Origin: a virus | Taxonomy: Duplodnaviria; Caudoviricetes | Direction: 5' to 3' (one strand) | Length of the DNA stretch: 48,484 bases | Virus record (IMG/VR): IMGVR_UViG_3300025600_000008 | Coordinates: 1 to 48,484 of that record | Part shown: positions 1 through 48,484 of the stretch, in pieces | Position numbering within the stretch: position 1 is the stretch's first letter | How the letters are laid out: every line of letters begins with the position of its first letter | Made by a program: the position numbers and the translations under genes | Notes under the pieces: generated by a model | The model's input: the letters and a program-made list of their open reading frames with translations, nothing else | Database searches by the model: none | What the model was told of the DNA's origin: nothing

Positions 1-127
1 GAAATTCGGTATAATTTTTAGCGTTATCAATCATTACCCATCCATGCCAATTGGGCCAGAACTTACGGGAAATACCTCGAAAAGTTTCTAATCCTTTATC
101 ATCAGGATCGTTAACCCATCCCCCCTC
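1..127. repeat. Terminal direct repeat, copy 1 (circular assembly overlap)
   Basis: 1-127 is identical to 48358-48484; the endolysin frame reads through the junction; 127 is a common assembler k-mer size. Confidence 0.95.
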
Positions 128-169
128 GTGTATCATCATTAAGTCAAAAACCTCTTTAAATTCTGCCAT
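1..169 (-). CDS. Endolysin, glycoside hydrolase family 108, N-terminal part (continues at 48357..47987; 179 aa in total)
   Basis: ATG at 169 gives MAEFKEVFDLMMIHEGGWVNDPDDKGLETFRGIS, the GH108 EGG-x-VNDPxDxG-x-ET motif; 169+371=540 nt, in frame across the junction. Confidence 0.92.
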   Translation of the reverse strand, partial: MAEFKEVFDLMMIHEGGWVNDPDDKGLETFRGISRKFWPNWHGWVMIDNAKNYTEF

Positions 170-213
170 AAGATAATTCCTCCATTGTTTTAGTTTTTAA
201 GTGTGCCTTTGAG

Positions 214-657
214 TTACGGTGTTTTTTCTATTATCCCCATAACTATCGCAGTAATGGCGATGATTATCCCAATTATCCCAGTAATAACACCTCCTATATT
301 TCGAATGCCTTCATCTTTCCCGTTGTTTGAACTTTTGTAGTCACTTAAATTTTTAAGGTCTTGAGAAATCCGGTCAAGATTCTTATTATATGTTTCGGCG
401 AAGTTGTCGAATCGTTTTTCTGCTGCTGTTTCTGCTTTCTGTACCGCCTTTTCCGCCGCCGCCAACGCTGCATTTACCGCCTTTTCCTGTGCGTCCAGTG
501 CCGATTTGACAGCTTCCTTTGCCTCTGTGGAGTTCTTGTTGATCAGTTTCTCAAGTGATTCGTACCGATCTTCAAAACGCTTATCGCTTGATATAATCAT
601 ATTTGTGAAGAATTCCTTCAATGAAACTTGCGCCTCTAAAAACCCATTTTCATCCAT
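214..657 (-). CDS. Coiled-coil protein with C-terminal TM helix, lysis-cassette associated (holin-like)
   Basis: Ala-rich coiled coil plus hydrophobic C-terminus; directly upstream of the endolysin. Confidence 0.55.
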   Translation of the reverse strand: MDENGFLEAQVSLKEFFTNMIISSDKRFEDRYESLEKLINKNSTEAKEAVKSALDAQEKAVNAALAAAEKAVQKAETAAEKRFDNFAETYNKNLDRISQDLKNLSDYKSSNNGKDEGIRNIGGVITGIIGIIIAITAIVMGIIEKTP

Positions 658-1140
658 TGCTCTGATTTTAGATTACAAAATTTACTCATTTAAGGTAGTT
701 TAACATGTTAATTCTTGCACGCGTAAATATATGTATATTTATTCAATTAAAACGTAAGTTAATTCAAATATTTTCAGTATTGATTTAAAACAGTTTTGAC
801 TTCTTAAATATTTAATGATTGTTATTCTGCTTTAGGAGTGAGTTTAGATTCTTGTAATTAGTGATTTCCTTAACAACTCTTTCAAATTGTTTCAGAATTA
901 CAAGAATTAAAAATGTTCTGCTTCGCGAGCCGAGCCTTTCAACTTGTAGAATGTAGCACAACGTACATTCATTTGAGGTCAACTTTCAACTCTATTGTGA
1001 GCCGTTATACTTACGCTTCACCTCTTAAATTCCCGCGCGTCACTTTGTATAAATCCCTTGGTAGTGACAATTACGATAAACGCCAATGTTATATTTATCC
1101 GTCCGATTACCGTGAATATCGAACTGTAAACTGCCTAATG

Positions 1141-1242
1141 AAAAAACCCTCTCACAAAGTTCACGGCTTCGTTTTGAGGGCTTGTTTAGACTTTTTACGG
1201 TCTAATATTTTATCCGTCACCGTGAATGACACGGCAAATATA
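1141..1242 (-). ncRNA. Candidate structured RNA or attenuator: TATATTTG promoter, three hairpins, loop-loop complementarity, U6 tail
   Basis: Promoter 1235-1242; 5' loop UUCACGG is complementary to CCGUGAA inside the CCCUC/GAGGG hairpin followed by UUUUUU. Confidence 0.5.
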
Positions 1243-1254
1243 ATCAATTTTCAA

Positions 1255-1644
1255 TCAATTCAAACGATTATTAAATGTTTGTTTTAGTTTTTTTTCAAAG
1301 CACCCATATCGGAAATAAAGCGATGCGGATACAAGAATGGTAGAGCAACAAAGTAGGATTAAGCCCCGGACATAAAATATAAACCCGATTTGATGAATAT
1401 TTTTATCGAAAAGTACGATTAATGAAATAACGGCCAAATTGATTATGAAAAGCCTATGCCAGAAACAAAACTTAAAATCTAACGAAAAGATGTACCAACA
1501 GCACGAAGTAAAAAAACATATCCCGAATAACGGAGATAAAATGCTGTAAATATTTACGCTAAACAATATCAAAACAAGGCCAATCATTACCATGAACGTA
1601 GTAATGATTGGCCACCATTTTATAATTTGTATTGACCTTCTCAC
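1255..1644 (-). CDS. Four-TM membrane protein
   Basis: Four hydrophobic segments; GTG start overlaps the upstream TGA (GTGA). Confidence 0.75.
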   Translation of the reverse strand: MRRSIQIIKWWPIITTFMVMIGLVLILFSVNIYSILSPLFGICFFTSCCWYIFSLDFKFCFWHRLFIINLAVISLIVLFDKNIHQIGFIFYVRGLILLCCSTILVSASLYFRYGCFEKKLKQTFNNRLN

Positions 1645-1796
1645 GGCGCTATTGGTCCGGTTGGATCAGGATTTGGCGGATCTCCTGCTATTTTTACCCC
1701 CGTAACCAATCCATTTTTATTACTCTCGACTTTTAAGGCGTCCTTTAGAATTGCAAGGACAAAGGGTTTAAGAAATTTGATAATCAGTTTTTTCAT
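1641..1796 (-). CDS. 51-aa peptide with Pro-rich C-terminus (not in ORF track)
   Basis: MKKLIIKFLKPFVLAILKDALKVESNKNGLVTGVKIAGDPPNPDPTGPIAP; A-rich leader; stop coupled to the next start. Confidence 0.7.
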   Translation of the reverse strand: MKKLIIKFLKPFVLAILKDALKVESNKNGLVTGVKIAGDPPNPDPTGPIAP

Positions 1797-1860
1797 GTTG
1801 TTAAATATTGGTGAATTGTTTTTATTTTAAAATGCGTGAATAGTTGCTATATGTGAACCT

Positions 1861-4062
1861 TTACGATATTGGAATATTATCGGGATTGTAAGCTTTATTA
1901 TATGTAAGTCCATTACTTATTAATCCAATAATATTTGCAGTCCCATCATGGTTCCATCTCTCAAATACATCTGAATTAACTATTGTTATTCCAGAAAGAT
2001 CGAGTCCTTTTATGTCAGCATTGTCACGAACTCCAACAATGGCATAGTGACCACCATTTGCATCGTAATTACTGATCACGTAAGAGCTGTCTTTAAAACT
2101 ATAATTGTTTGCATCCATTGTTCCGCCAACCACTTCATGCAGGTAGTGATTTGAACTTAAATTGGTAATATTAAAGACTCCTGAAAATCTGATATTTTTT
2201 GACATTTGCATTTTCGACATGAAATATCCAAGATTCAGCGTTGCGTTAATATTCGTAATTGATATATTTTCACATTGTCCACCCTCTACAAAGTCATAGT
2301 ATGAATGACCAACCATGAAAATTACACCGTTGTATTGCGCTGTATTTTTTACTGTTACGCCATTGATATTTACATTTTTACACGGATAGGTGTATGAGCC
2401 TCCTGCTGGTGACCTTGTTCTAACCATCAACATGGCTGAATCATTTGCCGATGTGCATTCACACATTGTCAGATTGTTGATATTTATATTATTTGGCTGA
2501 ATCCACGGGCTGAATGATGGATTACTTCCTGCAATATGTAACGCTCCGTATGATTTTCCATACATATAAATATCATTAACGGTAACATTTTCAACTCCTG
2601 CAACATACAATAAATGATCTTGTCTCGAATTTCCCAATCTGACATTTTTGACATTCCACCCACTGCCGGGTAATAAACAACTTCTAATCCATCCGCGAGA
2701 ATAAATATTCTCAACGCTTAAATTAATGGCAACCTGAACAGATGTTGGAGTTGTAAGATTGTCATATGTCTCATAACCTAATCCATATGATTGTGCTGTT
2801 TGGCTTGCTGTTAAATTATTTAATTCATTTCCATCTAATTCAAAGCCTTTAATGTAGGTGTAGTTATGGTTGCCGGGTTCTGGAACTATCCCCCCCACAT
2901 ATTCAAGCGTTGTTAAATTTGGAAGCATCTTAATTACTGCATTACAACCTTTCCAATTGTGATTTAGTTTCTTTGATAAAAACCCCTTCACATTTACAGT
3001 TCTGTAAAAATTAACCTTAGTTGACAGGGGAAGCGTTGCTAAATACGTATTAACAGCAATTGCATCATCCGTTCCGGTCAATACGAGATTACTGGCAGTC
3101 TTGATTGACGGTGGAGCGTCACTCCCTGCAATATTTACAATTCCTTCACCCATATTAGCATCAGCTAAAAAAAAAAGACTGCTCAGATGTGTGTTTATAT
3201 CTGTTTCAATTTCGGCACGTTTGACGCTTTGATTTGAAGGATAAACAATAACTTCATTCATCCCCCCATTGAACCATCCTGCTATTCCCGTTCTCCTTAA
3301 ATAGCCTAAACTAAATGTGTTTAATGTAATCGCTCCTGTATCCAAGCTGCCATTCGTGAGTGACTGAGCTTTATCAACAAAAGCATTACAAACAGTGCCT
3401 GAATCCACGATACTTAAAAGGTGTGATTTTAGATTATTTATCAAAAAAGAGGATATTACTGATACTGAATTTACATCTCTTTTCGTAATGACTGCATTAT
3501 TAAGAGTTACAGTAGCTGTTGCAATACTGTAAAAAGGTGCTGCGCTACCGGAATTACCCATCGTAATCATGCTTTCTGTTCCGGCATTAGCCCCGTTATA
3601 CATTGCAGAAAATACACTTATAGGTTTATCCTCTCCCGAAAAATATCCGGCAATAGAATCTGCCTGCAATCCCTGAGAAGTTCCATTAAAATCAATAACC
3701 CGCAAGCCATCCCTGACAATAAATTCAGAAGCGGTTATTATTGCCGGTTGATTTGCTAAAACTGTCTGCGTTGCGTGATTATTTAATCCGCTTTGATCAT
3801 ACCAACAACTTACAAAACCATTTCCTACACCAACAAATAACAATGCTGCAAAATCGTCAAGTACACCGTTTTTAAAGCCAATATTCTGCTCTGTATTATC
3901 TGTTGACCTGCGGATTTTCATACAATAACCGGAATAACGGGAATTGAGTTTTCGAAATGAAAACATCCCAACTGCTCCCGGATATTTCTGAGAAAACAGG
4001 TTCAACAATGCCCCTTGCCGAACCATCGTTCGAACACCTGGAAGTCCTGGTATACCTGGCAT
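1861..4062 (-). CDS. Tail fibre/spike: N-terminal ConA/LamG-like lectin domain plus C-terminal right-handed beta-helix (putative depolymerase)
   Basis: Start moved to MPGIPG (TAATG overlap at 4062); IRRSTDN..IGF, WYDQSG.NHATQ and F.G.M.EVIVY motifs; N/I/V-rich beta-helix-like repeats in the C-terminal half. Confidence 0.75.
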   Translation of the reverse strand: MPGIPGLPGVRTMVRQGALLNLFSQKYPGAVGMFSFRKLNSRYSGYCMKIRRSTDNTEQNIGFKNGVLDDFAALLFVGVGNGFVSCWYDQSGLNNHATQTVLANQPAIITASEFIVRDGLRVIDFNGTSQGLQADSIAGYFSGEDKPISVFSAMYNGANAGTESMITMGNSGSAAPFYSIATATVTLNNAVITKRDVNSVSVISSFLINNLKSHLLSIVDSGTVCNAFVDKAQSLTNGSLDTGAITLNTFSLGYLRRTGIAGWFNGGMNEVIVYPSNQSVKRAEIETDINTHLSSLFFLADANMGEGIVNIAGSDAPPSIKTASNLVLTGTDDAIAVNTYLATLPLSTKVNFYRTVNVKGFLSKKLNHNWKGCNAVIKMLPNLTTLEYVGGIVPEPGNHNYTYIKGFELDGNELNNLTASQTAQSYGLGYETYDNLTTPTSVQVAINLSVENIYSRGWIRSCLLPGSGWNVKNVRLGNSRQDHLLYVAGVENVTVNDIYMYGKSYGALHIAGSNPSFSPWIQPNNININNLTMCECTSANDSAMLMVRTRSPAGGSYTYPCKNVNINGVTVKNTAQYNGVIFMVGHSYYDFVEGGQCENISITNINATLNLGYFMSKMQMSKNIRFSGVFNITNLSSNHYLHEVVGGTMDANNYSFKDSSYVISNYDANGGHYAIVGVRDNADIKGLDLSGITIVNSDVFERWNHDGTANIIGLISNGLTYNKAYNPDNIPIS

Positions 4063-4349
4063 TATAGTGGTTTTAACCAAGCGTGCAATTCTCCTGCTGA
4101 TAATGTAATGGCAGTTATTTTTGCTGTAAATGGATGGCAAACCGGAGCCGGAAGTACCTTATTAAAATACGAATCGGAAGTATTCGCAACTGTACTTACC
4201 TCCATTGCGGTCATTGTTGCATCTGATATTACGTCAGCATATGCAAAATAAAACCCAGCAGGAGCTGTAACTTTTGAGGTTCCTTTAATTGGATAATCGC
4301 CCCACTTACCACTAGTCATGCTTAAAATAGATTCAGTCATGTCGCTCAT
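4062..4349 (-). CDS. Small virion-associated hypothetical protein
   Basis: ORF coupled to the tail spike gene; TAACTTTG promoter at 4367-4374. Confidence 0.65.
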   Translation of the reverse strand: MSDMTESILSMTSGKWGDYPIKGTSKVTAPAGFYFAYADVISDATMTAMEVSTVANTSDSYFNKVLPAPVCHPFTAKITAITLSAGELHAWLKPL

Positions 4350-4391
4350 GATATTGTTTTTTATTTCAAAGTTAATAAATATTTCAATATT

Positions 4392-5762
4392 TTATAAATT
4401 ACTCGAATTATTTTCATAAACACATTGTGCAGGCGTTTCTAAGGCACTCCATTCTGTGTTATCTTCGACTAAAGGAATTGGTGTACCATCATTAAATTTC
4501 GTGCATTTCCAATTCTTGGCTACCCATACCTGATCGCCGATTTTAACAAGAGGATATACATTTCCGTCAAAATCTGTTACGGTGTCTCCGGGGGTAAAAG
4601 TTGAGTCGTTTTTTAGAAGGCGAAGAGATGCGCCGTCCCCGTGGTATATCAACGCCTCCGAAGCATTTTCTGTAAAATTAGTTATATATATATAAAAAGA
4701 TTGCGTTGGATCATCATCGGAAATAGTTGACGATCTCATCGCGCACGACCCTTTAAGATACACGAAATTAAAATCATCGTCAATTGACCTTTGCCCAGCA
4801 CCAAATAAATTAAATTCTGATTCGTTTGTTGCTCCCGTATTTGGAGCATTCCAATGCGTGAATTCCGTTTCTTTTAATTTACCTCCCGCAATATCATTAC
4901 CGCCACAATAATCAATTAATTCCTGCCATTCCATCTCACTTGGCACACGAAATCCCACCGGAGCGATACTTGCCGTTTCAAATGCGTTTGCTTCGTCGTT
5001 GTTATAAGCACACATAGCACCTGTTGTAAGAGCAGCCCAAGCGGTATTATCTGTTACTTTTGGGATTAAATCGCCATTGCGGTATTTGGTTTCTGCCAAA
5101 TTTTCAGCCGTGTACCATATCCCATTTATTAAAACGCATTTATATCTTCGAAGGTCATTGCCTACGTAAATCGCTGAATTGCCAGATATTTCGATAGGCG
5201 AATCAACAATAAATCTAATACTTACCCCATACAATACGTCGTGAACTCCGATTTGTGCTCCCGCATCATCATAAGACATACTTATATAATAACATAGATT
5301 ACTTTCATATAATGTCGAAGTCACAAATTCGCAAAAATTTAATTCGTCTTCAAATGACCCATATTGAGGCCTGACCCCTGATCCAATCGCAGTAAATCCA
5401 TATTCATTAATGCCTTCGATAGAATACTCGTCATTTGTCCAGTGTGCAAACCCGGATTCTTTTAATTTCGTTCCAGCGTTTGGCCAATAAGTACCATTGT
5501 ATGTATCAATACTATTTAATAATGCGGTCCACTCCTCGTTTGTAGGCAGATGTGCATTACTTGCAGCGATATTTCTACTATCAATAACGGCAGGGTAGTT
5601 ATACAAATACCCATACCTAACCCTTGTTTGCGGTTGAGTGCAGAACCAATTATATAGTCGACCGTAACCACTAATTATTGCATCTGCAACGTAAAGCAAT
5701 CTTCTTGTACCACCACTAAGCCTTGTTAATGCATTACCTGATACGCCTCTTAATATTTTCAT
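4392..5762 (-). CDS. Fib_succ_major (FISUMP) double-domain protein, probable adhesin or receptor-binding protein
   Basis: YGxLYNW, P.G.RVPS..EW, AGGKLKE..HW..PNTGATN, DGNVY..VKIGDQVW motifs, each present twice; start probably MKILRG at 5762. Confidence 0.85.
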   Translation of the reverse strand: MKILRGVSGNALTRLSGGTRRLLYVADAIISGYGRLYNWFCTQPQTRVRYGYLYNYPAVIDSRNIAASNAHLPTNEEWTALLNSIDTYNGTYWPNAGTKLKESGFAHWTNDEYSIEGINEYGFTAIGSGVRPQYGSFEDELNFCEFVTSTLYESNLCYYISMSYDDAGAQIGVHDVLYGVSIRFIVDSPIEISGNSAIYVGNDLRRYKCVLINGIWYTAENLAETKYRNGDLIPKVTDNTAWAALTTGAMCAYNNDEANAFETASIAPVGFRVPSEMEWQELIDYCGGNDIAGGKLKETEFTHWNAPNTGATNESEFNLFGAGQRSIDDDFNFVYLKGSCAMRSSTISDDDPTQSFYIYITNFTENASEALIYHGDGASLRLLKNDSTFTPGDTVTDFDGNVYPLVKIGDQVWVAKNWKCTKFNDGTPIPLVEDNTEWSALETPAQCVYENNSSNL

Positions 5763-5764
5763 AA

Positions 5765-6799
5765 TTATGGCACTATGATCCAATCAAATGATACAACCCC
5801 GGTTATTCCGGTTAAATATGTAACTGTAAATTGCGTTGTTGATTTACTTGTCACATAAAAAACAGCGGCAGATAACATAGATGTCGGAGTTACACAAACT
5901 TTATATGTAGTATTTGCCATTGTTTGTCCAATAGTCACGACAAAGGTAGTAACCGCAGTAACTGTTTGAGAAAATGATCCTGCAATAGGAAGAGAAGTGT
6001 GTGTGTGATCTCCATAGGCGGCCAAAGAATGAGTGGTCCCAAATCCAGGAAAAGCCGATAACAGAATAAATTCAAGTCCCGTTCCATCCGTTTTAACTCT
6101 AACTATGTATCCTTCACTTCCAGTATACAACTGAGGTACATCAGCAAGAGATACAAAATTTGCCTCTTCGGTTACTATTAACTCAAGTGCGTCCTCAGTC
6201 ACATTAACTATAGGGACATTCGACGCCTTACCTATGTAATCATTATCTGTTACATCCAAAAGACCTATGAATGTGTCGCTGCCACTTTCAGTTGTGAATT
6301 CAATTCCATCTTCAGTAGCATTTACTCTTAATAATTTTAAAGCCTGGTCTACATAAGATACTGGACAGTCCGAAAGCTCAATAAGATTTCGGCGTATATC
6401 ATCCCATAGCACCGGAATATCATATTTATGAGCATTTGCCAAAGCTAAAGGATGTAATCCTTGAAAGTTTTCAGGTGATAAATAAAGAGATTCTCCATCA
6501 ATGACAGGCTCAACTATTCGCGCTTCCTTCCCGGATGTAGGGCAAAGGCCAATTCTAAAAATATCAATAACATCAATCGTATTTGTTCCTATTGCAGTTA
6601 TTGGATAGGGATTACCTATATAACTAATGCAACAAAAACCAATTTCAAATTGACCGGAACCCGGGCTATTTGAATCAATTGATTTGATCGTAGCCCGATA
6701 GGTAGCCGGATTATCAACCGTTTCTTTAGTGAGTTGAAAAACGTTGTTTAAAATCGTTTTCCACGCTACTTTAGGATTATATATTGTTGCATCTGTCAT
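5765..6799 (-). CDS. Tail fibre-like structural protein
   Basis: Three F..L.D.P..Y.G....V.V....GLEF repeats, GDHTH motif, beta-rich C-terminus; tail context. Confidence 0.7.
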   Translation of the reverse strand: MTDATIYNPKVAWKTILNNVFQLTKETVDNPATYRATIKSIDSNSPGSGQFEIGFCCISYIGNPYPITAIGTNTIDVIDIFRIGLCPTSGKEARIVEPVIDGESLYLSPENFQGLHPLALANAHKYDIPVLWDDIRRNLIELSDCPVSYVDQALKLLRVNATEDGIEFTTESGSDTFIGLLDVTDNDYIGKASNVPIVNVTEDALELIVTEEANFVSLADVPQLYTGSEGYIVRVKTDGTGLEFILLSAFPGFGTTHSLAAYGDHTHTSLPIAGSFSQTVTAVTTFVVTIGQTMANTTYKVCVTPTSMLSAAVFYVTSKSTTQFTVTYLTGITGVVSFDWIIVP

Positions 6800-7473
6800 T
6801 ATTCAAATAGTAAAGATATTCGTATTGCCAATAAAGTTGGCGCCAAACCTTCAATAATTATAGTTGATCCCGTCAAAGTCAATCCGGTATATGCCTGACT
6901 GAAATTAGGTAATGACCTTTCAGTTGTGCCGTCAATTTCCCAAATGTTTACAGTTGACAATTTACGACCTGTCAAATTATGGACTATTGATAAATTTGTC
7001 CCGTCAGATGCCGTTAATATCCAATCAGTAGGATAGTTCGTTGTTTCGACTGCATTTGTTACACGATCAGAAACTGAACTATAAGCTCCGAAAGTTATCG
7101 GGAATACATTTTTATTGACCGTTGGAGTTACCCCAATTGAATCCGCTAAAGTATTAAGCGCGCTCATTACTTCGGCTAATGCATCTTCAACATTTTCGGC
7201 ATCGTATAATTCTCCTGCGTCTGCAAACGATACACCCGCCGCATTTTGAATAGATGATATTGTGACCGCTTCGAGTGTTGTTAAATCAGCTAAAAACCAA
7301 CTTAATGTACCGTTTACATTTATCAGCTTAAACGGACTTCGTGAACCCGATGGAATACCGGCTAAAGCCGCGGCATTGTCTGCCCATGCAACACCGTCAT
7401 TTAAGTACCATTCGTCTAACGGCCTTTGGCTTTTCATCAAAAACCCGATTACTTTTTCTGTTCCTGTTGCCAT
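6799..7473 (-). CDS. Tail/structural protein
   Basis: A.NVEDALAE motif common in phage tail proteins; position in tail module. Confidence 0.65.
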   Translation of the reverse strand: MATGTEKVIGFLMKSQRPLDEWYLNDGVAWADNAAALAGIPSGSRSPFKLINVNGTLSWFLADLTTLEAVTISSIQNAAGVSFADAGELYDAENVEDALAEVMSALNTLADSIGVTPTVNKNVFPITFGAYSSVSDRVTNAVETTNYPTDWILTASDGTNLSIVHNLTGRKLSTVNIWEIDGTTERSLPNFSQAYTGLTLTGSTIIIEGLAPTLLAIRISLLFE

Positions 7474-7476
7474 ATC

Positions 7477-8955
7477 TTAAGCTGTTGTAATTGTTATTTC
7501 ATTTGAATAATCACTTGTTAAAGTAGTATTATATGCCTTAACTAAATAGATATAATCGACCGCAGAATCCAAATCAGTAACGTTAAATTCAAGTACATTA
7601 CCTACATCTTTATTGTTGTATTCTGATGATATAGCCGTTCTGCTATCTGCATAAAGAACAGTTAAATAGTATCCGGTTGCACTAAAAACAGTTGTCCATC
7701 TTGCGGTAAATGAGTATGCAGTCACGTAACTTGCCGACAATGCAATGGGAGGATTAAGTATCGGAATAATTACCGATCCTGTGAATTTATAATTGATATT
7801 AAACCCTGTTACGGATGTTGGCAGTTTTAGTGTATAAACACGATATGACATTGATACGCCACCGGTAGTAAAGTTTATTAAGGCGACATTAAACCCGCTT
7901 ATGATCTCGTCCCCTACGTTGTCGATGATGCTTGCCAAATATCCATAAGAGGCCGGAAAAGCATAACAGGGATGCGAATTTGTAATAGTGTAATTCTTTA
8001 GCTGATTAGCTTTTAATGCAGTTACCGAAGTCATTATCTTTATTTCTGATTCGGTCGGAGTTGCCGATGAAACAGAACCGATATACATGAGTGTTCCTGC
8101 AATGGGTGGAGTAATAATTGATTCGGTTATACCTAAATTATCGACATTTATGCCTATTGCGTTTTTCTGAATAAGTTTTAACGACACCTGATAAAGTGTA
8201 CTTCCACCGAATGCGCTCGCTTCAATTTCGCCTTTCTTAATGTATTGAATATCATTAACCATAAACACATCGAGACTGCTGATCATTCCTAATTTAGCGG
8301 CCATAAAGTCGGGTATTCCAGACGTTTTAAGAACACGTCCGGCGTAGTATGCTGATGATAAAATAGTCATACTTTGCGAACCTTCTAATACTTCGTTTTC
8401 GTCTGTATCGTTTAGTTCAAAGTCCTGAGCATTAATATACATATCCAAAAAATTACCGTCATTATCAAGTATTGACCAGTCGATAAACCTATCATCTAAA
8501 TCGGACTCTATTCGGTCTAAATTGGTGTATTTTATGTATTTAATTACACCATTGTCAATTAAGTCATTTAGATCAAGTATGTGTATCGGTTCACTTGTTA
8601 GTTCGTTTGCACCCTGAACGGCCTTAAACCAAACTTTTTTATCGTAGTATGCAGAATCTAAAACTACTGTAAAATTGGTATAATATCTCACATTTGTAGT
8701 TCCGTAAGTACTTGCATAACTACTTGTAACCGATTCAATTTGAACCAACCCAACATATGAAGTCAGTGTAATGTCTGCCGGATCATCTGAAATAAATTGA
8801 ACGAATACGGTATGATCTTTCTGAAACTTTTGAAAATATGGAATCAGTTTGTTTGCTCCCTGTATTCTACTATTATGTAGCGTATTCCATGTATTCGGAA
8901 ATGTTCCGGTAAGGTTTTTGAAAGTAATACTATTGAGTACTGAGCTTGCTATCAT
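7477..8955 (-). CDS. Tail protein with C-terminal fibronectin type III domain
   Basis: PPIALSAS..TA.SFTARW...ATGYYL...DL...Y.Y.VKAYN....S.YSN FN3 signature. Confidence 0.75.
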   Translation of the reverse strand: MIASSVLNSITFKNLTGTFPNTWNTLHNSRIQGANKLIPYFQKFQKDHTVFVQFISDDPADITLTSYVGLVQIESVTSSYASTYGTTNVRYYTNFTVVLDSAYYDKKVWFKAVQGANELTSEPIHILDLNDLIDNGVIKYIKYTNLDRIESDLDDRFIDWSILDNDGNFLDMYINAQDFELNDTDENEVLEGSQSMTILSSAYYAGRVLKTSGIPDFMAAKLGMISSLDVFMVNDIQYIKKGEIEASAFGGSTLYQVSLKLIQKNAIGINVDNLGITESIITPPIAGTLMYIGSVSSATPTESEIKIMTSVTALKANQLKNYTITNSHPCYAFPASYGYLASIIDNVGDEIISGFNVALINFTTGGVSMSYRVYTLKLPTSVTGFNINYKFTGSVIIPILNPPIALSASYVTAYSFTARWTTVFSATGYYLTVLYADSRTAISSEYNNKDVGNVLEFNVTDLDSAVDYIYLVKAYNTTLTSDYSNEITITTA

Positions 8956-11120
8956 GCTATATATCTTTCTATTATGGTAATTTCCGCCCTGTCTTCGTTG
9001 TTTTTCTTTTTCAAAGATAATAAAAAACCGCTGATTGTATCAGAAAATTTTATATAACCTAACAGATTCGCATTTAATAACTCCAAATCTGAAAAGTCAA
9101 ACCGGCATGTGATTATATGTTTCATTGATTTGTAGATCGGATTCTCCAAACTTGAAATATAAATATCATCGCTTTCGGTTATTGTATATTGATCATTGCC
9201 CGAATTAGTCAATCCGGTTGTTTTTAAATTACTTGCTTTGTCGCTGACCTGGAACCGCAAAACATCTGCATTAACTTTAGTCATTCCGGCCTTAATTCTA
9301 TTCCCTTGTCTGATCAACATTCGCGACGGTGTAAAGTATCGATTCAATAAATCATTCTTGAAAATACTTGAATCATCATCGATTTGAATATTTTCACCAC
9401 GTTCAGGAACCCAATTGTAAGTAATATTTCGCTGCGTTTTTACGATGAATACATCACTATCATTTCGGGTATCTACTGTTCCATTTAGGTCAATGGGGTT
9501 TGAAAGGTTGGTTAATATTCCTTTTGTATCGCCTCTTAATTTCGATATGTTCTCCCATTTAGTAGCGGTATTCATTGGGCTTGTTCGCTGGTGTGTCGTA
9601 TTAGGCTCGCCCCTGCCGTTAATCGATAGGTATTCAAAGTTATCAAAACCACATTTAATATCAATAGGTATTAATTCAGGCATAACAGCGGATTGAATAT
9701 CGTAACCTGTAATCCTGTCTGATAAATCCAATACCTGAACATCCTGAAAAAAGTAAGCATACTCTTCAATTCTTATTCTCAAATTCCCGTCAATCGAACT
9801 ATCAAACATGTAGCCAACGTTCCAAATCGCCTTTAAACTTGCAAATAAATCTTTGAAGTTTAAAGGCAGTGGATTATCAGTATAGTTAAGCGGTAATCCC
9901 ATCTGATTGCGTCCTGATTGAATGTGTGCGAATCTTAATTGGCTTTCCGATGGGTAACTATTCCCAAATTCATCAAATGGCACTTCCATCCGGCCAAAGA
10001 AATTTGAGTAAAAAGGAAATTGATTGTCCATTATATGCTGGCAAAGTCTTTCGGTTGCTTCATAAACCGGAAACCCTTCAGTAATAGCCGCCGGACTTGC
10101 TGCGATTCTTTGTGTGACTTTGACGTAAGATGAATTTACAGTCGCTGCAATCCCTTCAATACACCCCGTAATTACAACCAACTTCAATTCATTACCTTTA
10201 GTGACTGTAATGTAAATTGTATCAGTTAGGGTATAAAGTTTATTCATACCTCCGAACCCGTCCGATATTGGATATTCATTTATGATTGTAGTAATTCCAT
10301 TTTCTGTTTTCGTCTCAATTATTTGAGGTCTCCAAGGATAAGATCCAGTATGCCGTTTGGTCACAACAAAAGCCAAAAAAGCGGTTATTTCTAAATCCTT
10401 ATCGAACTGAGCCGGACCAAAAAATGATGGCAAACTACCTAATTGATTTATATTTCTTTGTGTTACATACGAAACGGTCTGCATTTCAGGAATATTTGAC
10501 GATATTAACTTAACAGGCAACGAAGTATATCCATCCCCTACGCCAATACGTGGTAAATTATATACGCCCGTTCTGTCGTACACCGTACCAATGTTAAATA
10601 TATCAGTAGCATCGTAGCCGATTGTCTTTTTGAATTGTGGGTAATCGACAATATCAAACCCTCCGATAGATTTTAGCTTCGTAATATCAACATTTACATA
10701 TATTCTGTTGTCTAATTTCGTTTGCTCTTCGCTGTTTATTGCTTTAACCTTTACCCCGAATGCAAATTTACCAACCTTAACAATCTCGTAAAAGTTAAAA
10801 TTAATATCAAATCGTGATGGAAATTCAATATACTCTCTTAACGAGCTTTTCCACCAATAAATAATTAAAGTGCATTTTGCATTGACTTCATACGCTTCAT
10901 AAAGGTTGCGAAGGAATTGAGCGCCATTGCTTACGAACGTTAAAGAATCCTGTTGAAACGAACTAAATACCCCGCCTGAATCTAAGTCGCGTTTGATGTT
11001 TAAGGTTCCCGAAGACCATTCTAGCGGTTCTGGTTTGCATATTACCTCATCTGTTGTGGTCAATAGTTTAAACTGGTACATTGCTGGTGTGTTCGATTCT
11101 ATTTCTTTTAAAAATGCCAT
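8952..11120 (-). CDS. Putative tail hub/baseplate protein
   Basis: 722 aa directly after the tape measure gene; EP.EW and LRIE..YFF motifs; call is positional. Confidence 0.6.
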   Translation of the reverse strand: MAFLKEIESNTPAMYQFKLLTTTDEVICKPEPLEWSSGTLNIKRDLDSGGVFSSFQQDSLTFVSNGAQFLRNLYEAYEVNAKCTLIIYWWKSSLREYIEFPSRFDINFNFYEIVKVGKFAFGVKVKAINSEEQTKLDNRIYVNVDITKLKSIGGFDIVDYPQFKKTIGYDATDIFNIGTVYDRTGVYNLPRIGVGDGYTSLPVKLISSNIPEMQTVSYVTQRNINQLGSLPSFFGPAQFDKDLEITAFLAFVVTKRHTGSYPWRPQIIETKTENGITTIINEYPISDGFGGMNKLYTLTDTIYITVTKGNELKLVVITGCIEGIAATVNSSYVKVTQRIAASPAAITEGFPVYEATERLCQHIMDNQFPFYSNFFGRMEVPFDEFGNSYPSESQLRFAHIQSGRNQMGLPLNYTDNPLPLNFKDLFASLKAIWNVGYMFDSSIDGNLRIRIEEYAYFFQDVQVLDLSDRITGYDIQSAVMPELIPIDIKCGFDNFEYLSINGRGEPNTTHQRTSPMNTATKWENISKLRGDTKGILTNLSNPIDLNGTVDTRNDSDVFIVKTQRNITYNWVPERGENIQIDDDSSIFKNDLLNRYFTPSRMLIRQGNRIKAGMTKVNADVLRFQVSDKASNLKTTGLTNSGNDQYTITESDDIYISSLENPIYKSMKHIITCRFDFSDLELLNANLLGYIKFSDTISGFLLSLKKKNNEDRAEITIIERYIA

Positions 11121-11121
11121 A

Positions 11122-13650
11122 TTAATTACGGGTTAATCGGTTAAGATAAATCGTTTGTGAATGAGACGTTCCGTGTCCAATTTGCCTGTGATCCTGATCG
11201 TATATTGCGACAGGTTTAGACAATATTGCCTTTCGTACTGATATCATCTCGTTTAATAATCTATCATCTGTCATTTGCCTACCACCTGCCGAATGTTCAG
11301 ATAATCCAATCATTTTTTCAGTTTCGGGATTACTAAAGATTTGCGCCCCTTTGAATTTACTGCCCTCGAAGTATGTTGCCTTATTTGCCATCATTAATTC
11401 GCCTGAACGTAACGACATAATCTCGCGACCGGCCTCTCCAAAGATACCCATTCCTGGAGCATCCTTTGTCCCATGTTTGAATTTCGGGATTGGTTGAGCA
11501 AGTACCATTCCAGATTGTACCGCGCCAAGTGCGATAGTCGCTAAAAGTAAAGGCAGGCCCAAAGGTAACGGAACATTTGCAAGGGTCTTCATACTTGCCA
11601 TTGCTGTATTGAGCGCGATATTAAACAGCGCTTGTATTTTATCTGCCTTTGCTTGTTTCGTTTTAATAACTGCTGATTTCTTTGCGTATTCCTCTTCGAT
11701 CTTTACCTTTTGCGCTTCGGTTAGATTTTTGTTTGCTAATTTAGCCGTCTTTTCCTTTTCAAGTGCGCTTAATTCTTCATCACGTTTTGCAGATCCTAAA
11801 TCAAAGGCACCGTTAACTATTTCTGATGCAATATCGAACTCCTTATCACGAAGATCTTCCTGCCTTTTCTTTTTATCATCTGCCGCTTTTTCTTCGGCTT
11901 TTTTAATGTCGTCAATCTCTTTCAACGAACTATCGACGCTTGCTATATCTGCATCAATTTTATTCTTTAGGGTATCATCAATTAACTTTTGTTTTTCTTT
12001 TTCGGTTTCCTCGAGTTTTTTTAGTGTTTCATCTTCTGATTTAATCGTAATATCCTGAATTTGCAATTGTGCATCTTCGTATTCTTTCGTTCCAATTTTA
12101 TATAAACTCGCTTTTTTATTTTGAAATTTAATTTCCTGCGCTTCTAATTCTGCCTTATACTGATCATCATCTGTAATGCCGTCGATATGACGTTGCTTAA
12201 CTAATTGTAATTGTTTGCTATTTTCTATTTCAACGCCCTTGATCGCTTTTTCGCGCGCATCCTTTGCGGCCTGTACCCCCTCTTTAAGTATTGCATCTTT
12301 TTCAGTCGCTAATCCTCTCTGTAGTCTTCGGCTTTCTGTTTGGAGTTCCCTATCTTTGTTAAATTCATCTGATTTTGATTTTTGAAGTTTCTGAAATTCC
12401 TCTTCGTTTTTATTTTCAAATTCAGCAAATGCTGCATCTTTCTCCATAAGAGACGCCAACTCTTTATCGTCAACCGATAGCCATAACCTTAACTCTGCCT
12501 CTTTCTGTTCTTTTGTGAGTTTATTATTTTGAATTTTTGATGCAAGGTTTGATACTTCAGCATTATTTTTTTCAGTTAAAAATCCCTTTTCGATTCCATT
12601 TAACTCTATTTCTTTATCCATTGCTAATTGCAATGTTGCAAGTTTTGCCTTCCCGGTTTCAGTGTATGCTTTGTTTTTTAATGTTTCAACTTCAAGGGCA
12701 AGTTTAGCCATTCTGTTTTGCGCCGATGCCTCCCTGTCATTTATGTCATCCATTACAGTGGCATAATCTGTTCCGGCTTTTATGGTTCCTTTTATCTGGT
12801 CTGTAATTCCTCCAAAAGTATCCTTTCCGTTTTTCTTTATACCCTCCCAATCGAATGTAGCTATCGATCCAATTAATTTAAACATTGACATTAATCGATC
12901 TAAAAGAATATCTACAACATTGCCAACGGCTTTTAATGCACCAGCAAAGGCCACCGCTCCCGAATCGGTTGAAGTAAACGCTTTGAATAGTCCGGCTAAT
13001 ACAAAAGCAATACCGGCTATAACTGCCACGATTGGTATTTTCATTAACGACATAAGTGAAGATCCAAAACTTTGAACTCCTGAAACTGCACCACCAAGCG
13101 GGCCGGGCAAATTTGCAAGTGCTGAACCATAATCTCCAACCCGCCGTTGGTGCCTATTTGTAGCCTCTTCCGCTGATTGTATTTCGAGACTTAAATTATT
13201 TATCTGATCTGCTGCTGCTTTTGTTCTGGTACCAGCCTGATCATATGCCTTTGTTAGTTCAGATAACTTTTGCCTCATTCGAACCAAAGAACCCTCTTCG
13301 GCCTCGCTTGCTTTTATTTTATCATTAATAGCCTTTTTTTGATCGGCTAAGGCCTTATTGTTTTTTTGAATTTGTTCGTAAATATCTTTGTCGAATTCAT
13401 TTAGTTTTTTCTCGCTGTCCGCTAACTGCTTATTTTGCTTTTCAAGTTCGGTTGTTATTTGCGCAGTTTGTTTTTGCGCCTGATTTAACGCGGTTGTAGA
13501 TGTGACGTTTGCATTAACGGCCACACTGCTATCGTTAATGGTTTTAACCAGCTTTAAATAATTTGCAGCCGTTAGATTTAGCGTTGCATTTAAGGCAGTT
13601 AATCCTTTGTCTATCTGCTCGATCTGTACAATCTCATTCGCGTTCGCCAT
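11122..13650 (-). CDS. Tail tape measure protein
   Basis: 842 aa coiled coil with EGSL..MR..L..L, R.VGDY, hydrophobic segments and C-terminal PKF..GT..GEAG.E. Confidence 0.85.
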   Translation of the reverse strand: MANANEIVQIEQIDKGLTALNATLNLTAANYLKLVKTINDSSVAVNANVTSTTALNQAQKQTAQITTELEKQNKQLADSEKKLNEFDKDIYEQIQKNNKALADQKKAINDKIKASEAEEGSLVRMRQKLSELTKAYDQAGTRTKAAADQINNLSLEIQSAEEATNRHQRRVGDYGSALANLPGPLGGAVSGVQSFGSSLMSLMKIPIVAVIAGIAFVLAGLFKAFTSTDSGAVAFAGALKAVGNVVDILLDRLMSMFKLIGSIATFDWEGIKKNGKDTFGGITDQIKGTIKAGTDYATVMDDINDREASAQNRMAKLALEVETLKNKAYTETGKAKLATLQLAMDKEIELNGIEKGFLTEKNNAEVSNLASKIQNNKLTKEQKEAELRLWLSVDDKELASLMEKDAAFAEFENKNEEEFQKLQKSKSDEFNKDRELQTESRRLQRGLATEKDAILKEGVQAAKDAREKAIKGVEIENSKQLQLVKQRHIDGITDDDQYKAELEAQEIKFQNKKASLYKIGTKEYEDAQLQIQDITIKSEDETLKKLEETEKEKQKLIDDTLKNKIDADIASVDSSLKEIDDIKKAEEKAADDKKKRQEDLRDKEFDIASEIVNGAFDLGSAKRDEELSALEKEKTAKLANKNLTEAQKVKIEEEYAKKSAVIKTKQAKADKIQALFNIALNTAMASMKTLANVPLPLGLPLLLATIALGAVQSGMVLAQPIPKFKHGTKDAPGMGIFGEAGREIMSLRSGELMMANKATYFEGSKFKGAQIFSNPETEKMIGLSEHSAGGRQMTDDRLLNEMISVRKAILSKPVAIYDQDHRQIGHGTSHSQTIYLNRLTRN

Positions 13651-14263
13651 TATCTTCTATTTTAGATTGTTGTTTTATTTTGTCCTCTGCCATTTCTTTC
13701 ATCTCAATAAAAGTAATTAGCCTCATATTTTCGTCGTAAGGTTCTGACATAAAGTTAAATACGGAATAAATAACCTTTGCGAGCTTTACTTCGCGCTTAT
13801 CTTCATTCTCGACATCCGGAAACATCTCGCGATATTTGTCGGCTTTGTGTTCGATATACTGCCTTAAAGTCGTAATATCTTCAGGTGACTTCAATTCAAT
13901 GCCAGTATGTTTTAATACTTCTTTTTTGACCTCCTCGAACTGTTCTGATTCTGTCAGGTCTTTTCCGATCAATAATTTCCAAGCCTCAATACGCGACTTT
14001 AATCCGACCTCAATAATAACAGCTTTATAGAGTGCCTCAAGTAGTTGAAGTCTTCTATATGCCATTAATTTATCGAACTCATCTTGAATATCAACTATCG
14101 GACTATTTCCGATAAGTTTAAATATTTCGGTTGCAAGTTTTTCCAGCCGTTTGTGAAACAGGAATAACGGAACAAACCAATACTTTTTTAACGAGTTGGC
14201 TGTTTTCGTTGCATCCAATAGGATAATATCACGTAATAAAATTTGATGAATCTTTTTTATCAT
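13634..14263 (-). CDS. Putative tail assembly chaperone
   Basis: Helical protein immediately upstream of the tape measure gene; positional. Confidence 0.5.
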   Translation of the reverse strand: MIKKIHQILLRDIILLDATKTANSLKKYWFVPLFLFHKRLEKLATEIFKLIGNSPIVDIQDEFDKLMAYRRLQLLEALYKAVIIEVGLKSRIEAWKLLIGKDLTESEQFEEVKKEVLKHTGIELKSPEDITTLRQYIEHKADKYREMFPDVENEDKREVKLAKVIYSVFNFMSEPYDENMRLITFIEMKEMAEDKIKQQSKIEDNGERE

Positions 14264-14694
14264 CTCAATACATTTTTTAAGTAATCGTTTATAATCAATG
14301 AGTTATTCGATTCTTTTACTTTCGGCTGATTAGTCGGGCTTATTCCGAATATCTTGCCATAATTCTTTACTAAATACCCGGACTTAGTATCTTTTGAACT
14401 CATAAAGTATTCTTTTGCATTAGGCATAAATATGAACATATCCCTTTGAAATGCACCCGTTAAAAATAGATTAGGCTTTGTTTTGTGCGATCTTTTGGCA
14501 TATACTTTCGTTAGATTCTCTGAACCTGTTGATTTATGAATCAGTGATTTATCGTCTGCATCGGTTGAGTTGAACATTTGCACCCGATTAGCTTCCACGT
14601 TCTTTGGATTAGCCTCAACTATCTTTACAACATTAGCGTCAAAGTTTGCCATCCATTGCGCTGATTTCTTTTGTATGTCGATGATTCTTGCCAT
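14260..14694 (-). CDS. Putative neck/tail completion protein
   Basis: L.LTGAF and L..NYG.IFG motifs resembling phage virion morphogenesis proteins; TATCTTTG promoter at 14699-14706. Confidence 0.55.
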   Translation of the reverse strand: MARIIDIQKKSAQWMANFDANVVKIVEANPKNVEANRVQMFNSTDADDKSLIHKSTGSENLTKVYAKRSHKTKPNLFLTGAFQRDMFIFMPNAKEYFMSSKDTKSGYLVKNYGKIFGISPTNQPKVKESNNSLIINDYLKNVLR

Positions 14695-14707
14695 AATTCA
14701 AAGATAT

Positions 14708-14743
14708 AAAAAAAGGAGGTTGAAATCAGCCCCCTTTATTTTT
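14708..14743 (-). terminator. Intrinsic terminator
   Basis: AAAGGGGGCTGA/TCAACCTCCTTT stem with T runs, just after the 14746 stop. Confidence 0.7.
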
Positions 14744-14745
14744 AG

Positions 14746-14931
14746 TTAAGCGTCTCCGCTCTTTTTCTTATCCGGTATTGGAACTTTAACACCCAATTTT
14801 TCAGCTACGAACTCAGGTGACTCGGTTACGTTTCCTTTCAGCGAATTGTTGTAAATCTCACGGAATCCATTCCACGATACTTTAGACCAATCCACGTCCT
14901 TAGTGTTTATGTCAACTTTCCCGAATTTCAT
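14746..14931 (-). CDS. Small tail-module hypothetical protein
   Basis: 61 aa; TAATG coupling to the tail tube gene. Confidence 0.7.
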   Translation of the reverse strand: MKFGKVDINTKDVDWSKVSWNGFREIYNNSLKGNVTESPEFVAEKLGVKVPIPDKKKSGDA

Positions 14932-15821
14932 TATACAGGAATATTAATGACATTTGACAAATAAGTCACGTGCGTAGACTGAATCAATTCAGCCTGAATT
15001 TCAAAGTCGCCCGTTAAAACAGCGGTTGAGTTTTTGAAAGTCAAAGTGTAGATACCCACATTCGAAAGAGTTGCCGTACATATCGTACACGCACCACCTG
15101 CATCAGTTGATAGACTTATTACCTTCCATTCTGCCGTAGTTGCAAACAATGAGAAAGGAGTTCCAGAAACGCGATGAGTTGCTTTTACAACTACAATACC
15201 AGTTCCTGCGTCGTAAGGGGTAAGAATATCGAGATTGATTCCAACAGGTACAAGTTCTTCAAGTTCCCTGCGTTTGAATGAGGTCTCAATGATCTCATGG
15301 CTTTTCATCTGTTCGATATTATCGAGCATCACATCAAATATGCACGCCTTTTGCTTGCCGTCTCCGCCCGGCTTGGGCATACCGTAGTTAACGAACATAG
15401 TTCCAGAGAATCCAACAACATTACCAGCAGAATCCAAAGGAGCTAAAAGGTTGCCGTCTGCAAGTACTAATACAAAATCATACTCAACGCCGTCAGCCTC
15501 GAACCATGTTTTGTAATCGGCATATGACATAAGTGCATAACCGGTATATTCCCATGCGAAGTCTTTTGTTTTTTCCTTATACCCTGTATTGGATGTCGTG
15601 AACTCTGGAGCTGTTGTTTTATCCTCAATACCCCTGCGAAGACTCACATATGTTCCAGCAATAGCCGCAGATGTATCTGGGTTAATATGTGCTCCCCATC
15701 CTGCCGCTGTTTTTGCAAGTGCAAGCGTGGTAGTAGTTCCGGGGTCAAGTACGATCATCCCCTCGACATCGGGCAAAAACTGTTTGCTCAATCCGTTTCC
15801 TGAACGTTTTAATGTTTTCAT
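14931..15821 (-). CDS. Putative major tail tube protein
   Basis: 296 aa, beta-rich; position between tail terminator and chaperone/tape measure. Confidence 0.6.
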   Translation of the reverse strand: MKTLKRSGNGLSKQFLPDVEGMIVLDPGTTTTLALAKTAAGWGAHINPDTSAAIAGTYVSLRRGIEDKTTAPEFTTSNTGYKEKTKDFAWEYTGYALMSYADYKTWFEADGVEYDFVLVLADGNLLAPLDSAGNVVGFSGTMFVNYGMPKPGGDGKQKACIFDVMLDNIEQMKSHEIIETSFKRRELEELVPVGINLDILTPYDAGTGIVVVKATHRVSGTPFSLFATTAEWKVISLSTDAGGACTICTATLSNVGIYTLTFKNSTAVLTGDFEIQAELIQSTHVTYLSNVINIPV

Positions 15822-16327
15822 ATCAAATTTGTATAAATTGTTTGTAAATTAAATCTAAATAAATAATGTGGCGACATATCAGCTTTCGTTTGCGCATCAT
15901 CTTCACCCCAATCGTAATCCTTAAACCCAGCGAATCCCTGAATTAAACCGTTACTATCAACTGTAAATTGGCTTGAAAGTATCAATTCTAACACATCTTC
16001 GTGTACCTGTTCTGTTGCCTCTGATCTGGTTAATGTCGGGTAAAGTTTTGCAAGATTAACCATAAAACACAACCAAACATCAGCGGTACAAATATCGGCT
16101 TTCATTGGAATGTTCGGTTGAACATCGAAAAAGCATTGAGCATCTTTTGACGTGTCTTTCAGAACCTCAACGTAACTATCGGGTGTAATCCAAATCTCAG
16201 GAGCTAATTTGCCGAAACGTTCATTTCTGAATACCCGGCCATAAAAACTCCGAACATTTGAAGTCCAAAGATAAGCATTAAAGTCTGCTAATAAATCATC
16301 AATCGCTATGTCGATTCCTTTGCTCAT
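15818..16327 (-). CDS. Putative tail terminator/head-tail connector
   Basis: Start moved to MSKGIDI (ATGA overlap at 16324-16327); DM.P...FRF C-terminal motif; positional. Confidence 0.55.
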   Translation of the reverse strand: MSKGIDIAIDDLLADFNAYLWTSNVRSFYGRVFRNERFGKLAPEIWITPDSYVEVLKDTSKDAQCFFDVQPNIPMKADICTADVWLCFMVNLAKLYPTLTRSEATEQVHEDVLELILSSQFTVDSNGLIQGFAGFKDYDWGEDDAQTKADMSPHYLFRFNLQTIYTNLI

Positions 16328-17472
16328 ATTACCGAATGTGTTACATCCCATCCAACAGGAACACAAAGGTATCTATCGAAGGTCTTATTAATCGCGTCAA
16401 TTGCCGTTTTCTTTTGTTGCATGTAATTTCGTGCAACCGTATTGAGTTCGTTATTTAACGACTCGGTAGCAAGTAGTGACAATGTGCGGTCATTATTCAA
16501 GTTCCTTTGCTCCCTGTTTGATTCTGTATTCCCGTTTGTCGTAGCTAATTTCAAAAAGTCAAGTTCGAACTGAGCCTGATAAAACTTCGCAAAATCAACT
16601 TTGTTATTTTCGAGATAAACAGATGAATCAAGATATGCAGAAACATTAAAATTTAAACCATTTGCACTTGATCCAGCAGAATAAGCAGCATCCTTAGCGA
16701 TAGGCCCAATTCCATTAACGGGATAGCAAACAAAACCTTCATACCGCAAAGGGTCGTTATATGATCCCTCACAAAGAACAGATTGAGATGCAAATACAAA
16801 GTAAAATATACCTTTTCCAGAAATGATATACGGGGCCGTTTCGAATGCCAGTGAACCATCTGAAGGATTTAAAACAATCGTTGCTTTCAGCGCACCTTGA
16901 TTGATCACATAAACATTAACAGGATCTGTCGTATCCGCCTGTAAGCTCATTTGATTGATCCGGATTTTAATGTAGTCTGAACCTTTCGGTTCAAATGCCC
17001 ATCCGGACCAATCATTCGAGAGTTGAGTTATCTTCGATCCTAAGTTGTAGATATACTGACTTTCAACAAGTCGCCGATTAAGAGCAAGTGCAGATGTAAC
17101 GTTATCTTCAACTGACCAGATAAAAGACTTTACTTTCAATGATGGAAGCGTTGTCTCTAACCAGTAAGTTTCAGATCCGACAGATCCGGGCGTATGATTT
17201 ATATTTGAATCCAAAAGAGAGCGATAGATTTTACTGTTATATAATACCACGTCCGAACGTTTCCGGCTTGTCTCAAACTTTGAATAAGTCAAAGAAGCGG
17301 AATACGTCGAAAATGAAGCCGTCAAACTTGGAAGCATTGCCAGTAAATTATCTAACGTTACTATCGGGTGTACTCCACGATTCCAGAATAACCCAGAATC
17401 GGGAGTTCCCAATAAATCGGAGTCTAATAAAATATCAGACGTAAAGTCTTCTGCAAAAGCTAAGGTTGCCAT
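16324..17472 (-). CDS. Putative head-tail adaptor
   Basis: Follows the capsid genes; SGL.W...HP..TLDNL N-terminus and a small Y.SL...N..HTP....YW insert. Confidence 0.55.
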   Translation of the reverse strand: MATLAFAEDFTSDILLDSDLLGTPDSGLFWNRGVHPIVTLDNLLAMLPSLTASFSTYSASLTYSKFETSRKRSDVVLYNSKIYRSLLDSNINHTPGSVGSETYWLETTLPSLKVKSFIWSVEDNVTSALALNRRLVESQYIYNLGSKITQLSNDWSGWAFEPKGSDYIKIRINQMSLQADTTDPVNVYVINQGALKATIVLNPSDGSLAFETAPYIISGKGIFYFVFASQSVLCEGSYNDPLRYEGFVCYPVNGIGPIAKDAAYSAGSSANGLNFNVSAYLDSSVYLENNKVDFAKFYQAQFELDFLKLATTNGNTESNREQRNLNNDRTLSLLATESLNNELNTVARNYMQQKKTAIDAINKTFDRYLCVPVGWDVTHSVI

Positions 17473-17481
17473 ATATTTATT

Positions 17482-17931
17482 TTATGCCCAGATACCAGTT
17501 GATGATAATATAAACCATGCCCCAGTTCCGGTTACTCCAGTACCTTTCAGTCTGACGGAGTCTCCGAATGTAGATGATGCTTTTGTATTCACCAAATCAG
17601 TATCAACAGTTCCTACACGTGTTACGATAGTTGCTGCAAGAGTAACAGTTCCTGCGATACCATCAGCAGCAACTGGGGACACAGTTACAATATTATGACC
17701 GGCCGCACCTGTGTTTATGATAGTAACGTCAAAACCTGCAATAGTTGCTGGCAGCGTGATTGTCTTCGCATCAGTCGCAATAAGAAATGTTTTCCCATTA
17801 TCGGCTGCCGTGATCGTGTAGTTATCCGTCAATACAGTAGGATTACCATTAATTGAAGGAGCATAAGCAAGTTTACCATTAGGCATTTCTACGGTCGTAG
17901 AATCTGCGAGAGCTTTATTATAATTACTCAT
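17482..17931 (-). CDS. Putative capsid decoration protein
   Basis: YTITAAD.GK....TITLPA...G beta motif; directly after the major capsid gene. Confidence 0.6.
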   Translation of the reverse strand: MSNYNKALADSTTVEMPNGKLAYAPSINGNPTVLTDNYTITAADNGKTFLIATDAKTITLPATIAGFDVTIINTGAAGHNIVTVSPVAADGIAGTVTLAATIVTRVGTVDTDLVNTKASSTFGDSVRLKGTGVTGTGAWFILSSTGIWA

Positions 17932-17940
17932 GACTTTAAA

Positions 17941-19020
17941 TTAAGATGTTAAGCCTTTGATTTTTACAACATCGTTAACCCTGTTTGCAAGATCAGAATT
18001 GTAACGATAAACAGCATAAAAACGATCCCATATAGCCATTTCCTCGAAGTGAGTCATGATTAAATTAGAATCAGTAGTTGGACTGATAATCGAAGTTGCT
18101 TCGGTTGCCTCGGTGTTAATGAACAAGTTAGGACGTGATTTGATGTAAGGCATTTCAACGTCTGTGATTGACCATTTTTTGTTAGCTACTGTGGTTCCAT
18201 TGCGGAAATCCCAAGGCCAGTTTTCGTAGATACCCATTGCACCATCGCGCATAAGAAATCCTGTGAAATTGTCAGAACCCGGAGAAAGCTGATTAGAAAC
18301 ATACCTACGATCGGCAGGAATGGCAGACTGGGCCCAGATCAAATCTTTAGACTGTTGTGTCTGATATTTGAATGCTTCAGTTTCAGAAACAAGCAAACCA
18401 CCCGGAGATGTTACGATACGATAATCACCACTCAATTGGTTTGCGCGCATTAATTCTTTAAGATACACAAACATGGTATCCTTTTGCGCGGCCTTATTGA
18501 TACTCAAAGTATCGGCGCCTTCATCAAAGGTAAAAGTACCATCGCCCTGCGAAACCTGTGGTCCGAATGCTAATTTCTGAGTTTTACGCGACTCGAGGAT
18601 AGTTTCAATGATGTCGTCTTTTGCGACTGCCATTGCTTTTAATACGTTGCGGGTAATCTGATCTCTCCACCATGCAGCGTCGATCTGGTTGTTTTCAAAA
18701 GATGCAGGGTAGAGCCTGAACCCAGAGAAGATGTCAAAGGCGGTAAAGTAATAAGTATCACTTTCGCCAATGTTTACGGGAATGTTTGAAAATCCCGGAG
18801 TTGTGGTAACGGTTACGGTTTGATCTTTCATCACTGGCAGTTTTGCCAATCTCGAATTAGAGATAGTGTTGAGAGCCGTAACAACTGAAGGCGGGACATA
18901 GTCCACTTTCGCGGTACTATCCCTGACCATGTCAAGCATTCCGTAGTTGCCTTCTAACTTTTCGTTTTGGGCTTCCAGTGCTTGGAAATCATTAAGAACA
19001 GTGTTTGTTAAAAATGCCAT
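17941..19020 (-). CDS. Major capsid protein (putative)
   Basis: 359 aa after a coiled-coil scaffold; size and position typical. Confidence 0.75.
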   Translation of the reverse strand: MAFLTNTVLNDFQALEAQNEKLEGNYGMLDMVRDSTAKVDYVPPSVVTALNTISNSRLAKLPVMKDQTVTVTTTPGFSNIPVNIGESDTYYFTAFDIFSGFRLYPASFENNQIDAAWWRDQITRNVLKAMAVAKDDIIETILESRKTQKLAFGPQVSQGDGTFTFDEGADTLSINKAAQKDTMFVYLKELMRANQLSGDYRIVTSPGGLLVSETEAFKYQTQQSKDLIWAQSAIPADRRYVSNQLSPGSDNFTGFLMRDGAMGIYENWPWDFRNGTTVANKKWSITDVEMPYIKSRPNLFINTEATEATSIISPTTDSNLIMTHFEEMAIWDRFYAVYRYNSDLANRVNDVVKIKGLTS

Positions 19021-19038
19021 TTTGTAAAATTATTTGCT

Positions 19039-19938
19039 TTATTTTTTTGGAGTCTTTTCCAGGAGTTTTGTATTAAATTCAGCGTACTTTATTGCGTAAT
19101 CCTTCGATGTTACAGCCAACGTCAATGTTCCGGTCAAATATTCTTTTATTGCCTTGTTGCGTTCTTCTGGTGTTGCATTATCAGGAATTTCAAAGGGTAC
19201 ACCCTCGACTTTAATATTTTGCTTTCCTTGTGATCCTATGCCGAATGCTTGCCGGCCTTTGATCAATTCAGAAATAGATTTATCATTTTGTACAAGATCA
19301 GACAATTTTGTAATCTTGTATTCATTTGCCTTATCGATGGCAATCGGTTCACCATCTTCATTCAGTTTGATGTTATGAGTTGTCAAAAGCGCATCCTGAA
19401 ACTCTTTCCATTTTGCTTTAGCCTCATACTGATTGACAGTGTCAGGAAAAGCAGGCTTGACATTTGCAAAGGCCACCTTTAATTCCATTGCTGTCATTTG
19501 AGTAGTTGCCGCCTCGTATTTACCCTTATAGTCATTTGTTTCGTAATCAGAAAACTTTGCCTCTTTTTGTTTCAATAGGTCGAGTTCCCCGTTTACTTTT
19601 TCAAGTTGTGATTTCAGTGTCGCGTCGCCTCCGCCTTCTTTAATCTTCTTTTCAAGTTCCTGCTCTTTTTGTTGCAGTGCAGATTTTTGACCCTTGAAAT
19701 AATTTTCGCTTGCAAGGGTTAGGTAATCGCCTAATTTTTGGCCTCCCTCTCTTTGGATGCCGGTAATTAACTGTACTTTATCGGCAGCGCCTTGAATGAT
19801 CTTTTCGGCGTTTTCATTGGCCCTCCCATCCCATGACTGTTTTAAATCAGCTTCAAATGCTGATGTTACGGTCTTTAATTTTCCGGCCTGTTCTTCAGAA
19901 AGTCCCATTTCTGTAATTTGTTCTGCTGTAAATTCCAT
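19039..19938 (-). CDS. Capsid scaffolding protein (putative)
   Basis: Charged coiled coil between portal and capsid genes. Confidence 0.65.
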   Translation of the reverse strand: MEFTAEQITEMGLSEEQAGKLKTVTSAFEADLKQSWDGRANENAEKIIQGAADKVQLITGIQREGGQKLGDYLTLASENYFKGQKSALQQKEQELEKKIKEGGGDATLKSQLEKVNGELDLLKQKEAKFSDYETNDYKGKYEAATTQMTAMELKVAFANVKPAFPDTVNQYEAKAKWKEFQDALLTTHNIKLNEDGEPIAIDKANEYKITKLSDLVQNDKSISELIKGRQAFGIGSQGKQNIKVEGVPFEIPDNATPEERNKAIKEYLTGTLTLAVTSKDYAIKYAEFNTKLLEKTPKK

Positions 19939-19949
19939 AATCTTTTATG

Positions 19950-20483
19950 TTATTTTGATTTTTTTGCTTTTATTTGTTTTACTTTATGTTCTTCGTTTGC
20001 TGTTGCAATTTCCTTGCTTCTTTCGAATGATGTAGGAACCTCATCTTGCGCGGTGATCGTTTCACCTTCTTGGTTTTCAAATACCGGAGCTTTGGCCTGA
20101 TCTTTTGAAGATTCCAGTGCCTTCAATCTTTCTTCGAGTGCCTTGAAACTTGCTTTTGATTCTTTCAATTCGTTCGCTTGTCTTTCAGCTAACAATTTAA
20201 AATCAATCTTTTCATCAGAAATAGGTTTCAATTGTAATACCTCATTTAGCTGGTCGACCCATTTTTGCTTGTCAACTTCAACCCATTGGCCGTTCTTTTT
20301 CTCCATCACTTTATCAATGATCGGCTGCTCGTCTTTTTTATATCCCTTCAGTGGAATATACTTAATGAATTTGTTGAAATTATCGCCATCTTCGAGTTTT
20401 ACCGTGGTTCTTTCCACCTTCGCGGTCATATCGCTGTCTGTAGCATACACCCTCGCTGTTTTAAGCCAAATTACTCTGTTCAT
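19950..20483 (-). CDS. Hypothetical head-module protein
   Basis: 177-aa ORF overlapping the portal 3' end. Confidence 0.7.
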   Translation of the reverse strand: MNRVIWLKTARVYATDSDMTAKVERTTVKLEDGDNFNKFIKYIPLKGYKKDEQPIIDKVMEKKNGQWVEVDKQKWVDQLNEVLQLKPISDEKIDFKLLAERQANELKESKASFKALEERLKALESSKDQAKAPVFENQEGETITAQDEVPTSFERSKEIATANEEHKVKQIKAKKSK

Positions 20484-22215
20484 TTGTTTTGATTATTAAT
20501 TGTTGTTTTGAAATTAAATCTATTATTAAATTATTTATAAGCACCAGCTTTTCAGCTTTTGTTGTTTCCATGTCTTTATAAAACTGGACTACATTGCCGT
20601 AATAAGCTTCGAACTGGTCAATCCAATAATTAAACCTAAGCTGATATTCTTTATTGATCTGACTGACTATTCCCTGAGCTATTGCAAGCGTAAAATCAGC
20701 ATCAGAAACAAATGGCATGAGATCATAAAGAAGTTTCTGCCTTGCCATTTGATCGGAGTTATTTTTATACCGGTTCTGACTAATCCTGACAATTATATTT
20801 TTACGTTCCAAAGTATTCGGAGCCTTTGCCAGTGCATCTAAAAGCTGAACCTGTGAATCAATAAAAAAGTCAGTCCCATAGTGAATAAATATTTCGTTAA
20901 TCTGATCAATTCCATATTTAAGCGCCAACATGTCACGATCTGATAATTTTCTGATCCTATTTAATCCTTCAGCAAATGACATCAATGTATTTTCAAGTAC
21001 CGATACAGACTTGGCTATTTGGTCCGCATTCTTGGCTGATTCTTTACTGCTTGCTACTGAGAAATCGCCAACTATTGTTGATATAATCGACATTTCAAGT
21101 TCGGCTATTCTATTATTTAAATAGCTGAGCGATTCAATCGGGATATAATGAAAGTTAAGGTAATTCTTAACTGCATCCATATTGATCGATCCATCATCTG
21201 ATCTAATCGCGGCAATCGGTATCTCATGAATAGTACCAGGCTGTAAATCGCCTGTTCCTAAACTATTGTTTTGATTTGAGATTGAATTCCTTTGCGATCC
21301 CATCAATCCATTAAGCTCGGGCTCTCCTTGTGGCCCAGAATTGCCATCGGACGGCCTCGACGTCTGAATCTTTGACACAACCGGGATAGCTCCGTTAGGC
21401 TCGGTCATTTTCTGAAGGGTTTTGATGAAGTTATACTCTTCAATCTCTTCCCTTATATACGTAAAAATCGACTCCCTTACAATGCAATCGCCATTAAACT
21501 TTTTAGGTGAAATAAAATGAACCGGACAATAGCCTAAGTCGTGCGCTTGCTCTCGAACCAGTTCCATTGAGTCATCGTAAAAAGCGTACGTATTGCAGTC
21601 AATGTAAATAATACCCATATCATGCTCAACCTTATTCTCGTCGCCCGGTTCTTCAATCTCGGTAACGCACCCTTTAAATGCTATCCTCTGAATTTTACCG
21701 CCCATCTCTTCTATTGACTTCACGTCTGCAATGTCAATAAAATATCGATATGGCGTATTTGGGATCATTGGGTCAAGATCGGAAACTATCAGGCTATTGT
21801 GTTTGTAAAGCAGTCGTTCAAATATTTCGGAGTTAAAGCGCTTCACTTCTAAATCTTCGGCAAAATCAGAATAATCTTTGCCTTTAATATCATACTTAAA
21901 GTCCGAATCCTCGGCATTAAATACCCTCATTAATTGAGGCTCAATGCGATTATGAATGATCTTTGTTGATGGTAGCGGAAATCTTAGGTATTTGAAAAAC
22001 GTAAGAAAGTTTTCAGTTTTAAAGATTGATTTAACCCAATTTAAAAAATAGTCGTCTGTCTGGTATTTCCTGTTCGCCCACTGTTGAAGATATTCAGTGT
22101 CGAAGCGATCCTCTTGAATTTTGGAGTTGAGTAAATAATTCAGTTGTTTTTCCTGAATCACAGCCTTACTTATTGAGCTTGAATTAATGCACGCTTTAAT
22201 AAATTCTGTACTCAC
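20461..22215 (-). CDS. Portal protein (putative)
   Basis: 584 aa, GTG start; H.LGYCP motif; first gene of head operon with TATATTTG promoter at 22255-22262. Confidence 0.75.
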   Translation of the reverse strand: MSTEFIKACINSSSISKAVIQEKQLNYLLNSKIQEDRFDTEYLQQWANRKYQTDDYFLNWVKSIFKTENFLTFFKYLRFPLPSTKIIHNRIEPQLMRVFNAEDSDFKYDIKGKDYSDFAEDLEVKRFNSEIFERLLYKHNSLIVSDLDPMIPNTPYRYFIDIADVKSIEEMGGKIQRIAFKGCVTEIEEPGDENKVEHDMGIIYIDCNTYAFYDDSMELVREQAHDLGYCPVHFISPKKFNGDCIVRESIFTYIREEIEEYNFIKTLQKMTEPNGAIPVVSKIQTSRPSDGNSGPQGEPELNGLMGSQRNSISNQNNSLGTGDLQPGTIHEIPIAAIRSDDGSINMDAVKNYLNFHYIPIESLSYLNNRIAELEMSIISTIVGDFSVASSKESAKNADQIAKSVSVLENTLMSFAEGLNRIRKLSDRDMLALKYGIDQINEIFIHYGTDFFIDSQVQLLDALAKAPNTLERKNIIVRISQNRYKNNSDQMARQKLLYDLMPFVSDADFTLAIAQGIVSQINKEYQLRFNYWIDQFEAYYGNVVQFYKDMETTKAEKLVLINNLIIDLISKQQLIIKTNEQSNLA

Positions 22216-22325
22216 TCCTTATGGGTTTGTCGTGTTATGCAATCTTTTGCGTCACAAATATAATAATTTTTCACATAAAAAAATAAAAATGAATTTTTAA
22301 TAATAGTTTTTTTAAAATAATCACA

Positions 22326-22353
22326 CAAAAAACCCAGATCGCAATCCGGGTCG
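22326..22353 (-). terminator. Intrinsic terminator
   Basis: ACCCGGAT-tgcg-ATCTGGGT followed by T run on the minus strand. Confidence 0.75.
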
Positions 22354-22451
22354 TTTATTATTCACTTTCGAATGTAGTCTAATTTGTCATAGGAGAATTA
22401 TTTAAATTTTAAGTTTATAAGTGTTATTCACCAATATTAAGCGTTTTTCCG

Positions 22452-22769
22452 CTATGTTCGTTCTATTGGGCGCCAGTGGGTGAATTTTAAATGCTGATCT
22501 AAAAAATGATTCATTCGTTCTTCTGTGTGCAGCATTCCATTCCAATAATCAACTTCTTTTCTGAAATTAATGAACATGACTATTATTTGCCGATCTAATG
22601 GCGGCAACTCTTCTGCAACCGGAATCCAACGCTGCGCAAATTCAATACCCTTTAAAAATGCTGATTCTTCCCTGATTGAAACAGTAACGTAATCAATCGT
22701 TTTTGATACGCCAAGCAATAACAAACTGTTTGCTCGTATTTCCTTTGCTTTATCTTTAATTGTTTTCAT
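22452..22769 (-). CDS. DUF551-like phage protein
   Basis: AQRWIPV.EELP...THWRPIE motif; start probably MKTIKDK at 22769. Confidence 0.7.
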   Translation of the reverse strand: MKTIKDKAKEIRANSLLLLGVSKTIDYVTVSIREESAFLKGIEFAQRWIPVAEELPPLDRQIIVMFINFRKEVDYWNGMLHTEERMNHFLDQHLKFTHWRPIERT

Positions 22770-22809
22770 ATTAAATTTGTTTTGTCCCCACCGTATAGGC
22801 AGAGCTAAA

Positions 22810-23055
22810 TTAAATGTTTCGATTTGGACATTTATACATACGGCTAATAAATCCATAATAAGTCAATACCCCAATTAGCCAATATATGTTTAAATCCGAG
22901 CTATACTGAGTTGCACCCACGTTATTTGCAACTGCATAATGGTCGTTTTCAATAACCACGTTACATAAATCATTTACATATGATGATTTTTCAGTTCTTT
23001 CAAATCCGTTCAATTGCAAAAAATCAATAATGTACTTTAATTCCGATATTTTCAT
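22810..23055 (-). CDS. Hypothetical protein
   Basis: 81-aa ORF in small-gene array. Confidence 0.65.
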   Translation of the reverse strand: MKISELKYIIDFLQLNGFERTEKSSYVNDLCNVVIENDHYAVANNVGATQYSSDLNIYWLIGVLTYYGFISRMYKCPNRNI

Positions 23056-23093
23056 CTTATTTTAGTTTTATTGCCGTATAGGCAGGGTGAGGG

Positions 23094-23291
23094 TTAAAGT
23101 TTGCGATTACAAATAATACATTCGCCATCTTTAATAGTCGCAGAAAGTGAAGTTTTGCAATGAGGACAAGCGATTGTGTTTTGCATATGATATTCTTTCA
23201 TCATTGCTATTACTGTGCTATAAGGGTACATTCTTTGGTAATCCTTACCTTCCTTTTCTTGATTTTCTTTTAAAAAATTCTCTGCTGTCAT
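23094..23291 (-). CDS. Small Zn-finger protein
   Basis: CPHC...CIIC. Confidence 0.65.
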   Translation of the reverse strand: MTAENFLKENQEKEGKDYQRMYPYSTVIAMMKEYHMQNTIACPHCKTSLSATIKDGECIICNRKL

Positions 23292-23334
23292 AATTTCCGT
23301 TGTTTTTATCTCCCCGTATAGGAGAGAGGTTAAA

Positions 23335-23523
23335 TTAAATGTTGATTAATTGAATTTGATCTATTGATCCAGAACTGCTACCGGAATAAACTTTTACTCT
23401 GTCGATTTCAAGGTCTGATTTCCAATTCCGATAAAAAACAACCTTGTATTTTCCTATTTCCTTACCAGACTCTTTGAGTTCGGTAAGTTGCTGAATAAGT
23501 TCGTCCAATGTCATTTCATTCAT
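23335..23523 (-). CDS. Hypothetical protein
   Basis: MT..ELI..L phage small-protein N-terminus; start moved to 23523. Confidence 0.6.
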   Translation of the reverse strand: MNEMTLDELIQQLTELKESGKEIGKYKVVFYRNWKSDLEIDRVKVYSGSSSGSIDQIQLINI

Positions 23524-23536
23524 TTTTAAGTTTAAA

Positions 23537-23800
23537 TTAAAGTTGTTCAATTACTGTTCGTCTATTTACTTCACATTCGATTTGCCTGTTAAGTTTTGAT
23601 ATTATGGCATTGCATTCAGAAATCACACACTCTTTAGCATCATGTTTTGATTCATGCCAACTACAATCACTGCCACGCTTATTTTCTTTAATGGCAACCC
23701 CTTTGTAATTAATGAATGTTAGTTGCTTTTCCGTTTCTTTAATAACCTCACATTCCTGTATTTCTCCGAATAATACTCTAAATTTTATCATCTCATTCAT
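23537..23800 (-). CDS. Hypothetical protein
   Basis: 87-aa ORF with V.KETEK motif. Confidence 0.65.
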   Translation of the reverse strand: MNEMIKFRVLFGEIQECEVIKETEKQLTFINYKGVAIKENKRGSDCSWHESKHDAKECVISECNAIISKLNRQIECEVNRRTVIEQL

Positions 23801-23820
23801 TTTTAAGTGTAAATCCCAAT

Positions 23821-23952
23821 TTAATTACATTTACCAGGTTTCTTGTCTGAAAAATATATCACTAATGCAGCAATCGCAAAAAAAGCAACAACACAAACGA
23901 TCAATAAAGCAGGTGATAAAAATTCTCCGTTGGTCCAAAATAGATTTGTCAT
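23821..23952 (-). CDS. Small single-TM protein (43 aa)
   Basis: Hydrophobic helix; start moved downstream of the promoter at 23977. Confidence 0.6.
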   Translation of the reverse strand: MTNLFWTNGEFLSPALLIVCVVAFFAIAALVIYFSDKKPGKCN

Positions 23953-23976
23953 AACTTTTAGTTTTAAATTATGCCT

Positions 23977-24029
23977 CAAATGTAATATCAAAAAACGATC
24001 ATTCGACAAAACATGCTACACAACATGTT
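23977..24029 (-). promoter_or_regulatory. TACATTTG promoter with AACATGCT/AACATGTT boxes
   Basis: -7 element 23977-23984; boxes at 24010 and 24022. Confidence 0.7.
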
Positions 24030-24411
24030 TTCCAACAGTTTTGTTCTTTAGCGTCTTATGAATACAATCAGCGATCCATCCAGCTAAATAAGCATTGGCC
24101 TCTGATCCTATGATTTTTTCGCTAATATGCTCCCATATATATTCGGCTCCATGAATACTTTCATGCGTTATTAATTTTGCAGTGAAATAACGTTTTGCAG
24201 TTGAAGCAATCAATACTCCATAATATGTCGGGTCTTGTTTTTTTTGCGCGTAATAGGTTACGGCCTCATTGTTAAATATAAACGATGTATCTATATCGTC
24301 TCCAGTTTTTACGTCCTTGAAATTATCCTTAATTTCATTTGTATTAATTCCAATTGCTACCCATATTTTCATAGGATAAATTAACGGATCAAACATTTGT
24401 ATTTTACCCAT
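24016..24411 (-). CDS. HExxH-motif protein (putative metallopeptidase fold)
   Basis: ITHESIH...EANAYL. Confidence 0.7.
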   Translation of the reverse strand: MGKIQMFDPLIYPMKIWVAIGINTNEIKDNFKDVKTGDDIDTSFIFNNEAVTYYAQKKQDPTYYGVLIASTAKRYFTAKLITHESIHGAEYIWEHISEKIIGSEANAYLAGWIADCIHKTLKNKTVGKHVV

Positions 24412-24529
24412 AATTACATAATAAATAAATGAATATTTTTATCTATCCGGTGAAGCATTCGCATTTTTAATCTAATTATCAGTCGTTTATATTTTCGCTA
24501 TTCTTACATGTAATGATCATAATTGTTAA

Positions 24530-25720
24530 TTAATTTGTCGTTACGGCAAAATCAGCGAACCGATCATGCTCCATAATCACGTACCTTAGTGCTGCCAATC
24601 CATCCGGCTCATGTCCATCGGGCTCCGGAATGATCTTTCCGTTAATATCCACGCGCCAAAACCAAGTCTCAAAACCTTTTTTCATATTGACTGATCGTTC
24701 AGTGATGAACAGATCGTATCCCCGGGTTTTATTTATGCCAGTTATTACCGATCCTGGATTCTTTTTAACTCCCTTAATTTCATACCCGTACTTTCTAAGA
24801 TCGTTTATTTCAACACGTCCGGCGCTGTCTGCTATAATTAACTGACCTTTCAAGTGGTTGACAAACTGCAACTGATCAACTATCGCCATGCGTTCGGCAC
24901 CTGTAATCTTTTCCGGCATTAAGTTATTCATGCAAAAAACCTCGTCAATATAAATACAATTGTCTTTCTTCCAAAGGTCTATCTTAATTGTAGGGTCCGG
25001 GCTAACACCAAAGTCCATGCCAGATGGTATTCTCTTTGCTGTTGCTGGGATCTCTTTGCAAAAATTGAACTTATAGATTCGACGTTCTGAGTAATACCCG
25101 GTCTGACCAAGTCCATAAACCCTAAACCATTCAATGTTATCCCGCCTGGATTCAATAATATTAACCTCTGATTCCGGGCAGCACTCATTATCTAAATATG
25201 TTACTACTATTTGTTGGCTTATTGAATTACCATCACTGTCTTTTAATTTAGGTATCTCAGTATGTGCCCAGAATTCGAAATCTGGATTGTAATCTATGTA
25301 AACCTCCTCATGTGTTCGGCCTATATATGTTAATGCAACATCCCATCCAATTTTATTAGCCTCATTAATATACAGAATGTTGCGCCTTTTAGATTTTCCG
25401 GCCTGTTTTTTATTGTCGTTTACATACCTAAATTGAACTACTGATTGGCCTATTTTTAAATCGTGATCAGTTTTATTAAATGATCGTTCCCACTCTAACC
25501 CGGCCCCGTCAAATTGGTTTTTAAAATCCTGAATAGAGCCGTCTTTTAAGTTGTCGTAAGTGTCTGAAACAACTGTTATAATTCTTTTCTTTTCAAATGC
25601 TTTCTCAATAAGTATTTGAGCTATTGATACGTTTTTACCGGCGCCCATGCCCCCTTGTATTATTTTTATCTTAGCCCTCATGGCCTTAATTTTATAATAT
25701 GTTGAGATTCTTTTTATCAT
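24530..25720 (-). CDS. terL: Terminase large subunit (PBSX/Terminase_3 type)
   Basis: Walker A QGGMGAGK, Walker B YINEAN, DYNP, GMDFG..DPT nuclease motif, ADSA, H.PD...ALRY. Confidence 0.92.
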   Translation of the reverse strand: MIKRISTYYKIKAMRAKIKIIQGGMGAGKNVSIAQILIEKAFEKKRIITVVSDTYDNLKDGSIQDFKNQFDGAGLEWERSFNKTDHDLKIGQSVVQFRYVNDNKKQAGKSKRRNILYINEANKIGWDVALTYIGRTHEEVYIDYNPDFEFWAHTEIPKLKDSDGNSISQQIVVTYLDNECCPESEVNIIESRRDNIEWFRVYGLGQTGYYSERRIYKFNFCKEIPATAKRIPSGMDFGVSPDPTIKIDLWKKDNCIYIDEVFCMNNLMPEKITGAERMAIVDQLQFVNHLKGQLIIADSAGRVEINDLRKYGYEIKGVKKNPGSVITGINKTRGYDLFITERSVNMKKGFETWFWRVDINGKIIPEPDGHEPDGLAALRYVIMEHDRFADFAVTTN

Positions 25721-26301
25721 TCATTCGGGAATTGCTTCGATACATTCACATATTCAATAGCCTGTTTGAGTTGTATTTTTTCGGCCTCGTTATATCCAAG
25801 CATTTTATTAATCATATCAATAGCTGTTGTTTTTGGGTAAAGCTTAATCTTAACAAACTTAATTTCGGCCGTCGTTTCGTTATCCCCGTCTGTTTTGTAG
25901 GTCCGGTATTCGGTTTTAGTATCAATGCTTTCAATGGCTGACAATAAAGCCGGATTAGCCTCTTTAATTTCATTCCAATTGGTTAATTCAATCCAATCAT
26001 CGTGCAGTCCGGCAATGTTCGAATAAGCAATCTTTGCAAGCTCTTGAAGATTCCTTAATTTTGATATTCCGGCCTCTTCTTCAAGGTTATTTTTGATTAA
26101 GTCGATATATTGCTTAACCTTAACGTTTCTTAATAAGTTACAACCTAAAACCGCGGACGAATTATCATCTTCTAATCCATACGCTTTTTTATAGGAACGT
26201 GTTGCATTCCAATCAATTATGTAGTTGTGCGCAAATATTTTTTGCTTCTCGTTTAGCTCTTCTTTTAACTCTTCAAGCGTATATTGCTTTTTATCATCCA
26301 T
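25717..26301 (-). CDS. terS: Terminase small subunit
   Basis: LNEKQK.FA..Y..DWNAT..Y.KAY...LL.N.KV..YI; EL.KIA; KIKL..K..A...L.K.LG. Confidence 0.9.
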   Translation of the reverse strand: MDDKKQYTLEELKEELNEKQKIFAHNYIIDWNATRSYKKAYGLEDDNSSAVLGCNLLRNVKVKQYIDLIKNNLEEEAGISKLRNLQELAKIAYSNIAGLHDDWIELTNWNEIKEANPALLSAIESIDTKTEYRTYKTDGDNETTAEIKFVKIKLYPKTTAIDMINKMLGYNEAEKIQLKQAIEYVNVSKQFPNE

Positions 26302-26314
26302 AACTTAAATTTTG

Positions 26315-26387
26315 AGCCGGAAACAGGGATCGAACCCGTGACATTCTGAATACAAATCAGACACTCTACCAACTGAGCTATTCCGGC
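26315..26387 (-). tRNA. tRNA-Thr(UGU)
   Basis: GCCGGAA/TTCCGGC acceptor stem, GCTC-AGTTGGTA-GAGT D arm, TCTGA-TTTGTAT-TCAGA anticodon arm, GGTTCGATCC T arm; CCA not encoded. Confidence 0.93.
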
Positions 26388-26500
26388 TGTTTGGGTCTCT
26401 CCCCAATTGTCACCCTCCACTGATTCGCGCGTTTTATTTACCGAATAACACGTAAACAGTATTTAAAAAATTGGAGCCGTGGACAGGTCAGCGCTCCTCG

Positions 26501-26561
26501 TGATCATGTCAGGTAACGATTCTGAAAGTAAAACCCTGGCTTCAATTCCGCCACATGATCA
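26501..26561 (-). ncRNA. Shrunken tRNA-like cloverleaf or tRNA pseudogene
   Basis: 8-bp TGATCATG/CATGATCA stem, TGGC-GGAATTGAA-GCCA D-like arm, tiny GGGT-TTT-ACTT arm, TCAG-AATCGTTAC-CTGA T-like arm. Confidence 0.5.
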
Positions 26562-26613
26562 ATTCTTTTTATCAAACTTACTCTTATTTTTTCAAATATC
26601 AAAATTAATTATT

Positions 26614-26799
26614 TTAAAGTTGTGCTTTAATCTGCTTCCAATATTCAAAATCATCATTTAGCTCCGATCTTTCAAGGTTATTTTTTATTGTCAAATGCCC
26701 TGTTGTGACCTTTAACGCCTCGATAATTTCCAAAACTACGTATTTAGCGTTATCTCCAAATTGAGCTTTTAATTCGTTCACTTTTACTTTTTCTGTCAT
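26614..26799 (-). CDS. Hypothetical protein
   Basis: MT.K.K..EL...F...YW..IK..L pattern; start moved to 26799. Confidence 0.6.
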   Translation of the reverse strand: MTEKVKVNELKAQFGDNAKYVVLEIIEALKVTTGHLTIKNNLERSELNDDFEYWKQIKAQL

Positions 26800-26800
26800 A

Positions 26801-27001
26801 TTAGTCTTTATTAAATTGGTTTTCGTTCCTATTACTTTTCCTAATCCGGTCAATAAATGACCCTACTTTCTTACAATCAATTACATCTTTGTCCGGTCGC
26901 TCTCTGTGTCCACATTTCGGGCAAATCATCCAATGAGTACACATTGCAAGTTTCTTTGAGTCTTTAATTAATGGCTCTATGCAATCAGGGCAAATTTGCA
27001 T
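26801..27001 (-). CDS. Small Zn-ribbon protein
   Basis: CPDC...CPKC. Confidence 0.65.
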   Translation of the reverse strand: MQICPDCIEPLIKDSKKLAMCTHWMICPKCGHRERPDKDVIDCKKVGSFIDRIRKSNRNENQFNKD

Positions 27002-27004
27002 GAT

Positions 27005-27235
27005 TTAAAATTTACAACTGTTATCTTTAATATCGCTCAATCTAACGCTTAAATTATGCACCTGATTTTTAAGCGTTGCAATATCTTGTTTATTTTTCTT
27101 TGATTGTTTTAACGTCTCAATAGCCAAATCAATAGCCAATCCCAACTGCTTAGGGTCTGGCATTTCCATGTCTTCGTCGGCTCTTCGCCACTTGTTGTAA
27201 AGTTCGAGGATATAAATTGCTGTTTCTGTTGTCAT
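27005..27235 (-). CDS. Hypothetical protein
   Basis: YNKWRR..MP.PK.LG.AID.AI phage motif. Confidence 0.7.
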   Translation of the reverse strand: MTTETAIYILELYNKWRRADEDMEMPDPKQLGLAIDLAIETLKQSKKNKQDIATLKNQVHNLSVRLSDIKDNSCKF

Positions 27236-27442
27236 AACGATTTAACATTTTTAAATTCACTGTATGTTAAGGTTTTAATATATTCAAAAACTTTCTTTCC
27301 TGATATGCAAACCCTACTTTGATCTGCATATCCCATCTCGCTGGCAATTATTCCAATTAAAGTCGTTTCTACTGCCTTCGCCCTCATGTTTGCAACTTCA
27401 TCGTTCTCAAATGCGACTACGATTTTTTTTTCCTTTATACAT
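27232..27442 (-). pseudogene. 69-aa ORF frameshifted at an A9 tract
   Basis: A8 would give MYKGKKIVVAFEND...KSL with ATGA coupling to the next gene; A9 (27423-27431) stops it early. Confidence 0.55.
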
Positions 27443-27559
27443 ATTCCAGTTATTTTGCAAAGTTAATAAATAAATATGCTGCTATTACCGTAATCGTAGC
27501 GGTGTAAATTATCGCATCGTAATACCAGGAAATTGCTGTTAATACTTTTATGGTTCGTT

Positions 27560-27784
27560 TCATATCTTAGTTAGACTGTCTTTTATTTCATGAATATCGA
27601 CGATAGTATAATAGGCACCTATTTCAACACATTCAGAAACTACATTCCTAAGCGCTTCATTATACGCATCTTTTTGAGATAGCCCAATAGCCTCAGTAAG
27701 GTATGGGACAATACTTTCTTTCCCAATTAATTGAAAAGGCATTTCCTCTATCATTTTATCCAAAATACTTTTTGCTGAATTCAT
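27560..27784 (-). CDS. Hypothetical protein
   Basis: 74-aa ORF, co-oriented. Confidence 0.6.
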   Translation of the reverse strand: MNSAKSILDKMIEEMPFQLIGKESIVPYLTEAIGLSQKDAYNEALRNVVSECVEIGAYYTIVDIHEIKDSLTKI

Positions 27785-27828
27785 CGTTTGTAATTATTAT
27801 GCAATTTACTAAATATTAATCAATTATC

Positions 27829-28041
27829 CTAATTCAAGTTAATTTTATCCCCGATTAAATACAAATCACACTCTTTCCAATACTCGCCACTTTCGCCAAT
27901 CTCACAAAATAGCCGGTTGAAACTGTCGTATTGCATCATTATCATGTTTTTATGATGCTTTTCAACTTTGACCGGATAAATACCGGATTCACGTTTTAAG
28001 TGAAGGGTATCGCCTGTTGATGGGTCTTTAATGTAGGGCAT
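27829..28041 (-). CDS. Hypothetical protein
   Basis: 70-aa ORF, co-oriented. Confidence 0.6.
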   Translation of the reverse strand: MPYIKDPSTGDTLHLKRESGIYPVKVEKHHKNMIMMQYDSFNRLFCEIGESGEYWKECDLYLIGDKINLN

Positions 28042-28064
28042 TTTTTAATATTTGTATTTAATGG

Positions 28065-28349
28065 TTAAATTATTTCGATTGGCCGCCAATGGGAAAAATA
28101 CAATCTAATATATTCAATATCTTTATAGCCATCAGCAAAATAGGTAAAAGCCTCATAATAGATATCATTTTTTGCAATAATTTCCATTCCGTCTTCTGGA
28201 GATTCTTCGACCGAAATCCAACGCTGTGCAAATTCAACGCCGTTTTTAAATCCGCCCATGTAAGTACTCGACAACAAACCATTCTTATCAAGTGATTTAT
28301 TTATTGATTTTATGGCAGACTCATTTACTGCTTCATTAATTGTTTCCAT
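28065..28349 (-). CDS. DUF551-like phage protein (paralog of 22452..22769)
   Basis: G.EFAQRWISVEE.P...SHWRPIE. Confidence 0.7.
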   Translation of the reverse strand: METINEAVNESAIKSINKSLDKNGLLSSTYMGGFKNGVEFAQRWISVEESPEDGMEIIAKNDIYYEAFTYFADGYKDIEYIRLYFSHWRPIEII

Positions 28350-28358
28350 TTTGTGGTT

Positions 28359-28694
28359 TTATTTACGTTTTAAAATTCCAGTTCCAGAACATTTGTAGCA
28401 TATTCCACCATCAACTGATGAACCCATATTCCCAGAACCTGAACATTTAGGACAATTATCATATCCAAATTGAAACAGATCAATTTTACCAGCTTTTTTA
28501 AGTGAAATTATTGCAGAATCAAAATTTTGTCCTACTGCTGTTCTGCCATTAAACTGAATCATTACAGTCATTCCTTTACTATTGATTGGTCTGCCTGATG
28601 GATATTGACACCATTGATTACCCTCTGGTGCGATAGATATGATTGCGTTGTTTTCGCTCAAATAAGTTTCGGTATCTTGTTGCAATTGTGTCAT
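28359..28694 (-). CDS. Protein with C-terminal DnaJ-type Zn finger
   Basis: CPKCSGSG...CYKCSGTG; start moved downstream of the promoter at 28741. Confidence 0.65.
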   Translation of the reverse strand: MTQLQQDTETYLSENNAIISIAPEGNQWCQYPSGRPINSKGMTVMIQFNGRTAVGQNFDSAIISLKKAGKIDLFQFGYDNCPKCSGSGNMGSSVDGGICYKCSGTGILKRK

Positions 28695-28740
28695 TGTCTC
28701 ATCGTTTTTTACCGATTCAGCTTCCTTGCTGTTTCTGGTA

Positions 28741-28793
28741 CAAATATAAATCAATAAACATGTTAAATAACAAAAGCTGTTGAAGAACATGTT
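28741..28793 (-). promoter_or_regulatory. TATATTTG promoter with AACATGTT boxes
   Basis: -7 element 28741-28748; AACATGTT at 28757 and 28786. Confidence 0.7.
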
Positions 28794-28985
28794 TTACATG
28801 GGTCTATATGCTGCACATTTTTCACAATATGTTTTTCCTTTAATTGCAGGACTACCGCAAAAATCACAAACAGCATCTTTTTTAACAACCTCTTTTAAGT
28901 ATCGTGAATATGCCCGTTCCACCTTTGTCCGATCCATTCCTGAATACCATTCTGCAAAGTCAATTATTTCTTTAGTTCCGCTCAT
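28794..28985 (-). CDS. Small Zn-finger protein
   Basis: CDFCG...YCEKC. Confidence 0.65.
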   Translation of the reverse strand: MSGTKEIIDFAEWYSGMDRTKVERAYSRYLKEVVKKDAVCDFCGSPAIKGKTYCEKCAAYRPM

Positions 28986-29170
28986 CGTTCAACCTCCTCG
29001 TCTTCATATTTCGTTGCGTCAATTTCACACGGATCGTAATAAGTATCATTCAAATCAAATCTGCCGTTCTGAATCATTCGGCAAAGTTTCCAGGCGCAAA
29101 ATACGCAAAGTAGAACAAATGCGATAAAATAAAGGTAGTTTAATGGGTTCATATTGGTTGTTTTTAAGGG

Positions 29171-29383
29171 TTAAATATCGTTTAGTCCAAGTCTCTTTTT
29201 AAATCTATCCAACGAACTTTGAGCATCATTAACCATCATTTCTAAATGTGTATTGTGTTTATTGATTATTTCGGAAAGTTCTTCTTTTGTTTTAGCATTC
29301 TTAACGTCCGGAACGTCGAGTAAATCGCCACCAAAAAAATCCTTGTATTTGGTCATTTCCTTTTTTATTTCCCTTATATTCAT
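29171..29383 (-). CDS. Hypothetical protein
   Basis: Start moved to MNIREIKK to remove overlap. Confidence 0.6.
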   Translation of the reverse strand: MNIREIKKEMTKYKDFFGGDLLDVPDVKNAKTKEELSEIINKHNTHLEMMVNDAQSSLDRFKKRLGLNDI

Positions 29384-29387
29384 AACT

Positions 29388-29597
29388 TCACTTTTTAGAT
29401 TGTTCAACTTTCTGACACCGAAGGCAAACGCCATCTCGATATAAATGACCGTAAACAAGCCAACATTTAAACTTAAATAATCGAGTATGCTGTTGTAATA
29501 CTTCTGCACATTGAGTGTCTAATTTCGCCTGAATATCGGCTTTTACTTTCTTTTCGATAGCCTGTGTTAATTCGAATATTTGTTCTTTGTATTTCAT
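29388..29597 (-). CDS. Hypothetical protein
   Basis: KC.L.GH.Y....C.RC motif. Confidence 0.6.
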   Translation of the reverse strand: MKYKEQIFELTQAIEKKVKADIQAKLDTQCAEVLQQHTRLFKFKCWLVYGHLYRDGVCLRCQKVEQSKK

Positions 29598-29633
29598 TTT
29601 AATTTGCTTTAAAGTTACTTAATTTTCAATTGA

Positions 29634-30257
29634 TCACGCAAGGTAATCGTTTAATATTTCACGGATAAATTTTGCTCTTGACGGCCACGTTATAAAGGAT
29701 TCATTGTGGTTAATTGAATGTGTTAAATTACCAATGATAATTTTAATTTCTTCAATGTCATACTTTTCCGGTTCGCATTTAATCTTTTCCATTTCTTCAT
29801 CGGCCAAAGAATTAAACCTTTCCCAATTTTTCATACTTAACATGCTGTTATTTGTCCAAAAATGCTTTTTGACTTCCGGTATCGCTTCGGCTACCCATCG
29901 CCCGTTATCATAGATTACAATTGATTTACGCCCTGCTGTTGCAAGTTTTGACAATCCGATTAACTGCAGTCTTCCGGACTTCATTTTGTCCATATCGTTG
30001 TTGCTTTTAATTGTGCAACCGGAAATAAAACCGCGTTTTCTGGCTTCGCCGATTAGGAATGATTGCCATTCGAATTTTAGATTATACGTTTCAATCCACT
30101 TTGCAAATTGATGATTATTAAAATCCAAAACCGGTTTAGATTTACATTTTGAATTGTAAAAATCCATTTGTTCTTTTGTGGACATTGATTTTATTGCCTC
30201 CGCTAACTCAACTTTAAATTGTTTCCCGTCAAGTTCAAAAAATGTTGTTTTGCTCAT
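29634..30257 (-). CDS. Hypothetical protein
   Basis: 207 aa; EA.KRGF..G and IY.NG.WA motifs. Confidence 0.7.
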   Translation of the reverse strand: MSKTTFFELDGKQFKVELAEAIKSMSTKEQMDFYNSKCKSKPVLDFNNHQFAKWIETYNLKFEWQSFLIGEARKRGFISGCTIKSNNDMDKMKSGRLQLIGLSKLATAGRKSIVIYDNGRWVAEAIPEVKKHFWTNNSMLSMKNWERFNSLADEEMEKIKCEPEKYDIEEIKIIIGNLTHSINHNESFITWPSRAKFIREILNDYLA

Positions 30258-30457
30258 TTTGTTTGGGTTTTAGTATCAATGTATATTTTATTATTTATTA
30301 CTTTAAATTCGTTTCCAAAAAGAAAGGATATTTCTGTTGTTTCCCCATTGACAGTTATGTGAATTTCGGTATTTAAATTTGTCTGTATTACAACTTCATT
30401 TTTACTGTCGTCGTGTGATAGTTCACTTAACTGATATAATTTTACAAGTGTTGGCAT
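30254..30457 (-). CDS. Hypothetical protein
   Basis: Coupled small ORF. Confidence 0.55.
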   Translation of the reverse strand: MPTLVKLYQLSELSHDDSKNEVVIQTNLNTEIHITVNGETTEISFLFGNEFKVINNKIYIDTKTQTK

Positions 30458-30459
30458 TT

Positions 30460-30657
30460 TTAAAATAATTTAAAAGTTGTTTCTATTCTGTTTTCTTTAC
30501 TTATTTTCTTTCCCTTAATACATGCCCAATATCTTAAAGTTACAAACGAATACCGCAATAATTGAATGTGACCGTAGTGATATTTAAACTTTCGCTTATC
30601 CCATCGCTTTATTATTTTTGCATTAAATCGGGATTGTGATGTGTAAAAGGTGTTCAC
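30460..30657 (-). CDS. Hypothetical basic protein
   Basis: GTGA-coupled small ORF. Confidence 0.5.
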   Translation of the reverse strand: MNTFYTSQSRFNAKIIKRWDKRKFKYHYGHIQLLRYSFVTLRYWACIKGKKISKENRIETTFKLF

Positions 30658-30842
30658 AATTTTAGCCCCTCTTGCAAATCATTTTTATTGATCTTTCTCA
30701 AATCGCTTTCAAGTTTGGCCCAAAAATAGCAAGTTACGATTGAATCAGGTATTAACTGAACACATCCGCAAACCCTTTCTTTATTCAGGAACTTGACAAA
30801 TTTAATCAGTAGTTGGCGTTCTGTTTGTTTGCGTGCGATCAT
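30654..30842 (-). CDS. Hypothetical protein
   Basis: TAATG-coupled small ORF. Confidence 0.55.
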   Translation of the reverse strand: MIARKQTERQLLIKFVKFLNKERVCGCVQLIPDSIVTCYFWAKLESDLRKINKNDLQEGLKL

Positions 30843-31489
30843 TACTTGAAGTCGTAAAATGGTTTATCATCCGAATTTGTAATAATCGGCATAACAAGCA
30901 ATTTAATATCGCCAATGCTGAAAATATTACCATGCGATGAATTGCCGTGAGTTAATTGAATTTCATATGATCCGATAAATTCACAAATGTTTTTTAACGA
31001 TGTTAATCTACGAGCTAAAAAATAAGTATCGCCAATTCTAAATTTTTCGTGCGGATCTGGAATCATATTTCCTGTTGGTTTCCCGTGCCGCAATGTTCCC
31101 GATCCATTGCATCTATCACAATCGTGCGAATGGCCGCACGCATCACATTCAACTTCGCCTGACCCCTCGCATTCATGACATTCAATATCCGGCTCAAATT
31201 CGGGAATTTTAAGACACCTAAATAAGGCATCACTAATTTGATACAATGCGATAATAATCGGATTTTCTTTTTTGTAATCATCTGTCACCACATGTTTTGA
31301 TATTGTGGTTAATTTTGACGGCTCAATTATTTCATCAAAATAATGCAATGGCATCATAATAAATTCGTGCGCTTCCGTTGCACAATTGTAATCTATTCCG
31401 GCATAATTGAACGGAAAAGGTTTTTTAAAATCTGGTCTGTAATCTGATTCTTTTTCAGTGAACGAGTTTAATAGTTCTATTGCTGTCAT
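30842..31489 (-). CDS. DnaJ-type Zn-finger phage protein
   Basis: CHECEGSG..CDAC..CDRCNGSG; C-terminal L.MP. Confidence 0.75.
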   Translation of the reverse strand: MTAIELLNSFTEKESDYRPDFKKPFPFNYAGIDYNCATEAHEFIMMPLHYFDEIIEPSKLTTISKHVVTDDYKKENPIIIALYQISDALFRCLKIPEFEPDIECHECEGSGEVECDACGHSHDCDRCNGSGTLRHGKPTGNMIPDPHEKFRIGDTYFLARRLTSLKNICEFIGSYEIQLTHGNSSHGNIFSIGDIKLLVMPIITNSDDKPFYDFK

Positions 31490-31540
31490 TTCCTTATCGT
31501 TTTAAAATTTACGTAAAAATATATCGAATATTAATACATT

Positions 31541-31825
31541 TTACAAAAGATGTTTTATAACATGTTTTCCATGTTTCACCATAAATTCAGCATGAATCTG
31601 CATTAGTTCGGCTTTGGTGTATGGTGGTGACTGCGTATGAATTGCATCGTGAAGATTGTAATTAAGTGCAATTAATCCATTAATGTCGAGTTTATTTTTG
31701 CCTATTCTGCCGTTGATGTGATGAATATTTACCCCCGGCGTTCCATCCGCTTTCACTTCGCAAACAATATCTTCTTTGATTTGATAGCCAAAGTAGTCCA
31801 TATAGATTTTGATGTACTTTTCCAT
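31541..31825 (-). CDS. HNH-like small nuclease
   Basis: CEV...IHHI.GR....LIAL...HD.IH. Confidence 0.65.
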   Translation of the reverse strand: MEKYIKIYMDYFGYQIKEDIVCEVKADGTPGVNIHHINGRIGKNKLDINGLIALNYNLHDAIHTQSPPYTKAELMQIHAEFMVKHGKHVIKHLL

Positions 31826-32181
31826 TATTGATGATATTGCATTGCAAGATGAAGCATTTTTAACGTTTTATTGGTCATTAACGTATCGGGAGTAACGCGA
31901 AATATCCTCCACCCTAAAAGAGTTCCGGCATTATATTTCTCTACGTCTCCCAAGAATCCCGCGCCTCTCGTATGCCGACCTCCAGACCAAACACCACCCT
32001 CAACTTCGATAGCTATCATATATGGTCCAAGTATTGCATAATCAAAACGCCATTTTCTGGTGTCGTGAAATCGATATTCTTTTACGACTTCAAGATTTAA
32101 TGTTTCTTTGCACACCAATGTAAACACATCACTTTTCAATTCCTGTGAGTTTTTAGGCCTCTTTTCTTTTGAGATAGTCAT
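31825..32181 (-). CDS. PD-(D/E)XK endonuclease (DUF559/Vsr-like)
   Basis: EYRFH..RKWRFDYA...IAIEVEGG.W..GRH.R..G...D.EKYN....GW. Confidence 0.8.
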   Translation of the reverse strand: MTISKEKRPKNSQELKSDVFTLVCKETLNLEVVKEYRFHDTRKWRFDYAILGPYMIAIEVEGGVWSGGRHTRGAGFLGDVEKYNAGTLLGWRIFRVTPDTLMTNKTLKMLHLAMQYHQ

Positions 32182-32197
32182 TCTATTATCTTTTTGA

Positions 32198-32683
32198 TTA
32201 TTCGTTAAAATTAAGGTATGCAAATTCTTTAAAATGATGTTTTGCGGCCTTGTCGTATGCTCTTGCGGCGTCTGATTCGTCCATAAAATATCCGATGTGA
32301 ATTAGTTTTCCGTCTATTTGTATTCGCGATTGCCATTTATTATCCCTTTTATGCCAACAGACACCCTTATAAATAGATGTGCAATTTTTATCAGGTTTCT
32401 TCTGATTCATCATGTTTTCTTGATGCGTACAAATCCTTAAATTTAGTTTCTGATTGTTGCATCCATTGCCATCCTTGTGGTCTATATCTGATTTTTTAGG
32501 AGTGTCGCCTATAATAAATTGGTGCATATGCACGGTCTTCTGTCTGCCGTTAACAGGAACGACTCTTCTTGCATAAAATGTGTTTCCGTTTTTGAGTGCA
32601 TACCACTTAAATTGATTAACCATTTGGTAATCTTCGTCGTCTACTATTGCAACTTTTCCCTGTGTTAATTGTATTTCTTTCAT
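32198..32683 (-). CDS. HNH endonuclease with AP2 DNA-binding domain
   Basis: MKEI.LTQGK.A.VDDED, IDH.DGNG.NN...NLR, S.YKGV.W, GYF..E..AARAYD.AA. Confidence 0.9.
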   Translation of the reverse strand: MKEIQLTQGKVAIVDDEDYQMVNQFKWYALKNGNTFYARRVVPVNGRQKTVHMHQFIIGDTPKKSDIDHKDGNGCNNQKLNLRICTHQENMMNQKKPDKNCTSIYKGVCWHKRDNKWQSRIQIDGKLIHIGYFMDESDAARAYDKAAKHHFKEFAYLNFNE

Positions 32684-32694
32684 AATTTAAAATT

Positions 32695-32789
32695 AAAAAC
32701 CGCCACTCTTTGAGATGGGAGGATCTCGCAAAATGACGGCTGTTAAAATGTTTTAATTTGCACCTCCTCCCAAAAGCATTACAAAGATA
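32695..32789 (-). promoter_or_regulatory. Promoter plus kissing-loop structured leader of the HNH-AP2 gene
   Basis: TATCTTTG at 32782-32789; UGGGAGGA complementary to UCCUCCCA at the tip of a long hairpin followed by U5. Confidence 0.55.
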
Positions 32790-32870
32790 ATAAATTTATT
32801 TAAATATTTAAATCTGAGAATGTTTTAATAGGCTCAAAAGTCGATTTGCATTTTTTACAGATCATTTATT

Positions 32871-33134
32871 TTAAATTAATCCGTTTTCTAATTTCCACAA
32901 ATCCCATGCGTCTTTTACGTTTGCGTCCTCCCATGATCCTATCTGAATCCTGTCTTCATGATCACTGTAAAGGAACGACGGCAACCCAAAAACTTTTTTA
33001 GTTTGTGTCTGATTTTCTTTTTCAAGTTCCATTATCATTTTAACCGCGCCTCTCAGGATTCGGTTATATTCACTGAATGACATTGAACCTGGATTGTCAT
33101 CAGCGTCGCAAATTTCATCAAATGTGATTTTCAT
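32871..33134 (-). CDS. Hypothetical protein
   Basis: 87-aa ORF, co-oriented. Confidence 0.65.
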   Translation of the reverse strand: MKITFDEICDADDNPGSMSFSEYNRILRGAVKMIMELEKENQTQTKKVFGLPSFLYSDHEDRIQIGSWEDANVKDAWDLWKLENGLI

Positions 33135-33178
33135 GTTTTGGGTTTTATCCGGCGAGTTGCCCCGCCGGAATGGTTAAA

Positions 33179-35560
33179 TTAAATTACATTTCCATCAAGA
33201 TCAATTTTTACACTGCATTTTATATCAGTATCCGAAAATAGCTGAAATTGTCCTTCTTGCTCGCATGCAGTCATGTGGTTACGTTTGTTGATCTCAAAGT
33301 AACTATCTTTTAGCTCGATTGAAATTGATTTGCGCCCCATTTTAATTGACTGGAACCCCTCTGAACCAATACCGCCGAAAGGACTTAAAACAACTTCGCC
33401 ACGATTAGAGTATAAAAGTATAATGCGCTCTATTACACCAAGTTGAAGTGGGCAGATATGTTTTTCGTCGCCGTTTCCTTTTGCATTCATATACTGCAAA
33501 GTATTGGTTACGTCAATATCCATCCATACCGGAGAGGCGTAGCGCTGCCAAACCTGATGCGAATACTGTTCTGTTTTGCTGTATTTACTTTCCTGATCGT
33601 ATCCCCAAAATTCATTAAATCCTTCGACCGATTTCGGGAATGTATCGAATTGGTGCATTGGAATATAATAAGTAAACCGAATATCATCTAATTGAATAGG
33701 CGTTTCGTTTACTTCTTTGGTCTTAAAACAAAGCACTCTATCAGGTAATCCGGCGCGAATAATACTCATGTCTTTCGTGACTTGTTTGTGGGCTAATCCG
33801 ATTGTTTTTGTTCTAACGGCTGCCAAAAGTGGATCTTTCCAGATCGTAAATTCAGAATGTAGGAACATATCTAAACTTTCAAAAATATCGCCAATCATCG
33901 CGCTAAATCTGCGAATTCCTATAAACCCATCGCGCCCCTTTTGAGTAGGTAAATCCATGCAGTGAATTGCAATTATCCGCCCCGGTTTAATTACTCGTTT
34001 CAATTCAATCGCCAAATATTTAAACTGCTCCACGAATTGATCATATCCGGTAACATTTCCCATATCTTCGATATAGTTGCTGTAACAATATAAATCCGCG
34101 AAAGGTGGGGAAAAAACGATTAAGTCTACCGAATTATCTGCAACCTCTTTAATCCTTTGCACACAATCGCCTCGCATTAATAAAAATTTGTCCGTTTTTA
34201 AATCCAATGAATTCATAGCATAATTTGTTAATTGTCCTTTTAAGTTTTTAGTAATCGCTTTAACCATATTCAACTGCATCGCTTCAAATGACTTTTGTTT
34301 GTCGTTTTGAATCTTCATAACATTAATCATTCTGTCTGTTGTGACCATCCAACAAGTTACCTTTTCAGTTCTGCCAAACCTCCAACTTCTACGCATTGCC
34401 TGAAATGCTTTCTCAAAACTAAAGTCAATCGAATTGAAAATCTGATAACCGCAATTTTGATAATTCAATCCCATGCTTGCAATTGATTCTTTTGTAATCA
34501 GAATTTGAAAGTTGTTATGAGCGAACCCAAGTAGATCAGTTTCCTTTTTTTCGTTTGAATCTGAGCCCTGAACGTTCCGGCAGTCATAACCTAATGCGGT
34601 TAATTGTTTGTATATATTTTTAGCTTCATCATTTTGCTTTGTCCAAATAATAACCGGCTCTGATTTTGGCAGTGACTGAACTATTTCAATAGTTTTTTTA
34701 ATCCTTTCGTTTTCTGTTTCGCGTAAACTTGAATTGTAATCGGTTGCATTTACCGCAATACCTGGAAACATTACGCCCTCTGGCAATGGAGTTGATACCT
34801 GAACTTCGATTATTTCAAGTTCCGGCAAATCAAATTCTGCCGCTTCGAATCCTATATCTTTAGGATGCGAATACATGATAGCCCACGAAGAAACGAACTC
34901 GTAAAATTTATCAACTGCATGCCCTTTTAATCGCCATTTTTGAGTCTGTTGCATATCATTCACAAAGAACATTGCCAACATTTCATTATAGTTCATTGCA
35001 TCTAAAAACTGGCTATGATTACCCAATTCCATCGGGTCGTTAGGTGATGGAGTTGCAGAAAAGCAATACTTATATGGAGTATTCTTGAATTTTTCAATTA
35101 ATAGATTCCGATACTTCCCGGATTCATTTTTCAAAATTGAACTTTCATCTAAACAAACACATCCGAATTGATCGCAGTCGATATTTTCAAGTTGTTCATA
35201 GTTTGAAATATATACGCCATGACCGAATACGTCACTTTTGAGACGTTCGACTGGAACATTGAATTTAACTCCTTGCTCAATTGTTTGACCTGATACAGCT
35301 AACGGAGAAAGAATCAATGATGGTTTTCCGGTTCTTAATGTAACTTGCTTTGCAATCTCTAACTGCATTGGTGTTTTACCCAATCCTGTATTAGCAAAAA
35401 TAGCATACTTCCCATGTTTTAACGCCCTTATTACCGTAAACACCTGAAACGGTTTTAACATCGGGTTAAGTTCGCTTTCGTCAATATCGAACCCTGATAC
35501 AATTTGAGTCTTTTGCTTTGTTTTTAAAAATTCTAAATAATTGTCTTTTACTTCATTCAT
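33179..35560 (-). CDS. SF2 (SNF2-like) helicase fused to N4-C/N6-A DNA methyltransferase
   Basis: TGLGKT, LDESS, SATP, QA.RR..RFG helicase motifs; then GDC, FSPPF catalytic motif and VLSPFGGIGSEG SAM-binding motif (beta-class order). Confidence 0.9.
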   Translation of the reverse strand: MNEVKDNYLEFLKTKQKTQIVSGFDIDESELNPMLKPFQVFTVIRALKHGKYAIFANTGLGKTPMQLEIAKQVTLRTGKPSLILSPLAVSGQTIEQGVKFNVPVERLKSDVFGHGVYISNYEQLENIDCDQFGCVCLDESSILKNESGKYRNLLIEKFKNTPYKYCFSATPSPNDPMELGNHSQFLDAMNYNEMLAMFFVNDMQQTQKWRLKGHAVDKFYEFVSSWAIMYSHPKDIGFEAAEFDLPELEIIEVQVSTPLPEGVMFPGIAVNATDYNSSLRETENERIKKTIEIVQSLPKSEPVIIWTKQNDEAKNIYKQLTALGYDCRNVQGSDSNEKKETDLLGFAHNNFQILITKESIASMGLNYQNCGYQIFNSIDFSFEKAFQAMRRSWRFGRTEKVTCWMVTTDRMINVMKIQNDKQKSFEAMQLNMVKAITKNLKGQLTNYAMNSLDLKTDKFLLMRGDCVQRIKEVADNSVDLIVFSPPFADLYCYSNYIEDMGNVTGYDQFVEQFKYLAIELKRVIKPGRIIAIHCMDLPTQKGRDGFIGIRRFSAMIGDIFESLDMFLHSEFTIWKDPLLAAVRTKTIGLAHKQVTKDMSIIRAGLPDRVLCFKTKEVNETPIQLDDIRFTYYIPMHQFDTFPKSVEGFNEFWGYDQESKYSKTEQYSHQVWQRYASPVWMDIDVTNTLQYMNAKGNGDEKHICPLQLGVIERIILLYSNRGEVVLSPFGGIGSEGFQSIKMGRKSISIELKDSYFEINKRNHMTACEQEGQFQLFSDTDIKCSVKIDLDGNVI

Positions 35561-35593
35561 CGTTTTTATCGTTTTTAGTATTTAATTATGGAC

Positions 35594-35647
35594 CAAATAT
35601 AAGTCAATAATAGTGTTAAATAGACCAAACATGTTTAATAACATGTT
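35594..35647 (-). promoter_or_regulatory. TATATTTG promoter with two AACATGTT boxes
   Basis: -7 element 35594-35601; boxes at 35628 and 35640. Confidence 0.72.
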
Positions 35648-35648
35648 T

Positions 35649-35843
35649 CTATAAAATATGCAGCATTCCCTGCTGCATTGCACACCGTTTCAATATCCCT
35701 ATAATTCTTTCCTGATCTTTAATCTTTTGTATGATTTCGACCTGCATTTGCTCTAATTCAATTAACTTAAATCGTGTATTATCGTAGGCTCTTTGAATCT
35801 CGGTTTCCCTGTTTTCTATTTTCGTTTTAAGATCATCAGTCAT
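35649..35843 (-). CDS. Small coiled-coil protein
   Basis: Start moved to MTDDLK. Confidence 0.55.
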   Translation of the reverse strand: MTDDLKTKIENRETEIQRAYDNTRFKLIELEQMQVEIIQKIKDQERIIGILKRCAMQQGMLHIL

Positions 35844-35844
35844 T

Positions 35845-36033
35845 TTATTTAGCTTTAAAATCATTGCAGTACCGAAAATAACCGCACTCTGAATACGGGA
35901 ATGAATTATCAACCCTGAACATTACCCGCTTTCCTAATTTGCATTTAGCGTTCGTTTTTATAAACCCACGATATGATAATTCTGGCCATGTAAAGTTTAT
36001 GCAATTATCACACTCAACTCTTTTTGCTTTCAT
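35845..36033 (-). CDS. Small Cys-rich protein
   Basis: CDNC...C...C..F. Confidence 0.6.
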   Translation of the reverse strand: MKAKRVECDNCINFTWPELSYRGFIKTNAKCKLGKRVMFRVDNSFPYSECGYFRYCNDFKAK

Positions 36034-36202
36034 CTTCTAATTGTTTTAAAACCGATTCATAAAATTCGATTGTATTTCCGCTTTCCATCATTTCGATTGC
36101 ATCTCGAAGGTGGACTATTGACCAATACGTGTTTTTCATTTTTAACACGTGGTTAAGTATTGGGAATAATGATTTGATGCGGTCGGATTCTTGGGTTATC
36201 AT
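36014..36202 (-). CDS. Hypothetical protein
   Basis: ATGA-coupled ORF. Confidence 0.55.
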   Translation of the reverse strand: MITQESDRIKSLFPILNHVLKMKNTYWSIVHLRDAIEMMESGNTIEFYESVLKQLEDESKKS

Positions 36203-36414
36203 TTTACGATATGATTGAGTGTTAAATCTACCTTAATGCATACCCATCCCCATTTTCTCCATTCTTTCCATGCTATTTTAGAGTCATTCGCAAACTTAAA
36301 AATACTATCGCGACGCCAATAGCTTAGTGTGCTAAAATCACAAACTCCATCCTTTCCGGCACAAACCCAAACATTCTTTACTGGGGCAATGTTGATTTTT
36401 TCTTTCTGTTTCAT
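36199..36414 (-). CDS. Hypothetical protein
   Basis: W......GW.C.KV motif. Confidence 0.6.
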   Translation of the reverse strand: MKQKEKINIAPVKNVWVCAGKDGVCDFSTLSYWRRDSIFKFANDSKIAWKEWRKWGWVCIKVDLTLNHIVK

Positions 36415-36508
36415 TTTGCTTTTTGTTTAAATATTAAAAATCTTAATTGTTCGATTAAAAGGGATAGTTTCCTGTTTTTGTCTTTTACTTCTTGCGGCTC
36501 TTTCATGG

Positions 36509-38254
36509 TTAAAATTTTAAATTATCAACTGATTCAATTTCTTGCGGTTCAATATAATTATTCATTGGAAAATTATTCCTTTGAATCTCTGTATAATATC
36601 TGTTTTCTGTTATTTCATATTGAAAATCAACCTCGCCGGGTATCCCAACTAACCGTTGTTTTTTAATTTTCCCGATAATTATTTTAACGGTTTTGTCTGC
36701 ATAGTCTGTTTTTCGGTACGGCCTCCAAACGCTCACAACATTATCCGCCTTATCTGAAAATGTTCCACCGCCTTTTATTTTGTAAATATCCGGTTGAGGA
36801 TAATTTTCTTTTCCTTGAAAAAATGGAGTAGTTTGATGAGCAACTAATCCAAAACAAACATCATTATCAATGCTGAATTTCTTCAATTTAGTCATAAACC
36901 GGCTAATATAAAGGTCTTCTCGCTCTCCTTTTTCCATTAAATGATCTATGTTATTGTAAGGGTCAACCGTACAACAATTAACGCCGTAACGCCGTATCAA
37001 GTACTTAAATCGTGAAAGTATCCCATCTAATTGATAATCCTCTTCTGGTAAGACAAAGTAAAAATGTTCATTAATAAAGTTTGCAGCGTCACGATATTCA
37101 TCTTCACTCATTACATTTGAAAATCTTTTATCTGTTGATTTTCCTGTATAACAATGAATCAATTCATCTATTAACTCACTTACCGGATAATTTTCAGGAC
37201 AAAACATTGCAAATTTCCAATCTTCTTTTTCGGCTTTTTTAACCTGTAATGCGTTCCAAAAACATGATTTACCTTCATTGTTATATCCGGTTAAAATTGT
37301 AACCTCCCCTTGCCTCCACCGCCAATGCTTATCTAATTTCTCAAAATATGTTGTAGTTCCGTATCGTTTGCCGTTTCTGAACTCATGCAACATTTTATCC
37401 CATTCCATCGCTACGGTAAAAACACCATCTAAGGGTATTTCTTTTGCTGTTTCCAGTATGTTTTTTAGCTCTTCTTTCCCGTATTTAATAAGATATTCAT
37501 TTGCGTCTTTGCAGTCCTTGAAATCGACTAAAAAGCAACGTTCTGCACCGATTCGCCTTATTAGTTCGTTCCGTAGCTGAACGCCAGCCTCGTCTGAATC
37601 AACTGCTATATACCATTTTTCTATTCTTTCGATATCATCATAGCATTGATCTATAAAGTCGAAATTCTTTGCCCCATTTGGAACCGATACGCAATTTTTC
37701 AAGCCAACCTCAATAAATGAAAGACAATCAATTTCGCCCTCAACGATAATAGCAAAGTCATTGTTTTTAATTCCGTTCAGATTGTATAGTATCAATTCAC
37801 CGCCCTTAAATAAACCAAATGATTTTTCTGGCCCGCGATATTTTACATTGATTAGTTCTTCACCTCTGAAATAATTAAAGTTGATTGTTTCTACTTCCTT
37901 TTCAAATTTCTGCATCCAATTTATACCGGACGTGATTTTCATTTGTCGCAAAATGAATTGAGAAATTCCACGACCTTCAAAATATTTAACAACTTTATCG
38001 CTCAATACTGTTCCGTTGTGCCATTCAGGACGCGCAAATGTTTTCTCTTTTGGTTGAAAATCTTTGAACTCATAAAATGCTTCACCGCAATTATGACACT
38101 TTCCTACTTTGTCGTTATGGTTCCAGTTGAAACATTTGTCTTTTTGTTTTTTCCTGTTGGCAGAACACGCCGGACATTGAGTTGATTCGGTCCCGTTATA
38201 TTTTGCAAAATCGACTGTGTATTCCTGTCGTGTTGATTTGGCTACAATTTTCAT
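36509..38254 (-). CDS. Primase-helicase, T7 gp4/Twinkle-like
   Basis: CPAC..CHNC Zn domain, TOPRIM VEGEIDCLS / D.DEAG / KDANE, Walker A TGYNNEGKS, VDPY, LVAH, GG.F..KAD. Confidence 0.93.
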   Translation of the reverse strand: MKIVAKSTRQEYTVDFAKYNGTESTQCPACSANRKKQKDKCFNWNHNDKVGKCHNCGEAFYEFKDFQPKEKTFARPEWHNGTVLSDKVVKYFEGRGISQFILRQMKITSGINWMQKFEKEVETINFNYFRGEELINVKYRGPEKSFGLFKGGELILYNLNGIKNNDFAIIVEGEIDCLSFIEVGLKNCVSVPNGAKNFDFIDQCYDDIERIEKWYIAVDSDEAGVQLRNELIRRIGAERCFLVDFKDCKDANEYLIKYGKEELKNILETAKEIPLDGVFTVAMEWDKMLHEFRNGKRYGTTTYFEKLDKHWRWRQGEVTILTGYNNEGKSCFWNALQVKKAEKEDWKFAMFCPENYPVSELIDELIHCYTGKSTDKRFSNVMSEDEYRDAANFINEHFYFVLPEEDYQLDGILSRFKYLIRRYGVNCCTVDPYNNIDHLMEKGEREDLYISRFMTKLKKFSIDNDVCFGLVAHQTTPFFQGKENYPQPDIYKIKGGGTFSDKADNVVSVWRPYRKTDYADKTVKIIIGKIKKQRLVGIPGEVDFQYEITENRYYTEIQRNNFPMNNYIEPQEIESVDNLKF

Positions 38255-38979
38255 CTATATTCAGGCTTAAGTCCGTAAGTTAAGTATTCTTCACCTGTCA
38301 TTCCTTTTCCTATTTCTGTCACTGGAATTCGTTCAGGTTTTGGCTGTTCTATTTTATATTCCTTACCGTTGATGTTTTTTGGAGGAAATAATCCGGCATA
38401 ATTCTTCGACATTGAATTTTGAAGCATGGCTTTTGCAATTACTAAATTTTGTCCTGAATCAACAATGAATCCTTTAATAAATGATTTTAGTCCAGTATTT
38501 TTATACGATTGTCCTTTTTCTGATTTATACTTTAACCATTCTAAGATTAAAGGCTCGAATCCTTCAGGAATTGAAATTTCATTTTTTTCCTTAATTGTAT
38601 TATATATTACTAAATAAGAAGTAGTATTTCTATTTTCATTTTCAGTTTCCATATGTGAGGTCATATGACCCTCTTCTTTTTTGTATTGATTCGTTCCTAA
38701 TTTATTATTTCTCCTGCTGTCTGTAAATAACTTACGCCTGTTTTGCTCCTCTTCTAATCTAATATTGTAATATAAACCTTCTTCATCCTGAATAAATTTT
38801 ATTTGTATTGTGTTCCAAAGTTGACCAATCGTTTGACCTATCATATGTGAGGTCATATGACCTCTGTTAAATTGAAGCATTAGCAATTCAATATATGCAC
38901 CTTTTTCTTCGAAAGTCATTCCCATTGTGCCTCCTAAATAATCATTAGGGTAAAATAAAAAAGCCGGATCTTTTGCCAT
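38251..38979 (-). CDS. Replication initiator-like protein (YdaU/DUF1376 N-terminus)
   Basis: PAFLFYP.D.L.GT..MT.EE.GAYI.LL..Q; EWL.YK...S..NY.GLF C-terminus; upstream of the helicase. Confidence 0.75.
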   Translation of the reverse strand: MAKDPAFLFYPNDYLGGTMGMTFEEKGAYIELLMLQFNRGHMTSHMIGQTIGQLWNTIQIKFIQDEEGLYYNIRLEEEQNRRKLFTDSRRNNKLGTNQYKKEEGHMTSHMETENENRNTTSYLVIYNTIKEKNEISIPEGFEPLILEWLKYKSEKGQSYKNTGLKSFIKGFIVDSGQNLVIAKAMLQNSMSKNYAGLFPPKNINGKEYKIEQPKPERIPVTEIGKGMTGEEYLTYGLKPEYR

Positions 38980-39021
38980 AATATCGTAAATTTATTTTTA
39001 CTTTAAACTTCAAAAAAAATA

Positions 39022-39207
39022 TTAATTTAATCCCAGGTAAATCCTAAGTTTTGCCAATTTTTCAATGGCCAATCCCCTATTCCCAGAAAGGAAATGCGAT
39101 AGTTCAGAATTTGAGGCTCCAATCTTTAATGCAACATGTGACTTTTTCAGTCCCAATGCTTTTATTCGTTTTTTAATTTCGTCTGTCATTTTTCTTTTAC
39201 TTTTCAA
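39022..39207 (-). CDS. XRE/Cro-like HTH protein
   Basis: IK..GLKK..VA..IG.S.S.LS..LSG.R. Confidence 0.8.
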   Translation of the reverse strand: MKSKRKMTDEIKKRIKALGLKKSHVALKIGASNSELSHFLSGNRGLAIEKLAKLRIYLGLN

Positions 39208-39315
39208 ATGTTATAAAAACCGGAACTTTCATCCGGTTGATATTGCAAAGATAAAAAACTTTCTATATAAAACTAAATTTCATTAATCATTATTCAAATA
39301 TGTTTAAAAATAGTT

Positions 39316-39798
39316 TTATGGCATTACGTTTTGATGGGCAAATTCTCCAAAATATTTAATAGATGCCACATTATATGATTGTGATGCTTCAATTTCAGAT
39401 GCAAACAACCCTAAATGAATACATATTCCCTCTTTTTTTATATACGCCCGCCATTTTTTAGATGCCCTAAACCAGCAAACTCCTTTATATTTTGATGATA
39501 CCCCAACCTGCGATCTTTGATTCATCATATTTTCAGATCTTGTGCAAAATCTCAAATTTACTTTCTGGTTATTGCATCCATCTCCGGTAATGTGGTCTAT
39601 ATCTAATTTTTGTGGATTGTCCCCCATTATTAATTTATGCATTAGCTGTGTTTTACACTTGCCGTTAATCGTTATGCATCTTCTTGCATAGAATGTATTG
39701 CTAACTTTATGTGCGTACCATTTAAATTTATTTACGCGTTCAAAATCCTCATCATCTATTAATGCAAATTTACCTTGTGTTAATTTAATCTCTTTCAT
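39316..39798 (-). CDS. HNH endonuclease with AP2 domain (paralog of 32198..32683)
   Basis: Same MKEI.LTQGK, IDH..G.G.NN..NLR, SKYKGV.W and YFGEFA motifs. Confidence 0.9.
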   Translation of the reverse strand: MKEIKLTQGKFALIDDEDFERVNKFKWYAHKVSNTFYARRCITINGKCKTQLMHKLIMGDNPQKLDIDHITGDGCNNQKVNLRFCTRSENMMNQRSQVGVSSKYKGVCWFRASKKWRAYIKKEGICIHLGLFASEIEASQSYNVASIKYFGEFAHQNVMP

Positions 39799-39819
39799 GT
39801 TAACCAGTTTTTAAAATAC

Positions 39820-39894
39820 CCAGAACAAAAAGGAATTGGAAGGGAGTTCTGGTTTCCCTTATCGGTGGGTAATTACTTCCACCTATCCAATCCC
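39820..39894 (-). ncRNA. Candidate three-way-junction/pseudoknot RNA upstream of HNH-AP2
   Basis: GGGAUUGG/CCAAUUCC outer stem, GGUGG/CCACC and AAGGGA/UCCCUU inner stems; loop CCAGAAC complementary to downstream GUUCUGG. Confidence 0.6.
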
Positions 39895-40019
39895 AATATT
39901 AATCAATTAATTTGACAATTCAAATAAATTTTAAAAATAAATTCAGGTGATTAGCTTAACTAATTGGCTTACTCTGTTATCGGTTTCTTTTGACCGACCG
40001 AACCTGAATTTTGAATCTG

Positions 40020-40121
40020 TACAGCCCTAAGCCGCCATTTTCATTTCAATTGTTTTGCCTGTTATTGGCTGTAATACCCTCGATTAATCTACTTTTCTGC
40101 TAATCAAAACCAGTCACCCCC
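40020..40121 (-). ncRNA. ssrA: Permuted tmRNA, coding piece (mature 5' end at 40121; 3' end uncertain, may extend to about 39939)
   Basis: GGGGGUG-ACUGGUUUUGA 5' end; P2 strand UUAGCAG; UAACA then GGC resume codon; tag GKTIEMKMAA-stop at 40059-40027. Confidence 0.88.
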
Positions 40122-40183
40122 GGAGCCAAGTTTCTTTTATATCGAAGAAAACAGGAAGAAACGTTACTAATTGGCGATTAGCG

Positions 40184-40246
40184 TGGAGGTGGTGGGAGTC
40201 GAACCCACGTCTTAACAGTTTTTCAAATAACTTCAACGGATATTAT
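40184..40246 (-). ncRNA. ssrA: Permuted tmRNA, acceptor piece
   Basis: CUGUUAA-GAC-GUGGG-UUCGACU-CCCAC-CACCUCC-A; pairs with the coding piece giving G3-U70 and A73; CCA not encoded. Confidence 0.88.
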
Positions 40247-40252
40247 TAGGTA

Positions 40253-40260
40253 CAAATATA
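40253..40260 (-). promoter_or_regulatory. Bacteroidota-type -7 promoter element for tmRNA
   Basis: TATATTTG a few nt upstream of where acceptor-piece pairing begins. Confidence 0.7.
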
Positions 40261-40264
40261 GTAA

Positions 40265-40435
40265 TTATCTAAATACGTTTGGCCTTGCACGATCAAAAAA
40301 TTCATTTCTCGGTTCCCCGTGTGACTTAATAAACGCCGCCCTTTTAGCATACATCGTTTTTGAATGTGATCTTTTAACCGTCACACACGAGTCTAAAATC
40401 GAGAGTAAAAATAGAAATAAAAGTAGTTTTTTCAT
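40265..40435 (-). CDS. 56-aa putative lipoprotein (not in ORF track)
   Basis: MKKLLLFLFLLSILDSC signal peptide with Cys17, basic mature part. Confidence 0.65.
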   Translation of the reverse strand: MKKLLLFLFLLSILDSCVTVKRSHSKTMYAKRAAFIKSHGEPRNEFFDRARPNVFR

Positions 40436-40445
40436 TTAAATAAAT

Positions 40446-40931
40446 TTAAAGTTTTGCCATAAATCGTTCATACTCCTTCTCGATAGTGTTAATAATCGAA
40501 TCATAAATTTCACCTTCAAAGAATTTACCTATTACATTTTCGTAGATAAACGGTAACTGCTCCCGTATAAACGATTCAAAGCGTTTTTGCGACATATTTC
40601 CGAAACTGATACTTTCATACTCAACCATCTTTGTGCCGTCCGAAAAGTCAAACAAAACAGCATACTCGCCTTTTAAATGTTTAATGAAGATGTAAAATTT
40701 ATCTTCGGGTACTGCCTTTCTGAATTTCAAAGGTAGGTAATTGTAGATGAAATTAAGCAATGAAAAATAACAGCGATGCATTGAAATGTCGCGGGCTGTT
40801 ACTTCTTTGAATGAAAGTATTTCACCTTTACGGGATTGATCTAAAAGCTCCGAAGCGTTTTCGTTTGCCGGAATAAAACCACCTCCGACATTTGCCAATT
40901 CGATTAATTTGAAGTAATCAGAATCTTTCAT
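40446..40931 (-). CDS. NinB/DUF1367-like recombination accessory protein
   Basis: R....HR.YF.LL...SISF..M.Q..F. Confidence 0.7.
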   Translation of the reverse strand: MKDSDYFKLIELANVGGGFIPANENASELLDQSRKGEILSFKEVTARDISMHRCYFSLLNFIYNYLPLKFRKAVPEDKFYIFIKHLKGEYAVLFDFSDGTKMVEYESISFGNMSQKRFESFIREQLPFIYENVIGKFFEGEIYDSIINTIEKEYERFMAKL

Positions 40932-41230
40932 TGATTGAATAGTTTTTGATTTTGCATTAATAGTTTTTGCGCCTTCTCAAAAGTGCTTATACGAATACCA
41001 AAGTCTTGAAAAAATAATGTTTTTCCGTTAAATTCCCTTGCTTTAATGTAATCGTAATAAAGTTCCCTATCTGATGATAATACAAATTTATAAATTTGCA
41101 AACTTAATTCATCCGGTTCGGTATCTGATACATAAAGCAAAAAATACTGTTTGCAAATATCGCCATTTTTAGTTTTATTTTTTATAAAACATTTTGAAAT
41201 TACTGCAATTTTAGCGCCTTCGTTTTTCAT
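40928..41230 (-). CDS. Hypothetical protein
   Basis: 100-aa ORF, ATGA coupling. Confidence 0.65.
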   Translation of the reverse strand: MKNEGAKIAVISKCFIKNKTKNGDICKQYFLLYVSDTEPDELSLQIYKFVLSSDRELYYDYIKAREFNGKTLFFQDFGIRISTFEKAQKLLMQNQKLFNQ

Positions 41231-41365
41231 TTGTAAATAGTTGTTTTATCGTTTAATTTAATCGCTTTAAGTTTAGATAGATCCGGTGAAATAATGCCGG
41301 ATTTTTTTATTTTTTGGCTGTCGTTACCGTTTAATTTTGATAGTTTGGAATGACTGCCAATTTCG

Positions 41366-42046
41366 CTACTTTTCATCGAACAAATACATTAAATTTCTGA
41401 ATTGTAAATACTCAATAAATTGAGTTAATAGCTTTTCAATATCCTTTCTCATTCCGGCGTATTCCAAGCATTCTATCGGTTCGTGTCGGATTAACTTTAG
41501 CTTACTGACATCATACAAATCCCGCTCTTTTTTGTACCCTTTAAATTCAAATACATCATAGCAGAATTTCGGAACGTCGAATAAATCAAGATAAAAACGC
41601 CACTGATACGAATCTGTATAGTCGGTTTCAGTTCTGATTGCTGAATACTTTGTTTTAATATCCCGAATTAAATTACCTAAAAGTAAATCAAGTCCACCGG
41701 ATACGGTTATTTCAATCCCTTCAATCAAATACTTTTTAGTAGTCCGTAATTCGTGAAAACAACCCTTATTTTCGGCTTTATACTGCAAAGCCATATCAAT
41801 GTGCTGTTGGTTCATTAAAACGTCAAATTCATCTATCCTTAGCCTTCGCAAATCGCCTTCGTGAATTGTTACGTCTCCAGATTCAACTATTTTGTGAAAA
41901 GCCGTGCCAATTCGGGTGTATTCATTTCCGGTAAATTGTCCGGTCAATGTCTCCAAAAGGTTTTCTTCTGTTGAGTAAATCGAAGTACCCTGAATGAATC
42001 TTCGGAATGCTTCGATTGTAGTCACTCTAAATTGTAGGTTAGACAT
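41366..42046 (-). CDS. PD-(D/E)XK exonuclease (recombination)
   Basis: GTAFH, G.LD.....IRDIKT, QWRFYL; paired with Sak4-like ATPase. Confidence 0.8.
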   Translation of the reverse strand: MSNLQFRVTTIEAFRRFIQGTSIYSTEENLLETLTGQFTGNEYTRIGTAFHKIVESGDVTIHEGDLRRLRIDEFDVLMNQQHIDMALQYKAENKGCFHELRTTKKYLIEGIEITVSGGLDLLLGNLIRDIKTKYSAIRTETDYTDSYQWRFYLDLFDVPKFCYDVFEFKGYKKERDLYDVSKLKLIRHEPIECLEYAGMRKDIEKLLTQFIEYLQFRNLMYLFDEK

Positions 42047-42923
42047 GTTCAAATTTCTTTGATGTTGTATTGTAGCCTATTTTAACAATCTCCATTTTGC
42101 TCTTAAAAACAGACCTGAACCCGATCTGTTGACCTTTTGGAAGCTTTGCAATTTCTTCGCTGATCGTTTCGGCATGTTCCGGCGTGGTCATTTCGTTGAT
42201 CAAATCCTGAACCCTTTCAATCTGGATCATTGCTTCTTTTTGTGATTCGGTCATTGATTGAATTGAATTGCGAACCGATTCAATAATTTCAGTCATACAA
42301 GTTTTAAAAGCCGGATCTGTTTCGTTTGGAATTTCCATAATTGGAAGCCTTGCAACGTTTTTACCAACAGTTCTATCGGTTGGATCAAACTGAATTGTTC
42401 GCTTATTGTTTGCCATATACATATAACCAACCTGATCGGAAATACGTAAAAGTAAATCTTTTGAACCGCCCGTTACGTCAGGTGAAATTTTCACATTGTC
42501 ACCTTCTTTTTCTTCTTTGGCATGAGCTAAAATAACAATGTCGATTTCTTCACCACGTCTGCGATTAATGAACATTTTGAACTCTTCTCCAATTGCGCCG
42601 TACGCTTTCAATTTATTGGTTTTGAGTTTGTAATCCATTTCGGCCACGTATGTCATAAGGTAATCATCTAGCACGGCCTTGGCGGTATCAATTCCCAATG
42701 TTTTGTAGTGCTTAATTTCCTGCTCGTCTACAATTACATCTTTCCAATTTGATGCTACGATTGTGTCTTGTCTGAAAATTGCCCTGTCGCCTCCACGATC
42801 ACAGTCTAAAAGAATTGGAGTATTTGCAGTGTTGAAAAGCGAAGTTTTGCCAACTCCAGGACTGCCATAGATCAGTATTATTACCGGTCTTTTTGGAAAA
42901 GAATCTGTTTTTTTAATAATCAT
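42039..42923 (-). CDS. AAA_24/Sak4-like ATPase (ssDNA annealing)
   Basis: IYGSPGVGKTS, LLD.DRG, IDT, ILAH, D.VGY, GKN. Confidence 0.85.
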   Translation of the reverse strand: MIIKKTDSFPKRPVIILIYGSPGVGKTSLFNTANTPILLDCDRGGDRAIFRQDTIVASNWKDVIVDEQEIKHYKTLGIDTAKAVLDDYLMTYVAEMDYKLKTNKLKAYGAIGEEFKMFINRRRGEEIDIVILAHAKEEKEGDNVKISPDVTGGSKDLLLRISDQVGYMYMANNKRTIQFDPTDRTVGKNVARLPIMEIPNETDPAFKTCMTEIIESVRNSIQSMTESQKEAMIQIERVQDLINEMTTPEHAETISEEIAKLPKGQQIGFRSVFKSKMEIVKIGYNTTSKKFEHV

Positions 42924-43002
42924 CGTTTTTAAATTTAAAGTGTTTGAAAGTGTAAATATAGTGAAAAACTTTCGTAATTCACTATATTTGTGTTAATTAA
43001 TA

Positions 43003-43263
43003 TCAAATATCTCCGTCATATCCGTCAAGAAAATCAAGTAGTTGATCCTGTATTCTGCCCGCTTGTTTTGAGCTTAACCTATTGATTAACTCAATTCCGT
43101 TCTTTTTGATTGAATAAACATCAAAATCCCCACCTTCGTCTGGATAACCGGGGTCTCCGTTACTCATGTAATTGCGTCCGGAAACAAATGGAGTTGTGTA
43201 AACTTCGCATTCTAAATCATGTTCTTTTCCGACTTCGGAAACATATGTAAAATTGTAGCTCAT
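43003..43263 (-). CDS. Acidic hypothetical protein
   Basis: NGDPGYP.EG motif. Confidence 0.7.
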   Translation of the reverse strand: MSYNFTYVSEVGKEHDLECEVYTTPFVSGRNYMSNGDPGYPDEGGDFDVYSIKKNGIELINRLSSKQAGRIQDQLLDFLDGYDGDI

Positions 43264-43266
43264 GAC

Positions 43267-43536
43267 TTAAAGTTTTGAGGTGAAAACCGCCAACGTTGCG
43301 GCGTATTCGGCGTCAAATTCTTCTTTGGTGCATTTGATGCGGTCGCAACCAAGAGCATGAATAGAAGAGTAAACTTCGATTTGTGGATAATCCGTTTCTG
43401 ATGACACGACATGCAGCGCTTCTGATTCACTAAATACTTTCCAGTAATGGCATTTTACTGCTGTTCCTTTGCAATAATAAGGGAGTGTTAACTCAACCTC
43501 TTCGAATACTGGATTTGTTCTAACTTGAATTTTCAT
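43267..43536 (-). CDS. Hypothetical protein
   Basis: E.TLPYY.K...T.EEF motif; first gene after promoter 43560. Confidence 0.7.
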   Translation of the reverse strand: MKIQVRTNPVFEEVELTLPYYCKGTAVKCHYWKVFSESEALHVVSSETDYPQIEVYSSIHALGCDRIKCTKEEFDAEYAATLAVFTSKL

Positions 43537-43559
43537 TGTATCGTTTTTAAATTGTACTT

Positions 43560-43612
43560 CAAAGATAAGTTAAATGATAATCGGTATTACAAAACATGCT
43601 GTTAAACATGTT
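43560..43612 (-). promoter_or_regulatory. TATCTTTG promoter with AACATGCT/AACATGTT boxes
   Basis: -7 element 43560-43567; boxes at 43593 and 43605. Confidence 0.72.
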
Positions 43613-43635
43613 CTATAATACCGACTAAATTAAAT

Positions 43636-44883
43636 TTAAAGTTTTTCGATTTCGGATTTTGCCCACTTTTTAAACCCTTCAAACTTTGCCGAAATATCGG
43701 AGGCGGTAACGGTTGCGGATAAATCATTTGTTTTCGGTATTGCAATATTAAGTGATTCAATCCACTTTGTCAGCTTTATTTTATCCGGTGCTTTTGCGGC
43801 CTGTTTTTCTGCCTCGATGCGTTCCTTTTCTTTGCGTTCAATATCTTGCTTCGCTTTTAATTCGGCTTCGTTTTTGGCTTTAATTTCGGCTTCTAATTGA
43901 GCCTGTTTTGCTTCTGCCTTTTCGCGTTCGATACGTGCGGTTTCTTCGATAGTTTTTTGTTTTGCCTCTAATTCGATACGTTGTTTTTCTGCAATATCGG
44001 CAAGTCTTTTAGCTTCTTTTTCTGCTAATTCCTTTTGCAGTTTCAATTCCTTTTCTGCCTTTTCGCGCTCGGCCTTCAATTCAAGTTCCTTGCGTTCGGA
44101 TTCTTTTTGAAGTCTTTCATTTTCAAGTCTCACGCGTTCATTTTCGGCGTCCTCGTAAATTTTTGATTCGGTTAAGGCGGTCTTTAAGTCATTCCATTGT
44201 TCATCTGACAGTTCACCAAGATTCATATTCCTATATTCAGCTGTGACATATTTCCAAAGATCAATAATAGATTCTTTGCGCTCTGCAAAAAGTTGTAGAA
44301 TTCTTCCTTTTTCAATCCGTTCTGCTTCGGCTTGTTTTTCGGCCTCTATTTTGTCGTTATACTGTTTTTCAAGTCCGGACAAAAACAAATCAAACATTGA
44401 ATCTGACATGTTTTCAAATTCAGAGCTAAATACATCAGAACTGAATTTTAACACTTTCATAATTCGCTCGTGTATTTTCAATTCTTTACGCTCTGCCTCA
44501 ATGCGTTCTTTTGTTTCCTCTTTCCATTTTGCATTAGCCTCAATTTCTTTTGTAAGAATCTCCATTACCTGTCTTGATTTAAGCCAGAGTGAATCCTCGG
44601 TTTTATCAGATAACATTTTAATTCTCAATTCTTCGCGCTTCGCATCAAATTCCTTTGCGCCCTGGATTCTGGCATCCCTGACTCCCAACCGGATGGTATT
44701 GGCCATCTTCATGGACGTTTTGTCATTTTCATCAGTCACTACGACTAAATCCAATTGATCGCGCATTTTGGTAACGCCATTGAATACGTGGTTTAAAACT
44801 GCCTGTACTTCGTTTCTTTTTTCGATTGAAACGTTTTGAGCCATTTGCTCAATTTCTGCCGGTAAAAATACTTGTTCTGTCAT
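43636..44883 (-). CDS. Long coiled-coil early protein
   Basis: E/K/A-rich heptads, C-terminal A.APDK.KL motif. Confidence 0.8.
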   Translation of the reverse strand: MTEQVFLPAEIEQMAQNVSIEKRNEVQAVLNHVFNGVTKMRDQLDLVVVTDENDKTSMKMANTIRLGVRDARIQGAKEFDAKREELRIKMLSDKTEDSLWLKSRQVMEILTKEIEANAKWKEETKERIEAERKELKIHERIMKVLKFSSDVFSSEFENMSDSMFDLFLSGLEKQYNDKIEAEKQAEAERIEKGRILQLFAERKESIIDLWKYVTAEYRNMNLGELSDEQWNDLKTALTESKIYEDAENERVRLENERLQKESERKELELKAEREKAEKELKLQKELAEKEAKRLADIAEKQRIELEAKQKTIEETARIEREKAEAKQAQLEAEIKAKNEAELKAKQDIERKEKERIEAEKQAAKAPDKIKLTKWIESLNIAIPKTNDLSATVTASDISAKFEGFKKWAKSEIEKL

Positions 44884-44908
44884 TTTATTATCGTTTTTAA
44901 AAGTTTAT

Positions 44909-44961
44909 CAAATGTATATAAAATAGAAATATGCGTGTAGAAAACTGCTGTTAAACATGTT
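44909..44961 (-). promoter_or_regulatory. TACATTTG promoter with AACATGTT box
   Basis: -7 element 44909-44916; degenerate box near 44942, perfect box at 44954. Confidence 0.7.
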
Positions 44962-45092
44962 TTGTTTCTGACCGCCTCCGATCAAATCCAGTATGACCGG
45001 AGGCATTTACAAAAAAAGGTGTCTGTATCGCTATGGTAGGCTAAGAAAACCAGACTATAACAAATCGGAGGCTCAACTAAACCTCGGATATT

Positions 45093-45366
45093 TTAATAAT
45101 TTGGCAGTACAAACACAAAATTATTGTCTGTCATTTCGGCCTCATAAAGGCTATTTTTTGCTAATTCTGGATTATCCCATTTACCATTAACGTCGGTTAG
45201 TGATATTACTTTATCAACCGATAGCGTAACTTTACCATCGACAAAGGTGTCTCCGACCGCGATATCTTTCGCTGTACCTCGCTGATAATACTTACCCCCC
45301 CCCTAAATGTTTGCGCTCGTAAATATTTACTCCATTCGACGCGCTTGATGTGTGATTGTGCTGCAT
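45093..45366 (-). pseudogene. 90-aa ORF frameshifted at a G9 tract
   Basis: G9 (45295-45303) gives 24 aa then TAA; G8 gives MQHNH...GGGKYYQRG...VLPNY. Confidence 0.6.
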
Positions 45367-45396
45367 AATAATTGTTTTTAAAAGTGAAATTTATAA

Positions 45397-45561
45397 TTAA
45401 AATAATGTGCTCATGTGTTTTCTTTCATTCAGCATTCTAATTTGCCAAACCGTTTTATCATGAACTTGCTTTTTAATGCGTCGTTTTTCTTTGTTGTTTA
45501 CTCCCCATAAAATGCAGAGAAAGCCAATCATGCAAAAAATAATTATTCCGAAAGTTGCCAT
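45397..45561 (-). CDS. 54-aa single-TM protein (not in ORF track)
   Basis: MATFGIIIFCMIGFLCILWGV followed by a basic tail. Confidence 0.6.
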   Translation of the reverse strand: MATFGIIIFCMIGFLCILWGVNNKEKRRIKKQVHDKTVWQIRMLNERKHMSTLF

Positions 45562-45562
45562 T

Positions 45563-45637
45563 TTATTTGTTTTTAGACATTAATAAAGATCCGATTAAAA
45601 TTGCCAGTATTCCGGCAAGTACGATTATTTCCCACAT
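45563..45637 (-). CDS. 24-aa hydrophobic peptide (not in ORF track)
   Basis: MWEIIVLAGILAILIGSLLMSKNK, fills the gap between two ORFs exactly. Confidence 0.55.
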   Translation of the reverse strand: MWEIIVLAGILAILIGSLLMSKNK

Positions 45638-45639
45638 GG

Positions 45640-45816
45640 CTATCGTTTTAAACTATTTAACATTGTTTCTTTCATCTTATACATGCCTCCGTTTAAAGTG
45701 ATTATTTTAGGGTATTCGTACATGGTGAATTTCAATTTCTTTTCTCCTTTTGGAAGTGGTTTGCGTCCTGCTTTTTCGGATGCCGTGCCGTCGAGTTTGA
45801 TTTTTTGGTAGCTCAT
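45640..45816 (-). CDS. 58-aa basic putative DNA-binding protein (not in ORF track)
   Basis: AGRKPLPKGEKK motif. Confidence 0.6.
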   Translation of the reverse strand: MSYQKIKLDGTASEKAGRKPLPKGEKKLKFTMYEYPKIITLNGGMYKMKETMLNSLKR

Positions 45817-45833
45817 TTTTTAATTGTTTTAAA

Positions 45834-46085
45834 TTAATCTTCTTTAAATGGATTTATTGGAATATCAAGCGTATTTGAAATATAAGACTCAACGCGATAA
45901 TCGTGATCTGTACTATTTTCGGTTTTTCTTTTTAGTATTAACCTAAGTTCCTTTTCTGCTAATTCTTTCGAACTAAATCCCATTTGCATATAAACGAATC
46001 TGTAATTAGTGGCCAATCCTAAATTATTTGTATATGTGATCTTCCACCTTTCTTCTTTATGTGTTTTTAATTTCTGCCAGTCCAT
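45834..46085 (-). CDS. Hypothetical early protein
   Basis: 83 aa; F.SKE.AE motif. Confidence 0.65.
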   Translation of the reverse strand: MDWQKLKTHKEERWKITYTNNLGLATNYRFVYMQMGFSSKELAEKELRLILKRKTENSTDHDYRVESYISNTLDIPINPFKED

Positions 46086-46178
46086 ATGTTTAATATTACT
46101 TTAAGTTTGAATTTTGTCGATATATCAGATCGATCAAATATCATTCTGATGGTTCTGTATATATTCCCTTGCATATTT

Positions 46179-46388
46179 TTAATTTTCATAGCAAATTCTT
46201 TCATCAATATTTAATATGTGATTTCCCTGTTTATGTGAAAAATCCATAAACACCGGATGATTTTTAGATTCGTTATATTCTTTCTTTGAAATTTTACGCC
46301 CCCAGAATCCGTTATCATATTGGTCAAATCTTTTATTATAAACCGGCTTGCCTTTTATTGTTCTTTTTGTTATCGTGATAGTTTCCAT
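46179..46388 (-). CDS. Hypothetical early protein
   Basis: First ORF after the TAAATTTG promoter at 46414-46421. Confidence 0.65.
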   Translation of the reverse strand: METITITKRTIKGKPVYNKRFDQYDNGFWGRKISKKEYNESKNHPVFMDFSHKQGNHILNIDERICYEN

Positions 46389-46494
46389 TTTGTCATTTTT
46401 AAAGTTTGTAGTACAAATTTAAGTATAAGTTTTATATACACCTAATATATTTACATCTATTTTACAAAAAGTGTTGTAGAACATGTTTTAAACG

Positions 46495-46561
46495 AAAAAA
46501 CGCCTGTAATCGGGCGATTACAGGCGCAAATTTCAAACTAACCAAACTTTCTAAAAACGAT
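46495..46561 (-). ncRNA. Candidate ~67-nt small RNA with intrinsic terminator
   Basis: TTTG (46591-46594) and TAAATTTG (46565-46572) promoter elements; no ORF; CGCCTGTAATC/GATTACAGGCG stem plus U6. Confidence 0.55.
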
Positions 46562-46595
46562 ACGCAAATTTAATAATTTATTCGACAATTCAAAA

Positions 46596-47255
46596 CTACT
46601 TTGTGATAAAATAACCGCCAACCAATCCGGCGGCCCCCCACACATACCATTTTTTGTACCATGAAGTTTTATTGATTACGTCTATTTGATAACCTGATGT
46701 TATTTTAGCGTTCGGGTCATCGGTATAAATGGTAATCTTTGTTTCTTTTCCTTTGGTTTCGGTTATTGAATTTAATTTTACTTTGTAATCATGCTTTAAA
46801 TCGTTAATCGTGTACATTTTTACATATCCGCTTAATGTCAGGTAGTCATCTGTCCATGCGAAGTGTTTTGCAGCCTCTGAAATACCGTCGTGAATGTAAA
46901 CCGTATCGGATAACGGGATTGAATCAATGCGTCCTGACGCCTCTAATTCTGCCTGTAATGTAGCGGTGATGTTTCGCCATTTAATGTCTTTTTGTCTTAG
47001 TTCTTTAATCGTTAAGCCGGTCAATTCAAGTGACTTTTTTAACACATTCGATTCGATCACAACGGAATTTAATTGAGAGTAAACCTGTCCGGTTTTCGTT
47101 TTGTAAACCCTCGCGCTGTCATTGGCGATTAATAACGCAACTGACTGCAAATCGATTGTTTTATCCTTACTGTTTATTTTGAAATATTGGACAATGATGA
47201 TAATTAACATTCCTGCGAATAGTGCATAAATGGCATACTTTAGATATTTATTCAT
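46596..47255 (-). CDS. Membrane-anchored lysis-cassette protein (spanin-like)
   Basis: N-terminal TM, coiled coil, C-terminal W.K.W...AAGLVGGY; last gene of the lysis operon. Confidence 0.6.
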   Translation of the reverse strand: MNKYLKYAIYALFAGMLIIIIVQYFKINSKDKTIDLQSVALLIANDSARVYKTKTGQVYSQLNSVVIESNVLKKSLELTGLTIKELRQKDIKWRNITATLQAELEASGRIDSIPLSDTVYIHDGISEAAKHFAWTDDYLTLSGYVKMYTINDLKHDYKVKLNSITETKGKETKITIYTDDPNAKITSGYQIDVINKTSWYKKWYVWGAAGLVGGYFITK

Positions 47256-47629
47256 GATGGTTGTGTTATTGATTTTTCTGTTTTTGTTGTGGTTTCTGTT
47301 GTTTCTGAACTGTCTTTTATTCCGGTTTTCATTTCGGCAAACTTTTGAATAGCTTTAGGTACTACGGTTGCAATTACCAATATCATAAATATATCCCAAT
47401 CAATGATTTTGAGTTGAGAAATAAGCATGTTATACGACTGTTCGGTAATGCAATTTTGAGTTAATAGTTTTGTATATTCCTGAAAATGTGATTCATAGTA
47501 AACGAATGAAAAGAAAGTATAAGCGCAAAGGAATATAAAAAACAAAGTTTCTAAAAACCTCATAAATGAATCTGTTACGCTACCATCTGGGTGTAATTCC
47601 TGCCAGAATCCGGCTTTAATTATTTTCAT
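47252..47629 (-). CDS. Holin-like two-TM protein
   Basis: S.MR, two TM helices, PKAIQKFAE; in the lysis cassette. Confidence 0.65.
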   Translation of the reverse strand: MKIIKAGFWQELHPDGSVTDSFMRFLETLFFIFLCAYTFFSFVYYESHFQEYTKLLTQNCITEQSYNMLISQLKIIDWDIFMILVIATVVPKAIQKFAEMKTGIKDSSETTETTTKTEKSITQPS

Positions 47630-47919
47630 ATTTCTGGTAATTCAACCGTTTGTCCTACCAAGTGGTGAAAACAATCATTTAAATATTGAATCTTGCCATT
47701 TTGTATAAAAGAATGGCATGTTTTTCCGGGTATAAATTTTTGAAGCAAGGATGGAGAAATTGTCGGATTTTCTAAATCCATATTGAAATCATGGTTTCCG
47801 CCTTCCGATTTTAAACTAAATGCGTGCTCATGTCCACATCCATTACAAAAATATAAATACTGTGTATGATGGTATTTTACTCCATCGATTATATTATCGA
47901 CTACTTTAATTTTTGCCAT
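47626..47919 (-). CDS. DUF6527-like Cys/His metal-binding protein
   Basis: C.GC...H, FN.D...PT.SPSLL, CHSFI..G.I.YL.DC.H.L.GQTV.LP. Confidence 0.75.
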   Translation of the reverse strand: MAKIKVVDNIIDGVKYHHTQYLYFCNGCGHEHAFSLKSEGGNHDFNMDLENPTISPSLLQKFIPGKTCHSFIQNGKIQYLNDCFHHLVGQTVELPEI

Positions 47920-47986
47920 ATGTTTATATTTTAATTTCCATCATCTTCAATTCTTAAGCGTTCAATTAATTGCCTTATTTCGTCAC

Positions 47987-48357
47987 TCATTCGGCAAATG
48001 TAAAGTCTGCCAATCGATTAAGCCAACCTTTGATAAATTTTTGTTGTGTTGGATTATTTTTGACAATATCCCAAAAGAATTTTTCACGTGCTTTTTTAAT
48101 ATCCTGAAATAATCCCTTTTGATTTGCGGTATTTACGGCTTTCAGTGTCATTGGACCAACTATTCCATCTTCGACTAATCCCATGATTCTTTGAGGTATG
48201 ATAATCCCCCATTTACCGCTATTCAGTAACCAGTCAACAAGAATACTTGCAATTGATTGGTTATTTATTTTATCGCCTTGCCATTTATCCCAAAAGTTTT
48301 CTTTGTAAAATTCAGCCACCAATTCATTAAGGTCTTCATTTCTGGATAGGTTTTTTG
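47987..48357 (-). CDS. Endolysin GH108, C-terminal part with peptidoglycan-binding domain
   Basis: FYK.NFWD, D...NSG, Q...G...DGI.GP.TL.A.N, F.KGWLNR. Confidence 0.92.
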
Positions 48358-48484
48358 GAAATTCGGTATAATTTTTAGCGTTATCAATCATTACCCATCC
48401 ATGCCAATTGGGCCAGAACTTACGGGAAATACCTCGAAAAGTTTCTAATCCTTTATCATCAGGATCGTTAACCCATCCCCCCTC
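48358..48484. repeat. Terminal direct repeat, copy 2 (circular assembly overlap)
   Basis: Identical to 1-127. Confidence 0.95.

Follow-up and report, generated by a model that had tools for sequence, protein, structure and literature searches.

In this study, we find that a phage genome carries, between its lysis and early genes, a short promoter-to-terminator cassette whose predicted product of about 67 nt is probably a small RNA that acts in trans to repress the early regulon of the same phage at the level of translation, sparing the late operon. It is likely that the 5' end of this RNA pairs with short tags located at start codons, and we lean towards a role of the RNA as a timing brake on early genes. 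As judged from sequence, the antisense reading is well supported by the conservation, orientation and position of the elements involved.

The window, that is, the whole stretch of DNA analysed here (48,484 nt, referred to as G000), is an entire phage genome with a terminal repeat of 127 nt. Nearly all of its ORFs lie on the minus strand (77 minus-strand and 10 plus-strand ORFs were examined), and several could be named by PHROG/Pfam matches (Table 1). The host is presumably a member of the Bacteroidota, because the phage has TAnnTTTG promoters, and capsid relatives of it sit in Bacteroidota genomes. No GenBank phage matched G000, either by DNA or by capsid protein. In agreement with the preliminary description of this DNA, which had noted neither an integrase nor an obvious CI repressor, no integrase, partition gene or large CI-like repressor was matched among the 87 ORFs, and a 61-aa HTH_3 protein is encoded. 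Other RNA genes are present as well. A permuted two-piece tmRNA with the tag peptide GKTIEMKMAA lies at 39936-40273 (minus strand), and a permuted tmRNA with an identical tag peptide was found in the relatives G001, G003 and G004 and was not called in G002. A tRNA-Thr(TGT) at 26314-26387 (minus strand) is kept in G002, G003 and G004. The 435 nt at 44962-45396 (minus strand) have no called minus-strand gene and contain nine consecutive G as well as several hairpins, and G004 has a tRNA-Arg at a comparable place.

Table 1. Coordinates of the genes, cassette elements, promoters and predicted target sites in the window.
Feature	Position	Strand	Remarks
Portal	20461-22215	minus	PHROG/Pfam match
Promoter before portal/head/tail operon	23977..24029 (box 24022-24029)	minus	same tandem box as first early promoter; tag-free leader
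Terminase	24530-26301		PHROG/Pfam match
Site before 111-aa gene (start 28694)	28701..28709	minus	boxes 28757-28793; predicted duplex -13.7 kcal/mol
Site before 215-aa gene 30842-31489	31496..31503	minus	box 31559-31566; predicted duplex -11.0 kcal/mol
Helicase-methyltransferase	33179-35560	minus	PHROG/Pfam match
Two tandem sites, helicase-methyltransferase gene	35559..35576	minus	boxes 35628-35647; predicted duplex -15.5 kcal/mol
Primase-helicase	36509-38254		PHROG/Pfam match
Sak4-like annealing protein	42039-42923	minus	PHROG/Pfam match
Site overlapping ATG of Sak4-like gene	42922..42930	minus	predicted duplex -13.6 kcal/mol
Site before 89-aa gene 43267-43536	43540..43548	minus	box 43605-43612; predicted duplex -16.1 kcal/mol
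Site before 415-aa gene 43636-44883	44890..44898	minus	box 44954-44961; predicted duplex -16.7 kcal/mol
Conserved 58-aa protein	45640..45816	minus	tag-free leader; 91-97% identity in relatives
Site AAAACGAT before 24-codon ORF (start 45637)	45642..45649	minus	position kept in G001-G004
Weakened site AAAAATGAC (C to T, G-U pair) before first early gene 46179-46388	46392..46400	minus	predicted duplex -13.0 kcal/mol
First early promoter, tandem AACATGTT-N4-AACA box	46468..46487 (46480-46487)	minus	directly behind terminator
Intrinsic terminator	46494..46527	minus	12-pair stem (46527-46500) and T-run
Predicted 67-nt small RNA	46495..46561	minus	start inferred at A of ATCG
Seed AUCGUUUUU (ATCGTTTTT in DNA), RNA 5' end	46553..46561	minus	extendable to 46544
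-7 element TAAATTTG (TAnnTTTG)	46565..46572	minus	6/8 columns invariant in six cassette variants
-33 element TTTG, sigma-ABfr-type promoter	46591..46594	minus	weakly kept in relatives
219-aa gene, last in lysis region	46596..47255	minus	
Endolysin	47987-48391		PHROG/Pfam match

The cassette begins directly after the stop codon of the 219-aa gene and ends ahead of the first AACATGTT-box promoter. As the preliminary description had it, a promoter is followed by a unit of about 67 nt and a strong terminator, the order on the minus strand being TTTG, 18 nt, TAAATTTG, 3 nt, ATCGTTTTT, a linker rich in U and G, and a terminator of 12 pairs. The cassette promoter conforms to the sigma-ABfr consensus as given in the accessible part of the relevant report (PMC7366714), and there is no AACATGTT box above it. 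The seed is where it had been placed; the proposed GU start of the RNA is less likely, and the A of ATCG, at the seed itself, is the more likely 5' end, since the distance from the -7 box to the seed is 3-4 nt in 6/6 variants. With a start at the seed, some target matches would become 1-2 nt shorter, and the tolerance of a T-to-C change at the last base of the tag, which would pair with the 5'-terminal A, would be explained. The predicted RNA folds only at the terminator (fold z -3.78), and the mean unpaired probability of nt 1-10, the seed region, is 0.89 in G000 and 0.89-0.96 across variants. It is likely that the same terminator also ends the late/lysis transcript. At the Rfam gathering threshold nothing lies over the cassette, and six sub-threshold matches (E<=10) were judged to be due to chance. 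On the strand opposite the cassette, no ATG that opens an ORF was found in G000-G004 or in the stretches L365 and L366.

The long relatives of G000 retrieved by protein and pattern scans are G001 to G004 (100, 100, 93 and 49% complete), along with several fragments. Since these genomes are related and mosaic, counts across them are not independent. Each long relative carries one cassette at the same lysis/early junction. Six aligned cassette variants are invariant in 9/9 columns of the seed and in 6/8 of the -7 box, and fewer columns are kept in the spacer above the -7 box (4/18), between box and seed (0/4), in the linker (9/28) and in the hairpin (11/32). The canonical TAnnTTTG is present in 6/6 aligned variants, a seventh variant (L459) having one mismatch in the -7 box, and the predicted RNA length in the other five variants is 65-71 nt. 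Relatives have three distinct stem sequences, each still a terminator hairpin of 12-14 pairs; RNAalifold performed poorly on the six variants because the three hairpin types misalign. In G004 the 219-aa gene has been swapped for another allele, yet promoter and seed are kept. It was also observed that G001, G002 and G003 have early and lysis modules in common with G000 but no capsid-protein match, and thus different head modules.

Searches for further cassettes led back to the same clade. A promoter-plus-seed scan gave cassettes in 2 of 33 stretches (L006, identical to the window, and L027), the other 31 being without the architecture. In a promoter-plus-tag scan with at least 120 loci, the cassette loci among the matches listed all came from the known clade, and a query with the Sak4 protein returned a single match, the window's twin. 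A linker scan identified 5 of 43 stretches as cassettes, one of them new. A covariance model of the cassette had 7 matches in 98 sources, all of them clade cassettes that had been used to build the model, and in 5 further records it gave weak matches only (E 0.2-0.9).

The complement of the seed is strongly enriched in the window and concentrated at gene starts. AAAAACGAT occurs 13 times, as compared to 2.47 expected, and none of 100 shuffled sequences had as many copies. On the coding strand, 6 of 12 copies of AAAACGAT lie between -25 and +3 relative to a called start (p 8.5e-7), and these leader windows cover 3.2% of the sequence. The corresponding shares from G000 to G004 are 6/12, 7/17, 5/11, 8/17 and 6/11 (p 1e-7 to 3e-5), with leaders making up 3-4% of the sequence. 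When ranked among 336 8-mers of the same composition, the tag was first in G000 and first, tied first or second across G000-G004. The orientation is also biased: coding-strand copies of AAAACGAT and ATCGTTTT number 12:4, 17:2, 11:1, 17:1 and 11:2 in the five genomes, and in G002 and G003 the sole inverted copy of the tag is the cassette. Start codons were assigned with a simple heuristic, which missed the one at 28694 in some counts.

Taking G000-G004 together, AAAACGA(T/C) lies just upstream of 37 start codons, which represent about 33 distinct N-termini. The tag sits at -2 to +7 from the ATG at 37/37 sites, although the search reached +13. Its distance to a -7-like box ranges from 4 to 32 nt, and 8/37 sites have no box within 45 nt. 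Because its spacing to the AUG is tight and its spacing to the box is loose or absent, we regard the tag as a feature of translation start rather than of the promoter. This spacing bears directly on another reading, in which a protein would bind AAAAACGAT as a DNA operator and would have a further binding site in the inverted copy at +1 of the cassette. The 29/37 sites within 45 nt below a -7-like box would suit an operator, and the wobble pattern is indecisive because the last position often shows a T-to-C change that breaks pairing. Changes that keep a G-U pair are also the most frequent class of mutation, and independent variants are few. However, the motif is non-palindromic, leaders carry it in one orientation and the opposite one occurs only in the cassette, one-base insertions and G-U-compatible changes occur in first-gene leaders, the promoters already own a separate tandem box, and a 67-nt promoter-terminator unit would still need a function. 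We thus consider an operator quite improbable.

The tag is not a generic feature of Bacteroidota leaders, since AAACGAT is present in 38/437 clade leaders and in 21/2415 leaders of 36 distant capsid relatives, where it is about 10-fold rarer; enrichment beyond ordinary A-rich leaders is thereby borne out. Likewise, in three bacterial MAGs TAAAAACGAT showed no excess over its reversed control (25 vs 32, 19 vs 27 and 11 vs 10). Broader tests were modest. Dinucleotide-shuffle tests of the first 24 nt of the RNA gave p 0.034-0.23 for any 8-mer and p 0.014-0.10 for 9-mers in five genomes, and p 0.006-0.056 for 8-mers with at least two G/C in the four genomes tested; duplex-energy z values of the clade RNAs were -0.7 to -2.9. 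Such tests are weakened by the ability of U-rich sequences in general to pair with A-rich leaders. The predicted core pairing is A/U-rich and has 8-9 bp. It could accordingly be argued that the cassette is a mere late-operon terminator with a U-rich 3' end that matches A-rich leaders by chance: a terminator would be required at the junction of lysis and early genes in any case, and shuffled U-rich sequences also pair with these leaders. The rarity of the CG-containing tag in the 36 other Bacteroidota-type phages and the MAG counts speak against this, as does the invariance of promoter and seed while neighbouring bases and the upstream gene change, and of all the readings weighed here we give it the least credence.

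Within the window, the predicted target sites are dispersed over 18 kb (Table 1), and the predicted duplexes of the six main leaders range from -11.0 to -16.7 kcal/mol. The complements which the preliminary description had listed before the starts at 44883, 43536, 35560 (two copies), 42923, 31489, 28694, 45637 and 41230 were recovered with the lengths given there, counted from the GU start. The one at 45637 precedes only a 24-codon ORF, and its site is kept in the four relatives. The one at 41230, a match of 7-8 nt, is probably incidental; it lies some 20 nt upstream, in the apparent coding end of a small upstream ORF, and is lost in G001 and G004. A weakened site before the first early gene (46392-46400) had been overlooked. 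The site at 28701..28709 is 32 nt below a -7 box. The leaders of the primase-helicase gene and of its neighbour 38251-38979 have no tag.

The distribution of the tag follows the division into early and late genes. In line with the preliminary description, in which the motif had not been noticed before head or tail genes, AAAACGAT was found in 0/31 called late-region leaders versus 5/43 early ones in G000, and five target genes are indeed the first behind AACATGTT-box promoters. In the clade as a whole, 3/138 late leaders are tagged versus 27/278 early ones (p 0.004, related genomes); the three tagged late-region leaders belong to small genes that precede the lysis genes and have a -7 box of their own. 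Early promoters and the head/tail promoter share the tandem AACATGTT box, mostly about 37 nt above the -7 element, which is also present in the sister phages G042-G044, and the leader of the late operon is tag-free in G000, G001, G003 and G004. A candidate for the regulator that binds the box is the conserved 58-aa protein, for which atlas leads are RHH-like, all <0.9, and the predicted fold is of low confidence (pLDDT 57). A second U-rich terminator unit with TTCGTTTTT is located just before the late promoter in G003 (11347-11400) and at the same place in G001. As an sRNA this second unit was not significant (p 0.19-0.20).

A simple scheme would account for these observations. Host RNA polymerase would transcribe the sRNA from its own box-less promoter, and the 5' end of this RNA, AUCGUUUUU, which is predicted to be single-stranded, would form duplexes of 9-20 nt, including G-U pairs and bulges, with the AAAAACGAU tag at early and middle gene starts, blocking translation of the tagged genes jointly. 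The duplex would cover the A-rich window from -14 to -3, which would be the substitute of Bacteroidota ribosomes for the Shine-Dalgarno sequence; adenines at -3, -6, -12 and -13 are described to promote initiation in Flavobacterium (PMC6847099, seen in part). Repression would be ribosome occlusion, as with GibS and FopS, for which an unstructured 5' seed, a terminator and repression at start codons are described in the accessible parts of the reports (PMC7366714, PMC11697453). As early and late operons share the DNA box and the tag is in early leaders only, the sRNA would supply the difference: its build-up would lower early protein output with head and tail genes spared, and late read-through ending at the cassette terminator could add RNA late in infection. 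We favour a timer in lytic growth over lysogeny because no integrase was found. If true, a phage sRNA governing several operons of its own phage would add a new level to temporal control and be an example of phage gene silencing in a phylum without Shine-Dalgarno pairing, and it might be a compact tool for joint gene repression in Bacteroidota.

The tag could instead be recognised in the mRNA by a protein of the phage or the host, and the sRNA would block this site, the outcome being net relief or loss of antitermination and not an occluded ribosome. Conceivable proteins are a RegA-like repressor and a factor for antitermination or initiation. A short tag of constant sequence and constant spacing to the AUG fits such a site equally well, and RbpB is described, in the part of the report available, to antagonise FopS at one target (PMC11697453). 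However, no candidate RNA-binding protein was seen among the annotated ORFs, and the predicted duplex would cover or abut the start codon, which alone is enough to explain repression; our estimate for a protein site is accordingly very low. The preliminary description had also offered the related proposal that the RNA titrates a motif-binding factor. At the RNA level this is unlikely, since what the RNA contains is the complement of the motif rather than the motif itself. As a decoy it would be the wrong strand, and we have rejected that role.

The putative antisense RNA resembles several known regulators without being identical to any. The phage product RegA of T4 acts at the start regions of many early mRNAs and lowers their translation; RegA is a protein, whereas the agent of the cassette is a predicted RNA. 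P4 CI RNA is a phage antisense RNA that controls the phage's own development. Sar, OOP and aQ RNAs are encoded opposite their target. c4 RNA is processed and cloverleaf-like, whereas the cassette RNA is unstructured apart from its terminator. According to the accessible text on c4 of P1/P7, it is likewise a phage-encoded antisense RNA that acts on the phage's own transcripts in developmental control, but it regulates one antirepressor operon, whereas the cassette faces 6-10 separate leaders (PMC8201110). There was no Rfam C4 match over the cassette and no antirepressor match among the G000 ORFs. Sar of P22 and OOP and aQ of lambda are comparable as short phage RNAs that block or destabilise a regulatory early mRNA, Sar by blocking translation initiation; they have one target each (PMC12197685, as far as the accessible text goes). 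The cassette has no opposite-strand gene start.

The closest likeness is to FopS and GibS of Bacteroides, which, in the parts of the reports at hand, have a single-stranded U-rich 5' seed, an intrinsic terminator and start-codon pairing and often target the first gene of several operons; FopS also has a sigma-ABfr promoter (PMC11697453, PMC7366714). These RNAs differ in being host-encoded, with host metabolic targets and with FopS in multiple copies, whereas the cassette is present in one phage copy and faces a tag that is specific to the phage and sits on its own genes. Compared by eye with the published portion seen, the 5' end of FopS-10 has an anti-AUG triplet where the cassette seed has AUCG (PMC11697453). 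We conclude that the cassette would work like FopS/GibS and is apparently not a member of the family, given that the seed differs and that Rfam returned no FopS/GibS match at gathering or at E<=10. According to the accessible part of one report (PMC12197685), each phage antisense RNA directed at phage genes has a single target, and phage sRNAs with several targets are directed at the host. In the literature consulted, mostly open-access and largely abstracts, we found no phage sRNA that regulates several operons of its own phage.

The same pairing may also serve another purpose, namely a carrier or dormant state, or the exclusion of superinfecting relatives through their tagged early mRNAs. 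The box-less cassette promoter could be active for as long as the cell contains the phage DNA, the tag is identical across phages with different capsid modules, as an immunity group needs, and c4 and Sar serve lysogeny. However, no integrase or partition gene was matched among the 87 ORFs, and 0/4 clade relatives are classed as provirus, as compared to 6/33 distant virus records. We consider these purposes unlikely, and retain the timing brake as the preferred function of the RNA.

Compensatory changes between seed and leaders, which had been suggested as a check, are not visible within the clade because the seed is constant there, and the minor differences that occur 3' of it do not follow each phage's own targets. 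Between lineages, compensatory change is only suggestive. The sister phages G042 and G043 share the AACATGTT boxes with the clade but not the tag. In G042, AAACGAA is present in 4/82 leaders and AAACGAT in 0/82, and a terminator unit after a lysis-region gene contains TTTCGTTT. The ratio of AAACGAT to AAACGAA leaders is 38:5 in the clade versus 0:6 in G042 and the fragment G044 (p 3e-5, a single lineage switch). The TTTCGTTT unit has no canonical promoter and failed the shuffle test (p 0.62-0.75). At the same junction, the unit of G043 has another U-rich sequence, whose best pairing (-21 kcal/mol) is with the first gene of a box-type operon; it gave p 0.028 with 8-mers and 0.16 with 7-mers and also lacks a canonical promoter.

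As for its origin, it is plausible that the cassette arose from a cis-antisense RNA by a cis-to-trans change. On the opposite strand, the clade cassette reads as a leader with ATG changed to ATA or ATT and with no ORF. In G024, G027, G028, G030 and G035 (L310-L335), promoter-to-terminator units lie antisense over an early gene start, and units of this kind are possibly the source of the cassette. These genomes are distant, temperate Chryseobacterium-type capsid relatives, proviruses among them. The seed of the G027 unit also matches 4/61 other leaders (9-mer shuffle test, p 0.004). Among cassettes with other seeds, only G027 of the 21 outside the clade (27 in all) passed the 9-mer test, with G036 borderline (p 0.052); G010, G022, G029 and G041, with energy z of about -3.5 among the matches listed, failed the exact-match shuffle test. 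We do not claim a general family of trans-acting sRNAs among the capsid relatives, as most distant cassettes failed the shuffle tests.

In four related genomes the tag recurs at the starts of mostly unrelated genes. We put forward a wider model only tentatively, at somewhat less than even confidence: Bacteroidota phages may have a repressor-free switch in which one sRNA would control an early regulon via a lineage-specific tag, the tag travelling with promoter-leader modules, the sRNA having a cis-antisense origin, and seed and tag switching together (G042, G043). If the tag does travel with such modules, newly acquired genes would be controlled at once.

Other gene-less or structured units were observed in these phages. 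In G022, G033, G041, G013 and G010, gene-less units have 5' ends that read anti-(leader plus AUG), like the 5' end of FopS-10, and trans targeting by these units was not significant in the exact-match test. G042 (L414) has a gene-less promoter-to-terminator unit of about 95 nt at ~40820-40940, between its U-rich unit and the first box promoter. An HNH endonuclease gene in G001 and G003 (L184-L185 region), and also in G042, has a long structured leader after a box promoter, and the HNH genes of G000 (32198-32683 and 39316-39798) have hairpin leaders of other types.
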